Shown: positions 1 to 64,000 of the stretch, in pieces
Layout of the letters: each line of letters opens with the position of its first letter
How positions within the stretch are numbered: the stretch's first letter is position 1
Assembly (NCBI GenBank): GCA_047967505.1
Contig: CM106538.1
Reading direction: 5' to 3' (one strand)
Source of the DNA: Dipteris shenzhenensis
Lineage: Eukaryota
DNA length: 64,000 nucleotides
Made by a program: the position numbers and the translations under genes
The notes under the pieces: model-generated
What the model was told of the DNA's origin: nothing
The model's input: only the letters and a program-made list of their open reading frames with translations
Databases searched by the model: none

Positions 1-2220
1 CGTGCTAATGGACTCGCCATCACCTACCTATCCTATACAGAGAAGTATCACCACCAACAGCCCATAGCTTATATTCTTGCTTCAGTGCTCCCATCACCTC
101 TGGTCCATGTAGAAAAGTCACCTCTCAAGATCTCTCTTCCTCGTAATTCTCCTACAAGCCCACGTCTGCCTAGTTAGTAGTCGCAATCCCTTGTTCTCAG
201 AGCTCACGAAGCTCCCATCTCGTCTAAGGTGATTCCACCCGCAATCAAGATCCACACACCAACCAAAGTTCCCCGTCCCTGAGCTCGCATATCACCCCCA
301 CTTATGGCTCTCCTCCTCCTTGCCATTTCCAAGGTCCTTTGGCTCCTCAGCTGCCACCGACTTCTCCAGTAAAACCTCCTATTGCTCAAGATACTCCCTG
401 CTTCTCCTACTGATGGTGCACCTCTTAGCGACCCCCAACTCTTGGATAAGCAACCATTTGTCCCTCACTCCTTCCTTCTTAGAGATCCCCAGTCTCTTAT
501 CGCCCACTATCCTCCCTGCACTCCATCGTATCTGTCCTCTAGCTACAGTCTCGCGATGTGCGCTCCACTCTCCAGCCACCTAAGGCAATAGCTCCATCAT
601 CCTCACCCTTCTCATATACACCTACAATTTGCAATCCTTCCTCTTGGTCCTGCCTTCTGCCTAGTTGTGTTTCCCAACCCAGTAGCCCTCCACGAGCTCC
701 CCTACTTCTATCAAGAAGAGTCCCCCTGTCTCCTTATCCTTGTGCAATCCTTCTCTATTCATAGAGCTCCTTCCTGTGGTCGTTTAGCTCATATATTAGT
801 GACCCCCAGGAGCCTCCTGCAATCTTATCAAGTCGCATCGAATCCTCTTCCCTCCAAAAGCCACCATGGACCTCCCCTTTCAGCAACCATCACGTTCCCC
901 AGTTCCCAGCTACCACCTCACCTTTAGAAGTTTGTCCTTCAACCTCACGTAGCCACAATTTATGCATGCCTTTTTTATTATAGCCATGTCATCACCTTAT
1001 TTTCCACCACTCTTCCACCCTTCAAACTTTATACCAAGGCCCTTATTGCTCAAATCATTGACTATGTGCACACAAATGCATGCCACCAACATTTAGTGCC
1101 ATATTGCCCATACTACCACATATGGTGAACACCATCCTGACACAATGGATTTACAAGACAACCACGACAGAAAAATGCTCATGCCCTCATACAAAAAGCA
1201 CTCGGGACAACCATGAAAGCACATGTCATCCCTCAACAAAACACCATCACACTTTGGATGCCATGCTCTGGATTAGCCTGCTGCAACCTACACTGCATTT
1301 AATTATCTCCCAGGAGTCCTTGGAGAAGCATCTGCCATCTCAAGAAAGTATATCATCAATGTGGAGTCTTTCATGAGAGTGTCCATGGCTCATTTCCACT
1401 ACCAACTAGCTATGTACATAGCTATGCACTCACCTAGCAACATGCAACAAGTGAAAAACATTTTTTCATTTTTATCCACACAACGTGCTTTTAGACACAC
1501 AGACTATGAGCTGATTTTCGAGCCTACTTTTAGCACACTTGCTTTTCTCCACATTCTTTTAGTGTTGCGGCTTGCTTTCCTATTAACAAACACAACTCTA
1601 GGCATCCACACTCATCTCCAGGCTTACATTGTCATCCCCAAGCATACAAGAGAAGAGGGTGAACAAGGAAGAGAAGAAGGAGAAATAGCTTTGAAGAAGA
1701 ACAAGAAGCTTCCATAACTCTATCCAAGGTAAGTCTCTTGGCGGTTCGTCTTCTTTGGAAGTTGCTCTCCTTGGATTCGTCTTTTATCGTATGCAAGGAA
1801 GGGATGCTTTTGATACTAGTGTTGTTCCTTTTGGGGTCGGGCACATTCCTTTTTAGCTTCTTTTAAAAGGCGTCTATTGCAGCACGTCTATAGATGCGTC
1901 TAATAGTGCATAGAATTTTTGGAGAAATAGGAAGCCACGCCTGTAGATGCACTCTTAGATGCATCTATAGATGCGCTATGATAGTTTTCTTATGTTTTCT
2001 TGTGTGTTCTTCCCTTTCTCCTTCCCCTTCCCCTTCCCCTTCCCCTTCTCTTTCCCTTCCCCTTCCCCTTCCCCTTCCTTCTTTTTCCCTAATGCATTCA
2101 TGAGGAAATAAGGGATTGCATGAATGATGGAAATAAGTGATTGCATGAGGGAAGAAAGAGGAAAATGGGACTAAAGCATGAGGGTGGGATAAAGACAGAG
2201 AGCATGCATGATGGAGCATT

Positions 2221-2931
2221 CTCTTTCTCTCTTTTTTCTCCTCTTTGTTCCTCTCTTTTCCCCTCTCTTTTCCTCTATTTTCTCCTCTCTTTCCTTCTCT
2301 TTTTTCCTCTCTTTTTCTCTCTTATCTCCTCTCTTTTTTTCTCTCTTTTTTCTCCTCTCTTTTTGTCTCTTTTCCTCTCTTATCTCCTCTCTTTTTCTCT
2401 CTTTTTTCTCATCTCTTTTCCTCTTCTTTCTCCTCTCTTTCCTTCTCCTTTTTCCTCTCTTTTTCTCTCTTCTCTCTTTTTCCCTCTTTTCTCTCGTTTC
2501 TTTTCCTCTCTTTTCCTCTCTTTTCTCCTCTCTCTCCTTCTCTCTTTTTCTTTCTTTTATCCTCACTTTTTCTCTGTTTATCCTTCTCTCTTTTATCCTC
2601 TCTTTTCCTCTCTTATCTCCTCTCTTTTTCTCTCTTTTTTCTCATATCTTTTCCTCTCTTTTCTCCTCTCTTTCCTTCTCTTTTTTCCTCTATTTTCTCT
2701 CTTATCTCCTCTTTTTTTCTCTCTTTTTTCTCCTCTCTTTTCCTCTCTTTTCTCCTCTCTTTCCTTGAACACTCTTTTTCTCTCTTTTATCCTCTCTTTT
2801 TCCCCCTCTATTTTTACCTCTCTTTTCCTCTCTTTTCCTCTCTTTTCTCCTCTCTTTCCTTCTCTCTTTTCCTCTCTTTTCCCCTCTCTTTTCCTCTCTT
2901 TTCTCCTCTTTTTCCTTCTCTCTTTTTCCCC
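2221..2931. repeat. CT-rich (polypyrimidine) low-complexity tract
   Basis: Almost exclusively C/T, with degenerate TTTTCTCCTCTC units. The F/L/S-rich and R/K/E-rich ORFs here are compositional artefacts. Confidence 0.95.
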
Positions 2932-3821
2932 ACATGAAGCTTCAATAGCTTGACATTGAGCAATCAGATACAGACTTTTGTCACTCTAATTCAAAGAATG
3001 CAAGAGTTTGTAAATGCTTGCTCAATGTCAGGCTGTCACTCTATTTTTTCTTTTGCATGATGGAAAGAGGGCATGCTCGATGGTAATCTTCTTCTTTTCT
3101 TTTCTTTAGTTCATCATGTGGCGAGGAAGCTCTTCAACCTCACTCGATCTTTGGGATGCCATCTTTCAAGAGTTATATAACATTTTGGGGCACCCTCCCA
3201 CTCTTGGGGAGTTATTTACATACTTGATGGCTACTCTAAACACCCCCAAGGAGTCGGCAGTACAGACTCCAAACCACCCCAACCCCACACTATCTGAGAT
3301 TACCCTGGTGGAGTCGAGATAGCCCAATAGGCTACAGAGCCACGCCTCTTTTGGCCAATCATTAGAAGTTCCTTCTCCCTTATGGTCTAGTGTCTCTTCT
3401 CCCCTACGGCGGTCTGGAGCCCCTTCTCCCCACCTATGGTTAGGAGGCCCTTCTGCCTCACAGAGCCACTAGCGTACTCTCGTGCAGTCGAGAGTCACTT
3501 CTCTAGATATGAGTGGCCAACGTACTAGCTCAACATGATAGGGTAGCAGGCATAGCAGCAGGGAGAGCAGTGGGGGATGCATGGCATAGCGCTTTGGGGG
3601 GGGTAATGGTGGGGGCAGGGATGATTCAGATGATGCAGACGTGCCACAAGGTGATGGTACCATCTTCTATGTCATCACTTAGATAGGAGGCATCTTGATG
3701 GATGCATGGGGTGTGAAGATAGTGGGAGAGAGGGAAGGAGTCTCACTTGCGGCTTTCTCACATGCACAATGGGGGAATACAGACAAAGGTGGAGGCTGAA
3801 AACAGTTTTCCTCTTCTTAGT

Positions 3822-5546
3822 TGTGAAAGCCAAAAGAACTCTAGTACAAAGAAAATAGAAGAACCCTATATGTGGGTCTCAAACCAAACTCAACTAACTA
3901 AGGTGGCATACTAACTGAGCCACAAACTAGAATAGATAAGGATAGCTGTCATCCAGCTATTATTCGTGGGCGGTGTATCAACCGCATCTCCAGCTAACAA
4001 GTCGGTGACATAAATGCACAACAGTCACCCTGGCATATCGCGAGTGGAGCTCGATATCTCAACACTCCCCCTCGAGCTCAATCCCAATTCCTACACACCA
4101 AGTAGGTCTCTAAACTTGCGCAGCTTCTCTGTGCCCAATGCTTTTGTGAAGATGTCAGCTACCTGATCCTCTGTGCTGACATAAACTAGATCAATAAGAC
4201 CTAGTAACACTTTCTCCCGCACATAGTGATAATGCACCTCAATGTGCTTTGTTCTAGCATGAAAGATTGGGTTCTTTACCAAGTGTATACTGCTCATGTT
4301 GTCACAATAAATGACAACTGGCCCATCTGTAGACTGATGCATATCATAGAGTAGCTTATGCAACCAAGCTACCTCACATGCAGCCATTGCTGCACCCCTG
4401 TACTCAACCTCTGTGCTCGACAAGGCAACTGTAGGTTGTTTCTTGTTGCTCCAAGTGACTGCAGCACTCCCAAAAGAGAACACATATCCACTGGTAGATC
4501 ATTTATCAGAAATAACCAGCCCAATCAGCATCAGTGTATCCATGCAACTGTATCTGAACCCTAGCCTCATAAAATAGTCCATACTGCAATGTGGACTTCA
4601 CATACCTGAGTATGCGTCTAGCCGCATCCAAATGCGGTTTCCTTGGAGCCTGCATAAACTGACTTACCAATCCAATAGCATAGCTTAGATCTGGCCTGGT
4701 AATGGTCATATAAATCAAACTTCCTACTATGCGTCTGTACATAGTAGGGTCTTCCAAAAGCTCACCTGCATCTATGCTCAACTTCACATTCTGCTCCAAA
4801 GGAACTAAAATAGGCTTACAGCCTGTCATCCCATATTTGGACAGCATGTCCAATCCATACTGCCTCTGCAAGAGCTGTATCCCACTTGGTGATCTAATCA
4901 CCTCAATGCCCAAGAAATAACGTAGCTCTCCCAAATCCTTCATCTCAAACTTTTGCTTCAATAGCATTTTCACATGAAGGATGTCTTCATCACTATCACC
5001 TGTGATGATCAAATCATCAACATAAATGACAAGCAGCATAATACCCTTCTCTGTTTTTTTCACATAGAGTGAGAAATCTGCCTTGGAAATCTGAAAACCA
5101 ATAGTGACAAGATATTGTCCTATCTTGTCAGACCATGCTCTAGGTGCTTGCTTCAAGCCATACAAGGCTTTCTTCAACCTCCAAACAAACTCAGGATGAA
5201 TAGCATGAACATAACCTGCTGGCTGCTCCATAAAGACCTCTTCTTGCAAATCACCATGCAAGAAGGCATTCTTTACATCCATCTGATGTAAAGACTATCC
5301 CTTTGATGCGGCCATAGCAATGGCTGCTCTTACGGTTGCCATCCTTGCAACCGGGATGAAAGTCTCTTCATAATCAATGCCATATGTCTGTGCATACCCC
5401 TTGACAACTAATCTTGCCTTGTATCTATTCACAGAACCATCTGCATTGTGCTTGATCTTATAAACCCACTTACAGCCAATTGCATTCTTGTCTTTAGGCA
5501 AAGGCACCAATTCCCATGTAGCATTTGCATCCGAGGCATCCATCAT
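3822..5546 (-). mobile_element. 5'-truncated Ty1/Copia LTR retrotransposon (RT-RNase H, PPT, 3' LTR)
   Basis: Minus strand reads WELVPLPKDKNAIGCKWVYKIK, YKARLVVKG, QMDVKNAFLHG, YVDD, then RNase H (YCDNMS, ADIFTKAL). PPT GAGGGGGAG at 4065-4073 is followed by the LTR start TGTTGAGA at 4064. The LTR far end (~3822) is approximate. Confidence 0.9.
4091..5546 (-). pseudogene. Copia RT-RNase H pseudogene
   Basis: ORFs 5295-5546, 4506-5282 and 4091-4483 are split by an in-frame TAG at 5295 and a frameshift near 4500. Confidence 0.9.
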
Positions 5547-6190
5547 CTAAAAATTAATAGAAGTCGTGTATATAGGTTGTAAAAATATAGAGCTAGGAGG
5601 TTTCTTAAATACCCATTGAACACGCTTTCTATATGATATTTTCACATAATGCCTTGGGCCCCACACATTGAAACTCTAGGCAACTTGCTAGCCTATAAAA
5701 TACCCATTAGATAGTTCCTAGCTTCAGGCAAGTTGCTTGTCTATTAAATAGGTGTCCTTTACCTTTAAGAAAAGTTGGTGCCTTAGGCTGATTTGATTCA
5801 CACATTAATATAGTCCATATAGCTTGAAGCATTTATTTGCAGGGTGCTCTGCATGTCAAATCTGGCCATCCTTCATTCGCTTACCCATAAAGCTCTCTAC
5901 TAATGTGGGAGTTATTGAAAGCAATTCAACCCATTGTAAACACCAAATGCTAGCTTCCTATTGGCTAGACAATAGAAATAGAGCTCTAGTGCTCAAAATG
6001 GCACCCTCCAAAAGTGAGGTGTGAATTGTGAAATCAATGGTGCTTCACCTATGCCTCCATTTTTGTGCAAGCCTCCAAAGCTAGCTACTAGTGCCACATT
6101 TTGGGCTTCATCCTTAGAGGGGCATTTGGGTTCAAGAAGAATCGCCTTCACCTTTAGTATTGGTTGAGGGATATGAATAAAAGTGGCACT

Positions 6191-6310
6191 ATCAGGAAAC
6201 CACACCTTGGCACGTTTTATGAGTGTAGGCCCAAAAGAGAGGAAAAGCATGACTCTTGTGAGGGGGGTAGCATCAAGAAACCACACCTTGGCACGTTTTA
6301 TGAGTGTAGG
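6191..6310 (+). repeat. ~39-bp direct repeat (81-bp spacing) inside each array unit
   Basis: ATCA(G/A)GAAACCACACCTTGGCACGTTTTATGAGTGTAGG occurs twice per unit and contains an ACGT core. Confidence 0.9.
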
Positions 6311-9300
6311 TTCAAGAAGGCATGATTCCATTTGAACTCTTCATCACCAGTCTCCCAGGACTAGAGGGTTCATCTCCCATTCCCCCCTCCTAATGCATTG
6401 CAAGGACAACCTTCCTTGAACGTGTATTCTTTAACGAGGCCTATATAGTACCCATCAATATCCGATACTACTACACAAGAGGCTATTCCCATCGTTTATT
6501 CCTCCTCTTCCCCTTAACATATACAATAGAGTTGAGATAGACTTGAATGGAAACACTCCTCGCTATTCCAGTATATATTATGCTTTGTTGAAACAAAATT
6601 ATATTTACCAATTCTAGCATATTCATCACTCAAAAAAATTAATAGATGAAAGAAGTATTAACACTACTTGTGATAATGTTATCATGATACAAGATCATAA
6701 GGCATTTCTATGAAGAAGGACCTTATAGAAAAATCCTTTCACATGCCTTCTACTTCAATAAAAAGATTTCTTTAGTTTTTATTTCTTGCATAAAGATTTT
6801 CAAACAAATATATTTTAAATGAGTTTGATTTTGGAGGAAATTGCCTTTGCATATCTCCTCATTTGAAAACTAGCAATATAAAAAATTTGAATAGTCATTT
6901 TTTCAAGCCGTCCCATAGTGAAGCGTGAATTCAGACCCTCTTTTATCTAGTCGAAGTTCCTTTGGTAGAATGCAATGAAAGCCATGTGTCATGGGGAGAA
7001 AGAATAAGAGTCATGGATAATTGAATGTGTGCACCATATAGGCTCTCCACTCAACATGAACGGGATACGTGTGGGAGTCTTAAGTTCTTGAAAGGAAAAG
7101 AAAATCTATTGTACATCTCTCTCCATCAAATTGTTCAACAACTCCACATCCAAGGAGTTAACTAAGAAATATATGTGTGTGCATTTTTTTAAAAAAAGTG
7201 TTTTATTATTATTATTTTTTAAAAGCTGGGATTTTATTTTCTCGAGGAGTTAAAAAAATTATACATACATATGCAATTTTTTAATTCAACAAGTGAAAAT
7301 ATCCATATCAGAGGGGTATTTTTTTATCATCTGAAAATTAATAGAAGTGGTGTATATAGGTTGTAAAAATATAGAGCTAGGAGGTTTCTTAAATACCCAT
7401 TGAACACGCTTTCTATATGATATTTTCACATAATGCCTTGGGCCCCACACATTGAAATTCTAGGCAACTTGCTAGCCTATAAAATACCCATTAGATAGTT
7501 CCTAGCTTTAGGCAAGTTGATTGTCTATTAAATAGGTGTCCTTTACCTTTAAGAACAGTTGGTGCCTTAGGCTGATTTGATTCACACATTAATATAGTCC
7601 ATATAGCTTGAAGCATTTATTTGCAGGGTGCTCTGCATGTCAAATCTGGCCATCCTTCATTCGCTTACCCATAAAGCTCTCTACTAATGTGGGAGTTATT
7701 GAAGGCAATTCAACCCATTGTAAACACCAAATGCTAGCTTCCTATTGGCTAGACAATAGAAATAGAGCTCTAGTGCTCAAAATGGCACCCTCCAAAAGTG
7801 AGGTGTGAATTGTGAAATCAATGGTGCTTCACCTATGGTGCTTCACCTATGCCTCCATTTTTGTGCAAGCCTCCAAAGCTAGCTACTAGTGCCACATTTT
7901 GGGCTTCATCCTTAGAGGGGCATTTGGGTTCAAGAAGAATCGCCTTCACCTTTAGTATTGGTTGAGGGATATGAATAAAAGTGGCACTATCAGGAAACCA
8001 CACCTTGGCACGTTTTATGAGTGTAGGCCCAAAAGAGAGGAAAAGCATGACTCTTGTGAGGGGGGTAGCATCAAGAAACCACACCTTGGCACGTTTTATG
8101 AGTGTAGGTTCAAGAAGGCATGATTCCATTTGAACTCTTCATCACCAGTCTCCCAGGACTAGAGGGTTCATCTCCCATTCCCCCCTCCTAATGCATTGCA
8201 AGGACAACCTTCCTTGAACGTGTATTCTTTAACGAGGCCTATATAGTACCCATCAATATCCGATACTACTACACAAGAGGCTATTCCCATCGTTTATTCC
8301 TCCTCTTCCCCTTAACATATACAATAGAGTTGAGATAGACTTGAATGGAAACACTCCTCGCTATTCCAGTATATATTATGCTTTGTTGAAACAAAATTAT
8401 ATTTACCAATTCTAGCATATTCATCACTCAAAAAAATTAATAGATGAAAGAAGTATTAACACTACTTGTGATAATGTTATCATGATACAAGATCATAAGG
8501 CATTTCTATGAAGAAGGACCTTATAGAAAAATCCTTTCACATGCCTTCTACTTCAATAAAAAGATTTCTTTAGTTTTTATTTCTTGCATAAAGATTTTCA
8601 AACAAATATATTTTAAATGAGTTTGATTTTGGAGGAAATTGCCTTTGCATATCTCCTCATTTGAAAACTAGCAATATAAAAAATTTGAATAGTCATTTTT
8701 TCAAGCCGTCCCATAGTGAAGCGTGAATTCAGACCCTCTTTTATCTAGTCGAAGTTCCTTTGGTAGAATGCAATGAAAGCCATGTGTCATGGGGAGAAAG
8801 AATAAGAGTCATGGATAATTGAATGTGTGCACCATATAGGCTCTCCACTCAACATGAACGGGATACGTGTGGGAGTCTTAAGTTCTTGAAAGGAAAAGAA
8901 AATCTATTGTACATCTCTCTCCATCAAATTGTTCAACAACTCCACATCCAAGGAGTTAACTAAGAAATATATGTGTGTGCATTTTTTTAAAAAAAGTGTT
9001 TTATTATTATTATTTTTTAAAAGCTGGGATTTTATTTTCTCGAGGAGTTAAAAAAATTATACATACATATGCAATTTTTTAATTCAACAAGTGAAAATAT
9101 CCATATCAGAGGGGTATTTTTTTATCATCTGAAAATTAATAGAAGTGGTGTATATAGGTTGTAAAAATATAGAGCTAGGAGGTTTCTTAAATACCCATTG
9201 AACACGCTTTCTATATGATATTTTCACATAATGCCTTGGGCCCCACACATTGAAATTCTAGGCAACTTGCTAGCCTATAAAATACCCATTAGATAGTTCC

Positions 9301-11762
9301 TAGCTTCAGGCAAGTTGCTTGTCTATTAAATAGGTGTCCTTTACCTTTAAGAACAGTTGGTGCCTTAGGCTGATTTGATTCACACATTAATGTAGTCCAT
9401 ATAGCTTGAAGCATTTATTTGCAAGGTGCTCTGCATGTCAAATCTGGCCATCCTTCATTCGCTTACCCATAAAGCTCTCTACTAATGTGGGAGTTATTGA
9501 AGGCAATTCAACCCATTGTAAACACCAAATGCTAGCTTCCTATTGGCTAGACAATAGAAATAGAGCTCTAGTGCTCAAAATGGCACCCTCCAAAAGTGAG
9601 GTGTGAATTGTGAAATCAATGGTGCTTCACCTATGCCTCCAGTTTTGTGCAAGCCTCTAAAGCTAGCTACTAGTGCCGCATTTTGGGCTTCATCCTTAGA
9701 GGGGCATTTGGGTTCAAGAAGAATCGCCTTCACCTTTAGTATTGGTTGAGGGATATGAATAAAAGTGGCACTATCAGGAAACCACACCTTGGCACGTTTT
9801 ATGAGTGTAGGCCCGAAAGAGAGGAAAAGCATGACTCTTGTGAGGGGGGTAGCATCAAGAAACCACACCTTGGCACGTTTTATGAGTGTAGGTTCAAGAA
9901 GGCATGATTCCATTTGAACCCTTCATCACTAGTCTCCCAGGACTAGAGGGTTCATCTCCCATTCCCCCCTCCTAATGCATTGCAAGGACAACCTTCCTTG
10001 AACGTGTATTCTTTAACGAGGCCTATATAGTACCCATCAATATCCGATACTACTACACAAGAGGCTATTCCCATCGTTTATTCCTCCTCTTCCCCTTAAC
10101 ATATACAATAGAGTTGAGATAGACTTGAATGGAAACACTCCTCGCTATTCCATTATATATTATGCTTTGTTGAAACAAAATTATATTTACCAATTCTAGC
10201 ATATTCATCACTCAAAAAAATTAATAGATGAAAGAAGTATTAACACTACTTGTGATAATGTTATCATGATACAAGATCATAAGGCATTTCTATGAAGAAG
10301 GACCTTATAGAAAAATCCTTTCACATGCCTTCTACTTCAATAAAAAGATTTCTTTAGTTTTTATTTCTTGCATAAAGATTTTCAAACAAATATATTTTAA
10401 ATGAGTTTTATTTTGGAGGAAATTGCCTTTGCATATCTCCTCATTTGAAAACTAGCAATATAAAAAATTTGAATAGTCATTTTTTCAAGCCATCCCATAG
10501 TGAAGCGTGAATTCAGACCCTCTTTTATCTAGTCGAAGTTCCTTTGGTAGAATGCAATGAAAGCCATGTGTCATGGGGAGAAAGAATAAGAGTCGTGGAT
10601 GATTGAATGTGTGCACCATATAGGCTCTCCACTCAACATGAACAGGATACGTGTGGGAGTCTTAAGTTCTTGAAAGGAAAAGAAAATCTATTGTACATCT
10701 CTCTCCATCAAATTGTTCAACAACTCCACATCCAAGGAGTTAACTAAGAAATATATGTGTGTGCATTTTTTTAAAAAAAGTGTTTTATTATTATTTTTTT
10801 TTAAAAGCTGGGATTTTATTTTCTCGAGGAGTTAAAAAAATTATACATACATATGCAATTTTTTAATTCAACAAGTGAAAATATCCATATCAGAGGGGTA
10901 TTTTTTTATCATCTGAAAATTAATAGAAGTGGTGTATATAGGTTGTAAAAATATAGAGCTAGGAGGTTTCTTAAATACCCATTGAACACGCTTTCTATAT
11001 GATATTTTCACATAATGCCTTGGGCCCCACACATTGAAATTCTAGGCAACTTGCTAGCTTATAAAATACCCATTAGATAGTTCCTAGCTTCAGGCAAGTT
11101 GCTTGTCTATTAAATAGGTGTCCTTTACCTTTAAGAACAGTTGGTGCCTTAGGCTGATTTGATTCACACATTAATGTAGTCCATATAGCTTGAAGCATTT
11201 ATTTGCAGGGTGCTCTGCATGTCAAATCTGGCCATCCTTCATTCGCTTACCCATAAATCTCTCTACTAATGTAGGAGTTATTGAAGGCAATTCAACCCAT
11301 TGTAAACACCAAATGCTAGCTTCCTATTGGCTAGACAATAGAAATAGAGCTCTAGTGCTCAAAATGGCACCCTCCAAAAGTGAGGTGTGAATTGTGAAAT
11401 CAATGGTGCTTCACCTATGCGTCCATTTTTGTGCAAGCCTCCAAAGCTAGCTACTAGTGCCGCATTTTGGGCTTCATCCTTAGAGGGGCATTTGGGTTCA
11501 AGAAGAATCGCCTTCACCTTTAGTATTGGTTGAGGGATATGAATAAAAGTGGCACTATCAAGAAACCACACCTTGGCACGTTTTATGAGTGTAGGCCCGA
11601 AAGAGAGGAAAAGCATGACTCTTGTGAGGGGGGTAGCATCAAGAAACCACACCTTGGCACGTTTTATGAGTGTAGGTTCAAGAAGGCACGATTCCATTTG
11701 AACCCTTCATCACAATGCATTGCAAGGACAACCTTCCTTGAACGCGTATTCTTTAACGAGGC

Positions 11763-11770
11763 CTATATAG
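11763..11770 (+). promoter_or_regulatory. Possible TATA box of the UGT gene
   Basis: CTATATAG lies ~60 bp upstream of the ATG at 11826. The same motif recurs in every array copy. Confidence 0.4.
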
Positions 11771-11825
11771 TACCCATCCTTGGACTACCCATTTTGGGCT
11801 AGCAATTTGCCAAGTCTTAGTAGGC

Positions 11826-13295
11826 ATGGCGCCTAGTTCAAAACCCCATGCCGTGGTGATCCCCCTCCCAGCTCAAGGGCACATTGCTCCCATGATGCAC
11901 CTATCCAAGAAGCTTGCGGCCGACGGCTTCACCATCACTTTTGTTCTTACAGAACACCACCATGCCATCTTGGTGCGCACGGAGCCTGTACTCAAGAGGG
12001 AAGGTCTTGACATTCGCTTGGTTGGACTCCCGGACGGGAGAGACTCCGGGAGTACCTCTGGTGAGGACGATGCTGTCGAGCTGTGCAAAGCTTTCTCAAA
12101 AATGGAGGGCGTCTTGGGAGGACTGATTTGCAGGCTCATGAAGGAGGATCCGCCGGTAACGTGTGTCGTCTCAGACATACTTGGCGAATGCACGCAAGAC
12201 GCCGCCAACAAGTTTGGACTGCCGAGGCTGGCTTTCTGGACCCAGTCAGCAGCAACGTATGCTTGTACTATGCTGGCCTTGCAAGGATTCCGAGCTTCGG
12301 AAGGTACGTCAATAACTAGGCATAACGTCAGACATTCTCCATCCGCAGGAAGAGTTTTAATTCAATCGTGGATTTCTGCAGAGCCTTTACCGATAACCGC
12401 CGTCCCAGGAACGCCACCCCTCAAGTTAACAGACGTGAATTCATTTGTCCGAATCTACGATCCCCAAGATTTCATGTGCAGCTTCTTCCTGCGTTCTTTT
12501 GCCAGGCTCGATGAGGCAGCTTGGATAGTTGTGAACACCTTCGACGAGGCTGAGCATGATACCCTGCAAGCTCTGAGAAAGCAGCACCAGATCTACACAG
12601 TTGGCCCTTTGTTGCCAATTTCCTTTTTCAATGGCCCGATGGATACCAAATACAAGACGGCGGTGCTCTGGCGAGAAGAATCAGACTCTATACTGTGGCT
12701 GGACAAGCAACCAACCGGCTCGGTTCTCTACGTCTCATTCGGCAGCGTCGCAGTACTATCGCGGGCACAATTCGAGGAGATGGCTTTGGGGCTGGAGGCA
12801 AGCCAGCAGCGGCTGCTGTGGGTGATTCGTTCGGACCTACTGCAGGGCGACTCTATTCCGGAGGGCTACTTGGAGAGGGTGAAGGATCGTGCGTTTTTCG
12901 CGTCGTGGGTGCCGCAGCTGCAAGTGCTATCGCATCCGGCAACGGGCGGGTTCCTAACGCACGCAGGTTGGAATTCGACGCTGGAGGGCATGGTAGCAGG
13001 GGTGCCGATGCTGGCATGGCCATATTTTGCAGACCAGGGAATGAACAGGAGGTTCATAGTGGATGGGTGGAAGGTAGGGATGGAGGTGGAAGGAAGCGAA
13101 GGCGAGCGGGGGGAGATAGTGAGGAGGGAGGAGGTGGAGAAGAAGGTGAGGGCGTTGATGGGAGGCCATGAATCCAAGGAGCTGCGCAGCAATGCTAAGA
13201 GGTGGAAGGCAGCAGCTCAAGCAGCTGCGCAGGAAGGAGGCTCTTCAGCTCGCAGCTTGGAGGCCTTGCTTAAGGCCATGCACCTTAGTGAGTGA
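11826..13295 (+). CDS. Plant family-1 UDP-glycosyltransferase (UGT85/86/83-like), probably with a 78-bp intron at 12304-12381
   Basis: N-terminal HAVVIPLPAQGH (catalytic His) and CVVSD (Asp). Complete PSPG box WVPQLQVLSHPATGGFLTHAGWNSTLEGMVAGVPMLAWPYFADQ, and C-terminal GGSS. Confidence 0.96.
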   Translation: MAPSSKPHAVVIPLPAQGHIAPMMHLSKKLAADGFTITFVLTEHHHAILVRTEPVLKREGLDIRLVGLPDGRDSGSTSGEDDAVELCKAFSKMEGVLGGLICRLMKEDPPVTCVVSDILGECTQDAANKFGLPRLAFWTQSAATYACTMLALQGFRASEGTSITRHNVRHSPSAGRVLIQSWISAEPLPITAVPGTPPLKLTDVNSFVRIYDPQDFMCSFFLRSFARLDEAAWIVVNTFDEAEHDTLQALRKQHQIYTVGPLLPISFFNGPMDTKYKTAVLWREESDSILWLDKQPTGSVLYVSFGSVAVLSRAQFEEMALGLEASQQRLLWVIRSDLLQGDSIPEGYLERVKDRAFFASWVPQLQVLSHPATGGFLTHAGWNSTLEGMVAGVPMLAWPYFADQGMNRRFIVDGWKVGMEVEGSEGERGEIVRREEVEKKVRALMGGHESKELRSNAKRWKAAAQAAAQEGGSSARSLEALLKAMHLSE

Positions 13296-14859
13296 TTGAC
13301 TGAGTTGTTTGTGGTAGTTTATTCACAAAATATAGTTAGTAATTACTATCGTCACCCCGACAAACAACGGTATTAGTTTCGGAGAATATTCCCATGTGTT
13401 ACCTTCCTTAAGATATCCATCAATCTAACATTATTCTTTTCTATAAGGTTTACTAAAAGACTACGTCACGTACATGTGTGCGTTATATGTGTGTGACATG
13501 TGTGTGTTTTTGAGAGATCTATCTCTTTGATTCTTCTCTTTTATTTAAGTCATGTCCTTTAGCCCAATTTTACATCTTTAAGAAAACTCTAGATTTTCTC
13601 CCAAGCATTTTATAGCCTAAAGACCTTATCCTTCATCCACTCTAAGGTCTCCATGTCATCATCACATTCATTCTATCTCCTCCATCCAATCACCTTCCAA
13701 TCTTCTTACTCTCATCCAATCATGAATTTTCTCCTCTATACCACTTCCTTGCACTCATCTATCGTGCATACTATACACCCTTTAGCATCACTGTTTCAAC
13801 AACCTTGACATATAATTTTCATGTTAAGGAGATTTTAAAAAAGAAACTTTTCTTCAGAATATGCTTTCTATTTTGAGGTGGCATTATACTAACTAACCTT
13901 TTCTAGCATGGTGTAACTATTAGTTTCAATTGCTACAAAAATGTCTAAGCATCATTTTTAATTACTTTCACTACAATAAAAAGGGGCCCTTTTTTAGGAG
14001 TGCAATTCATTCATGTTAACGTATCCCTTTCATTTCAATGTAAATATACATTTAGATTTAGAGAGATAAGCATATAACATTTAGAATCCATACAATTTTA
14101 TAGTTTTGAGCTCTTTGAAAATTGAATGATCAACCAAATATCCAAATTTTCAAAACATGTCATATTTTAACGCTTTTGCTCCATGAAGTACTACAAAAAG
14201 CAACTTCTCAAGCACTAAGTAAAATCTTGAAGATAACACATAGTTCAAAGCCACTGAACATCTCCCAAGCACGAAATTGATACCCAGCTCTCTACTATTA
14301 GGACTATGGATTAGATGATCTTGTTTCTAATTAGCAATGCTTTGTCTTATTCTTATAGTTGAACATACTAAGTTGGGTAGATTTTGAGTATGGCTCCAAA
14401 AATTGACAACCAAGAAGCATTAAGTTATCTACTGCGTACTTATAGCATAGTATAGCATAGTTACATGATTCTTGAAAATACATGTGTATAAAATTTATCA
14501 AGCTTAGAAGAAAACTTGTTCACAATTAGCAAAAGTTCTAGCTACTCAAGAAATTCAGATCAATGAAGATTGTTGCAATATATTTGTCATAAAAGCCAAA
14601 AAATGCTTGATCTTCAATGATTATATGCTTTTAGTAAAAGTCTTTCAGAGAGCTAGTACAAGAGCATCTATGTTGTTCATTCCTAGCCTTAAAAGCAGGT
14701 GATAACTTTTGATACATGGATCATACATAGAGAGGAGGAAGACAAGTGAGTATACATTGTTTAGTATAATAATTGCAGTTTAAAGTGGGAGAAGCCTCCA
14801 TAGTTGATTACAAAATGACAAAATGATGTGTGTTCAACTTATCATTTCTCTCTCATTTC

Positions 14860-15632
14860 TACTTATCGGTGACCTATATGGCATCCCTTCCCTTCAACTT
14901 AGAGTATCAAACTCCATACACTAGTGGTGATGCTCGCCCAAATCTAGTGATGAAAGCATTAAAAAGGCTTTGTTGAAACACCCTTGTACAAGCAAGAGGG
15001 TGTCTCAATCTTACAACTGCGGCTTCCACATTTTCAACTTAGGATGAATGCACAACGCAATAGCAACACCTCCTTTACAAAGGAAAGCATGACTCTAAAA
15101 CAAGAGACTGACCCATTCACAGACACACTAGTGCATGGATATGTCGACACAACCAAAGTTTTTGATACAATCTCAACCATCACAGTGATCGCTCCAAGCG
15201 AAAACCAAAAGCCAATGGGTATATATAAAGACAAGCATTGTGAGGAGCTAAACTACCCAACGTTGTTCTTTGGTTAGCCAAGGTATGAGCATATGCTCAA
15301 TGATCCTCAGTTACCAAAAAGTTGTCCAATGGGAGATCCTTCACAGGGACCCACACTTTGCAACTCACATCCAAGACCTTTTCTTCAAAAAAGTAAAGAT
15401 GTTAATACACTTTGCTGCTAGTTCAATATGCGGAAGGCACAGTTGAATGGTAGGGTTATAACTGCTAAGGATGTCAAAACCAAACCCAACTTAGATGTAC
15501 TATTGAAATTAGATATTGGTTACCAAGAACTTGAAAGCATCCGGACATCTCTGCACTACTTGCAACGCCAGCAAAAAAGGTTGTTTGCAATGATTCGCCA
15601 GCTAGGCCCACCGACATTCTTCGTGACATTTA
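14860..15632 (+). pseudogene. Helitron-like Rep remnant (Helitron_like_N type)
   Basis: Reads IAPSENQKPMGIYKDKHCEELNYPTLFFG and RTSLHYLQRQQKRLFAMIRQLGPPTFFVTF (Rep motif 1). It has stops and frameshifts and is truncated after FVTF. Confidence 0.75.
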
Positions 15633-17509
15633 CCAAGGAAACAAAAGGAACGAGGGTGGGAAAAGAAGCTATGTACATGGATGTAGGCTATTATCCACAA
15701 GCATACGCAATAGGCTAGAGCAAAGTAGGGGGAAGCACATGTTCTCCTCTTGAGAATGATGGTCATATCCCGGAGTGGCTATAGTTGCCCTTCAGCTCGC
15801 CCACTACTATGTTGTGTTTCTCAGTTTTGGCAACTTCTTCAGGTTTCTGTTGGAAATGTGAAGGCACCTGACTTGGTGTCATGATTTTTGTAGTGGGCGA
15901 TTTAGTAATTCTTTCTTAGACAAAAGTTTCTTTTCATTTGCAGGAGTAGGAGTTACATTCACACTTACTTTCGACAAATAATGAGAATTAATCTGATGAA
16001 TTAATAGACGTGCAGAAAGTTCTCACCTTAATTCCTGATTTGTGGGAGTCTTCTTGACAGAAACAAACACACAAATTTGCTAGCGCCTTGCTCACAAACG
16101 AACACGTGAGACCTGGATAAGCGACCGGAAAGCTTGAAGTGACTTGAAGATTTGTAGCTAGAGGAAGCCAATGCAACCTTCTAGGAAGAGCTCAAGCATG
16201 GAGGGAGAGTGGACCCCCCAAATTAATTTATAGCCATGTTGGAGGGGGATAAAGAGCACACACAAGCTAAATTTAAAGTTGAAAAGCCAATAGCCACTAA
16301 AAGCTAAAAAGCCAACAGCCATCTAAAAGTCATTAGAAATCCCTAATAAAAATTTCTATAAAACTAAGAATAATCACAAAACTCCCACTAAACTCAATCC
16401 TTAAGCATTGTCCTTATGAGAGCCAGTGCTAACAAATTTTGGGGACCACTTGATTTAGGGGGGAATTATTATCACCGTTTTGTGCCCTCTCATCGTGCTT
16501 ATACCCTTCTTTGACTCCAAAGAGTTTGTGCTTCCACTTCTTGGGCATTGTCCAAAGCATTTGTGATGACCTATTTATTCTATCATGCCTGCCTAATTGT
16601 AGACATGTATTTGTGTCTGCAATGGAAGTGGGATCTACAGAATCATTGCTTGGAACAAGAGAACCATCCTCAATTCATTGATTTTAGAGAATACGAAATT
16701 CGACGATGCGCCTGTGATGAACTCTTTGTTCTAGCATAGTTGTGGACAAATGAATGTAAAGGGGGTACAAGTGTTGTGGGAAGGGGCTTATATACCTACA
16801 ACTAGGCAAAGTTTCCTAAGGAATATTGCATCATAAGATGTAGAATTGTGTTCCCTAGCTCTTCTTTCTTCTCATAGTTTGAGAAACATAAATCCTTAAA
16901 ATTGATGTTTCATGAATGTGCAATTAAAATCAAACATCGAAGGAGAGTAGCTTGATATACTTGAAGGTTAAGGGATGTTGCTTCAAAAGCTCACATGAGC
17001 TTCTATGGACCGCCGCAGTACCACCAAGAAAATTGATCTGATTTTTGTGCAGCTCAAACCCACAGAGAAGCAACAACCACCACAACCATGTAATTGCCCA
17101 TCTTTAATTTCTTGCAAGACAAGTTGCATGTAAGTGATTCCTAGAATTTTTGCTAACTTTTTACTGTGCCCAACAACTGGTTTGCAACTTGACAAATGTT
17201 GTACCAATGCTAAGGAAAATAACAAGAAACAAGAGACAAATTCAAGAAGAGTCGATGAGAGGTGAAGGCGGCGGTTTAGTCCTACTTATAGAGCGGAGGT
17301 GAGCTTTGATGTCCTTGTGAATGCCACGAAAGGGAGCAAGGCAAGCGTACTTCATAGTAGCGAGGTAAGCAAGACAAAAGGGAGAAGGAGCAATGAGAGA
17401 GGGAGGAGCAACAAAAGACGAAGCTCCCACATCTACAAGGTGGCCAACTTGAGAACAACATTGATCATCAAACTCCCATGAACAAATTTGGACCGTTCGT
17501 ATTCTCCTT

Positions 17510-19015
17510 CCAAAAAGGCTTTTTTGGGATACATCTTGTCCCAGAACTCCCTATGAAAATCTAGGAATTCTTACACCGTAGGTGTTCCAATCACACTTGT
17601 CCTCATATGAGGAATATAGCATTAGCTTCATGTGTATCAAAGTGGGAAAGAGGAATACATACCATTGGTTTGTAGTGGTTTTAGGAATGGTTCAGTCGAG
17701 TGTGGGGACCCTTCCCTTTGGCCACTTTTTCAATATACAGATGAGTAATTGTGCAAAAATAAATAAGGGAGGTGACCACTTTTTCAATATACAGATGACT
17801 AATGTAAACATAGTAACTGTTCTAATAATTCTAACAAGTATCTTATTTGATAAATTGTATACCTAGGGTTGATGGTGGTGGTGGCCATCGTGAGTAGAAG
17901 CCACATTGTAGGAGGGCCCACCACGATCCCTTGTCATTATACATCACCTTGGTTATACCTAGATATATCCCCTTTTGCTAGCATATACCGTTAAGTTCAA
18001 GTAGGACATAAGGCTAGCAAGGTCAAACTTCCTTCTAAAAGGCATTTTTTACATGGTTTGAAACATTATGTAGATGCTAAGGCTTGGGACAAAACTTTAT
18101 GTAATGCCATGACATCTCATGGACCCATAAAATTGGGTCCTATGGCCTTTACAAAAAGAAACCTATGGATAAACTACTCAAAGAGTATGAAATTATGTTC
18201 AAAAGATAGTATAGATGGTGAGACCATGGTTTGAAACATTATGTAGATGCTAAGGCTTGGGACAAAACTTTATGTAATGCCATGACATCCCATGGACCCA
18301 CAAAATTGGATCCTATGGCCTTTACAAAAAGAAACCTATGGATAAACTACTAAAAAAGTGTGAAATTATGTTGGTTTCAAAAGATAGTATAGATGGTGAG
18401 ACCATGGTCTTTTGGTTCCAAATGGGACCAAAATATGTAGAATGTAAAGTACCATTATGCCTCACGCATGGACTCATGCATGGACGCAACAAGATCGAAT
18501 GAATACCGACATGTTAGTCTTCACTTTGGTTAAACATTATGTCTCTAGATCAAAAAGTGAAAACATGGTTAGGACGAGTGTTTGTGGATTGCCATCTTAC
18601 ATGCACTCACAAAGTTGGGACGAAGCTCTAAAGGCTACAAGGCGACCAACTTGAGTACGACATCATCAAATTCTACATGATGGAGTTTGGGCCATTCATA
18701 TTCCCCTTGCAAAAGGGCTTTTGGGAGACATGTTTTAAGGCCATCTTCCCATCCCCATCGACTATGAAAATGTAACTTCCTAGGATTCTTACATCATAAG
18801 TGTTCCAATAACACTTGTCTTGCTATGAGAAATATGGATTTTGAGGGATGTTTTAGTTGAGAGGGGGGACCCTTCCCTTGTCCACTTTTTCAATATACGG
18901 ATGACTAATTGGTAGGAATGAATGAGCAAGGTTGGTAGAAGGGAGGTAGAAGGAACCCTTGTGGTTATACACCATCTTGTTTGTACCTAGGGATATCCCA
19001 TTTTCTAATGCATAA
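17510..19015 (+). repeat. Diverged direct repeats (~17510-17985 and ~18710-19015) flanking a 173-bp tandem duplication
   Basis: Shared blocks include TGTTCCAAT.ACACTTGTC and CCACTTTTTCAATATAC. Tandem copies start at CATGGTTTGAAAC 18052 and 18225. Confidence 0.75.
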
Positions 19016-20149
19016 AAGTATAATTTAGGAATTTAGGCACTTACCTGAGTGCCATTTTTTAAAATCCTTATTAAATCTTTGCAATTTCATATATCTTTGG
19101 TTTGTTGAGCCTAAAGAAATTTCTTGATGATCAAACTCAAAATGTGATATGGGTACAATGTTTCTTTTAAGACTCAAACTTAAGTTTAAGCCTAAAAGAA
19201 ATTAAATATCTTTAAATATACTGATAAGATTAAGGTATTTATTTAAACTTATTTCTTTATTGATAAATAAATTTACCACCATTAACACTTATTTCATTAA
19301 TTTTGGACTTGTCAATGTATAAATTCATTTTTATAAATACTTTTGGACTATTTTATAGATAAAATTAAAAAAAAACTCACTCTTTAAAAGACAGATAAAA
19401 ACATAAAAACAAGCAAATTTTTAGAGTTTTTTGAAGGAAACAAAATCAAAATTATAAAATTTAATGTGACACAAATAAATTACACCAAAAGATAAGAAGC
19501 AGTTGGAAACTCTTCTAATATTTATAATGGTGTTAATAAACACCTTTCAAAAAGTTACAATAAGCCTTTAGATTATTGTCACTAGAAGGCATTAGTATTT
19601 GCTATTTCTATCTGAGATTCAACCCATTCCTGTGTTGAGACCATCTCATCATGATCAAGGTAATTATAACTATAGAAGAGAAGCAAGGAATTATTTAAAA
19701 TTTCCTCGGTAGCACTTCCTCACTCCCGTATCTTGAATACATTGAAATCTATAAAATAAGGTTATCAAAGACAAGAATGATATAATTATCATATTCTTTG
19801 GCCCGCTAGGAGGTAAGGGGAGGGGTAATACTCTCTTATAGGGGACTACGAGGGAGGCAGCGATGGAGGAAGAGCGGATGGGCAGCAACAGACCGACCGT
19901 AGGGCGAACAAGCGAACTGGTGAACGGCGAACCACCGATGATGGAGGATGAGTGCATTGGTAGTAGCGGATGAAGGGAAGAGCGGACCAATGGCGGCAGC
20001 GAAAGAGCAAATGGGAGGCAATGGATGAGATGGACGAGGACAGGGGAAAAAGAAGAGATGGATTTGTGAGATAGAATATAGGAAGAGGTAGATTAGTGAA
20101 AGAAAATGTATTGCACGCTCGAGGTGGCATGGCTACCAAGGGGTTGCAC

Positions 20150-21340
20150 GCTCAAGGGGGGATATACAGAGAGGGGGGGAGGAATTTAGAGAGATAGAGG
20201 GGGAATAGAGAGAGGGTGGGGCATGAGGGGGGGAAAGAGTGTGTGTGAGTGGTGAGGGTAGATATTAGAGAGAGAGTGTGGGGGTTGAGGGAGAAGAGAG
20301 AGAGAGGGGAGTTTAGAGAGAGAATATGGGGAGTGAGAAGGAGGAAGACGGAAGGGTGGGATTTAGAGAGCACTGTGGGGGGAGGAGGCATTGGTTGGTG
20401 GGGAGGGAATAGAGGGGGAGGGGGAATTGGAAGAGGGGTGGTGGTGATAGGAAGGGGGTGGTAGAGAGAGCAAGGGGGAGGCAATGGTGGTGGAGAGAGG
20501 ATGGGGGTATGGGAGAGAGAGGAAAGGGGGTGGTGGAGAGAAAGAAGAGGGTGGTAGAGAGAGGAAAGGGGGTGGTGGTGGTCATGAGAGGAAGGGGGTG
20601 GTAGAGAGAGAAGGGGGGCAATGGAGAGAGGAAAGGAGGTGTGAAGGAGAGAGGAAGAGAGGTGGGAATGGATGAGGCATGGTGGAGAGAGGAAGGGAGT
20701 GAAAAAAGGAAGAGGCAGGGTGGAGAGAGGAAGGGAGGTGTGAAAGAGAGAGGGGTGTGTGGAAGAGAAGATAAGGATGATGAGGAAGGGGTTGGGATGG
20801 ATAGAAAAAATTGGGTTGGAGGTGTGAAGGGGCTTGATGGAATTTAGGGTGGAGGATGACGAAAAATGGGGAAGGAGGAAAGGGGGTGATGGAACATGAG
20901 GGAGGGGAGGGTATACCTTTAGTGCTTGATAGAATGGTGGAGTGTTTGTCAAACGAAAATTACAAGTGGAGGGTGGAGGATAATAAAATAAGTGGCCAAG
21001 GTGATGGATAAAGTCGATGAAAGGTGGGGGATGGAGGGGACGAGCTTGACAAAAGACTTGGTGGTGGAGGGGATGGAGAAGGTAGTGAAAAGTGGAGGAT
21101 GGTCCAGGATGGAAAGTGGAGGGTGGAGGGGAGGAGATGGGTGGAAAAAGTAGTGGTGGAGGGGATGGAGAAGGTGGAGGATGGAGGGGAGGAACTTGAC
21201 ATAAAAAGTGGTGGTGGAGGACGAAAAGTGGAGGTGGATATAAAATTTGGTGGCTTGATGGAACTTGGAGATGGAGAGGAGATGGAGGTGGCTTACAAAA
21301 GCAAGGAGAAAGAAATGAGGGGAGAGGGGGGGGGGGATGT
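20150..21340. repeat. G/A-rich low-complexity tract
   Basis: GGAGAG/GGTGG-rich; no credible protein. Confidence 0.85.
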
Positions 21341-21574
21341 TGCTTTTATAGCATGTGGGGTGTTTAAAGGATAAATTTTGTGATTAGTGGACTAATGTAA
21401 ATTTCATCATTTTGCAACAGTTGGAAGTCCCAAGGTTTAGAGAAGGTTGCAGGGTTTAGGAAGAGTCCAAGGCTGAGGAGTGGAGTGCTAGTCTCCTCCA
21501 CAACTTCAAGGGGTAAAGGGTTGAGAAGGAGGATCAAGGGAGGAAGGAGGAGGTAGCCTTCGAAAATCAATCCA

Positions 21575-23560
21575 AAACTTCCTTTTTATTATAGAATGGG
21601 ATGCTTATGACACTAAAGTCATGCCATTTGGGTTGCTTAATGCACCATCCACTTTTCAAAGGTTTATGGTTGAGAATTTCTCAGGTTATTTGACCAAGTT
21701 TATTGCCATCTGCCTAGATGATTTTTGTTTATACTAGGCAATATCCAGGCATTTGGCTTGTTTAGAGGTGACCAAGTGTAGATAGCCAGGAATCTCTTTA
21801 ATCCCTATTAAGTGTATTATCTATGCTTGGGGTGGAAATTTTGACATAGCTTAGATCCTTTGTTGGATTTATTAGCTTTTATTGAAGACTTGTGAAGGAT
21901 TTTGCCAAGATTGTAGCACCACTATATAAAACGACCAAGATACCAAGTTCTAGTGGACCAAGGAGTTGTCTATAGCATAAATTTGTGAATTGAAGTTCAA
22001 CGAGCAATTGAGACACCAATTCTCCAACCACCTTGGTGGTATCTTTCCTAACATGTGGATGCATCAAGCTATGCCATTGGCATTATTTTGTGGATCTTTC
22101 CTATCCATGGGGATGCATTAGGCTATGCCATCATCATTATTTTGGCATAGCTGGATGCTAGACTCGATTTATACATAGTCTATTTTGCTAGTCGGTTGAT
22201 GATGCCACTAGAGTGCGACTACAACACTACTTAGCATGAAGCTCTTTACCAAGAATTGCTACGCTTGACTAACAAAATAGTGATTCGGGGACGTACGGTA
22301 AGATGAATGTTGTTGCTAGAAGAATGTAATTTCAAAATGATGCACAAGCCAAGAAAGTCCCATGCAAGAGTATACTTCTTGTACTACCTACCTATCTGAG
22401 ATGAAAGCATGGACAATTGTTCACATTGGATTTTTTTGGGACCAGGTATGACGAAATGCTACAATACTATCACAAGGCCCATTTGCTAAGCAAATGTTGA
22501 GAGTGAAGCCAGATGGCTTTGAAATTTTGGAAGTATACTTTGATTATAGCCAATTATAATGCCAAGGTGCAAATGGCATCCTACACTGATGGGTCTTGCT
22601 ACATGAATGAGCAATAGTACTTGTCGAGCCACACATAGGGCCTACGGTAGGTCAATCCATGATGAGCTAATAACTTAAAAATTTTTACAAGAAGGGTATG
22701 GTGGAGTGCTCTATTAAAAAATGCACATGTTTCTTTGTAAAATGTGGTGTTTGTCAAAACAAATAGCCATATTTCTTCCATAGCATCATATGCTATTACA
22801 ACCAAGCTAGCCATGGGAAGCATTCTAGAGATGGGGCTTGGATGATATTGAGACATTTAAGAATGCATCTTAGTATACACAGAATAAGTACATTCTTGTT
22901 GCCAGATTATGTGACAAAGTGGGTAGAGGCTAAGGCACTACATGACAACTAGGCTTGTAAGCTAGCATGGCTACTACCCTCCGTGCAATGGCTGAGCTGA
23001 GTCCACTAATAAGACTCTTAATCCTATTCTCCCCAAGGGTACCCATCGCTGAGATTGGGACTCCAAGCTTTGTGCTGCACTTCGGCCATATTGGATAGCA
23101 TATAAGGTAACCACAAACATGACCATTCAAAATGGAATTTGGTTTAGAAGCAATGGTTTTTTTTGGAATTTCTCATCCCAATTCTTTGAGTCACACTGCA
23201 AGAATATCATCCTAGTGAACTCAAAGCGATCAAAAGACAATTGCACGAGCTCACTAGTCTAGATGAGTTGTGCATTCAAGCAACCTGGTCACAACAAGAA
23301 ATCCAAAGAAGAAGAAAGTCATGGCACGATAGACATATCATTTCAAATGGCACTATAGACATATCATTTCAAACTTGAAGAAAGGCATGCTCATTCTATT
23401 GTGTAACATCAAGCGAGGTCCTCTCAAGCCTAATCTTAAGCTTAGCCAGAATAAACCATATAGGCTCAATGAAGTGTTTGACAATGGTGGAGCGGTGCAA
23501 TTGGATTATTTGTTGGGACAATTTCTTCTCAAGGCCTTTAATGGTAGCCAAATAAATCCT
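21575..23560 (+). pseudogene. Heavily decayed Ty3/Gypsy pol (RT, RNase H, integrase)
   Basis: VMPFGLLNAPSTFQRFM...CLDDF (21618-21725), HVDASSYAIGIIL (~22052), YFASRL, DYVTKWVEAKAL (~22905) and C-terminal PYRL.EVFDNG. Many stops and indels. Confidence 0.8.
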
Positions 23561-24174
23561 TGCCATGCCAAGGTTTTTCTGGTTATAGCAAATCTCTACC
23601 AAGAATTGATTAGGAAGATGTAGATTTGACATTGGACAGGAAGGAACTCACACAGTTCTCACTGTTGGAACAAGACAAGAAAGAATACATTCCTTAGATA
23701 GTCTAACAAGTTGAAAAGACTTCCAATATGGATTGTAGAGGCACTCACAGAAACCTAGATGAAGAGCAAAGCCTCAGATCTTGCAAAGGTGAAGGCGGCT
23801 AGAAAGGAAGGCAAATGGGATGTCTATCAAGATGGCAAGGCATTGATCAAAGACTTCAAAGAAAAACCAATAGACCCTTAGTCTATAACTGATGTATGAT
23901 CTTCATTTGCTCTCCCTTATTTTGTTTTGGTTTCTCAGATGTACTGGTGGAGCTAGTTCTAATTGGAACTTTATGTGATTATTAGTCTTTTTTGGAGGAG
24001 AGGGGAGGAGGAGTTGCAAGGTTAGGACATGCTTTTGGACATGGAGTGCAAGGAATCATGGACACTTGGAGACAATTGCTTGGAATACCAAAGTAGAACT
24101 CAACACAATGCCCCAAAGAGTGTGGGATTCATTCCACTATGGGGTATTTATACAAGTTGGACAGTCTCTCTCTC

Positions 24175-24421
24175 TGCATGTAAGAATTATAAGACATTCT
24201 CTCTCTACATGTAGAACTTGCATATAGAAGTTGCATGTAGGAGTTGCATGTTGCATGTAGGAGTTGCATGTAGAACTCACATGTTACATGTAGGAGTTGC
24301 ATGTAGAACTCGCATGTAGAACATGCATGTAGGAATCACACGTAGGACTTGCATGTAGAACATGCATGTAGGAGTTGCAAGTATAACTTGCATGTAGGAA
24401 TTTCAAGTAGAACTTGCATGC
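24175..24421 (+). repeat. Minisatellite of ~14-bp GCATGTAG(G/A)A(G/C)TT units
   Basis: Repeated TGCATGTAGGAGT/TGCATGTAGAACT. Confidence 0.9.
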
Positions 24422-25556
24422 TGAGGATTCCTAAGAGAGATTATTCCTAGCCTTATGCAAGCACAAGTGGAGCTTTGTCGTCGCTACTCTACACACACAT
24501 TCTGTGCTACCTAAGTCCATGTTGGCATGGAGACAACATCCATGAAGGAATTCAAATCTTAGAGCATATTACATTGACATCCTCTCATCCTCCTCTCTGT
24601 GCACATTACAATGGTCATGTCCATTTCTTGAAGAATATGAATGGAATTGCATTCGGTTCAATCAAACTATTCGATGTTTTGGGTACATTTCCTATATGTA
24701 TCTCTATTTGAAAGGTTAAAGTGAATGAATCTCTGTGTAAGTGCATATTTATTTCTTTCCATTTCTTTAATAAGGATAAGTCAAATTACATGGATGAGAT
24801 GGGAAGAAATATTCAAATGCTAGTATGCATGGCTCATTCATTAGGAGAAATTTTGAAAGGAAATAATCATATAAAGTGGTAAGTGTTGATACAAAACCTT
24901 TATACTCTTATAACCTTGCTCATCATTGTTCGATGAGTCTTCAATTCATTCAATGTTAAAGAGTGCCAAGCCTAGGCAAATTAGTGAGAGTGAGAATTTT
25001 GATGATACTGGAGGGTCGTCACCTGTACTAAAAAGGACTTTCACTTTTTTTGTTTATTCGATTTGATTGTGAGGACCACCTTGAGATGGAAAAATTTCCA
25101 ACACATGTAAAGGAATACATGAATGATCAACCAAGGTTGTACCAAATCCAAATCAAGGCACATGCCTAGACAAACAACAACCCCTGCTTAGCTGCACCAC
25201 ATCAAATCAAAGCACATGCCTGGTGGAAAAAACACCATGAGCAGAGAGAGATGGAAGAGAGGAACATGAGAGAAAAATAAAAAAATAAAACAAGTGGTGG
25301 TCATCGTAAGGGTAAGGATACATATATAGGAAGAGGACAAGACAAAGGTGTAATATATTTGCTATTTATTTGGTTGCCAGTTGTGGATTTTGAAAGCTAG
25401 CATAGAAGTTGTGAAATTTTGGAAGAAGTGGTGGTTGTTAAATTACATGGTGCAGCGGAACAGAAATTGAACAAAGAATAGAGAGTACACAGCAAACTGG
25501 AGAGGAAAAATATTTTCCTTCAATACTGATGTAGTACAAATGATGGCTCTATCCAC

Positions 25557-26540
25557 TGTTATGGATAAATTTGTCTAAGGAAAAAGGCATTAAAATGTGT
25601 GTCTGTTTGTATGTGTGGCAATAGTATAATTAAATATGGTGTGCATAGGGCCCAAGGTTGAGGTGGTAGGGCATGACCATGTGCCACCCTTCCACGTAAG
25701 AGGACCCATAAGGTGTGATCCATGGTAGTAATATTATAAAATGTAAGGTGGCATGGCTCCTCCATGTGCCACGCCTCCACCTAGGCTACATTTAGTGAGA
25801 TATGGCTCAAAGTCCATGGGAGAAGTAATATAAAATAGGTGGAGAGGGATATTATATTGGGTTATTCTCTCCATATAGGATAGGCCTATGTGGGGGAGGT
25901 ATAGATAGTCCAAGGATGCAAGTTAAATAATGGGGAAAGTAGGATGAGGTGGTAAGACTCCTTGTGCCAACCCTCCACTTGTCCTCCTAAATGTTGGAAC
26001 GTATTATAAAATTGGGAAGAGACCAAGGGAGTATCATAGACTTGAGATATGGGAGTTGATATATGTGGAAAAATGTGGCCAAGCATTATCGCACACAATT
26101 GAGAGTGCATATTCACCTAGCCCACATGGGAGACTCTTCCACACACACCATGCATGTGGGAGGATGCATTTATTAGGAGAGACCCTCTCTCTTGGCTATA
26201 AAAGGAGGGGGGTTAGCATCCCTTGATGGGACACGCTCATTCTTGTAAAGCCACCTAGCTAGTACTTTGATTTCTCCCGTCCCTTCCTTTCAAAATAAAG
26301 CATGGTCCTCTTCCCTTGATGTCTCCATCTTTACATTCCTCCTCCCATCATGTACATGCTTCTCTTCCCCCTCTCCCTTTCCCCTTGTGTCATAGTCTCC
26401 CTCTTCATTCCCTCCCCTTCTAATTCCTTTTCCCCTCCCATGATAACGTTTCGCCCTCACGTTCTCCTTTCCTCTATGGCCCTCGAGCGTCGCCATGCTT
26501 AGCCTCTAGCCTCTGGTCTTGATTTCTTTTCCAACTAATA
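25557..26540 (+). repeat. Gypsy 5' LTR
   Basis: Aligns with 46256-47228 with scattered substitutions and small indels. Confidence 0.93.
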
Positions 26541-26544
26541 GAAA

Positions 26545-26562
26545 TGGTGTGGCTGCTGGGAT
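26545..26562 (+). promoter_or_regulatory. Primer-binding site complementary to tRNA-His(GUG)
   Basis: TGGTGTGGCTGCTGGGAT is the reverse complement of the plant tRNA-His 3' end ATCCCAGCAGCCACA-CCA (tRNA sequence recalled, not searched). Confidence 0.85.
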
Positions 26563-27020
26563 CAAAATCTCCACGGCTAGTGGTATAAAATATGTTACTT
26601 CTATGATTGGGTGCGGCACTGTGGCCTCTTTCCTGCGCAGTTCTCTTCTTTTGTGGCTCCAAACTTTGTGCCTTCCCTGTCTCTACGGCAGCAAAACCAC
26701 CCTACTTCTACGCTTCCAGTCAGCCTGCTTTCTGCTTGCGGTTCCCACGTGTATTCTAGTTGGCGAATTTTTTTGCTTGTACCAATCGTAGCTGCAGAAC
26801 TGCAACATCTGTGCTCCCGCATGCGCATCCATTGTATACACCCACATGCATCACGGATATATCGTGACGTTTTTCTGGGCTCCTACGTCTTCTGGTGGCA
26901 GACTGCTGTTTTGAGTTTCTGCAAAACTGTGACAGATCCCGCGCCCCCCCTCTCTTCTCTTCTTCTTCTTCTGCTTCTCTTTCTCTTCTCCTTCTCCTCT
27001 CCTCTCCTCTCTTTTTATTA

Positions 27021-27085
27021 AGGAGTGGAATTTGAACCCAAGACCTCCCCCTTCACAAAAGGGAGACTTACCATTGGGCCAGCAG
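27021..27085 (-). other. tRNA-derived (SINE-head-like) sequence
   Basis: Minus strand has A box TGGCCCAATGG, an anticodon-like arm CCCTT-TTGTGAA-GGGGG and B box GGTTCAAATTC, followed by an A-rich tail. Stems are imperfect, so this is not a canonical tRNA. Confidence 0.5.
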
Positions 27086-27921
27086 ATAAGAAGTGATGAA
27101 AATATAATGATTCTTGCTTATATATTGAAATCTCGGAAACTATAACTCTCTAACCGTAGGGAGTTTTCACATGCTGTAAAAAGCAAAAGTACTTCACTTC
27201 ACGTGCTCTACTCATATCTCCTACTAGATTGCAAATTCTAAACTTTTTCAAGTTCACTTCATGGATGCACACCACACGAAGAGGGCGGATATTTATGTCA
27301 CTTCTCGATGAGTTCAAGGATTTGGTGCCTGGTCCTTCGTGCCTTATGGCTACCAATGGGCAAGATCTCTTTCTTGATCTTCATGTTGATCTGCAACAAC
27401 TGATTGTATAGTGCATTGCTCAAGGAGACAACAGGTGGGATGATACACCGTGGATGATTCAAGGTGAAGAACTACTAATACGCTGGGAGAACTTTGATTT
27501 CAATTCTACTCGCTGATCGAGCTACTTGCTGCTTTGGAGGTAATTAAAAGGGTGTCCTTCTTTGAAAGGTGGGATGCTCTCCAAGCTTGGGGGGAGATTT
27601 GGCGCATCTGCTTATTAATTCTTGTGGATAAGCTCGTCTTGAATGGTTTATTCTCAATCTCACTACAATGGTTTCTAGGCCTTGGCTATGGTTGGTAATG
27701 TTTCAACCAAGGAATCCATTTGTACCTAATCAACCCTTTGTGCCTCATTTTGAGCTTCAAGTTGTAATTCTTTTTGGTCTAAAGATAAAGTATCAAGAAA
27801 GGATTGCCAGTTTATTTGGTGCTGAACGTTTGGCTCAAGTATTGAATTCTCCCCATCCTCTCCTTCTACCTATCTTGGACTATCGAGAAACTTGGGATGT
27901 CTGGATTTTAGTCTTGGTGTG

Positions 27922-28386
27922 ATGACATCTTGGATCCTTCAATTTGATAGAGCTTACAAACCTTCGACCAAGGCTGCTGGCATGGGTGTGAAGCTCACTT
28001 CACCAAGTGGTGAGAATTATTGTTATAGCAAGTCTACACCTGCAAGTACATGCAACCAAGCTGAGTACTCGGCACTCATTTTTGGGCTACAAAAGGCATA
28101 AGGGCATCGCATCAAGCAACTTGAGGTGCAAGGAGATTCTCAACTAGTGTGTGAACAAGTTAGTGGAAGGTGGAAGGTGCGGAGCAAAGGCTTGGTTCCA
28201 CAACATCAACAAGCATTGGAACTGTGCCAACAATTTGAAGAGGCAAAAATTCAGCATATAACTCGAGCTCAAAATATAGTTGCTGATTTCTTGGCACGTG
28301 AAGCTTGTACTTCAATCACGCATGATGCGAGTGGAAGCACCACCCCAACAAAGCTGCAAGCCACGAAGGAGGGTGATCATTTGTAA
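27922..28386 (+). pseudogene. Archaeal-type RNase HI (aRH) domain with one premature stop, followed by a frameshifted CCHC knuckle
   Basis: Reads WILQFD..A...GMG, TCNQAEYSALIFGL, VQGDSQLVCEQVSGRWKV, HITRAQNIVADFLA. TAA at 28099 is in frame. CKECKGCGHHETKC follows at ~28382. Confidence 0.88.
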
Positions 28387-28891
28387 GGAATGCAAAGGTT
28401 GTGGTCATCATGAAACTAAGTGTTGGGCATACTTGATACGAGTTTACCGAATTCGGAAGATCATCAGAAAGGTCCTAAAGGACATTGCTCAAAAGAAGGA
28501 TGCCAGACCACACACCCCTTGAAGAAATAGCATTGCGACTACAAGAACTAGAAGAAGCTGAAGGTGATGTGCAAGCTCTCCAACTATTGACATTTGTCAT
28601 GGCATTCTTGTTTGCCTTGATGAAAAACCTCATGCAGTGCCACGTCTCTAACCCTCGCTTGTAAAGATGGCTACGATATCATGAGGGTTGGTCCTTTTAA
28701 GATTGTCTATGAGCTATTCTATGCTGAAAATTCTTCCCGTGTAGTATTTCACAATACACCAGTCACACCCTACCCTGCCTATGTGTGCTTTGTGGATGTA
28801 TCTTCACCTGATTTTCAGTTCAAGCTACCTCTTTCCATTGTTTGCCCATAGATAAGGCTCATTTCGTCTCTCTCTTTTCCATTTTCCAAGC

Positions 28892-30430
28892 ATGGCTGAC
28901 ATTCTCATGTTTTGTGGATGGGTTGAAGAAAATCCAAATGAGTATCTTATGGCCTTCAAGTGCCATTGTGTTTCTCTCAACTTTCTTGCTAAAGATAGAT
29001 GGCTGTTGGTTCTTCCCACATTTCTAGAGGGTTTGGCTCAAGTGTGGTATGAGAAGCAGGCCGAAGACGTTCGCCAAAGCTTGCCAAGGTTGACAACAGT
29101 GATGATTGAATATTTCGACAAAGAAGAGGAGCCAAAGAATGTGTACCTGCAAGTGGCAAACTTGAAGCAGTCAAAAGGTGAGATGGCACGTTGATATGTG
29201 GATCGAGCAGTCGTGCTCTTGGACCATTCAATTGCCACACAGGAGGGAAATGCCGGATTTCGAGCTGGAATGACTCAACATATGCTGGCTACCTTGTAGC
29301 AGGAGCAAGTGACGAATTTTGCCTCAAGCTTAAATGGGAGAATCTAGAAACTATGGTGCTAGCATATGAGATTGCTCAAAAGTTTGATAAAGTTCAGTCT
29401 GATCCCACTTCAAAGAAGGCGATTGTGCCTCTGCAACCCCTTCAATTCTTGCAACAATAACCTGGGTGGTCTAACTTAGGGGCATACCCCCACCCCTCAT
29501 CAGGGATGTATCCACCACCTCCACCTCAAATGTATGGTCCTCCCTTAGATGCTTACCCTCAACAAGGTGTATATTCTCACCCTCCGCCTCAAAGATTTCC
29601 CCAGCCTCACCCACATGCCCCCCTCCTTTCTACTCCCTCGGCCCTCCAGCTAAAGAGGCCCCTCTTTCAAAAGAACCCGGAGTCAATGACCTAGCCAAGG
29701 CCCTGAATGATCTTTGGCTTGAGATGGTGGGCATCAGAAATCAAGCCAACTACCCTCCAAGAGACCGAGCTAATGTTGTATGCTACGAGTGCCACCAGAA
29801 AGGTCATTATCACATGGAATGTCCCAATATTCCAAGGGTGAATTTTCTAAGTGATTCTGGCACTGAGGATTCTGATGTAGAGATCCTTGACCTCGGGAAA
29901 AGAAGTCATACCACCTTGGACCCCTCTCGAAACCATGGACTAGGCTACCCCAGGAAGAAGGTGTCCTTCTCAGAGCCCTCAAATGCTGAGATGGCAGACC
30001 CACCAATAGAGAAGACTAAAAGATCTCACAAGAGTAAGTGGTTGCCCTCAAATTTTCCCATCGGCTCGAGGCAAGAAGACTATTCGATCGTTCAGGACCT
30101 TGCTCATCGTTCTTTGAGCATCACGCTCCCTCAACTAATAGCATTAAGCCCTAAGGTGAGACGGGAGCTGCAGCAAGGGCTCTCAACAAGGAGGAACAAG
30201 AAAAAGGGAAAGGTAAGAGAGGTATCTTCTATCTTTGAAGAAATCAATCGACTTCCACATACAATCGATGTCATCATAGATAATTGCCGTGTCAAAAATG
30301 TTTGTGTTGATGGGGGAGTTGCATGTAATATCATGGTGCCCTGAATCATGAAGAAATTGAATTTGAAATGTACAAGGCGTTCCTCCACTCGAATCAAGGT
30401 AGCAGATGGTCGACGACTCGCCACCTTGGG

Positions 30431-30436
<6 letters not shown>
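28892..30436 (+). pseudogene. Gypsy gag + aspartic protease (disrupted)
   Basis: Gag-like FLEGLAQVWY and LKQSKGE, a Pro-rich linker, knuckle CYECHQKGHYHMEC, and protease VDGGVACNIM / IKVADGRR. Cut off by (CT)n at 30436. Confidence 0.85.
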
Positions 30437-30469
<33 letters not shown>

Positions 30470-30519
30470 CCTCCCTCCCTCCCTCTCCATCTCTCCCTCA
30501 ATCTCTCTCTCTCCCTCAA

Positions 30520-30559
<40 letters not shown>

Positions 30560-30566
30560 CTCTCGC

Positions 30567-30634
<68 letters not shown>

Positions 30635-30687
30635 TTTTTCTTTCTCCTTATTTGTCTCTATCTCTCTCTCTCCCCTCTCACTATTTA

Positions 30688-30749
<62 letters not shown>

Positions 30750-30955
30750 CTCTCCCTCTCTCCCTAACTCTCTCTCCTTCTCTCCCTCTCTCCCTAACTC
30801 TCTCTGTCCCTTTCTCCCTAACTCTCTCTCTCCTTCTCTCCCTCTCTCCCTAACTCTCTCTCTCCCTCTCTCCCTAACTCTCTTTCTCCTTCTCTCCCTC
30901 TCTCCCTAACTCTCTCTCTCTCATTCTCTCCCTAACTCTCTCTCTCCTCTCCCTC
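30436..30955. repeat. (CT)n microsatellite grading into CTCCCTAACT units
   Basis: Visible directly; begins exactly where the Gypsy protease reading frame stops. Confidence 0.95.
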
Positions 30956-32319
30956 GGCTAACGCCCATCAATGATATCATCAACCGGGCTACGTGCATGC
31001 TCTCAAGGCGAGGCGTAGCGAATCCGGGGAGCACGGAAAAAAAGAGGTTGGGGAGGAGAATCGAAGGGTGAATCAGCGGGGGAGCTAGGGGAAGAAGAAG
31101 ATGGCGGGGAAGAAGAAGATGGTGGGGAAGAAGAAGATGGCGAGGAAGAAGCTCCCTTCAGTCCAAAAAAATTTAAACAAATGCATGAGGAGATGGAGAG
31201 CTTACCTGGCAAAGCTGGAGAGCTGAGAGGGGTAGACTCGTAGAGGGAGAGATGGAGAGGTTAGAGGAACTAACAAGAAGGGATTGGGGTAGAATATAGA
31301 GTAATTTATTTTTAGAAATATTTCTTGCTATTTTTAGTAAATAGGAATGACTAGCAATCAAAGCAATGTGTTTTCAAAAAATCAAACACAAAGTACTTTA
31401 AATCATATTCAAGCACACCACCCCCATTTTCAAAATACGGTAAATTATAGTGAAACATGTCGTAAAATTTGATTTCATGACCGAATTAAAAATAAAAAAC
31501 ACTTAACCATAAGAAAATTACACATACCTGGTGATTCTTTGAACTCTTGGGCGTATTTGGAAATAATGAGAAACAAATGTGGGAATCTCATGTTTATAGA
31601 GAAAATTTTCTATTTTTAGAAATTTCTTTATGCTCAAAACCCTAAACCTAACCTTGACTTTCATTGGTCAGGCATATAATTTCCACCTTTCATTGTTGCA
31701 TGGCACTTTTGGGGCATCCCCTTTGAAGCTTTCCAAAGTTCTGCATGGGAGGTTCATTCGACACTACGTCTATCTCAATTTCTTCTCATAGTTCCAAGAG
31801 CGCTTCCTTTGCTACATTGGATGTATCTTATACTAGTGGTGGAAACTCTTTTGCCACCTTGGATGTGTCTCCTACTCCTTCACCTAAGCATGATGGTGGA
31901 CATAGAAGCCCAGGCACTCAAATCCATGGACCTAATATTCCCATTGAAGAGAATGAAATAATAGATGTTGAACCAAGCACAAGAGGTCAACAAGTGTTAT
32001 TAGGTATGTGGTCCATGTCTAAGTTCATTCAATGGCTCTATTTGTTTTGTTTTTGGAGCTAGAAATGATTTCTTACAAGGGACATCTAATCTAGATGGAT
32101 CTCAATGACTATCTTGGCTATCACAAAAGGGGAAGCGGAATTCAATCTCGTCTATTGAGGAGAGACTAAAGGGAAGAACAATGAATGTGGACCTCAAAAA
32201 GTCTAGCTACACAAGAGGGAGAGCTTGTAGAATGCTAGACACCACACATCTGAAAGAGACCTGCAATACTCTTTGTTTAGTGTAATGTGCCTCTGGTAAC
32301 TTTTGAGGTTGCAAAATGA

Positions 32320-34420
32320 AGGGTGTTACAGAAAAATTATGTTGAAATGAATAAAGATGATCAAAATTTTTATTTAGCATGGTCTGTAAGACCTAGGGAA
32401 AACAATATGAACAAAATAGTGTTTGAGTACTCATTCGGTTCAAGGATTGTTTGTCACAAAGCATATAGACTTACACATTGTCTTGGCAACAAAAGGCTAA
32501 AAAGATTACAGGCCCACCTCTATAAAGACCCCCACATTTGTACAATAGTACAAATGAGAGTGCTTGGACCACATGGCAACATGGTATGCTCGTGGTTGCA
32601 AGACTTTGTGTAAAAACATGCTCAGGCTCTTCCAAATAGTGACTAGTTGCACTTATCGGATAATTTCTCCAAGCTGAGATCCATTCCATGTACAAGGATG
32701 CCATGGTTATTGCAGGTGACAAGTACGTGACATACCAGCATTTTTGTAGGATTTGGAAGAATGAATTCAACAACGTGAAGATACCAAAGCTTTGTCGCTT
32801 TGGTGTGTGTGCCACATGCGTGGACTTTAAGGCCTTGCATAATAGAAGTCAAGGACAAGAGAGAGGTGTGTGTAATGATGCCGTGAAAACTTGCTTCGTT
32901 TTGACAAAAATTGTTTTCTTGCAACATCTAATTGTTTTCTATATCTGCAGAAGAAGCAATCACAAAGTTGCATATGCATCGAGAAATGCAAGCTCTAGAA
33001 AGGAAGAAGTTAGCGAAGCATTGCAAGAAGAGCTACCAATGGCTTGATAAGTACATAACCATCATCATTGATGGGATGGATCAAAAGAAGACCAATCTTC
33101 CACACTTCAAACGAGTACCCAAGGATTTGAAAGAGGAGAACTTCATCACATATCATGTAGTTGGATGCATGATCTACCATGGTGAATAAATCCCCAAGGT
33201 TTATCTAATGACACCAAATGTAAGAAATGATCCTAATCTCACAGTTTCCGTTCTTAATGATGCATTGAGGAATCTTACACAACCTCTTCCAAAAGTGTTG
33301 TATGTCCAACTTGATAACACATCGAGAGAGAAAAAGAATCAAGTTGTGTTGGCATATCTTTGTATGCTTGTGGAGAAAGGCATATTTCTAAAAGTGAAAT
33401 TAGGATTCATGATGGTGGGTCACATACATGACCATATTGATCAGATGTTTAGGCAGTTCTTAGTAAAGCTAAGAAGGAAAGAAGCATGGGATGGGGATGC
33501 AATGATCCGCATTTTACAGGATGCATATGTGCCAAAATCGATAATTGCAAACATGGAAAAAACAATAGATTTCAAATGCTTTGTGTTTGGTGACAACGAG
33601 TGAATTGATTGATGTATTGAGAAGCTCAACGAGTTAAGCTTTCAACACCAATTTTGAATTAAGAAAGATTAAGAAGGCACGACGTTGTTGTGGGGGAAGT
33701 TCTATTCCACATCACCGACTTGGGTTCCAGTCAAAGGATTGAAGTTCTTGAAGTGTGTTCCAGAGCATGAGTTGTATGTGGCACCCTTACAACCCTTACA
33801 ATTAGTGAGGGAGCTGCAATGAGCCATGAAGGAGGAGAGAGATATAAACCCTATAAGTTCAGTCAATGAGATTAGAGAAACAATCCAGCATGCTGCAACG
33901 CATTTTGAAGATGTGGTGTGGACATGGTGGAATCCATTCTTTGCATCCCAAATACTTATCAATCACCTACTAAATGACCCCAAGATGTGTCAGATTTTAG
34001 TTGGCCACAATGCATTGAACAAGATTTTGTAAATGTGCATATGAATGCTTCTTCAAGTGCGCATTTACATGCAGCTTCTAAGAAGAACTATCTTGGGGAG
34101 GAGAGAGAAATATACCTTGGAGCATGAAAGTCCAAAAAGGCTAAGGAAAGGGTTCAAGAAATGTGGAGTGGTAGCATCGAGGTGGGTATGATGGTTGCTG
34201 TGTTAGCAACAAATGATCCTAGTGGATTTCCTTTTTGGATTGCTAAAGTTGTGAAAGTCAGAAAGGAAGGTTCAAACACCAAGTCAATAGAGGTGCATTG
34301 GTTTTTCACCAAGTCCATGGATGCTGTCACGAGTCGATATAACCCAAAGATGGTGGTAACAAGGAAGCGTGGCCAAAAAGGGAAGAGGGCGACAAAGAAT
34401 TATCCAAGAATTTCTTACAG
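32320..34420 (+). pseudogene. Sola-like DDD transposase remnant with introns
   Basis: Reads CRFGVCATC...LHMH, IIIDGMDQKKT.LPHF, LYVQLDNTSREKKN and FMMVGHIHDHIDQMF, with C-terminal PFWIAKV. GT-AG intron at 32866-32950; several stops. Confidence 0.65.
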
Positions 34421-35456
34421 ATACTATGCATACCTCCAAGAACAACTAACCCACGAACAAAAAAAACTTGCTGACTCAGAAATTGCAAAAGAGAGGTCAC
34501 AAGAGACAATCACAAGATTAATAGATGAGAAGAATAATGAAAAAGGCTTGGTATATCCAACAAGAGCTTGCTACATTGACTAGGAGATTAGAAAAGATAA
34601 AAGGAACCCCTCTAGGTTACAAGCATAGGATCAAGCCCTTGCAACCAATGGAGAGCTTTGCATATGGTGGTGGAGCAAGGAAGCGCAAGGTGAAAGCTAC
34701 AAGGTATATATCTTTGGTTACTTACAAATGAGTCATTTATTTTTCTAATGTTATCATGATTTCTACATAAATTTCATGAGGTTATTGGAAGAAATTCCTC
34801 TGACAAACTTCGTGCCGTAAAGAGTGTAGTTAAGAAGAAAGAATTCATTTCTATTCTTAGGGACCCTCGTCGATGTGCATTGTGACATGCAATATCACAA
34901 GAGGTTGCAACTGATTTAGAGAATCTTGTAGATCCATCGGAAGTTGTCCATGCATGTGATGCTACTGGCATTAGTTGACAAGGGTACTTAGCTGTGTATA
35001 ATGTCTTTGTAAATGCACTTCGAGGTCAAGGCATTAAGAATCCTCTATTGCTGAGACCAATATACATTAGAAATGCAAGGAAAGAATCTCAGAAAGCATG
35101 ACATTGGAAGGTGACAAAATATGAAGAGGGGAGAGGAGAAGAGTGGAGATGAGGAGAGAGGGCACAGCTAGAGAGCACACCACAAATGACTAACTGTACA
35201 CTAGAATTAGTTAAAAAAATAGAATATATACAAACCCTTTTAGGGTTAGGGTTAGGGGATCTAACCCTTTCCTTTATAGCACTCTATAAGGTTAGTGCTA
35301 TGCACATATGATCACGTGATGGTGCTATGCACACATGATCACATGATGTTGAGCGTGAACTCTCAACACCTTCCCTCAAGATCAACATCATGAAGTAGGC
35401 CTTCCCTCAAGATGATGATTCTGGGGAATAGAAGAAGGACTGAGCATTACATTCCA

Positions 35457-38400
35457 TCACACCCCTTTAATGGGAATGTCCTTCCTCTGCATCAAACCAA
35501 GAGCTAGTCGGTGTTTCTCGAATAGCTCTTTACCGAGTGGTTTGGTAAAGATGTCTGCAACATTTTCTTTGCTATCACAATGCTGCAGTGTGATGTCACC
35601 AAGTAACACTCTTTCTCTGATGAAGTGCTCTCTGACATCAATGTGCTTTGTTCTGGAGTGATATACTGGATTTTTGGCCAATGCTTGAGCCGATTGATTA
35701 TCACAGTATATTGTTGTTGGCTTTGACTCATCAAAGTAATCTGTTTCTGACAATAGTCTTCTGAGCCATATAGCCTCACATGCACCTGTAGTGAGTGCCC
35801 TATATTCTGCTTCAGTCGAAGACAAAGAAACAGTTGGTTGTTTGTTTGACAACCATGATATAGCACCTTGACCAAGGAAAAATGCATATCCCTGTGTCGA
35901 TCTCCTGGTCTCATGATCTCCAGCATAGTCACTATCACAGTATCCATGCAACCGTGGATGACTTCCTCTGTATTCTATCCCAAACTGTCTTGTACCTCTG
36001 ATGTATCTCAAGACTCTTTTGGCTGCATTCGAGTGAGACTGTTTTGGATTTGCCATAAACTGTGCTAGTGAGCTTACTGCATAACAAATATCTGGCTGTG
36101 TGATTGTCAGATATATAAGAGATCCAATGAGTTGCCTGTAGTATCTGTCATTGACTGAAGGCTTTTCTGAATCTTTAGTAAGTTTCAAACTCTGTTCCAT
36201 GGGAGTGGCTGCAATCTTGCAATCTGCCATATGAAACTTCTTCAGGAGACTGTCAACATACTTGAGCTGACTCATGAATGTGCTATCTGAATCTCTCCAG
36301 AACTCAATTCCAAGACAATAGTGCATAAGTCCAAGATCTTTCATGTCGAACTCTGCAGATAAGTCTTGTTTTAATTTTCTGATGAAGCTATCCTTGCTTC
36401 CTGTCACAATCAGATCATCTACGTACAAAAGTGCAATAGTAATATCTTCCCCTTGAACTTTGTAGTAGAGTGTATGATCTGCATTGGACTTCATGTATCC
36501 CAGATTAGCAAAATACTTGTCAATTCTGCTGTACCAACTTTTGGGTGCTTGCTTTAAGCCATAGAGACTTTTCTTGAGATGGCAAACCTTGTTCTCCTTT
36601 CCTGGTTCAACATAACCAGCGGGTTGTTGCATGTAGACTTCCTCGTCTAGATAACCATTGAGAAAGGCATTCTTGACATCGAGCTGATACACATTCCATT
36701 TGCTGAGTGTCGCTAGTGATATCAAGAACCGTATGGAATCCATCTTTGCTACTGGAGCATAAGTCTCATCATAATCTTGGCCATATTGTTGTGCAAATCC
36801 TTTTGCAACTAATCTGGCTTTGTATCTCTGAATACTGCCATCTGGATTGTACTTCACTTTGTATACCCATTTGTTGGCTATGGCCTTCTTTCTTGGTGGA
36901 AGGTCGCATAATTCCCAAGTGTTATTTTTATACAAAGCATCCATTTCTTCATTCATAGCAGTTTGCCATTCTGGCTTGTCTACTACGTCTTCGAAGTACA
37001 CTGGCTCTTCTGTAGCCATGATGGTAGTCATAAGAGCATAGTTGGTGGTTTCCACCTGAATTGCTTTGCCTTTCTGAGCATATGTCAATCTGGCTGGTGG
37101 TCTGCTTTCCCTAGTAGACCGTCTGAGCTGCTGTGGCGCTGCTTGGGGTGTTGCTGGCAATTCTTGCTCTTCTTCATCAACCTGTTCTATGGATGACTGT
37201 GAAGTTGATGCTTCTATCTCCTGTGTAGGTGAGGTTTTCCATTCTGATTCCTCATCAAAAATTACATCTCTGGAGATAATGACTTTGCGGTTGATGGGAT
37301 CATACAATTTGTATGCTTTGCTTTCTTCACTGTAGCCAACCATGATGCATTTGCTTGACTTCGCATCCAATTTCCTACAATGATCATCATGTATGTGGGC
37401 ATATGCTATGCAACCAAATATGCGGAGATGCCCAATGCGTGGCTTGTGTCCAGTGAATGCTTCATAAGGAGTCATTCCTTGTATCGGTTCGGTAGGAAGC
37501 CGATTAAGCAAATAGTTAGCTGTAGCTATTGCTTCTGCCCAATACTGATTCGGAAGATGCTTTTCACTAAGCATTGCTCTAGCACTGTCTGCTAAAGTCC
37601 CATTCTTCCTTTCAGCTCGTGCATTCTGCTGAGGAGTATCTGCACATGTGAATTGTCTTCGAATGCCGTGATTTTTGCAAAAGTTCATGAATGCTGAAGA
37701 CATGTATTCACCTCCTCTGTCTGATCTCATGACCTTGATCTTTCTGCCTGTCTGGTTTTCTACCATGGCTTTGAATTCTTGAAATCTGGCAAACACTTCA
37801 GATTTCTCTTTTAGAAAGTAGACCCAACAATATCTGCTATAGTCGTCGATGAAGGTCAAGTAATAAAGTGAACCATTGATGCTGCGGGTCTGGGCATAAC
37901 CCCATACATCTGTATGAATCAAATCAAGAATACCTCGTGCACGAGAGGTACTTCTGACAAAGTTGGTTCGCTTTTGTTTGTCGAAGTAGCATGCTTCACA
38001 AACCTTTCCAAGAAACTATAGCTTCGGAATCCCAATTGCCATATTCTGATTCCTGAGATCTAACAAGTACTTGAAGTTGACATGACCATATCTCTTGTGC
38101 CATTTTGCAGATAGTGGCACATCATTGTCTGTGATGTGCTCTTTCTTTGTTAATGTATTTATTGGTGCATTGTATAGAGTAAGTTGAAATTGGTTTGGCA
38201 TGCTTTATGTAGTGTAGTATTATGATTTCAAACATAAAAGAAGGGCTTGGTGGTTCGGGAAGTGGTTCCTGCGCTCACAAGGCGGGACCTCACACAAAGA
38301 CACAAAGACACAAGAGAGACCAAAAGAGATAGAAAATCCTCTTTGTATTACAAACGGGTGCTTTGTTCCAAACTAGTTTCGCTTGATATTCTCAAGCTTA

Positions 38401-40127
38401 TCAGTGGAACACCCAAAATGTGAGAATGCAAATGAGAGAAGCTCACAGGGGGCTAAGAGGCACCACAACCTAGGACCAAGTTTCTTAGATCTAGTTGACA
38501 AGCTGAAGAAATGTATGCTTATTTATTTTGTTGCATTTGAGCTGACATGGCATGCTTATCTGGTACTGTAGCTAGCATCATGTATAAGCGTCCTTCCTTG
38601 ACACCTTTTGCTACTAGCTGACCTCTTTTGGATTTGTCTCTGATAGTGCATTCATCACCATCAAAGATGACTTTGTAGTTGTGTTCAGTCATTTGACCTA
38701 CTGACAAAAGGTTCTTGCTGAGCTTCGGAACATAGAGCACATCTTTGACTAATCCTTTTGTACCAGTGAAATTGTTCATAGGGATAACACCTGTCCCTTG
38801 AACCGGATTCGGTGTATTGTCTGCTGTGTAGATGACATTCTTTTGACCTTCTAATGGCTTCATTTCTGTGAACCATTCCTGATGATTTGTCATATGAGAT
38901 GATGCACCGTTGTCGATGTACCAAGGATCCTGTTCCACTTGGTCGACTTGATAACTGAAATCCTCTGGGATTGAAATTAGTGTCTAGGTGCATTGTATCA
39001 GTCTGATGCAATTCCTCACTTGCAAGAAACATATTTCCATGTTCATTTGCAAAATGACTGTGACTAGAATGTCCACCACGATGATTTCCTCTTCCTCGGG
39101 AATTCCCTCGATTACTGCTGGATTGACCGCCTTGGTCATACTGTTTCTTGCGGAAATCTCTTTCATAGTGTCCAAACTTGTGACAATAGTTGCATTGAAT
39201 GTTTGACACATTGGTGGATGCATTCCCTCTTCCTTGAAATCTTCCTCGATTGGAATGATTTCCTCTTTGTTGATTCTGATGTTGCTGAGGATGATGCTGA
39301 TGTTGATGCTGATTCTGACTTTGATTTTGTTGATGATGACCACTTTTCTGATATGATCTACCTCTGTTTCTGCCTTTGCCTCTGCTTCTGTCTGAAGCTG
39401 TGAATGCCTGATCATTAGAATGACCTTTACGTGCTTGAATGGCCTGAGTCCTGAGTTCTTCACCAAGTAGAACTGACTGAAGTTCTTCCAGTGTTGGAAT
39501 TTGCCGTTGGATGGCAATACTCTGGACTAGATTCTCATATCCTTCTCCTAGTCCATTCAGGATTACTTGAACCATTTCTGCAGGATTCATAGTCTCTCCT
39601 GCTGCTGCAAGTTGATTGTTGTAGTCTTTGATGCGGAGTACATAAGCATGACTGGTTTCACTGCTATTGCAGAAACTCTGGTTGATCTGGTTTCTCAGGG
39701 TGAGAATCCTGGATGTGTTCTTGGACTCGTAGAGAGCTGCGAACATATCCCATGCTTCTTTTGATGTCTTGACTGTGTTGAGCTGTCCTAGCATGACATC
39801 TTGCACATTCTACTTGATCAGGTGATAGGCATACTTGTCTTTCTTATCCCATTCTGCTTGAGCTCGGGCAATGGCAGGATCTGCTACTGGTGTGGAAACT
39901 GTTTGTGTAGATGTAGATCCCGATGTAGATCCCGTTGCTGGTGCTGTGACAACAGATGGAGTAGAGCTACTGGTGGTTGGATCGGCCAATGGTCTAGGTA
40001 TAGATCCGTCGACATACTCCCATTTGTCCTGAAGCACAAGAATGGTCTCCATTCGGTATTTCCATGTACCGTAATTGGAGTTGTCTAACTTAGCAGATGC
40101 CTCCAGATTGAGGTTGCTAGTCGACAT
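35457..40127 (-). pseudogene. Copia gag-pol (integrase-RT-RNase H open over 821 aa; gag/PR disrupted)
   Basis: ATG at 40127 (MSTSNLNL). Stops at 39810 and 38016, frameshift at ~38940, ~400-bp insert at 38135-38535. Motifs WYIDNGASSHM, WHKRYGH, HTDVWG, RSDRGGEY, YVDD, ADIFTK. Confidence 0.93.
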
Positions 40128-40899
40128 GGTGCAAACAATGTACTCAAAAGTGTCCTGAAAAAACTCTATATGAATCAACTGCAAATACACTGAAGATGCC
40201 AAGTGAAATCTCTGTACCATCGGTGAAGATAGAACTGTAGTATATAAGATCTGATCTGTATTACAAGGCTTGTGGCAATGATGCCGGGAATAGCCAAGAG
40301 GCTTTACAAGGCTGAAAATGATGTGCACGATGCCGTGAGATAGCCGAATAGGCTTTACAATGGTGGCATGTGTGTGTGAAATCAAGTGCTATCTGCCCAC
40401 TGAATCAATCTGCAATGCCTCTGAACTCTGAAGTCTGCTCACTGAACTGATGAACGTAAGGTTTCAAGTAATGTAATGATGTGAAATCGGATGTGTGGTA
40501 TGGACTGACTCCGAGTAGGTACTAGTCGGGAATTTCGGGCATGGCTTAGATTGGCAACTTGGGGAATTCAAAGCGTCCCCTCTATGGCGATCTAGTCTAC
40601 TCTGATCTAGATCTAAACCAACCGTCGATCGATGAAAGAGCAGCAAATAATTCCTTTTCTTTTGTTCTTTTTAAGTGCTGGGTCAGATGTGTCGATGTAG
40701 AGGCAAATGTGCGTGAAGGAAGTGGTTTTGACGGCGAGGCTCAAATGTGAGTGTAACTTGTGCCAAAATGTGCATGTGATGTAACGAGCGCATAGAGCAC
40801 AAAAAATCGAGCGACTTTCCTTTTTGGAGCACCCTCAAATTCTTCCTGGATCAAGAGATACGACTTGATCTAGGTGGAGGAGCAAAAGGAGTGCAAATG

Positions 40900-41345
40900 G
40901 TGCTCAATGATGATGTGTCACTGTGAGTCACATGTTGGGATGATGTGGCACTGTGCTTAACAAGAGGTGTGCCAGTGAAGCTCTGTGCTGAGGTGGCAGG
41001 AGTGTGCACATGCAGTGTGTGCACGGTGTGCCTGGCAAGGGACTGTGCCTGCAGAGGGTCAGTGCTGACTGGACTGCTGAGGTGGCAGTGCTGAGGTGGC
41101 ACTGATGACGTGGCCTGATGATGTGGCCTGGTGACATGGCACTGATGACGTGGTAGGTGATGTGGCCTGGTGGCGTGGCAGTCGATGATGACATGGCAGT
41201 CGATGATGACGTGTCTGCTGACGTGGCAGTCGGTTGCCACGTGTCAGATTTATGAGGCGCTTATCTGCCACGTGGCAGATAAGATGACGTGGCGAACTGA
41301 TGACATGGCAATTGTGGCTAAGGCTATCTGCCACGTGTCGCTAGG
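40900..41345. repeat. Short tandem repeats rich in (T/C)GACGTGGC/CACGTG in the Copia leader
   Basis: Repeated TGATGACGTGGC and GATGACATGGCA. Perfect 24-bp palindrome at 41260-41283. Confidence 0.85.
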
Positions 41346-44300
41346 TTGCTTCACAGAATCTTTTTGAAGATTCTAACGGAATCTAGGGAGATTTCGTCGA
41401 GTCGATCGTGAGAGCCTTAAGCTCTACGTTCGCGTTGGCGTTCTCTGAGAAGTCGTCTGAGAAGTCGATGGAGATGGAAGCTACAGGAGGCGCTGTTCGA
41501 AGTCGGCTGAGGCGATCGCAGACGGCTTCCTCCTCCATAGCCAGCGCTTAGCCATCATCGCACAACGATCCAGAGCTCCTTCGCTCTGTTTCGGGTGGCC
41601 GTCGATGGCTCCTAGGAGGCGTCGTTGGTCAGAGCGCGGGTGTGGAAGCTATAGGTAGAGCGAGGTCGTCGTTGAAACTGAGCCTTTGCTGGTCGTCATG
41701 CGGGTCGCGTAGTTCAAGTGGCGGCGTTGGAGTGCTCGTTTATGGTCGTTAGAGCCTCCTTGACGTTTGGAGTCGTTGAAGGCGAGTCGTTAAAGGCGAG
41801 GAGCTAGGGTGTTGGAGGAGTAGGAGTCGATGCAGAGCGGCTGTCGTTGGAGGCCACCTTGGCCTTGTTGGAGAAGGACGTCGCCATCTCGCTGGCAGCC
41901 AAAGGAAGAGAGTCACTTTGAACTCTAGGCTCATGCGATTCGTTGTTGAAGATGGAGCGTCGCTTCGTTGGCCACACCAAAGATGTCCTCAGCGTTGCTC
42001 GTTGTCTCGCTTTCCTTTTGAACTGGAGTTGGTTGGTAAAGGCAACCTTGAAAGTTGGCTATGCTCAACACAAGGCTTGGCTATGGCGGAAGGTGAGCTC
42101 TGCAACTATAGATCATAGCCTTGTTGATGAAGCTTCTACTCAGGAGTCTTATCAGCAACAACAGAACACCTCGCACACACAACAACAGACTTCGCAAGCT
42201 CCTGGCTGTGAGCTTGGGCATTTCGTGGAAGGTCAAGGGCTAGCCATTGGTATGTCATTTGATATCTCATTGTTGCATACAAGAGCTGAGATCTTTTCTC
42301 TCTCAAAACAAGCTCTGTCTCTCTCAAAGAAGTCTAGGCTCTCAATGAACGGAAGTCTCTCTCTCTCTCTCAACTCAAGAAACACCAAATAAACTCTCTC
42401 AAATGACGAAAATCTCCTTTCGATGGACGGAATTTTCTCTCAACGGAAGAGAATGGAACACTCAATCTCTCTCGATCTCTCAATCTCTCAATCACTCTCA
42501 CAAGAAGGATGGTACCTCAACGGAAGGCAGAATCATGCTCTGATACCATGACAAAATATGAAGAGGGGAGAGGAGAAGAGTGGAGATGAGGAGAGAGGGC
42601 ACAGCTAGAGAGCACACCACAAATGACTAACTGTACACTAGAATTAGTTGAAAAAATAGAATATATACAAACCCTTTTAGGGTTAGGGTTAGGGGATCTA
42701 ACCCTTTCCTTTATAGCACTCTATAAGGTTAGTGCTATGCACATATGATCACGTGATGGTGCTATGCACACATGATCACATGATGTTGAGCGTGAACTCT
42801 CAACAAAAGGCACAAACAAGACAAATGTCCAACATAGCAAAAAGAAAGGAGGACCAACTACCAAAGGGGCAAAGCAAGGACCAAGAACTTTTGAGTACAC
42901 AGAGCCTAATAATGTTTTTTTGGATGTACTTAGGGTCCAAGCTACAATGGTGGAGTTTTACAACATGAAAGCATGGGGTAGGGTAAAATTATATTGTTTA
43001 GAGACCTGGAATTTTTATTGAAATCTTTTCTAATCATGTAAATCTTTTAATCTATCAAATTGTGAAGGAAAGTTAGTATTCATTATCTAATTGGATCAGT
43101 GTGAGGTTGTAAGAGGCCACAAGTTGGAGAGGGTTAGTATTACTTTGATGCAGAAAGTCCTTGGACATGCCAAACATAAGGAAATTAGGGAAGATTTTAG
43201 TGTGCAATCGAAAAAGCACATTTGGTGGCTTGCCACATTTGAACTTCCTAAAGAGAGACACCATTCTTGAAATGGGTATTTGATAGATCTCCAATTCCAA
43301 GTGTCATAGATGTGCAAACGAAAGGAGAGTTGCTTCAAGTTGAAGGGTTTGGATCATTTCAAGTTGAATGGCACGTGGCTGGAGATCTTAAGACATTGAA
43401 ATTATGTTTGGAATAGAATTGAGTGCAAATGCGACATATCCATGTATTTATTGTATGCACTCACACCAACCTCGAGGCAGTAGCATAGGAATACATAGAG
43501 GGAAAGAGCAAATAAAAAGAGGAAAAGACTTTGGGAATGCTAAAGATGTAATGAATGACATCACAGATGATGAGGCTAACAAACGAATGTATTGGAGCAA
43601 TGGAGAAATGAGCTACAGTCAAAATGCTGCACTCAACAGAGATCAGAACGATAAAAATTGGGATCCAATTTTAAACATTCCATTACAAAGAGTGCATTTC
43701 TATGGTTACATGCAGAGATGCAGCTCATTTGATAAATTGCTTTACTTGCACATTGTATATGCATGGAACATGAAACCGGAGGAGAGAGTGGCATCATGTA
43801 TAGCAAGGGTCAAAGCTTTACTCTCAAGCATGGGTCTACATGGGGGGAATGTAAAGCTAATCAAAGACGCACAATTGTCAGGAAAATCAGAAAATCTTCC
43901 AAATAAAGTGTCTGTGGGAGGCTCTAAGGATGAAGGTTTTTGTCCAATCATGGAAAACATCGATTAAATATGCATTAGAATTATTGGAAAAAGTTATGTG
44001 ATTGCACCACTAATTTGGAAGCTGATCCTCATGTCAGAACCTTGAGAATACATGTTTGGAAAGAATTGGATAATTTGGTAAAGATCTTGAGGAAGCCGAT
44101 GATGATGTGCAACTACATAAAGTCATCGTGAAAGAGTTCATTGAAGCCATGGTAGATGGATGGGGTGAATCACACATTACTCACTACATGGTATGTTTGG
44201 TCTTTGCTATTTTCAAAATTATAATTGCAATCAATTTATTCTTGTTTAACTCATGTGTTTTTTCTATGTATGCAACACATTCTTTATGCTCATGGTCCAT

Positions 44301-44429
44301 GGTTTCTTCACCAATATGTTCCTCGAATGCTTGGAGTGCCCAAGGGATGGAAAAGTCTCATTATAGAGCTCGAGGTGCTTATTTCAAGAGTACACGACAT
44401 GGAGGGGGGATTAATGGAAGTAATGCTAA

Positions 44430-46250
44430 AGATGGGGTTAATTTCTCTTGGGATGAGGATTGTGACCATGGGTTTACACAAATCATGAATGCTCTGCTTC
44501 AGAACCCATTCTATGCAACACAGATTGGTCAAAGGCTTTCTATATCAATCATAGGTTTGGTGAGCACACTTTGGTAGGTATTCTTCTCTAGCAAGGGGAG
44601 GATCGATTCATGTATCTAGTTCGACTTGCTTCTTGACAATTGCTCAACATCGAACGATGCTACTCAAAGGCTGACAAGCATGCCTTGTCTTTGGTTTTCT
44701 GCATTGAGAAATTTAAGCATTATGTGCCTAGAAAGTCCTTCATTATAATCTCTAGCAATGGTCTTGCAAAGCAGGTTCTTCAATCACCAAATCCCATGGG
44801 CCGGTTGGCCAAATGGTTGGCAGTTCTACAAGAATATGATTTTTCTTTCAAAATTGTAAAAGGGGGTTGTTCCAACTTGAAGAATGCTTTGATTGATTTA
44901 GAGGAGTGCCTCGATGTAACCCTTGTAGCAGCCATAGAAGTGGGGGATCCATGGTATGGCGGTATCTACAGGTTTCTAATTGCTTTCTCCTTTCCTCTAG
45001 AAAGTACTAGCTCTGAGAGAAAGAAGATCCGCAGAGATAGTAGGCACTACACCCTCTTTGATGGGGTGTTGTACCGTCAAGGCATGGATGGGATACTAAG
45101 ATGGGCCATTGATGCAGATGAAGTACCTAAGGTATTGCAGCATTATCATGATGGATTTTGTGGAGGCCACTATGCCAGTGACTATACAGCTAAGAAGATT
45201 TTACATGCTGGATACTATTGGCCGACCTTGTTCAAGGATGTCACTTTGTATTGCAAAACATGTGAACCATGCCAATTCTTTGGTAGGAAGGATTTGCGTC
45301 CTGGGCAACATCACCCAGTGATGTCCATCCGTTCGTTTCAGAAGTGGGGAATAGATTTTGTCGAGCCCTTGCACATGACTGCCCACAAAAAGAAGTATCT
45401 TTTGGTAGCCACTCAGTATGTCACTAAGTGGGCTGAAGCTATCGTCCTCCCCGCTGCAAATGGTAAGGCAATTTCAAATTTCATATTTGAACGTATCTGC
45501 ACAAGGTTTGGGACACCCATGGAAATAATCTCCGACCATGGGAGTCCATTCTTAAATGAAGCAGTGGAGTTACTCATGGATCGCATGGGTATTTATCATC
45601 ACACTTCTAGCATCTATTATCCAGCATCCTTGGGCCAAACGGAGCAGACCAATGGCCTCCTTTGTAAAACCATGGGAAAAATGGCCACAGGGAACAGGAG
45701 CCAGTAGGATCAGAAGGTCACAGAAGCCGTATGGGCTTACAACATCACTCATAAAACATCTACAGGTCACACTCCTTTTGAGTTGGTATATGATACTGAG
45801 GCTGTTTTACCACTAGAGATAGAGATTCCAGCTTTGAGATTGGCACAAGAACAGAGGATGACAGAAGATGAACATGTAGAGGCTCGGTTGGTGCAACTTG
45901 AGAAGCTAGATGAAACTCGACGCCTTGCCCTACATCAAATAGAGATTCAAAATAATTGACAAAAGGCCTGCTTGGATGCTAAGATTCACAAGGGATGGGA
46001 AAGACACTTTGCTGAGGGGGATGTTGTGCTATTCTTTGATAATAGATTGGACCACCAAATGGATAAGAAGTTTCTGCCACTGTGGACCAGTCCATACAAA
46101 GCCATCAAGGAATGTAGCAATGGGTCTGTACAAGTTCAGGAGCTGCATGAGCCATATGGCAAGAAGGTGATCAACAAGCGTTATCTCAAGCCCTTCTTTG
46201 TGCATGATGGACCCAAGCATGGAAATGATGTGCATTCCCTGCCTGGGGGG
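44430..46250 (+). pseudogene. Gypsy RT-connection/RNase H-like + integrase
   Basis: Reads FSWDEDC, GRLAKWLAVLQEYDF, HDGFCGGH...CKTCEPCQ, KWGIDF, ISDHG, GQTEQTN. Stop at 45707; continues to the PPT. Confidence 0.9.
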
Positions 46251-46255
46251 GGAAC

Positions 46256-47228
46256 TGTTATGGATAAATTTGTCTAAGGAAAAAGGCATTAATATGTGTG
46301 TGTGTTTGTATGTGTGGCAATAGTATAATAAAATATGGTGTGCATGGGGCCCAGGGTTAAGGTGGCAGGGCATGACCATGTGCCACCCTTCCATGTAAGA
46401 GGACCCATAAGGTGTGATCCATGGTATTAATATTATAAAATGTAAGGTGGCATGGCTCCTCCATGTGCCACCCCTCCACCTAAGCTGCATTTAGTGAGAT
46501 ATGGCTCAAAGTCCATGGGAGAAGTAATATAAAATAGGTGGAGAGGGATATTATATTGTGTTATTCCCTCCATATAGGATAGGCCCATGTGGGGGAGGTA
46601 TAGATAGTCCAAGGATGCAAGTTAAATAATGGAAAAAGTAGGATGAGGTGGCAAGATTCCTTGTGCCAACACTTGTCCTCCTAGATGTTTGAATGTATTA
46701 TAAAATTGGGAAGAGACCAAGGGAGTATCATAGACTTGGGATATGGGAGTTGATATATGTGAAAAAATGTGGCCAAGCATTATCGCACACAATTGAGTGC
46801 GTAACTGCCTAGCCCACATGGGAGACTCTTCCACACACACCATGCATGTGGGAGGATGCATTTATTGGGAGAGACCCTCTCTCTTGGTTATAAAAGGAGG
46901 GGGCTATTCCTTGATGGGACACGCTCATTCTTATAAAGCCTCCTAGGTAGTACTTTGATTTCTCCCTTCCCTTCCTTTCAAAATAAAGCATGGTCCTCTT
47001 CCCTTGATGTCTCCATCTTTACATTCCTCCTCCCATCATGTACATGCTTCTCTTCCCCCTCTCCCTTTCCCCTTGTGTCATAGTCTCCCTCTTCATTCCC
47101 TCCCCTTCTAATTCCTTATCCCCTCCCACGATAACGTTTTGCCCTCATGTTCTCCTTTCCTCTGTGGCCCTCGAGCGTCGCCATGCTTAGCCTCTAGCCT
47201 TTGGTCCTGATTTCTTTGCCAGCTAATA
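46256..47228 (+). repeat. Gypsy 3' LTR
   Basis: Preceded by the PPT GGGGGGGGAAC and followed by CCAC. Confidence 0.93.
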
Positions 47229-47232
47229 CCAC

Positions 47233-47995
47233 TAGTGTGCTCCCACAGTGGAGCTTAGATGGTGATCTAGACAGATATTAGATAAAGAGCTACTAGCTGG
47301 AAGATCTAATTTGATCTGAACTGATCTGATACAATGGACTGGGGAGGTCACCTCTTTATAGCTATGAGGGTGGTAGTCAGATCAACATAATGGATGGAAC
47401 TGACCAGTCAACCTAGTCAGTGAAGCCGACCAGTCAACCTAGTCAGTGGAACCGACTAGTCATTTATGGAATATTCAAGGAATATTCCCTATACTATCGC
47501 CTCGAGGGCTCTCACCCCTGAACCCCCACTAGGGGGTCCGTTGGCCCCCCTGGGACCCCCCAGGCCCTAGCAAGAATAAGGGGCTCCCACACAATCACCT
47601 TTCTACCATCAACAGTCTCATTGATGGACCTCATCTGACATGCAAGTCAGGATCCATCTAGTGTCCCGGGCTCACACATGGCTTCTCCTCATATGGGGGC
47701 CTTACAACTTGAGCACCTTGAACCATTGGTGGCTACCAGGAGGGTGGGGCATTGAGCATATCTAACGCCCCCCCTCAATGTCCACCCGTATGTGAACTAC
47801 CTTCTCAGCCCAATGCTGAGTCTCTGAAGATGATCCTTCCCGAGTGCCTTGGTGAAGATATCTGCTCCATTTTGCTCTGTTGGATAGTGGACCAATATCA
47901 CTATCCCGTCCTCGTTCAAATCACACACATAGTGATACTAAATCTCTATATGTTTTGTGCACACATGAAACACTGGATTTTTAGCAATGGCCATG
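47233..47995 (-). mobile_element. Copia 3' remnant (RNase H end, PPT, LTR part)
   Basis: Minus strand NGADIFTKALGK at ~47840-47875. PPT GAGGGGGGG at ~47768-47776, then LTR-like sequence. Confidence 0.65.
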
Positions 47996-48824
47996 CATGT
48001 ATCTTTGAGTTATAGGACATTAAGTTGTAGTCAAAGACTTCAAAATTTTCTTGCGTTTGTTGTCACAAACTAAAGGAGTGAGCCTACCCTCTCTCTTTTT
48101 TTAAAATGTGAGGTTTAACATGAGGAAATAAAAAGAGATTCAAAGCATTGAAAATGATGGACATGCACACTAAATCATAGTCCCAGCCAAGATATTATTC
48201 ATCTACTAATTCAAGTGACAAAGGTGCATTTAATGTATATCATGTGTTTGGGTTTACAAGTTGCCAACATTTGGACTATGGCTCCTTCAAAATATAAAAG
48301 CACACTACATTAGGGGAGTTTTGGACTCAAAAAGGGCCTCTTGGATTAGTCCCTTAAGATTTGTGATTAGCAAACCAGCCAATGGGAAGGCTTGGGCATT
48401 AAAAGAATGGAGGATTCCATATTGGCCTCTCATTCGTGGAGAGTCCTCCTTGGTCCCCACTGGGCTTCCACTTGCCTCTCTCTTTCCCCCACCACCTCTT
48501 GAGGCATTTACTCCCCTTTTTCACTTTTGGATGGTCCTCATACCCTCCAAGGCTCTCTTGGTAGGCCCCCAAATCCGCGACATTTTTTTCCCTCCAAAAA
48601 ATTAAAAATTTCCAATAGTATCCCTAGCACCCCAAACTCCTCCCAGGAGTCTCCCCAAACTATCCCCATTAGCACCCCACCTTTCTTTGAGCCTCTTCCT
48701 CCTCTCTACCTCCTCTTAGCCTCCTCCCAACCTCTTCCTCCTCTCAACCTCCTCTCAGCCTCCTCCTCTCAACCTCTTCCTCCTCCCAACCTCTTTATCT
48801 TTCCTTGCTCCCATTCTTTCTACA

Positions 48825-49268
48825 ATGGTGAAGCACTCCCCTTCCCCGAGGCCAAATCTATCAATTCAATCTTGTGTGGGTTGCATTTTGAAGGACAACA
48901 GTGATATTAGGATCCCTCAAGAGTTTAGGTTAATGTCATGGGTGACAATGCAACCATTTGCAATAGGTCCATTCAAGGTTTCTAGAAAGGATAGAGCAAA
49001 GAAAGAGAAGCATTGGAAGGGTCGCATTGTTGGGTTTTGTGATAGAAAAAAGGGACTTAAGGTGAAGGTTCAGCACGTGTACATGGCTCGAGACATGAAC
49101 TTGGATCTTGCCAGTCAAACTTGCTTTCCTTCAAATTGTATCTTTGTTTTACATTAACTTTTTTTCATTTTCAGCTCAACTATGTATTCTAATGATTGTA
49201 TGTGAGCATGCGTTTTGAGAGAGGGTGTCTTGTGGTAATAGTAGAGGGGGAGGGGGGAGGGAGGGGGG

Positions 49269-49311
<43 letters not shown>

Positions 49312-49375
49312 GGGGGTGGAGGGGTGTTAGGGGGAGATAGTAGAGGGGAGAGATTTGTGAGTGAGTGAGTGAGTG

Positions 49376-49433
<58 letters not shown>

Positions 49434-50356
49434 TAGGTAGAGAGTGAGAGAGGAAAACTAATTGGCCCATTAACATCTTTCTTTGCTTTCTATGTAGATA
49501 TCTTTCCCTCTACCAAAGTTGAAACTCAGCCTCTGGATAGTCTCACGAGAATATTTCAAGCTTTCCTTCAAATATTGGGGAATTAATGTTCTCAGGATGG
49601 AGTGTTGCCTCCTTGACAAAGTCTAGTTTTTTTTTCTATAATTCATGTTACCAAGTTCCTCGAAGAGAAGGTGGATATCGAAGCCTACGTCCTATTCCTT
49701 TCCCTAACTTTGATAGTCCATAATAGCCTCTTCCTGATCCATTCTCTATAGATGCATTTAGAATGAAGATGAGATCAAATATTCAATCATCAATGAAGTT
49801 TACCTTCAATTCAAAATCTGTGGGTGTAAGTTGGTTCATGCCCTTCATTACATTTATTTATTTTTTCAAATCAGTCTTCATTCACAAGACAAAGACCATG
49901 TGGGTCTGCCAAGGCCTAGAAAATGAATTTCTTGATAATCTTCTATACCCAATGTGGGATGTTAGGGAGGGTTTGCAGAAGGGCAACCATTTTCTATGTA
50001 TACTTACTAAAGAAAGTATAGTAATAAGATATCAAGTAGTGCGGAGTATTTTCTACATGAGATACGCTTACAGACGTTGGAAAAACAATCATGGCACATG
50101 GATACCTATGGATTATGATATAGTGGACACCACAGAGGTAGAGATACATATGCCCAATGGGGATATCCAATATCTTGAGGTCACAGGTAGTTGGAGCTTG
50201 AAGCACATTCGAGAATACATCGTTGTCACCTTTGATGATAGTGATTTTTTCCTTACACTAAATGGGAAGATAGTGACAAGTCGACTCAAAGGAACATCAA
50301 TGCTTGAGAAATGGAAGCCTCCTTGTAACTTGTCCATTCATACTAGTATTGAATAA
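48825..50356 (+). pseudogene. Intron-containing cargo gene, BAH-like N-terminus (decayed)
   Basis: HWKGRIVGFCDRKKGLKVKVQHVY, then an intron with GA/GT repeats, then IFPSTKVETQPLDSL and ORF 49763-50356. Confidence 0.45.
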
Positions 50357-50838
50357 ATGTAATAGCTTTTGAAGTGTGATGTCATTTGTACTGGCAATGA
50401 GTATACTTAATAAAATTAGTAGTTTTTGAGGTGTTGTAATAGTTTTGAAAATATCATATAGTTTTTGAAGTGTGTTGTAATAGCACTTAAATAAATGTAA
50501 AAGTTTTGAAACTGTGTTGTAACAGTTTTTGACTAAATGTAATAGTTTTTGTAAAGTGTGATGTCATTTGTACTAACATAGGGGCCCCCCCCTAAATTCC
50601 AAAAAAAAAATCCAGTAGTTTAGGTGGTGGGGGGAGGCGGCGGGAGTGGAATATGATGGCAAATTATTTAGGCCAATATATTACATTGTCCAATATTTTA
50701 TTACCTAAATTATAGTCATACCTTTAAGGTATTTAAAGAGACTGAAGTCAACTATATAAAGGGCCATTAGGTATGACATAGCCTTTATTGTCCTCATCTC
50801 CTAGACAGTCTGTTCTTGCCATCTTCCACAAACCTCCA

Positions 50839-51473
50839 ATGGCCACACCCCGTGAGGCATACCATGACTTCGTCATTTCTACTCATCATTCGAGTAGAGA
50901 GGAAGAGTTGTATGACATTTTTTATCATCAGATAGATGTCATCGGCACAGTCGACAAGCATCTAGATCTCTTTAGAGTTGTGGCAGATTATGTGAGAGAG
51001 AAAATCAAGCCTTACCTAATCCCTAGCTAGACATAGATAGAGTATAGTGGGTTTCTGTGAATCTCCTCATTGACTGTCACCAAGCTGATAGCACTTTCAA
51101 GTTTAGGTTGCAAAGAATTTGCAAATTCCTTAGTCCAAAAAGTTTTAGAAGGATTTCCAAGGATGAAGAGTTGGATCTGCAAGCGGGTCCTATAGGAACT
51201 CATTTTGTATCCCTGGAAATAGCCTATTGTATAACTCTTTCGGAAATGGAGGACACAGATGCACCTCCATTCATCAATGTAGAGCCACCTCTTCTTCTAA
51301 CAAGGCAAGATGTGGACATTGAGGAGAATCCTGATGTGGTTGTAGAAGCTGCAGTTGCTCTAGATTGGTCTAGCGCAACTTTGTACAAGGGAAAGCACAC
51401 AACAAAAATAGAGCAAATGATAGAGTTGGGTGTGGTTCCCGAAGCAGGAGGGATATCATCCCTCACAGGATAG
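50839..51473 (+). pseudogene. Unknown cargo ORF(s), probably the N-terminus of the ParB-MTase gene
   Basis: MATPREAYHDF... and the acidic ORF 51057-51473, broken by a stop and a frameshift. Confidence 0.35.
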
Positions 51474-51645
51474 CCAGAAGAGAAAGAGGAGAAAAGAGAG
51501 CAAAAAGAGGAGGAAAAAGGTATGATAGATGAAGTTTTGATGCAAACCCTTCTGTATATTTTGATTGAAAATAGAGAATATTTATTATTGATTGGCATTC
51601 ACTATATTAAAAATTTGAGAGAAGATAAAGTATTGGGGGCACTCT

Positions 51646-52050
51646 CCGCTTGGGAGAGCATAGTCATGGGTTGTGTCAAAGCAGCATATTGATCAATGAA
51701 GCGGCGATAGTATCCTGCTAGATTGACAAATGAGCATACGTAACGTTTGGTTGTTGGTGGGGAGAGCTTGAGGATGGCTTCTACCTTCTCAGGGTCAAGC
51801 TTGACACTCTCGGATGAGACAATATGTCCCAGTAACCTCCCTTGAGTGGCTCCAATGGTGCATTTCTCTGGGTTGAGATTGCCATTCGCATCATTGACCC
51901 TTTGGAAGGCCAACCTAAGCTTCATGACGTGCTCCTTATGTGACGAGAATATACAAAAATCATCTAAAAACACCTCCAAGAAATCCCCCAAATAAGGAGC
52001 AAACACCATCTGCATAAATCTTTGAAAGGTAGCAGGAGCAATGCACAAGT
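51646..52050 (-). pseudogene. Inserted Gypsy RT fragment
   Basis: LCIAPATFQRFM...EVFLDDFCIFS...LLGHIVS...LAGYYRRFI. Confidence 0.9.
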
Positions 52051-54263
52051 TGTGAACTACATTGTGCTCGTGCATTCAAAAGATTGTCCAGACAAGGCAT
52101 CTTTTGATCATCGAAAAGCAAATGATTATAACTACTTTGTTTTTGGAGGCTCCCATTCAGCAGAAGCAAAAAGGCAGTTGAATATTAAGTTTCGCGCAAC
52201 TCTCATTACAAGACATGTAATTGTACAGTTTATGCTGGTTTGACTAATTCAGAGGCAAACTTACTGGCTTTTGATCACAATAATGACAATGAGTATAGGA
52301 AGTCCATGTCTTGGATAGAATGGGTTCATTTCTATCACAATGAGTTCATTACGAAACTCAATGAGGATCGTTCTTTGATCACTCTAGAGTTTCGCTTGTC
52401 TTTGTTGAATGAGACTGGGATTTCTACAACAATTAAAGATTCGTCAAGGCGAAGTGACAGCTTCAAATCATGGGACGGGATGCTTCAAATTGCATTTCGT
52501 AGTGGAGAAGTTTGGGATTTGATAAATGCAATTTTATCAAAGTGGGAGAATTTTTAAATCAAAGGGCAGAATAACTCATACCTAAAGGAGTCAAGAAAGA
52601 AACCTAGACCTTGAAGGCATTACCTGAAGAAATTTGAGCCACAGCATGGAAGAGCATGTAGGGAATTAAAGATGAGATTCTAACTAAGTCTGTGCTTTGC
52701 AGAGTGGTGTTTGGGGATCTCTCTTTGGATGAAATGGGCAATGAATTTGATGAGTAAGCAAACTTCTCTCCTTTGCATCATGTCTCTCCTTGATTTTACA
52801 TTAATCTCTTTACAAATAATGTTTCAATAGACTTTGTTTCAACTGTAAAAGTGAGAAGAATTTTACATGTGTTTTCAATGCAAGCATAAAATATACATGA
52901 GAATGCAGGAGGCAATGATCCGGCAATTGAACATGCCAGATTGGGATGGTGTTCACGGGAGGAGTATCCAGAGAGCAGCAGGATGGAGAGCTTGGCTTTA
53001 TATTTCAATGTATTCAAAAGCATGGTATGTCAAATTTGGTATACATATTCTAATGGAATTTTTCTTTTGAATTGTAGATTTGAATGTTTAAAATATTGAA
53101 CTGTTATTTTGACAACAACCTTTAGAAAAGAGGCAAGAAGGGATCTAAGAGTAGAATGATGCCTACAAGCTTTAAGCAATTGATTGACCGGGCTGCAAAA
53201 GAAAAAGAGCATCGAACTCGACAATGATCTAACACTCTTAGTGGTGACATGTTAGAGTTTGACAAGGGGGAAAACCATCCACCAAACTTTTATCGTGTGC
53301 TCAATGGAGATTGCAATGAATTTCAAAGATAGTTCCAAAGAATGAGTACACGTTGGTCATTGTAGACATACCATATGGATTTAATGTTCTTGGATCCACC
53401 TTTGATGACAAAGAAAAGGAACTAATAAGTCTTCTTGACCAGTTCATGTCAATTACAATGGCAACGCTTTGGTGTGTCGTAATTTTTCATTCAGACTTGT
53501 AGTCTGAGGCAGTGATGAGTGTCATTAATGATGAATGTGCTGGACGTGACCACCTTTATTGATGAGTGCAGCAATGAAATGCAAAGATTTTTTCGGGTCA
53601 ATTATTATTGTTATAATTGTGTTTTCTTTTGATAAATTTAAAACTTATTTTTGTTGCATGTCGTAGGATGAAACCCAATGTCAGATAAATGAAAGGACAT
53701 CGATTCACGTCTACTAGAGAAAACATTTCAGTTGGGTATTGGTTTGTGGATGGAAAAAAAAATATTGGTCACATCAATTTTCCCTCATCTACTCCATATA
53801 CTCCTGATTATTTCATTATTCTAGCTATGACAAAGAAGCTCAGGCATGTGACCATGGATAAGAATGGGGAGATAGTAAATCCTTATCAAAACCACAACTC
53901 CTAATTAATCAGCTCATAGATCTATTTTCAAATGAGCATGAGTGGGTACTCGATCTATTTGCTGATTCAGGCACAATCACAGCATGTGCCTTAAAAAAGG
54001 GTTGAAATGTAATTGCAGTTGAAAAAGATCCTATTCAATGTGATAACATAAAGAAGAGAGTGACTGCTATTCATCACTTGCCTAATGAGCATCAGGAGCT
54101 TGGTTTGAAAGGTGGGAAGTTCGATGCAGATTCCGTGGTAGCCTCATCACGAGAACCCCAACCTCCTGAGATATTAAAACCCAGTTTTATGGATGCAGGT
54201 GAGCTAGCTGATACATGGGAGAAGGAGGTTGTGAAAGAGAAAGTGATTGAGAAACCTATATAG
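52045..54263 (+). pseudogene. ParB-like domain + beta-class N6-adenine/N4-cytosine DNA methyltransferase (multi-exon, decayed)
   Basis: ParB-like YFVFGGSHSAEA...GLTNSEANLLAFDHN. MTase motifs in order: VLNGDCNE (~53300), LVIVDIPYG (DIPY 53365-53376), VNPYQ-KP.LLINQLIDLFS, WVLDLFADSGT (DLFADSGT 53952-53975), VIAVEKD. Confidence 0.8.
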
Positions 54264-54286
54264 GAAACCCAGATTGGGGAGGGTGA

Positions 54287-54640
54287 TGAAGATGAGGTAG
54301 ATGACACATATGGGAGAATTGAGTAGAATCTAGTTATATAATTGTATTGCCAGTTTTTTGTATTTGAATGGTTTCAATAGACAAGTGTTCTTAAGACATT
54401 TTAGAATCCATATGCTTTGAATGTTTTGAACATTTAGTTGTTCTCATTAATTTGTTGTTGGGGATGGTTATGAAGATGATGTAGATGACACATATGGGAG
54501 AATTGAATAGACTCCAATTATGGAACTATATTGACAATTTTGTGATTTTGAATTGTTTCAATAGACAAGGGTTCTTAAGACATTTGAGAATCCATATGCA
54601 TTGAATGTTTTGAAGGACGCATTTACTTTTTCCCATTAAT
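54287..54640 (+). repeat. ~184-bp diverged tandem duplication
   Basis: TGAAGATGA.GTAGATGACACATATGGGAGAATTGA at ~54287 and ~54471. Confidence 0.8.
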
Positions 54641-57600
54641 TTGATGATATTATTGAATTCTTTTAGTACTTTATGTGATACTACAAAGTTTAACTTAAGA
54701 AATTTGATAAGGTTATGTTACTACACATAGGATTGAAAGTTGTATCATGTAGTTTTTCTATTGAAGATAAAAGGTCAAAGGAAGGAAAAAAATTATAGAC
54801 TTCTTGATTTTTCTAAATACATTGATATTGTGCTCTGTAGTCGAGGTCCTTCATAATTTATGGGCATTATGTACTGAAATTGATAGGATTTTAAAAGTTT
54901 TGAAATTTTCACTACCCAAAATATGACCTTTTTTTGAAAAAGTTATAATTTTAATGAATTTTTGAGGGAATCTTAAAATGGGTACCAATGTTACATACCT
55001 AGATTAGATGTTACACTATTAATTGCTCTAATGTATCTTTGCCGACAACCTTGTGGCCATAACATTGACGAGTTGTGGCATACTCTGGTGCAACTTCGAT
55101 GTGCAAGGTGCTTTTTTGTGGTTTGTTGGTGCGATCTTCCAATGTAGCCATGAGAGGGATTTAGAAATAAGGCCTTGGATCAAGGCCTTAGATCAGCTCA
55201 AAGAATAGAATAGCATCAATGGAAACAAGTTTGGACAATGGAAAGATATAATAGGATCAATGGAAGCATGTTTGGGACAAAATGATGAGAAGAAGTTGGA
55301 TTTGGGTGTTGCAAAGTGCTTATGATAGAAGGAGTATGAATGTGGGATTGGAAGATGATTACGGCGAGAAGGAGTAGGATTTAGATGTTGAAAAGTGATT
55401 TGGGTGCATAGGCATGGTTTGGGGGAAAGTTTTGAAGAGTTTTGGGCCATTTTGTGCACTTTTGAAAAATTTCAAATTTTTGGGCTAGGGTGTACTTGCG
55501 AGATACTTTTTGGGAATGCGGACCACCTAAAGGTTGTAAAGAGACTTAACTTTTTGAGAGTGGGGGGGCCCTCCAACTGGGAGAGGGAGGTGCACTTTTG
55601 GGGACCACCAAGGACCTAGGGAGATGTACTTTTTTGTCCCCATATGGGATGATGGGACCCTTTGTAGGCCTTATTAGTTCTTAATCCATTTTGCTAATCC
55701 ACTCCTTATGAGGCCCTTTTTGAGTCCAAAATTCCCCTAATGAGTCCTTGATCTTTGCAAGCTTGGGTGCTTGTGGAGCCAATATATTGTTTGGTTCTTT
55801 TTCGTTGTGGATGTGCTACGTTCGACTATTGCATTCACATAGGCCTGCACTAGAAGACATCCCTCAAGATGTTAATGACAATTTCACACACATTTGGAAG
55901 AAATTAATGACTTGGTACAAGACACCTTGTGGCTATAACTACCTTCTTTGTCTTTTTTCTTGTTACAGCAATATGTGCATTCAAACATTGAGTGAGGAAA
56001 GCATGTGCATTAAACTCATAAGGATTTGATACATATGAAATAAAGCTCAATAATTGTTTTCCTATTGATTATTTATCTTACCAAGCACGCTTTTGTTCTC
56101 TTTACAACAGCCTGGCACATTGCTAGGCTTAAAAATGGAGGGAGATTCTAGCCTCGAGAAGTAATGTGCGTGTGTATACATATAGAAATGCACATGGGAA
56201 GGGGCAAACAAAGAGACAAGTTTTTAGAAAACAAAAAACTCTAAGTGATTGGTTTTCCAATTCAATGGCAATGAAACTAGCAAATTTTAAATCATAAACA
56301 AGAACTTATTTGAAATTTGAACTGATTGGTTTTCTATTGACTAGAGAAACATCTCTTGTAGCAAACATAGAGGGAGACTTGAGGTAGTGGAGGTGGGTAG
56401 GGGTGAGATTTGATTGGGGATTTTCAAAATATTTTTTCAAGGGATTTTTCCAATGCTTGACCGGCAATACTAAAGAAATTACAAAAACTCAAATTTTTTG
56501 GGATCGGCAAAATTGCATGTATTTGATGGGCAAAAACATAGAAGTCATCAATGAGAGGGTCAATCTATAGCCTAGAGGTGCAGTTGCAAGTGCTCGAAGT
56601 CAGCACCTCAAAACTTGTGGTTTTGTCGGTTTTTAGATTGATTTACCCAAAGTCTGAATTAACCACTTTTTAATGATGAAAGTCAATATTTCTTAATTTC
56701 AGCAGGTGCAAAACGAATTAAAGGTCAGTTTTTTTCTAGCCGTTGTGGTGGTGACAAGTAACATTGGGAAAAAGTTTTTTCCCCGCAATCACACACCCCA
56801 TGGGCACATCCACCCGTGGTCTATGTTGACAAGAAGTAGGGTTCTTCTTGAGGTAATCAAACGGGAGCAATGAACTCAAGTTGGTGGCACAGTGTTCGAA
56901 AAAAGCCTTAAAGTACAAATATCTACAAAATTTGAAGAACAAAAACCCTTTAAACTTGAAATTTCTTTAATATATAAGTTTTAGATTTTTAGATGAAGGT
57001 TTTCCACATCTAAGACACTCTAGATCTATATAATTGATAGGCATTGCTCACTTGGCTCATGCTTGGGAGTGGGCCCCCTGAGAATACCTAGCTAGGTTTA
57101 GACTTGTGTCTCCGTAATGACATCTATGCATGGATGAGGTTGCGTGGTATGGGATGTGTAGTTTTACCTGGGATGGAGATTGCCTGACGTCTAAGCTCAA
57201 GGCTAATCCTGGGATCTATGGTTGGGTGGTGATGCACTACATGATACCACACGTGTCCGTGCATTTGTATTCTCATCTCTGTCCCTTCCTCTCCTTTAAT
57301 CAACGCAAAGAATGTATAAATCAACGCATCAAGCATGTAAAGAAGAAAGTAAATGACCCTGTCTCGCGTTCCTCTTAGGCAGCAACCTGTCCACCCAAAC
57401 CTTTGATCCTCTCTCGTGTTTCTCTCAGGTAGCAACTCGTCCACGCAAACCTCTCATGTGTTGGCCTATGCTTGTAGGTTAACACAAATCTGGATTTCTA
57501 GTTGAGTGCATTCGTGTGTTGCTCCAAAGAGTGTTGCGAGAAGTTCTACCTCCAAGATCGGGAGAGACCGGGGGCCATGACACGTAATAAGATGTCCCTA

Positions 57601-58358
57601 TTTCTCCAGGGTGCTGCTAGAGGAAACAACTACTAAATTTGGAGTCTTGGGGAGGGTGGTCTCATTTGTTAGCTCCCTTTTTTTGGAAGCGTTGAGATTG
57701 CGAAACCTTAAAACTCTCCTAGCGAGAATGTTAAAACCGGTACCCCAATAAGAGGCATGGGCTTCCCGAGGTGATGTGAATGACCATGGTTAGACCTATC
57801 CTCCAATTCTATTTCCATTTTTGGCAAAATAGTTCATCAAATCCATTAGGAATCAACGGCAGCTTCCCATTATCCATATCGAAAGAAGGTTTTGAAATGC
57901 CGGACTGGGTTCTTGACGAAAATTTACGCCAAATCTTACTACCCGATGAATCCGTCACTCACCATTCCGTCCAAATCCGGCAAACTTTCAATACCTTCTG
58001 ACGGCCTCAGCTGTCAACCAGCACAATCTTTGGACCTCAACAATTCGTCCGACCCCATTTACACTGTTCTTCTGTCCATTTCTTCTTCTTCTTCGTCGTC
58101 GTCGTTATCGGATCTTGAAAAATTCCTGTCGTTTTTGTGTGACGAGCGTGCAGTTTCATCGACTCCGTCCATCTTCTCGAGCTTGCAGCAGCTTCGAAGT
58201 CGTCTCCGTCTCGAATCCGTCGCTTCTCGGAGCTCCCGTTCCGCCACGAATTTCTCCGCATCACAATGTTTTCGTTGATTTCTCCCCGTCTTCCGTCCTC
58301 CATCGCCATCCTTCCATCCCGCCCTTCCAGCTCCTCCGTCTGAATCCTCTGATCCCCC

Positions 58359-60961
58359 ATGGACCTCAAATTCCTCCATCGTAAGGCTTCCTCCCGCCGT
58401 GATGCAGCCTCTGCCTTGCTTTGCGACGTCCACTCCTGTAGCATCTGCGCTGTCCTTCTTTCCGCCTCCATCGTCTTGCTCTTCTGCTTCGTATTTCTTG
58501 ATTTCATCCAAATCGCTCCTTCCCGTGGCCTCTTGCTCAACACCGCCGCGGTTATCAGATCCCTTGGTCATTTGAACGCAGAGTCTTACCTGGGAAGCCG
58601 CCAGCTGCACAGAACTCCCGTCCCTGTCCTCTCTCCCTCTTCGACATCCCTGTCCGGAGATCCCAATGCGGAGCTCGGCCGTCTTCTGCAAAGGTCGAAA
58701 GCTTCTGAAAAGAGTACCTCCCAAAAGTCTCCATATTCGGAAGGCTCCGAGAATGGAAATTCGAGGGCAGCTGGCTCCCCAGCAGATTCGCATGCTGCTC
58801 CTGAAGGCGGGAATACGTCTGTTCAAGCGGATTCCGTGAGCACAAGCCCGAAGCTTGCTGCAGATAATAGGGAAGGGAGCCTATACAAGCCTGGCGAATG
58901 CAATCTGTTCGCTGGGAGTTGGATACAAGACGACACCTACCCTCTATACAAATCAGAGGCATGTCCGTTCATTGACGACGGATTCAATTGCCAAGAAAAC
59001 GGGAGGCCGGACCAGGAGTATTTGAAATGGCGGTGGCAACCGTCAGAATGCAATCTGCCCAGGTAAAGGCTGAACCAGAAGGACTCGGGAGTCGGGAAGC
59101 CTTATATCTTCGCATTCCTTGCTCCTTGACGTCTTGTGATCATTCAAGATGCTTCCTGCCATCAAATCTTTCAATCTGTGTACATTCAAGTCTCCTGGAT
59201 GGTATGCAGGATCTCAAGCGTGAACATTCTTGTGACAGATTCAAAGCCAAAGACATGCTGGAACGATTTCGGGGTTCTCGGTTTGTCTTTGTCGGTGACT
59301 CCATCGGACGAAATCAGTGGGAGTCCATGCTCTGTATGTTAGCAGAGGCTGTACGTAACAAGAGTCGCATTACGAAGTAAACGGAGAGCCGATCAGTAAA
59401 CACAAGGGTTTCTTGTCGTTCAGATTCGAGGATTACAATTGCACGGTGGAGTATTACCGGTCCCCGTTCCTTGTGCCGCAAGGGCATCCTCCAAAACATT
59501 CTCCCAAGGGAGTCAGGACTTCGTTGAAAGTGGATACGATGGATTGGACGTCTGAACGTTGGAAGGGAGCCGATGTGCTCGTGTTCAATGCAGGGCATTG
59601 GTGGACATATGAAAAGACGGTGCGAGGGTAAGTCTGCTAGACTGCTACTGTCTGCAATGTTGACGTTTCGAAGTTCCGATTCTCCGAACTTCAGTTCAGG
59701 GTCGAAGGTTCTGCCTCCTGAGATGGACGCCAGTGGATAGACGCGAAATTCAAGAAAAATTGTCTTATACAGCAGGTTGAGATTTCCGGAACTGCAGCTG
59801 CTAATTCTGCCTTGATACATGACGCTCAGGGGATGCTATTTCCAGGTGGGAGATCGAGTGAACAAAAGTATCGATGTGAGGACAGGATTCGGTAGGGCGA
59901 TACAAACGTGGAGGGAGTGGATTTCGAAGGAAATTGATCCCCACAAGACGCAGGTGTTCTTCAGGACGTTTGCTCCGGTACACTTCAGGTATGGAATTAT
60001 CGATGGTCGATCTTGAAGGTTGGGAATTCTTTTAGCTGATGATCGAGCTTGCCTTTTGCGAGCTTGAGTGCCTCTGGTTTTCCACTCTCTCTGGGATGCG
60101 AACGGTTGGTTTCTTGGTTGCGTCCACCGGTTGACACGATTGGATTTTACGACAGTTTTGGAAGGATGTGGCGCCTGCGGGGAATGCCTTTTTATCTGGT
60201 TTGTGAGTGTGTCGTTTGCTGGAGCTCACCAGCCGCTTAGAATTTGCATTTACCGCTGTGAAGTTCACCGCGATGGATGATCTGCAATTGTGCGAATACT
60301 GCTACGGTGCTTGTCCAAGGGTTTGAGGGTGCAGGTTTACAGCGACGATAAGTCCGGTTTTGCAATTGCCATTTGTGCGGATTTGGATTGTGCATGCGAT
60401 TTGTGGGAGACGAAAGGGGCCGGATTTTGCAACGGTGATTTGTGGCCGGAGAGATGATGATACGAGCGAGGATATTGTTTGCAAGAGAATGCATCGTGCA
60501 AAGTGCTACGTTTGCGAATATGATGAAGTCGGGAAGTGAAGCGTGCTGAGCGATCTTCTTGTTGGTGTGTGTGTTGATGGATGATGATGAACAGCGGAGG
60601 AACATGGAAGACAGGAGGACAATGCCACGAGGAGACTCAGCCATGGCCTTCAGGCACGCGATTTGAAGACGGAGAGCCGTGGAGCAATACCATCCTGATT
60701 CCGGAGATCGCACGCCTTCAACAGACGCACCAGGTGCGGTTGCTTGACATCACGTATCTCTCCAACTTCCGGAAAGATGCCCATTCTTCCGTCTACCATG
60801 TCTCCAAGGCCGAGCCTCGTCCCTTCCACCGCCAGGATTGCAGCCATTGGTGCCTTCCCGGCCTTCCCGACGTCTGGAACGAGCTCCTTCTCGCCAGCCT
60901 GCTTGCCGCCGGCAACGGCTCCTGGAAGCACCTCCCCTCCTCCCTTCCGGCTTCACAGTGA
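58359..60961 (+). CDS. TBL: TRICHOME BIREFRINGENCE-LIKE polysaccharide O-acetyltransferase (TBL8-11-like). Exons 58359-59062, 59239-59627, 59830-59988, 60595-60961; apparent 1-bp deletion at ~59370
   Basis: N-terminal TM helix, PMR5N domain (CNLFAGSW...[25 protein letters not shown]), GDS motif ([13 protein letters not shown]) and DxxH ([16 protein letters not shown]). All introns are GT-AG and phase-consistent. Confidence 0.92.
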
Positions 60962-62481
60962 CCCCAAACGTTTCGCGTTTCGTTCCGACTTCCCTCTCGC
61001 GACTTCGCAATTTTCACACAGTGATCCCCGCCAAACATTCGCCGATTTCCATTGCGACGCATCGCAGCTTTTCCCGGCTTCCACAGTGTTCCCCTCGCTT
61101 CCTTTCGATCACTTTCAAATCACGCTCCCAATGTACCCTGCCGGAACATGAGTCACCGAAACGTTTCGCCACTCGTTTTCATTTCCGTCGCGATTTCCAA
61201 TTTTCTGGAGTATCGCATGTGACCACACTGGTGAAACATCTCGCAGTTGGTTCCAAAATGTCCGTGGCGATGTCCGATGTTCTGGAGAATCGCATGAGAC
61301 TGCAAGCGTGTGTGCCGGAAATCTTGTGCGATTCATGAACGAGAGGCCGGCGTGGCTACGGGCATTTACGTCGCATTTTCCTAAAAAACTAGAGTGCATT
61401 CTGTAGCCATCGAGATAGATTGCTGGTCGGCACGGACCTTTGTCTGTTGGTGAAAAAGCCCTCGGGCCTACTTCCTTCCACAGACTCAACACTCAAGCAG
61501 TCCTTTAGCACTGGATCCTGTACTTCTTTAACTATATCCCTCTGTCCAAGGAAAGGGCTTTTTACCTTTTGCCCACAAAATCCCCTCACATGAGGTGTTT
61601 ATTCTTTGCTTTACTCTAGCGTCTATTGTTTCAGGAGCTTTGAAAGTCGGGCTACCACATATGCTTAATGAGATAACAAGAAAAGTCTCTAGTTTATTAA
61701 TGTTTCCACATGGTACATGGAACGAGGAAGTCATGATGCGAGAAGAAGTGGAGCAAATAGTGCTGCCACTCGAGTACTCTACGGAGCACTAGAACAAAGT
61801 GATTGAGCATAAAAACTAGCATCATGGGTTTGCCCCCCCTACATAAGGAAAAGACACAATTTATTACTAAAAGAAAGTGATTGAGCATGAACATAAGATT
61901 TGTCTCCCCTACATAAGGAAAGACAAAATTTATTGAAGTTTTCATCCAAGTTGCGGCCTCCTAGATGCTCGTTGGGGAGAGACTAAAATGAAAACGTTCA
62001 GACTTCACACGCAATTGTAGCTTGAATGAAGAGATCTTGGACTACCTTTTGATTAGCCTTCTCCTTTAGTGCTAGCCTTCATCATGGCTGAGTCTACCCT
62101 TCAACTTCGGAGTGTCGACAAAAACTCAGCACGAAGACTTTGTATAAATGGATGCTCATGTATGTGTGGGTGTGTGGATTTATATGTGAGAGCATATTTT
62201 TATACTATGGTCTACACCCACTGTTGGGCGCTAATGACGTTAGTGGGGATGTCATAGTAGCTAGTCCTTGCTATGCATGATGTAGTTTATGGTTTTCAAC
62301 CTTGTGAGTGACTATCATGAGATTGAAACTGCACTATGTTGTGTTTTTAGAGGATGAGTTTGGGAATTCTTGGATTCATCTGGGTATATAACTCTTGAAA
62401 AAGTCTTAATCCATAAGTTTGCTTTATGGAGGGCTTAATGAGACCATAGAAAAAAGTAGTAAATTATGTATTAGAACTTGC

Positions 62482-62485
<4 letters not shown>

Positions 62486-62525
<40 letters not shown>
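62486..62525. repeat. (CT)n microsatellite
   Basis: Visible directly. Confidence 0.95.
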
Positions 62526-62528
<3 letters not shown>

Positions 62529-63004
62529 CTCATAGTCTAACATCACTTTTTTGTATAGTGAAGTGCAAGGTTAGATGCTCAATCCAATTAGCTTACATAT
62601 TTAGTATAATTGTAGACAATAATGTATCTTACATCTTTGGTATCAATTATAGACATTAATCTACAAATTTCATCATGAAAGTTGGATGAATCACTCTTGT
62701 TTATTTGAGATTTCCTTTTCTTTCCACATGATGTGCCAAACTTTCTCATCAAACTCAAGTCCTTTTTCCAATAGAAATGTTTTTTTATTCAAGTAAGATC
62801 TAAGTATTTGCATAGTTTTGAAAGATTCGAGCATTGTTCGTATGTAAGAGTTAAAGTCTCTATATTTTTTGACCATGCATGGGTGCATGAGTGTTTTAAA
62901 TTACACATTGGTACGCTTATGCCTTACATGTATGTTTGATGGGCAGAAAACTTTGCACAAGCCCTATTTTAGGTAAGGACCATATCCTTACAAGTTTGCA
63001 CAAG

Positions 63005-63240
63005 TGTTTAGGGTATAGGTTATAGTTTGGATTTTAGGGTTTAACGTTTAGCTTAGGACTCGGGTTTCAAGTTGGGGATTAAGATTTTAGGATCAAGATA
63101 AGATTAAGATTTAGGGTTTAGAGTTTTCTCTGTTAAAAAAAAAGTCTAGGGTTTAGAGTTATGATTTTAGGATTTAGGATTTTAGGGTTTTGAGTTTAAG
63201 GTTTATAGGGTTTAAAGCTTAGGGTTATGATTCTAAGATT
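63005..63240 (+). repeat. Degenerate interstitial telomere-like TTTAGGG repeats
   Basis: Scattered TTTAGGG/TTTAGAG/TTTAGGA units. Confidence 0.6.
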
Positions 63241-64000
63241 GGTTTTATTTTTTCAAGTTTACGATTTATATACTTGCAAACTTTGTAAGGTTGAGGAATT
63301 GTTTATGTGGTGAGGGACTAACATTTCTATATACTACACTATCGATGATACAAGACTATTCTAAAATACACGCTATATGGACATTTGTTTAGTAAGGTCC
63401 ATATATCACAAAGTTTACATAAGTAAGGATAACATGTTTTTTTGAGAAAAAAAATAAGCATTACATATACTCATAGTTACATGCACTTTTTGTATGATTT
63501 ACATTTGTGAACATATTTTTCATGAAATCACATATGCAATGATGACAAAACCTTCTTGCACTAAAAAAGTAGAAAAACTACTATTTACCATTGATGCTAT
63601 GACTTTCTTCATCGGTCTAAAAAACATAAAGTAGACTACTACTATCGATAGTACTTGTTGATAAAGGCAATCATGGCGTAATAGGTATGACATGCCACCA
63701 CCTATTATTATCCACCATTGGTTGATAGACAACCTAATTCAAACACAAATACAATCATGTTATTTTCCTTGCATCGAAGGTATCAAATATTTAAAAGTGA
63801 GTATTTTTATATGTGTGTACAATACCTATTCACATTGTTGCGGTAGTACTAGTGTGTCCTTCTTACTTTGCCAAAACTTTGTGGAGTCAATAGTTACAAA
63901 GCCATTTGCATGGTGTTTGATTGTTGCATTAGGGCCTCTTTCCACCACGTCCTTAAACCACTTGACATCCAAAACATACACAAAGAAGCGTCGAAAGTCA

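Follow-up and report, generated by a model that had tools for sequence, protein, structure and literature searches.

A probable stand-alone archaeal-type RNase H gene between the 5’ LTR and gag of a Tat-like Ty3/gypsy retrotransposon

The window, a 64-kb stretch of plant nuclear DNA (41.8% G+C, no N), contains a 21.7-kb Ty3/gypsy element in which an archaeal-type RNase H (aRH) lies between the 5’ LTR and gag. In all likelihood it represents a stand-alone aRH gene carried by a Ty3/gypsy element of the Tat lineage with a published layout (LTR, leader, aRH ORF, gag(-PR), pol, LTR), present here in an old, dead copy.

Placement of the aRH before gag was described as “structure #4” by Biryukov & Ustyantsev in 2023 (PMC10508981). 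The same layout was named “pre-capsid” by Prokopeva et al. in 2026, who name the 2023 paper and Wang et al. 2021 as its discoverers (PMC13468544). The first-pass annotation of this DNA had raised the possibility of an undescribed architecture; that suggestion falls, because the layout is already in print and is not to be counted as new. It has been reported from four mosses (Tat B) and from Selaginella tamariscina (Tat C) (PMC10508981, PMC13468544), and from ferns only structure #1 has been reported (PMC10508981). The native RNase H (RH) is degraded in all aRH-bearing Tat structures, and the 2023 authors ask how an aRH located outside pol could function (PMC10508981). The annotation’s premise that the aRH of Tat, Ogre and Retand elements usually resides within or after pol is sound as background: in the portion of the REXdb study available (Neumann 2019), three aRH positions are given, all within the polyprotein (PMC6317226). 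The portion of Ustyantsev et al. 2015 available places the aRH likewise, and describes additional ORFs, with PMD or Tr28 domains, in front of gag (PMC4408406).

Results

Structure of the host element

The LTRs were paired by BLAST (25555-26540 versus 46254-47228, 94.2% over 986 nt, direct orientation), and their TG starts lie at 25557 and 46256. CCAC(T) is found on both outer flanks of the element and represents a target-site duplication. No second copy of the element was found within the 64-kb window. The parts of the element are as follows.

25557-26540, + strand: 5’ LTR (BLAST pair, TG start; sibling LTR contigs in four of four runs)
26541-27921, + strand: long 5’ leader before the aRH, 1.38 kb
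26545-26563, + strand: putative PBS, beginning TGG 4 nt past the LTR, as read from the sequence
27922-28386, + strand: solo aRH ORF (archaeal-type RNase H), 154 codons plus stop; a pseudogene in this copy
28280-28522, + strand: stop-to-stop frame with a CCHC zinc knuckle and a basic tail, in frame +1 relative to the aRH
28892-30434, + strand: gag capsid-like part, NC knuckle, then aspartic-protease-like part, from pairwise comparison
30914-35111, + strand: unassigned DNA at the expected place of the RT core, with a DUF7869 pseudogene; the element’s own RT is missing, and the stretch from 42806 to about 44250, beyond the nested Copia, belongs to the same gap
35112-42805, - strand: nested Ty1/copia element, 7.7 kb, with 257-nt LTRs 99.6% alike; young
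44496-44837, + strand: native gypsy-type RNase H (RT_RNaseH, E 7e-13), catalytically degenerate
45111-45623, + strand: integrase, H2C2 zinc finger plus core (Integrase_H2C2 and rve)
46256-47228, + strand: 3’ LTR, with a polypurine tract (46245-46254) just upstream

The coding parts are ordered gag-like, PR-like, RH and INT, with RT absent in this copy. No Pfam domain was found in the leader (26541-27921), and a search of 25000-31000 against Rfam gave no match. The gag region starts at approximately 28892 and, in the window copy, carries in-frame stops and a frame change. Its capsid-like part shares 19% identity with the Ty3_capsid/Retrotrans_gag part of P0207 (E 2e-6, pairwise), and the protease-like part, at approximately 30260-30434, shares 38% identity with P0196 (E 1e-21). 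Three-frame translations of 26541-35111 and 42806-46252 gave no Pfam gag or PR match for this element, and three-frame X-translations of the same two segments contained no RT core (RVT_1). A CT-rich simple repeat with long Ser/Leu/Pro frames (30434-30913) interrupts the protease region. This tract and another at 2141-2950 are of low complexity, with 8-12-nt periodicity.

The DUF7869 pseudogene (33121-33693, E 2.7e-43) is transposase-like, and DDE-transposase-like motifs were seen by eye in its frame. Its Atlas neighbors are eukaryote-wide DUF7869 clusters (arthropods, oomycetes, diatoms), and the stretch is possibly a DNA transposon inserted before the Copia. The nested Copia carries gag, Pol_BBD, rve, SH3 and RVT_2 domains on the minus strand and includes an open 852-aa integrase-RT frame (35460-38015); the approximately 2.1 kb that separate its gag from the LTR upstream are unaccounted for. 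At the far end of the gypsy element, the purine run GGGGGGGGAA lies directly ahead of the 3’ LTR, and a sibling shows the same purine tract, in an X5 contig whose loose end lies where the LTR begins. With a stop in the aRH ORF, stops and a frame change in gag, and the RT core missing, the window element is an old, dead copy.

An archaeal-type RNase H ORF in the 5’ leader

The aRH ORF extends from an ATG at 27922 to a stop codon at 28384-28386 and is interrupted in the window copy by one in-frame TAA (28099-28101). Translation of 27904-28383 with X at the in-frame stop gave a product that matches Pfam RVT_3 (PF13456) with an E-value of 2.4e-25 and 89.3 bits (curated cut-off 21.6). The match covers profile positions 2-123 of 123, corresponding to 27943-28305 in the window, and RNase_H (PF00075) is also matched, at E 1.2e-6. 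The motifs QFD, AEY, GDS and VAD, named in the first-pass annotation, are all present in the translation, and their catalytic D-E-D-D aligns with that of intact siblings and of solved archaeal or bacterial RNase H chains. All four catalytic residues are thus retained despite the stop. The first motif reads FDR in the window copy, as compared to FDG in every one of the 14 intact siblings. When P0002, an intact sibling, was used as query, the closest PDB chain was Halobacterium RNase H1 (4e19, E 1.6e-17), and further matches were obtained to 3hst from M. tuberculosis and 2ehg from Sulfolobus. The aRH shares its sequence family and D-E-D-D core with these archaeal-type RNases HI (4e19; 2ehg of Sulfolobus tokodaii; 3hst, the N-domain of M. 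tuberculosis Rv2228c). However, those proteins are cellular enzymes, whereas the aRH of the window is a retrotransposon gene.

This aRH is the sole RVT_3 match among 145 ORFs of at least 60 aa (both strands, 24000-49000) and the sole one in six three-frame translations of the element. Judged by sequence, 27922-28386 is predicted to encode an archaeal-type RNase H within the 5’ leader region of a Tat-like Ty3/gypsy element. An aRH with the D-E-D-D residues approximately 500 bp before gag had been proposed from the first reading of this DNA, and both parts of that description hold, with 505 nt separating the aRH stop from gag. The leader contains 23 ATG triplets ahead of the aRH start, and these upstream ATGs leave translation of the aRH, and subsequently of gag, without an explanation.

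The aRH ORF in sibling copies

A near-length database search with the window aRH as query gave 11 matches among 15 candidates. Nine of the 11 are siblings of the element (73-81% identity), all from short contigs. P0002 and P0003 are intact 154-aa sibling ORFs belonging to clusters of 8 and 25 members, and the two clusters yield 14 distinct intact 154-aa ORFs that start and end as the window ORF does. These 14 are mutually 89-99% identical, and the window copy is 77-82% identical to them. The D-E-D-D residues are invariant in all 14. Among the siblings 30 of 154 columns vary, comprising 23 of the 133 in positions 1-133 (the domain) and 7 of the 21 in the tail. The sibling protein P0010 joins leader and aRH in a single frame, and the portion of P0010 that lies in the leader matches the translation of the window leader.

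The context of the ORF was followed in Logan contigs of four public runs, aligned to 25400-30400 at a likeness of at least 80%. The number of sibling contigs placed was 337, 336, 306 and 62 per run, with 29-30 of 30 bins covered in each, and every part of 25555-30400 is covered in four of four runs. The order of leader, aRH and gag start is the same in the sibling contigs. One contig of 1027 nt aligns to 27782-28808 with 56 differences and no gap, and another of 1667 nt starts in the leader (joint 27209->27848), crosses the aRH and reaches 28827. The end of the LTR is bridged to the leader by X2 record 9 and X4 record 15, and the leader to the aRH by X2 record 11; a 157-nt contig (28779-28935) reaches into gag. 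The link from aRH to gag is pieced together from short contigs of different copies that overlap one another, with no single listed contig spanning it. At 28855, in a CT-rich stretch, six X4 contigs continue in a manner unlike the window.

Some single contigs contain parts skipped by the aligner (27900->28499, 28595->29231 and others), for which deletion and a likeness below 80% are alike possible. In one instance an X2 contig joins 27900 to 28499, very nearly the limits of the aRH-plus-knuckle block, with the content between not known; this contig could be an aRH-less sibling or merely a stretch less than 80% alike. Another sibling contig is without 27397-30164. In X2 and X4, the aRH region has a summed contig depth 2-4 times as great as the gag region, and although depth is not copy number, the aRH block may also occur in other contexts.

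Scans of DNA for siblings with P0002 gave 2 pattern matches in viral contigs and 85 in JGI metagenome contigs, of which none was confirmed in either set, and no run among 14, with no RNA run listed among them, contained more than 0.13 of the sampled words. When longer proteins were searched with P0002, 41 matches were obtained among 783 candidates, with none above 44% identity, and no aRH-gag fusion model was found in the database by this search.

The first-pass annotation had proposed that sibling elements be used to check whether the aRH position is conserved. The position is upheld by 14 siblings with the same ORF limits and by its context in contigs of four runs. Because siblings share the ORF limits, the leader and the downstream sequence, the 5’ aRH is not a one-off insertion and appears to be a family-wide gene.

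Lineage of the element

Since the RT, whose phylogeny defines the lineage, is missing in the window copy, the integrase was used as a proxy for lineage placement. An exhaustive HMMER search returned close relatives of the integrase as fragments only (P0180, P0183 and P0298, 65-71% identity). Longer relatives are 26-46% identical in the HMMER listing, and the highest identity to any tree row is 45%. An aRH is borne by 24 of the best 150 integrase matches, and by 7 of the 34 of those scanned with Pfam. In a FastTree phylogeny of 143 integrase cores, the window falls within a clade of 63 rows (97% local support) that holds 24 of 24 aRH-bearing rows; the other 80 rows include none. The end branch of the window integrase is long (0.83).

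The native RH was aligned with those of six intact relatives without an aRH and three aRH-bearing (Tat-type) relatives. All four catalytic positions are kept in the six, whereas three of the four are lost in the aRH-bearing relatives. In the window, three of four catalytic positions are not acidic, and the sibling P0298 shows the loss at both positions covered. The integrase clade, the degenerate native RH and the aRH together indicate that the element is Tat-like. The earlier assignment of the aRH’s host element to Gypsy was correct. With an integrase at most 45% identical to any longer tree row, the aRH family would be a rather divergent one.

A zinc knuckle adjoining the aRH ORF

A zinc knuckle, CKECKGCGHHETKC (CX2CX4HX4C), is found at 28382-28423. 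It starts on the final sense codon and the stop codon of the aRH ORF, the latter of which it overlaps. Six-frame translation of the 64-kb window contains two CX2CX4HX4C motifs, this one and the NC knuckle of gag (29781-29822), as compared to a mean of 0.03 expected from mononucleotide shuffles (n=100). The knuckle adjoining the aRH ORF is statistically not a chance occurrence. A CCHC knuckle following the aRH had been noticed at the outset; the motif is real, but it is not in the reading frame of the aRH, lying instead in the +1 frame. The 80-aa knuckle frame gave nothing against Pfam at E<=0.1 beyond one chance-level match.

The words zinc, CCHC, knuckle and frameshift have 0 occurrences in the main text of the 2023 paper (PMC10508981). 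A full-text literature search for an additional RNase H with a zinc knuckle gave no aRH-knuckle link, and the match listed concerns LINE-1. The knuckle adjoining the aRH ORF may be new, being unmentioned in the main texts on this layout in the portions available.

The host and other features of the window

Outside the element, the window contains the following features.

4509-5546, - strand: Copia RT fragment
5542-11702: a 1784/1798-nt unit repeated in tandem, four copies 98-100% alike, between the Copia RT fragment and the UGT gene
11826-13292, + strand: UGT85-like glycosyltransferase gene, intact, single-exon, 489 aa
15422-15715 (+), 21525-21734 (+) and 51605-52075 (-): transposon debris, a Helitron_like_N fragment and two RVT_1 fragments
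58353-60958, + strand: multi-exon trichome-birefringence-like gene, with PMR5N plus PC-Esterase pieces in several frames

The UGT85-like protein was compared to its relatives. Among the 120 matches listed, the closest show 54, 52 and 48% identity. Named ferns among these matches show 46 and 45% (Psilotum nudum), 43% (Adiantum) and 42% (Pteridium), gymnosperms approximately 41% and angiosperms at most 40%; no bryophyte is among the 120 listed. In a tree of 51 rows, drawn from a multi-copy family and with no lycophyte row, the protein falls in a clade (SH-aLRT 89) whose named members are ferns only, outside the seed-plant clade (95). This placement suggests, as a lead and not a result, that the host is a fern-like, seed-free vascular plant; such a host may be new for the layout.

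Discussion

Relationship to known Tat elements

In agreement with structure #4, a separate aRH ORF lies between the 5’ LTR and gag and is the sole RVT_3 of the element, the PR-RT position being missing in this copy. The aRH ORF before gag, the degenerate native RH and the integrase in last position are common to the window element and to structure #4/pre-capsid Tat, and the window integrase groups with aRH-bearing elements. Two differences are apparent. In the window element, the aRH ORF is adjoined by a CCHC knuckle in the +1 frame. The neighboring host gene groups with ferns and not with mosses or seed plants, whereas the reported hosts of structure #4 are mosses and Selaginella.

Tat elements with a pol-internal aRH carry it between PR and RT (TatI/II), after INT (TatIII) or between RH and INT (Ogre/Retand), according to the portion of the REXdb study available (PMC6317226). 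Their aRH belongs to the same family at 35-44% identity, and the degenerate native RH, the large size and the long non-coding leader are also shared. However, the window element has no aRH between the native RH and INT or after INT, and has a separate 154-aa ORF instead. The 5’ eORFs of Ogre/Retand-type Tat elements likewise represent an extra ORF between the 5’ LTR and gag of a large element. These encode PMD or Tr28 domains of unknown role (PMC4408406, in the portion available), whereas the window ORF encodes a member of a catalytic RNase H family.

Origin of the 5’ aRH

The element is full of other insertions, and the aRH block could have been one more of them, a one-off nested fragment that landed by chance in the leader, either as the 3’ end of a plant L1 LINE or as a captured host RNase H gene. 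Plant L1 ORF2 can end in an aRH, and plant L1 elements with aRH domains and zinc knuckles were reportedly described by Smyshlyaev et al. 2013. Such an origin is hard to reconcile with siblings in which the ORF has identical limits and is preceded by the same leader and followed by the same sequence. No LINE RT or other LINE domain adjoins the aRH, there is no A or T run of at least 7 in 27500-29000, and the flanking direct repeats are short and at chance level only; on these three grounds the L1 3’ fragment reading is largely refuted. Among the 41 longer aRH relatives, moreover, none has an endonuclease or zf-RVT domain, whereas 26 have gypsy RH, RT or integrase domains. A nested fragment of either kind is accordingly regarded as highly improbable. 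A different question is whether the family’s 5’ aRH was gained by a separate capture from a non-retrotransposon source and not by moving a Tat aRH through recombination, which we consider unlikely. In a tree of 59 aRH domains, its rows being those returned by the searches, the window and its siblings are held together with 99% support. This family groups (SH-aLRT 90) with aRHs fused to SAP, helicase and ribonucleotide-reductase domains and with solo metagenomic RNase HI, while the aRHs of its integrase-nearest relatives form a distinct 98% clade; one contig may also lack exactly the aRH-knuckle block (27901-28498). Each of these observations would fit a separate capture. On the other side, the backbone supports are 78-81, the domain is approximately 130 aa and the branch of the sibling clade is long (0.72), and the degenerate native RH is consistent with a Tat ancestor that already bore an aRH. 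The 2023 survey likewise calls the aRH phylogeny one without resolution and prefers a single acquisition (PMC10508981). The present tree neither shows nor excludes separate capture, matching the published lack of resolution.

The aRH ORF could also be a functionless passenger, intact in siblings only through recent amplification. The siblings are 89-99% identical, leaving little time for decay, and the question raised in 2023 of how an aRH outside pol could work (PMC10508981) is in keeping with such a view. However, an LTR element depends on RNase H activity, and in the native RH three of the four catalytic residues have been lost. The sibling D-E-D-D is invariant (14/14), positions 1-133 vary in 17% of columns as compared to 33% in the tail, and the window copy, at 77-82% identity to the siblings, yet keeps the catalytic residues and the ORF limits. 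These features make a passenger improbable, and the reading preferred here is that of a stand-alone aRH gene belonging to a Tat-like family.

Possible function and significance

In working copies of the element, the 154-aa protein would most likely be the only active RNase H. The native RH beside the RT, its catalytic residues lost, probably acts as a tether, the role suggested for it across Tat elements. Because the native RH is without catalytic residues and the aRH is encoded outside pol, the aRH would need to work in trans on the RNA/DNA hybrid while reverse transcription proceeds. On this model the protein would be synthesized, be taken into the particle and break down the template RNA. 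Given the identification of the ORF, the chances appear about even that RNase H activity is provided in trans by the 154-aa protein, the polymerase’s own RNase H being only a spacer.

A bolder proposal, and a long shot in our estimation, combines a pre-capsid Tat family in a fern-like host, where surveys give only the retrovirus-like layout, with a knuckle that is either fused to the aRH in some translation events, through a Ty-like +1 frameshift, or produced separately as a small RNA-binding protein partnering the aRH. If true, the knuckle would give a trans-acting RNase H a handle on genomic RNA and would carry the RNase H into the particle. This would answer the question of the 2023 survey of how an aRH outside pol replaces a dead native RNase H.

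The remaining value of the finding is a further, rather divergent family with a rare layout. Its host appears to lie outside the mosses and Selaginella where that layout was reported. The family, which combines a native RNase H that is dead with many intact aRH ORFs and a neighboring zinc knuckle, could offer a test case for the role of an RNase H outside pol in reverse transcription.

Follow-up and report, generated by a model that had tools for sequence, protein, structure and literature searches.

A relic of a probable transposon-borne amino-methyltransferase gene in Dipteris shenzhenensis and related two-gene elements in environmental contigs

Given that beta-class amino-methyltransferases are typical of prokaryotic restriction-modification systems and phages, the presence of a decayed gene of this type between inverted repeats in Dipteris shenzhenensis raises the question of what the gene was and whether the repeats once moved it. 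The original prediction, made from the letters of a 64,000-nucleotide stretch (the window) alone, assigned the locus to a CACTA-like transposon family carrying its own DNA-marking enzyme. In the reading preferred here, with a probability of roughly 0.62, 52043-54263 is a dead fragment of PM, an accessory gene of a land-plant family of DNA transposons with terminal inverted repeats (TIRs) and a presumed transposase, X, and the repeats in the window most likely close a non-autonomous composite. The features on which the analysis rests are as follows.

32320-34580, + strand: X relic, DUF7869 type, located beyond the repeat arms (family-profile match over positions 117-790 of 879; E 9e-75 and 5e-84 by tblastn)
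48308-48340, + strand: left arm of the 33-nt inverted repeat (repeat search)
48341-51601: left half of the unit, with + strand ORFs at 48720-49157, 49727-50356, 50782-51030 and 51048-51473
51602-52045, - strand: fragment of an LTR-retrotransposon reverse transcriptase with its NAPATFQ...FLDD box (PF00078, E 5.1e-10)
52043-52754, + strand: PM exon 1 relic, with the ParB-like segment (YNYFVFGGSHSAEAKRQL, LTNSEANLLAFDHNNDNEYR) and the helical middle part
52885-53024, + strand: PM exon 2 relic (HKIYMRMQEAM...ESLALYFNVFKSM), one frameshift
53126-53559, + strand: relic of the PM motif IV exon (VIVDIPYGF, D at 53365), one frameshift and three in-frame stops
53669-54263, + strand: relic of the last PM exon, with NPYQ(K)PQ containing a frameshift, DLFADSGT and VIAVEKD
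54274-54646, + strand: local tandem duplication in the 3' tail, with 85% similarity between its two ~185-bp units
55710-55742, - strand: right arm of the 33-nt inverted repeat (repeat search)

The methyltransferase relic and its family

Between the repeat arms, the + strand holds a decayed, intron-bearing relic of a beta-class N6/N4 amino-methyltransferase (~52043-54263), and the original assignment to this class holds by domain and by motif. The piece 53862-54002 matches PF01555 above the cut-off (27.7 versus 26.7 bits, E 3.2e-6), DIPY begins at 53365 and DLFADSGT at 53952, and NPYQ/KPQLLINQLIDLFS and VIAVEKD are likewise found. Motif IV thereby precedes SAM motif I, the circular order of the beta class, which is shared by intact relatives; the SAM loop reads FADSG in the relic (G to D) versus FSG(S/T)G in these relatives.

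Three intron-like gaps (~52755-52884, 53025-53125 and 53560-53668) separate the exon relics, the first coinciding with the end of the relatives' single-exon ORFs. The exon 1 relic corresponds to family-profile positions 253-517 and contains two frameshifts and three in-frame stops. Across the relic, in-frame stops lie at 52555, 52635, 52659, 53500, 53686 and 54003, the last of these being premature in an exon whose natural stop is at 54261; two more, at ~53225 and 53330, were read directly off the sequence and bring the total to at least eight, and the frame changes at least five times. Six pieces of the window match the PM family profile (E 1e-45 to 6e-3), together spanning positions 253-768 only, and the copy is therefore front-truncated and broken, its first ~250 profile positions missing. 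Because of this loss, the stops and the frameshifts, the copy does nothing now, as had been foreseen together with the existence of intact siblings, which are represented by intact PM genes in environmental contigs. Residues 123-612 of the Ginkgo protein P0002 are colinear with 52094-54167, and a word-indexed search returned no longer homologues of the relic's C-terminal piece.

A representative library contains 81 relatives of the relic at E<=1e-3, the best being from Ginkgo, Adiantum and Riccia. PM is a multi-copy plant family with Ginkgo, three ferns and a liverwort as named hosts, and the relic is 43-60% identical to its plant relatives. A tree groups Ginkgo with three environmental proteins and places the relic as their sister (SH-aLRT 84), on a long end branch of 0.82. 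PF01555 matches five of six scanned relatives, the highest score being 65.7 bits. Of the 36 loci holding most of PM, 35 retain ADIPYGF and 35 retain NPYQKP. The canonical catalytic tetrapeptide of amino-methyltransferases is (D/N/S)PP(Y/F/W). PM departs from canonical D-P-P-Y in that the first proline is substituted, giving D-I-P-Y (35/36 loci), with D-A-P-Y in Adiantum and D-I-P-H in Ginkgo. Among solved structures, the best relatives of the methyltransferase part are M.MboIIA, M.RsrI, CcrM and DpnA, with N4C enzymes weaker, and an NCBIfam scan gave only adenine-methyltransferase matches, all weak. Judged from such sequence comparisons, the PM methyltransferase appears most like N6-adenine enzymes.

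The ParB/Srx-like segment proposed earlier fared less uniformly. The segment (YFVFGGSHS...EANLLAFDHN) is present in the relic, matches the family profile with E values of 4e-22 and 1e-45, is the best-conserved part of the PM family and has ParB-like features; however, PF02195 (ParB_N) found no match in PM, and matches to DUF6551 were weak (10 of 31 members, best E 0.025). PDB profile searches with PM returned no ParB among the matches, and hhalign of the PM family against one plasmid ParB_N protein gave a probability of 0.1, a value from a one-sequence template that says little. The language-model neighbours of the module include ParB_N clusters (0.92), DUF6551 (0.90) and DUF3723 (0.95-0.96). 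At the level of sequence features, the comparisons support a ParB-like module fused N-terminally to the PM methyltransferase.

Two-gene elements in environmental contigs

The X-PM family was defined from metagenome loci (L001-L080), 80 having been fetched of 153 relatives in metagenome contigs; these loci fall in a different clade from the window relic. The elements measure 6.0-7.8 kb and contain two divergently transcribed genes, with X upstream of PM on the opposite strand in all 13 loci that have at least 3.5 kb of upstream flank. Similarity between copies ends exactly at inverted repeats of 33-37 nt (AACAC...GTGTT), which are found at both ends of L011, L003, L036 and L047 and partly in L024, all beginning with AACAC. 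No target-site duplication was consistent across the four loci with both ends, whose contigs may be chimeric. Blocks of short palindromes are concentrated in the X-PM intergenic stretches (47, versus 5 in all remaining parts of the same loci), and the arrays co-vary with the X-PM subfamily. In the intact elements, the multi-exon PM comprises an N-terminal domain, the ParB-like module, a helical region and the beta-class N6/N4 amino-methyltransferase, and many diverged copies occur in each assembly. Of 28 pairs, seven with finite dS gave dN/dS of 0.07-0.22 for X, and two gave 0.083 and 0.089 for PM exon 1. From the linkage to X, the palindromes, the TIRs and dN/dS of ~0.07-0.2, it follows that a transposon family with its own amino-methyltransferase exists, as originally suggested: land plants host transposons carrying their own bacterial-type DNA methylase, the X linkage and TIRs being seen in environmental contigs.

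X is an intronless protein of ~890 aa that matches DUF7869 (E 1.8e-52), with ORFs of 873-916 aa in 8 of the 14 loci examined. IDGMDQ, QLDN and GHTHDHIDQ are invariant in nine aligned X proteins and recur in the window relic, which retains IDGMDQKKT, LDNT.RE.KN and VGH.HDHIDQMF in spite of several stops. X, with these DDE-like invariant motifs, is presumed to be the transposase; searches found no match among solved structures, no Pfam family other than DUF7869 and no match to the KDZ and Plavaka Pfam families. A cognate transposase, to be sought according to the original prediction, has a candidate beside intact PM in the environmental contigs, but tblastn and profile searches found no X between the window's repeats. 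The X relic at 32320-34580 lies 18 kb from the PM relic on the same strand, and no inverted repeat was found around it.

The unit closed by the window repeats

The inverted repeats proposed around the decayed, spliced gene were recovered: the arms pair at 32 of 33 positions (97% complementary), and the repeat pattern, at up to three mismatches, occurs at two places in the window, both of them the arms (0.00 expected from 100 shuffles). When one gap is allowed, pairing reaches 48304/55745 (ACT(A)CATTAGGGG), beyond which no further subterminal similarity between the ends of the unit was found. The CACTA label is not supported. CACTA stands at the left end (48303-48307), but the right end reads ...AATGAGTCC and would require one deletion and one substitution to give TAGTG; the bordering trinucleotides are GCA/CTT or CAC/CCT, depending on register, with no target-site duplication at any register inspected by eye; and no EnSpm/CACTA-type transposase was matched by Pfam on the ten scanned ORF pieces of the unit or on X. 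Nor is it supported that the repeats are the PM family's own ends: intact relatives end in AACAC...GTGTT, and the window repeats resemble neither these termini nor any of the loci, which belong to another clade than the relic. They share the 33-37 nt length class, and the left end has CACAC, the right end none. An exact scan of metagenome contigs with the repeat core found no match, and no palindrome cluster was present anywhere in the window.

The methyltransferase gene does lie between the repeats, as claimed, though only in its front-truncated form, and the reverse-transcriptase fragment (51602-52045) adjoins the start of the relic. The left half of the unit (48341-51601), which includes a (GA)n/(GT)n stretch at ~49230-49450, belongs to no recognisable family and is unlike both X and the PM N-terminus, for which relaxed tblastn and profile searches of 48303-52045 gave noise only. 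In a sequencing run with 9% of the words (run X1, depth in 600-bp bins), diverged contigs cover the interior of the unit in all 12 bins (48409-55620, depth 6-85), and depth is ~0 past 56222. One contig, over 55335-55739, stops inside the right arm; another, over 54485-55024, continues for 3 kb unlike the window; and a joint of 44442/51663 on opposite strands falls at the reverse-transcriptase fragment. Plant retrotransposons surround the PM relic on all sides. An Rfam scan of the window gave no match.

Most likely, the 33-nt repeats close a 7.4-kb non-autonomous composite. The chance that this composite arose from an element of the local Ginkgo-like X-PM subfamily, by internal deletion and filler repair, is a little short of even; otherwise, it is an unrelated TIR element. 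Such an element, CACTA-like or of another superfamily, would have captured, or been invaded by, the reverse-transcriptase piece and the 3' two-thirds of PM, and its repeats would be uninformative on PM mobility. This origin, although unlikely, is consistent with CACTA at the left end, with termini that differ from the AACAC termini of intact X-PM elements and with the mosaic make-up of the unit, in which the reverse-transcriptase fragment abuts truncated PM alongside 3.3 kb of unrelated sequence. A CACTA-like identity is opposed by the right end, which is not TAGTG, and by the lack of a 3-bp duplication and of a CACTA-type transposase domain in the ten scanned ORF pieces. More generally, the unit is similar to intact X-PM elements in the 33-nt length of its repeats, in its own length of 7.4 kb, which is inside the X-PM range, and in having the PM 3' end directed at the right repeat.

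It is very improbable that PM is or was a host gene, such as a DNA methyltransferase acting at the sperm stage in the manner of Marchantia DN4MT1, and that the window contains an ordinary pseudogene with no tie to transposition. All named PM hosts (liverwort, ferns and Ginkgo) have swimming sperm, and the PM introns are conserved. According to one preprint, Marchantia sperm employs PF01555-type enzymes (bioRxiv 10.1101/2021.02.12.428880). DN4MT1, however, carries TSPPY and lacks additional domains, unlike PM with its DIPY motif and its long N-terminal part. The numerous diverged copies per assembly, the linkage of PM to X in every locus with sufficient flank and the TIRs at the limits of similarity likewise argue against a host gene. 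The introns and the plant family effectively refute contamination or a recent insertion from bacteria or phages, which would suit the domain type and an M.HindIII-like gene as best plasmid match; that match is only 34% identical over 88 residues, and plant retrotransposons lie around the relic.

A horizontal origin from bacteria, to which the original prediction pointed through the Marchantia and bdelloid cases, likewise found no backing in the relatives. No close prokaryotic or viral relatives of PM were found, a scan of viral and prokaryotic genome contigs with two short peptide patterns gave no relative of its N-terminal part, and the prokaryote-like matches to the methyltransferase part carry no ParB domains. 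The PM family is old in plants, and its introns are conserved.

Comparable systems and a possible role for the enzyme

In the available portions of the literature cited here, the closest precedent is found in red algae, where giant Plavaka (EnSpm/CACTA) and Mutator transposons carry the accessory genes PAG2 and PAG3 (bioRxiv 10.1101/2025.02.11.637652). Like X-PM, these elements are DNA transposons; they encode a PF01555 N6-adenine methylase and also a protein whose N-terminal domain is ParB-like, PM being likened to PAG2/PAG3 by description, and they have tandem inverted-repeat arrays beside the ParB-like gene where X-PM has palindrome arrays. The authors of the preprint suggest that such an element binds to its own DNA and modifies it. 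However, PAG2 joins the algal methylase to SET and PAG3 joins the ParB-like domain to a 2OG oxygenase, whereas PM combines ParB-like and methylase parts in one protein, and the algal elements measure 17-19 kb and have an EnSpm-type transposase, unlike the 6-8 kb X-PM elements with their DUF7869 partner, AACAC termini and land-plant hosts. Fungal Plavaka/KDZ transposons, cited in the same preprint as linked to TET/JBP genes, also represent a cut-and-paste family with a DNA-base-modifying accessory enzyme, but the enzyme in question, a 2OG oxygenase with 5mC as its substrate, is not a methyltransferase.

As far as the consulted text of these papers goes, mobile elements encoding DNA methyltransferase-type domains also include retrotransposons that acquired cytosine-5 methyltransferases (PMC5890265) and DIRS1 elements with a methyltransferase domain (PMC4738411). 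Those enzymes are of the C5 type or inactive group-2 members, whereas X-PM is a TIR DNA transposon with a beta-class amino-methyltransferase that retains conserved catalytic motifs. Phage and plasmid ParB-Tls loci, like PM, combine a ParB-type module with an N6/N4 methylase; eukaryotic offshoots of ParB-associated methylases occur in haptophytes, chlorophytes and chytrids, and these algal and fungal genes are treated there as cellular, in contrast to the transposon-borne PM of land plants, which are stated to possess few N6A-MTases (PMC4738411). Marchantia DN4MT1 and bdelloid N4CMT are, like PM, PF01555-type enzymes of eukaryotes and are at work in nuclei, but they are host genes writing 4mC with (T)SPPY, the former without extra domains and the latter with a chromodomain, whereas the transposon-borne PM groups with N6A enzymes and carries DIPY at this motif (bioRxiv 10.1101/2021.02.12.428880; PMC8885841). 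A literature search, with most subscription journals and Repbase reports outside its scope, found no land-plant transposon with such a gene and no mention of DUF7869.

In the proposed mechanism, the ParB-like module would dock PM onto the element's own palindromes, and the methyltransferase would then mark the element's DNA. This mark could keep the bidirectional promoter open or, alternatively, could link transposition with replication, a role that Dam methylation plays for IS10. The self-marking or anti-silencing role suggested originally is one that PM may have. A bolder and quite unlikely version holds that liverworts, ferns and Ginkgo-type gymnosperms contain still-active transposons with a eukaryotic ParB-parS-methylase system, in which a ParB-like clamp fused to an N6-adenine (or N4-cytosine) methyltransferase would load at subfamily-specific palindrome arrays in the bidirectional promoter and write a non-5mC mark over the whole element, protecting it from 5mC/H3K9 silencing or setting the timing of transposition by replication. 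If this holds, some of the disputed 6mA signal in such plants would stem from transposons.

The window copy itself is without function, and its value is as a pointer to the X-PM family. PM proteins are now annotated as hypothetical or as cellular "DNA methylase", and recognition of the family would therefore mark them as products of transposon genes. It is rare for a transposon to come with a DNA-marking enzyme of its own; the known cases are TET/JBP carriers in fungi, Plavaka elements in red algae and retroelements that bear a DNMT. A land-plant family with a fused ParB-like/amino-methyltransferase protein and a DUF7869 partner would extend this set. X-PM would offer a compact, testable system for the recognition and marking of self DNA by a mobile element, and would supply a candidate source of non-5mC methylation in ferns and gymnosperms.

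The methyltransferase relic and its relatives

The window holds a plus-strand relic (about 52043-54263) of PM, a methyltransferase gene family whose products combine an N-terminal domain, a putatively ParB-like module, a helical region and a beta-class N6/N4 amino-methyltransferase domain. When the ten stop-to-stop pieces between the arms of the enclosing inverted repeat were scanned with Pfam, PF01555 (N6_N4_Mtase) matched 53862-54002 at 27.7 bits (cut-off, 26.7), RVT_1 matched a minus-strand piece at 51602-52075 (E 5.1e-10), and the remaining 8 of 10 pieces gave only chance-level rows. DIPY, the motif IV sequence, starts at 53365 and DLFADSGT, the SAM-binding motif I sequence, at 53952; NPYQ/KPQLLINQLIDLFS lies between the two, and VIAVEKD follows. 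Motif IV therefore precedes motif I, as is typical of the beta class, and the original prediction of a beta-class amino-methyltransferase with these two motifs at these positions is borne out, including its recognition by Pfam.

A profile of 31 family members matched six window pieces at profile positions 253-768, with no match to positions 1-252 of PM anywhere in the window. The homology begins beside the opposite-strand reverse-transcriptase (RT) fragment, where the RT motif NAPATFQ and the strong PM match start at about 52045 and about 52049, respectively. A tblastn search prolonged the PM match to 51989, an extension taken as chance because the stretch overlaps the clear RT match. Six in-frame stops (52555, 52635, 52659, 53500, 53686 and 54003) interrupt the gene, inspection of the exon from 53126 in its proper frame added two more (about 53225 and 53330), the frame changes at least five times, and aspartate has replaced the initial glycine of the SAM loop. 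As anticipated, this copy is an inert, dead relic. Its exon 1 ends (…LSLDEMGNEFDE) where the relatives' single-exon ORFs end (…LSLDEMVVELSK), and the first intron position is therefore common to them.

With the relic's C-terminal piece as query, its single TGA read through as a placeholder residue (X), HMMER, run in full over 1.84 billion representatives, returned 81 proteins at E<=1e-3, 14 of them at <=1e-10. Species were named for 7 of 10 proteins looked up, namely Ginkgo biloba (2), the fern Adiantum nelumboides (4) and the liverwort Riccia sorocarpa (1), and one JGI/IMG member of the cluster of relative P0033 is named as a DNA methylase. Three additional Ginkgo models emerged from later searches, as did Adiantum capillus-veneris, Ceratopteris richardii and 25 unnamed ENA/JGI proteins that are 445-600 aa long and belong to clusters with as many as 60 members. 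Residues 123-612 of the Ginkgo protein P0002 are colinear with 52094-54167 (frames 2, 1, 0, 1, 0; 32-60% identity), and PF01555, which matches P0002 at 65.7 bits, was recognised in 5 of the 6 family proteins examined for it. Profile searches against solved structures ranked M.MboIIA (6e-8), M.RsrI (1e-7), DpnA and CcrM above N4-cytosine enzymes; since N6-adenine structures score best and motif IV carries an aspartate, sequence comparison favours the N6-adenine type. A tree of 166 columns places Ginkgo and three environmental proteins as the sister group of the relic (SH-aLRT 84), which has a long end branch of 0.82 and a best identity of 49%, as would be expected of a neutrally decaying copy from a gymnosperm-type subfamily. 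In the Adiantum gene models P0053 and P0083, PM sequence is joined to parts of a copia or gypsy integrase, the relevant pieces in the window lying at 37251-37766 and 45006-45854; such fusions probably reflect chimeric annotation of repeat-rich DNA.

Intact two-gene elements with terminal inverted repeats

Metagenome contigs carry PM as one half of a gene pair, bounded by terminal inverted repeats (TIRs), with purifying selection, conserved catalytic motifs and palindrome arrays. Scanning with the PM family alignment identified 153 relatives, of which 80 loci (L numbers; 1.2-15.6 kb) were fetched. Nearly all loci of sufficient length have methyltransferase exons downstream of exon 1, and the upstream flanks share a conserved block of 2.3-3.5 kb that corresponds to an opposite-strand ORF of about 890 aa lacking introns. 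This partner gene, here called X, matches PF25273 (DUF7869) alone in Pfam (E 1.8e-52) and has DUF7869 clusters of arthropods, tardigrades and rotifers as language-model neighbours. It lies upstream of PM in all 13 loci whose upstream flank reaches 3.5 kb or more; among 14 loci examined, its ORF spans 873-916 aa in 8, is shorter in 5 and is not listed in 1. IDGMDQKKTCLP, YVQLDNTARENKN and FLLVGHTHDHIDQMFS are invariant across nine aligned X proteins and are still present in an X relic in the window.

Copies cease abruptly to resemble one another about 330-440 bp past the X stop codon, and inverted repeats lie precisely at these limits. All five TIRs start with AACAC, and lengths range from 6044 to 7805 bp among the four complete elements.

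Terminal inverted repeats of X-PM elements
L011: left 3144-3180, right 10918-10954; 37 nt, 81%
L003: left 698-730, right 8389-8421; 33 nt
L036: left 180-216, right 7737-7773; 37 nt, 97%
L047: left 506-539, right 6516-6549; 34 nt, 94%
L024: left 1-26 (cut by the contig end), right 8595-8620; 26 nt, 100%

No consistent target-site duplication was readable at these loci; the flanks of contigs assembled from multi-copy elements may be chimeric. For pairs with unsaturated synonymous change, dN/dS was 0.07-0.22 in X (7 of 28 pairs) and 0.083 and 0.089 in PM exon 1 (2 of 28), while ADIPYGF and NPYQKP are each retained in 35 of the 36 loci holding most of PM. The PM gene of L011 is apparently intact, with six exons and a 3' end about 600 bp short of the right TIR. 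The predicted transposon family with its own amino-methyltransferase gene, and the intact siblings considered possible for it, were both found.

Two further observations concern the environmental elements. In L004, L006, L010, L024 and others, an intron absent from the window relic and the Ginkgo proteins splits SAM-binding motif I just after LDLFSGTG (FSGTG / TT.ACALK). In L002, the 3' two-thirds of an X copy follow PM on the same strand (4012-5964) and are 99.9% identical to X of L009 (185-2476) from a different assembly; either the copy is rearranged or nested, or two sequences were joined in assembly.

Origin of the window unit

The window features bearing on the history of the relic are as follows.

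48308-48340: left arm of the inverted repeat, 33 nt, pairing with the right arm at 32 of 33 positions
55710-55742: right arm of the inverted repeat, 33 nt
32320-34580, plus strand: decayed X (DUF7869-type), several stops, three most conserved motifs kept
35112-42805: young copia-type LTR retrotransposon, 257-bp LTRs 99.6% alike, long minus-strand ORFs at 35457-38015 and 38685-39809
25555-26551 and 46254-47239: direct repeat pair of about 1 kb, 94% alike, 20.7 kb apart

The predicted 33-nt inverted repeat is real: allowing up to 3 mismatches, its motif occurs in the 64-kb window only at the two arms, with none expected from 100 dinucleotide-preserving shuffles. Local alignment of both unit ends gained ACT(A) outward with one gap, reaching 48304 and 55745, and no further subterminal likeness beyond the arms. 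By inspection, no direct duplication adjoins the arms at either register. The proposed CACTA identity is not supported: the left terminus alone fits, a 3-bp duplication is absent, and no CACTA-type transposase was found.

The reading we prefer, at a probability of roughly 45%, is that the unit derives from a local X-PM element by deletion and filler repair. In its favour are the repeat length (33 nt versus 33-37 nt) and unit length (7.4 kb), which agree with intact elements, the orientation of the PM 3' end, which lies 1.48 kb from the right repeat (1.3 kb minus a local duplication; about 0.6 kb in L011), and coverage of every bin inside the unit (depth 6-85) by related contigs of sequencing run X1. 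Against it, besides the missing duplication, the arms show no likeness to AACAC termini or to any locus (a near match, CACAC, exists at the left end only), there is no X between them, the left 3.3 kb, up to the RT fragment that adjoins PM, contain plus-strand ORFs of no recognised family and resemble neither X, PM nor any locus, and a run X1 contig over 54485-55024 continues unlike the window for 3 kb. The unlike TIRs are not decisive because the loci examined belong to a fern-like clade and the relic to a Ginkgo-like one. The foreign arms and left half, the missing X and the adjoining RT fragment would also suit an unrelated TIR element holding fragments, but the repeat and unit lengths resemble those of intact X-PM elements; we consider this reading less likely, and other histories take up the rest. 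The original observation is confirmed and its interpretation partly supported.

Also in favour of a link to X-PM elements, a 396-bp run X1 contig stops within the right arm, at 55739, and depth drops to about 0 beyond 56222. The high depths of the arm-holding bins (2708 and 1325) seem attributable to high-copy flanks rather than the arms; depth is 7 in the contig that contains the greater part of the right arm. Bins over the unit flanks, 47207-48300 and 55746-56221, have very high run X1 contig depth (719-2708 and 1325), and the unit seems to sit within a high-copy repeat.

The decayed X is a second trace of the family in the window. It lies immediately left of the copia element, and both are inside the older pair of repeats, which are probably the LTRs of a gypsy-type element. 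Strand and distance do not fit a single element comprising the X and PM relics. Elsewhere, a tandem array occupies 5542-11778 (period about 1.78 kb, about 3.5 units, 93-98% alike).

Palindrome arrays, a putative ParB-like module and a proposed mechanism

Counting perfect palindromes with arms of at least 10 nt and loops of up to 12 nt, the stretches between X and PM hold 47 blocks over 12 loci (at least one block in 10 of 12), versus 5 in the remainder of the same loci.

Palindrome arrays between X and PM
L003 4103-4300
L009 3643-4144 (about ten copies in tandem)
L011 6731-6833
L024 3649-4096
L034/L036 about 3440-3670
L064 and L067

The core varies by subfamily (GGAAGTCGATGC-N3-GCATCGACTTCC; AACTCGATAC-N3-GTATCGAGTT; AAATCCGATGCA-N-TGCATCGGATTT), and the half-site GCATCGA is present in the L011 TIR. 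These palindromes look like parS-type sites and are putative binding sites. No such cluster occurs in the window, which fits the loss of the PM 5' part there.

By inspection, the PM module (EIREPH.LHVQNLK … YYVIGGSHSAEARRQL … EEAKLLAWDHNNDNDYR) runs parallel to ParB_N of a plasmid protein (NVR…SVSELADSV…YGVAAGGRRLAALNML…TENGHRRDM). PF02195 did not match the module, hhalign of the PM family against one plasmid ParB_N protein (a single-protein comparison) was negative, and ParB was absent from the PDB profile-search matches. DUF6551, which we take to be a member of the ParB clan, matches weakly in 10 of 31 family members (best E 0.025). Language-model neighbours of the module are DUF3723 (13 of 30 matches, 0.95-0.96), ParB_N clusters (5 matches, 0.92) and DUF6551 (0.90), and the predicted ParB-likeness is plausible but unconfirmed. 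For residues 215-400 of P0113, the nearest clusters are these DUF3723 proteins, which are fungal. DUF3723 is presumably an accessory gene of Starship giant transposons, and a deeper tie between transposon accessory proteins, the PM module and DUF3723 is possible.

In the mechanism we propose, X would act as transposase, the ParB-like module would dock on the element's palindromes, and the methyltransferase would mark the element, probably with 6mA, a mark that may serve anti-silencing or replication-coupled control. A preprint describes red-algal giant Plavaka and Mutator elements in which PAG2 combines PF01555 with SET and PAG3 a ParB-like domain with a 2OG oxygenase, inverted-repeat arrays adjoin PAG3, and self-binding and self-modification are proposed; fungal Plavaka elements with TET/JBP are cited there as well, as is anti-silencing by VANDAL (bioRxiv 10.1101/2025.02.11.637652). 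A review of eukaryotic adenine methylases places ParB-associated clades in algae and chytrids and few such enzymes in land plants (PMC4738411). Marchantia DN4MT1 and bdelloid N4CMT are host 4mC enzymes with (T)SPPY (bioRxiv 10.1101/2021.02.12.428880; PMC8885841). Within an incompletely covered literature, neither a land-plant transposon with such a gene nor any mention of DUF7869 was found. X-PM is a transposon with a DNA-modifying accessory gene, a kind already known, and its architecture and host range are, as far as searched, undescribed. The window feature itself is a dead relic, and it points to the X-PM family.
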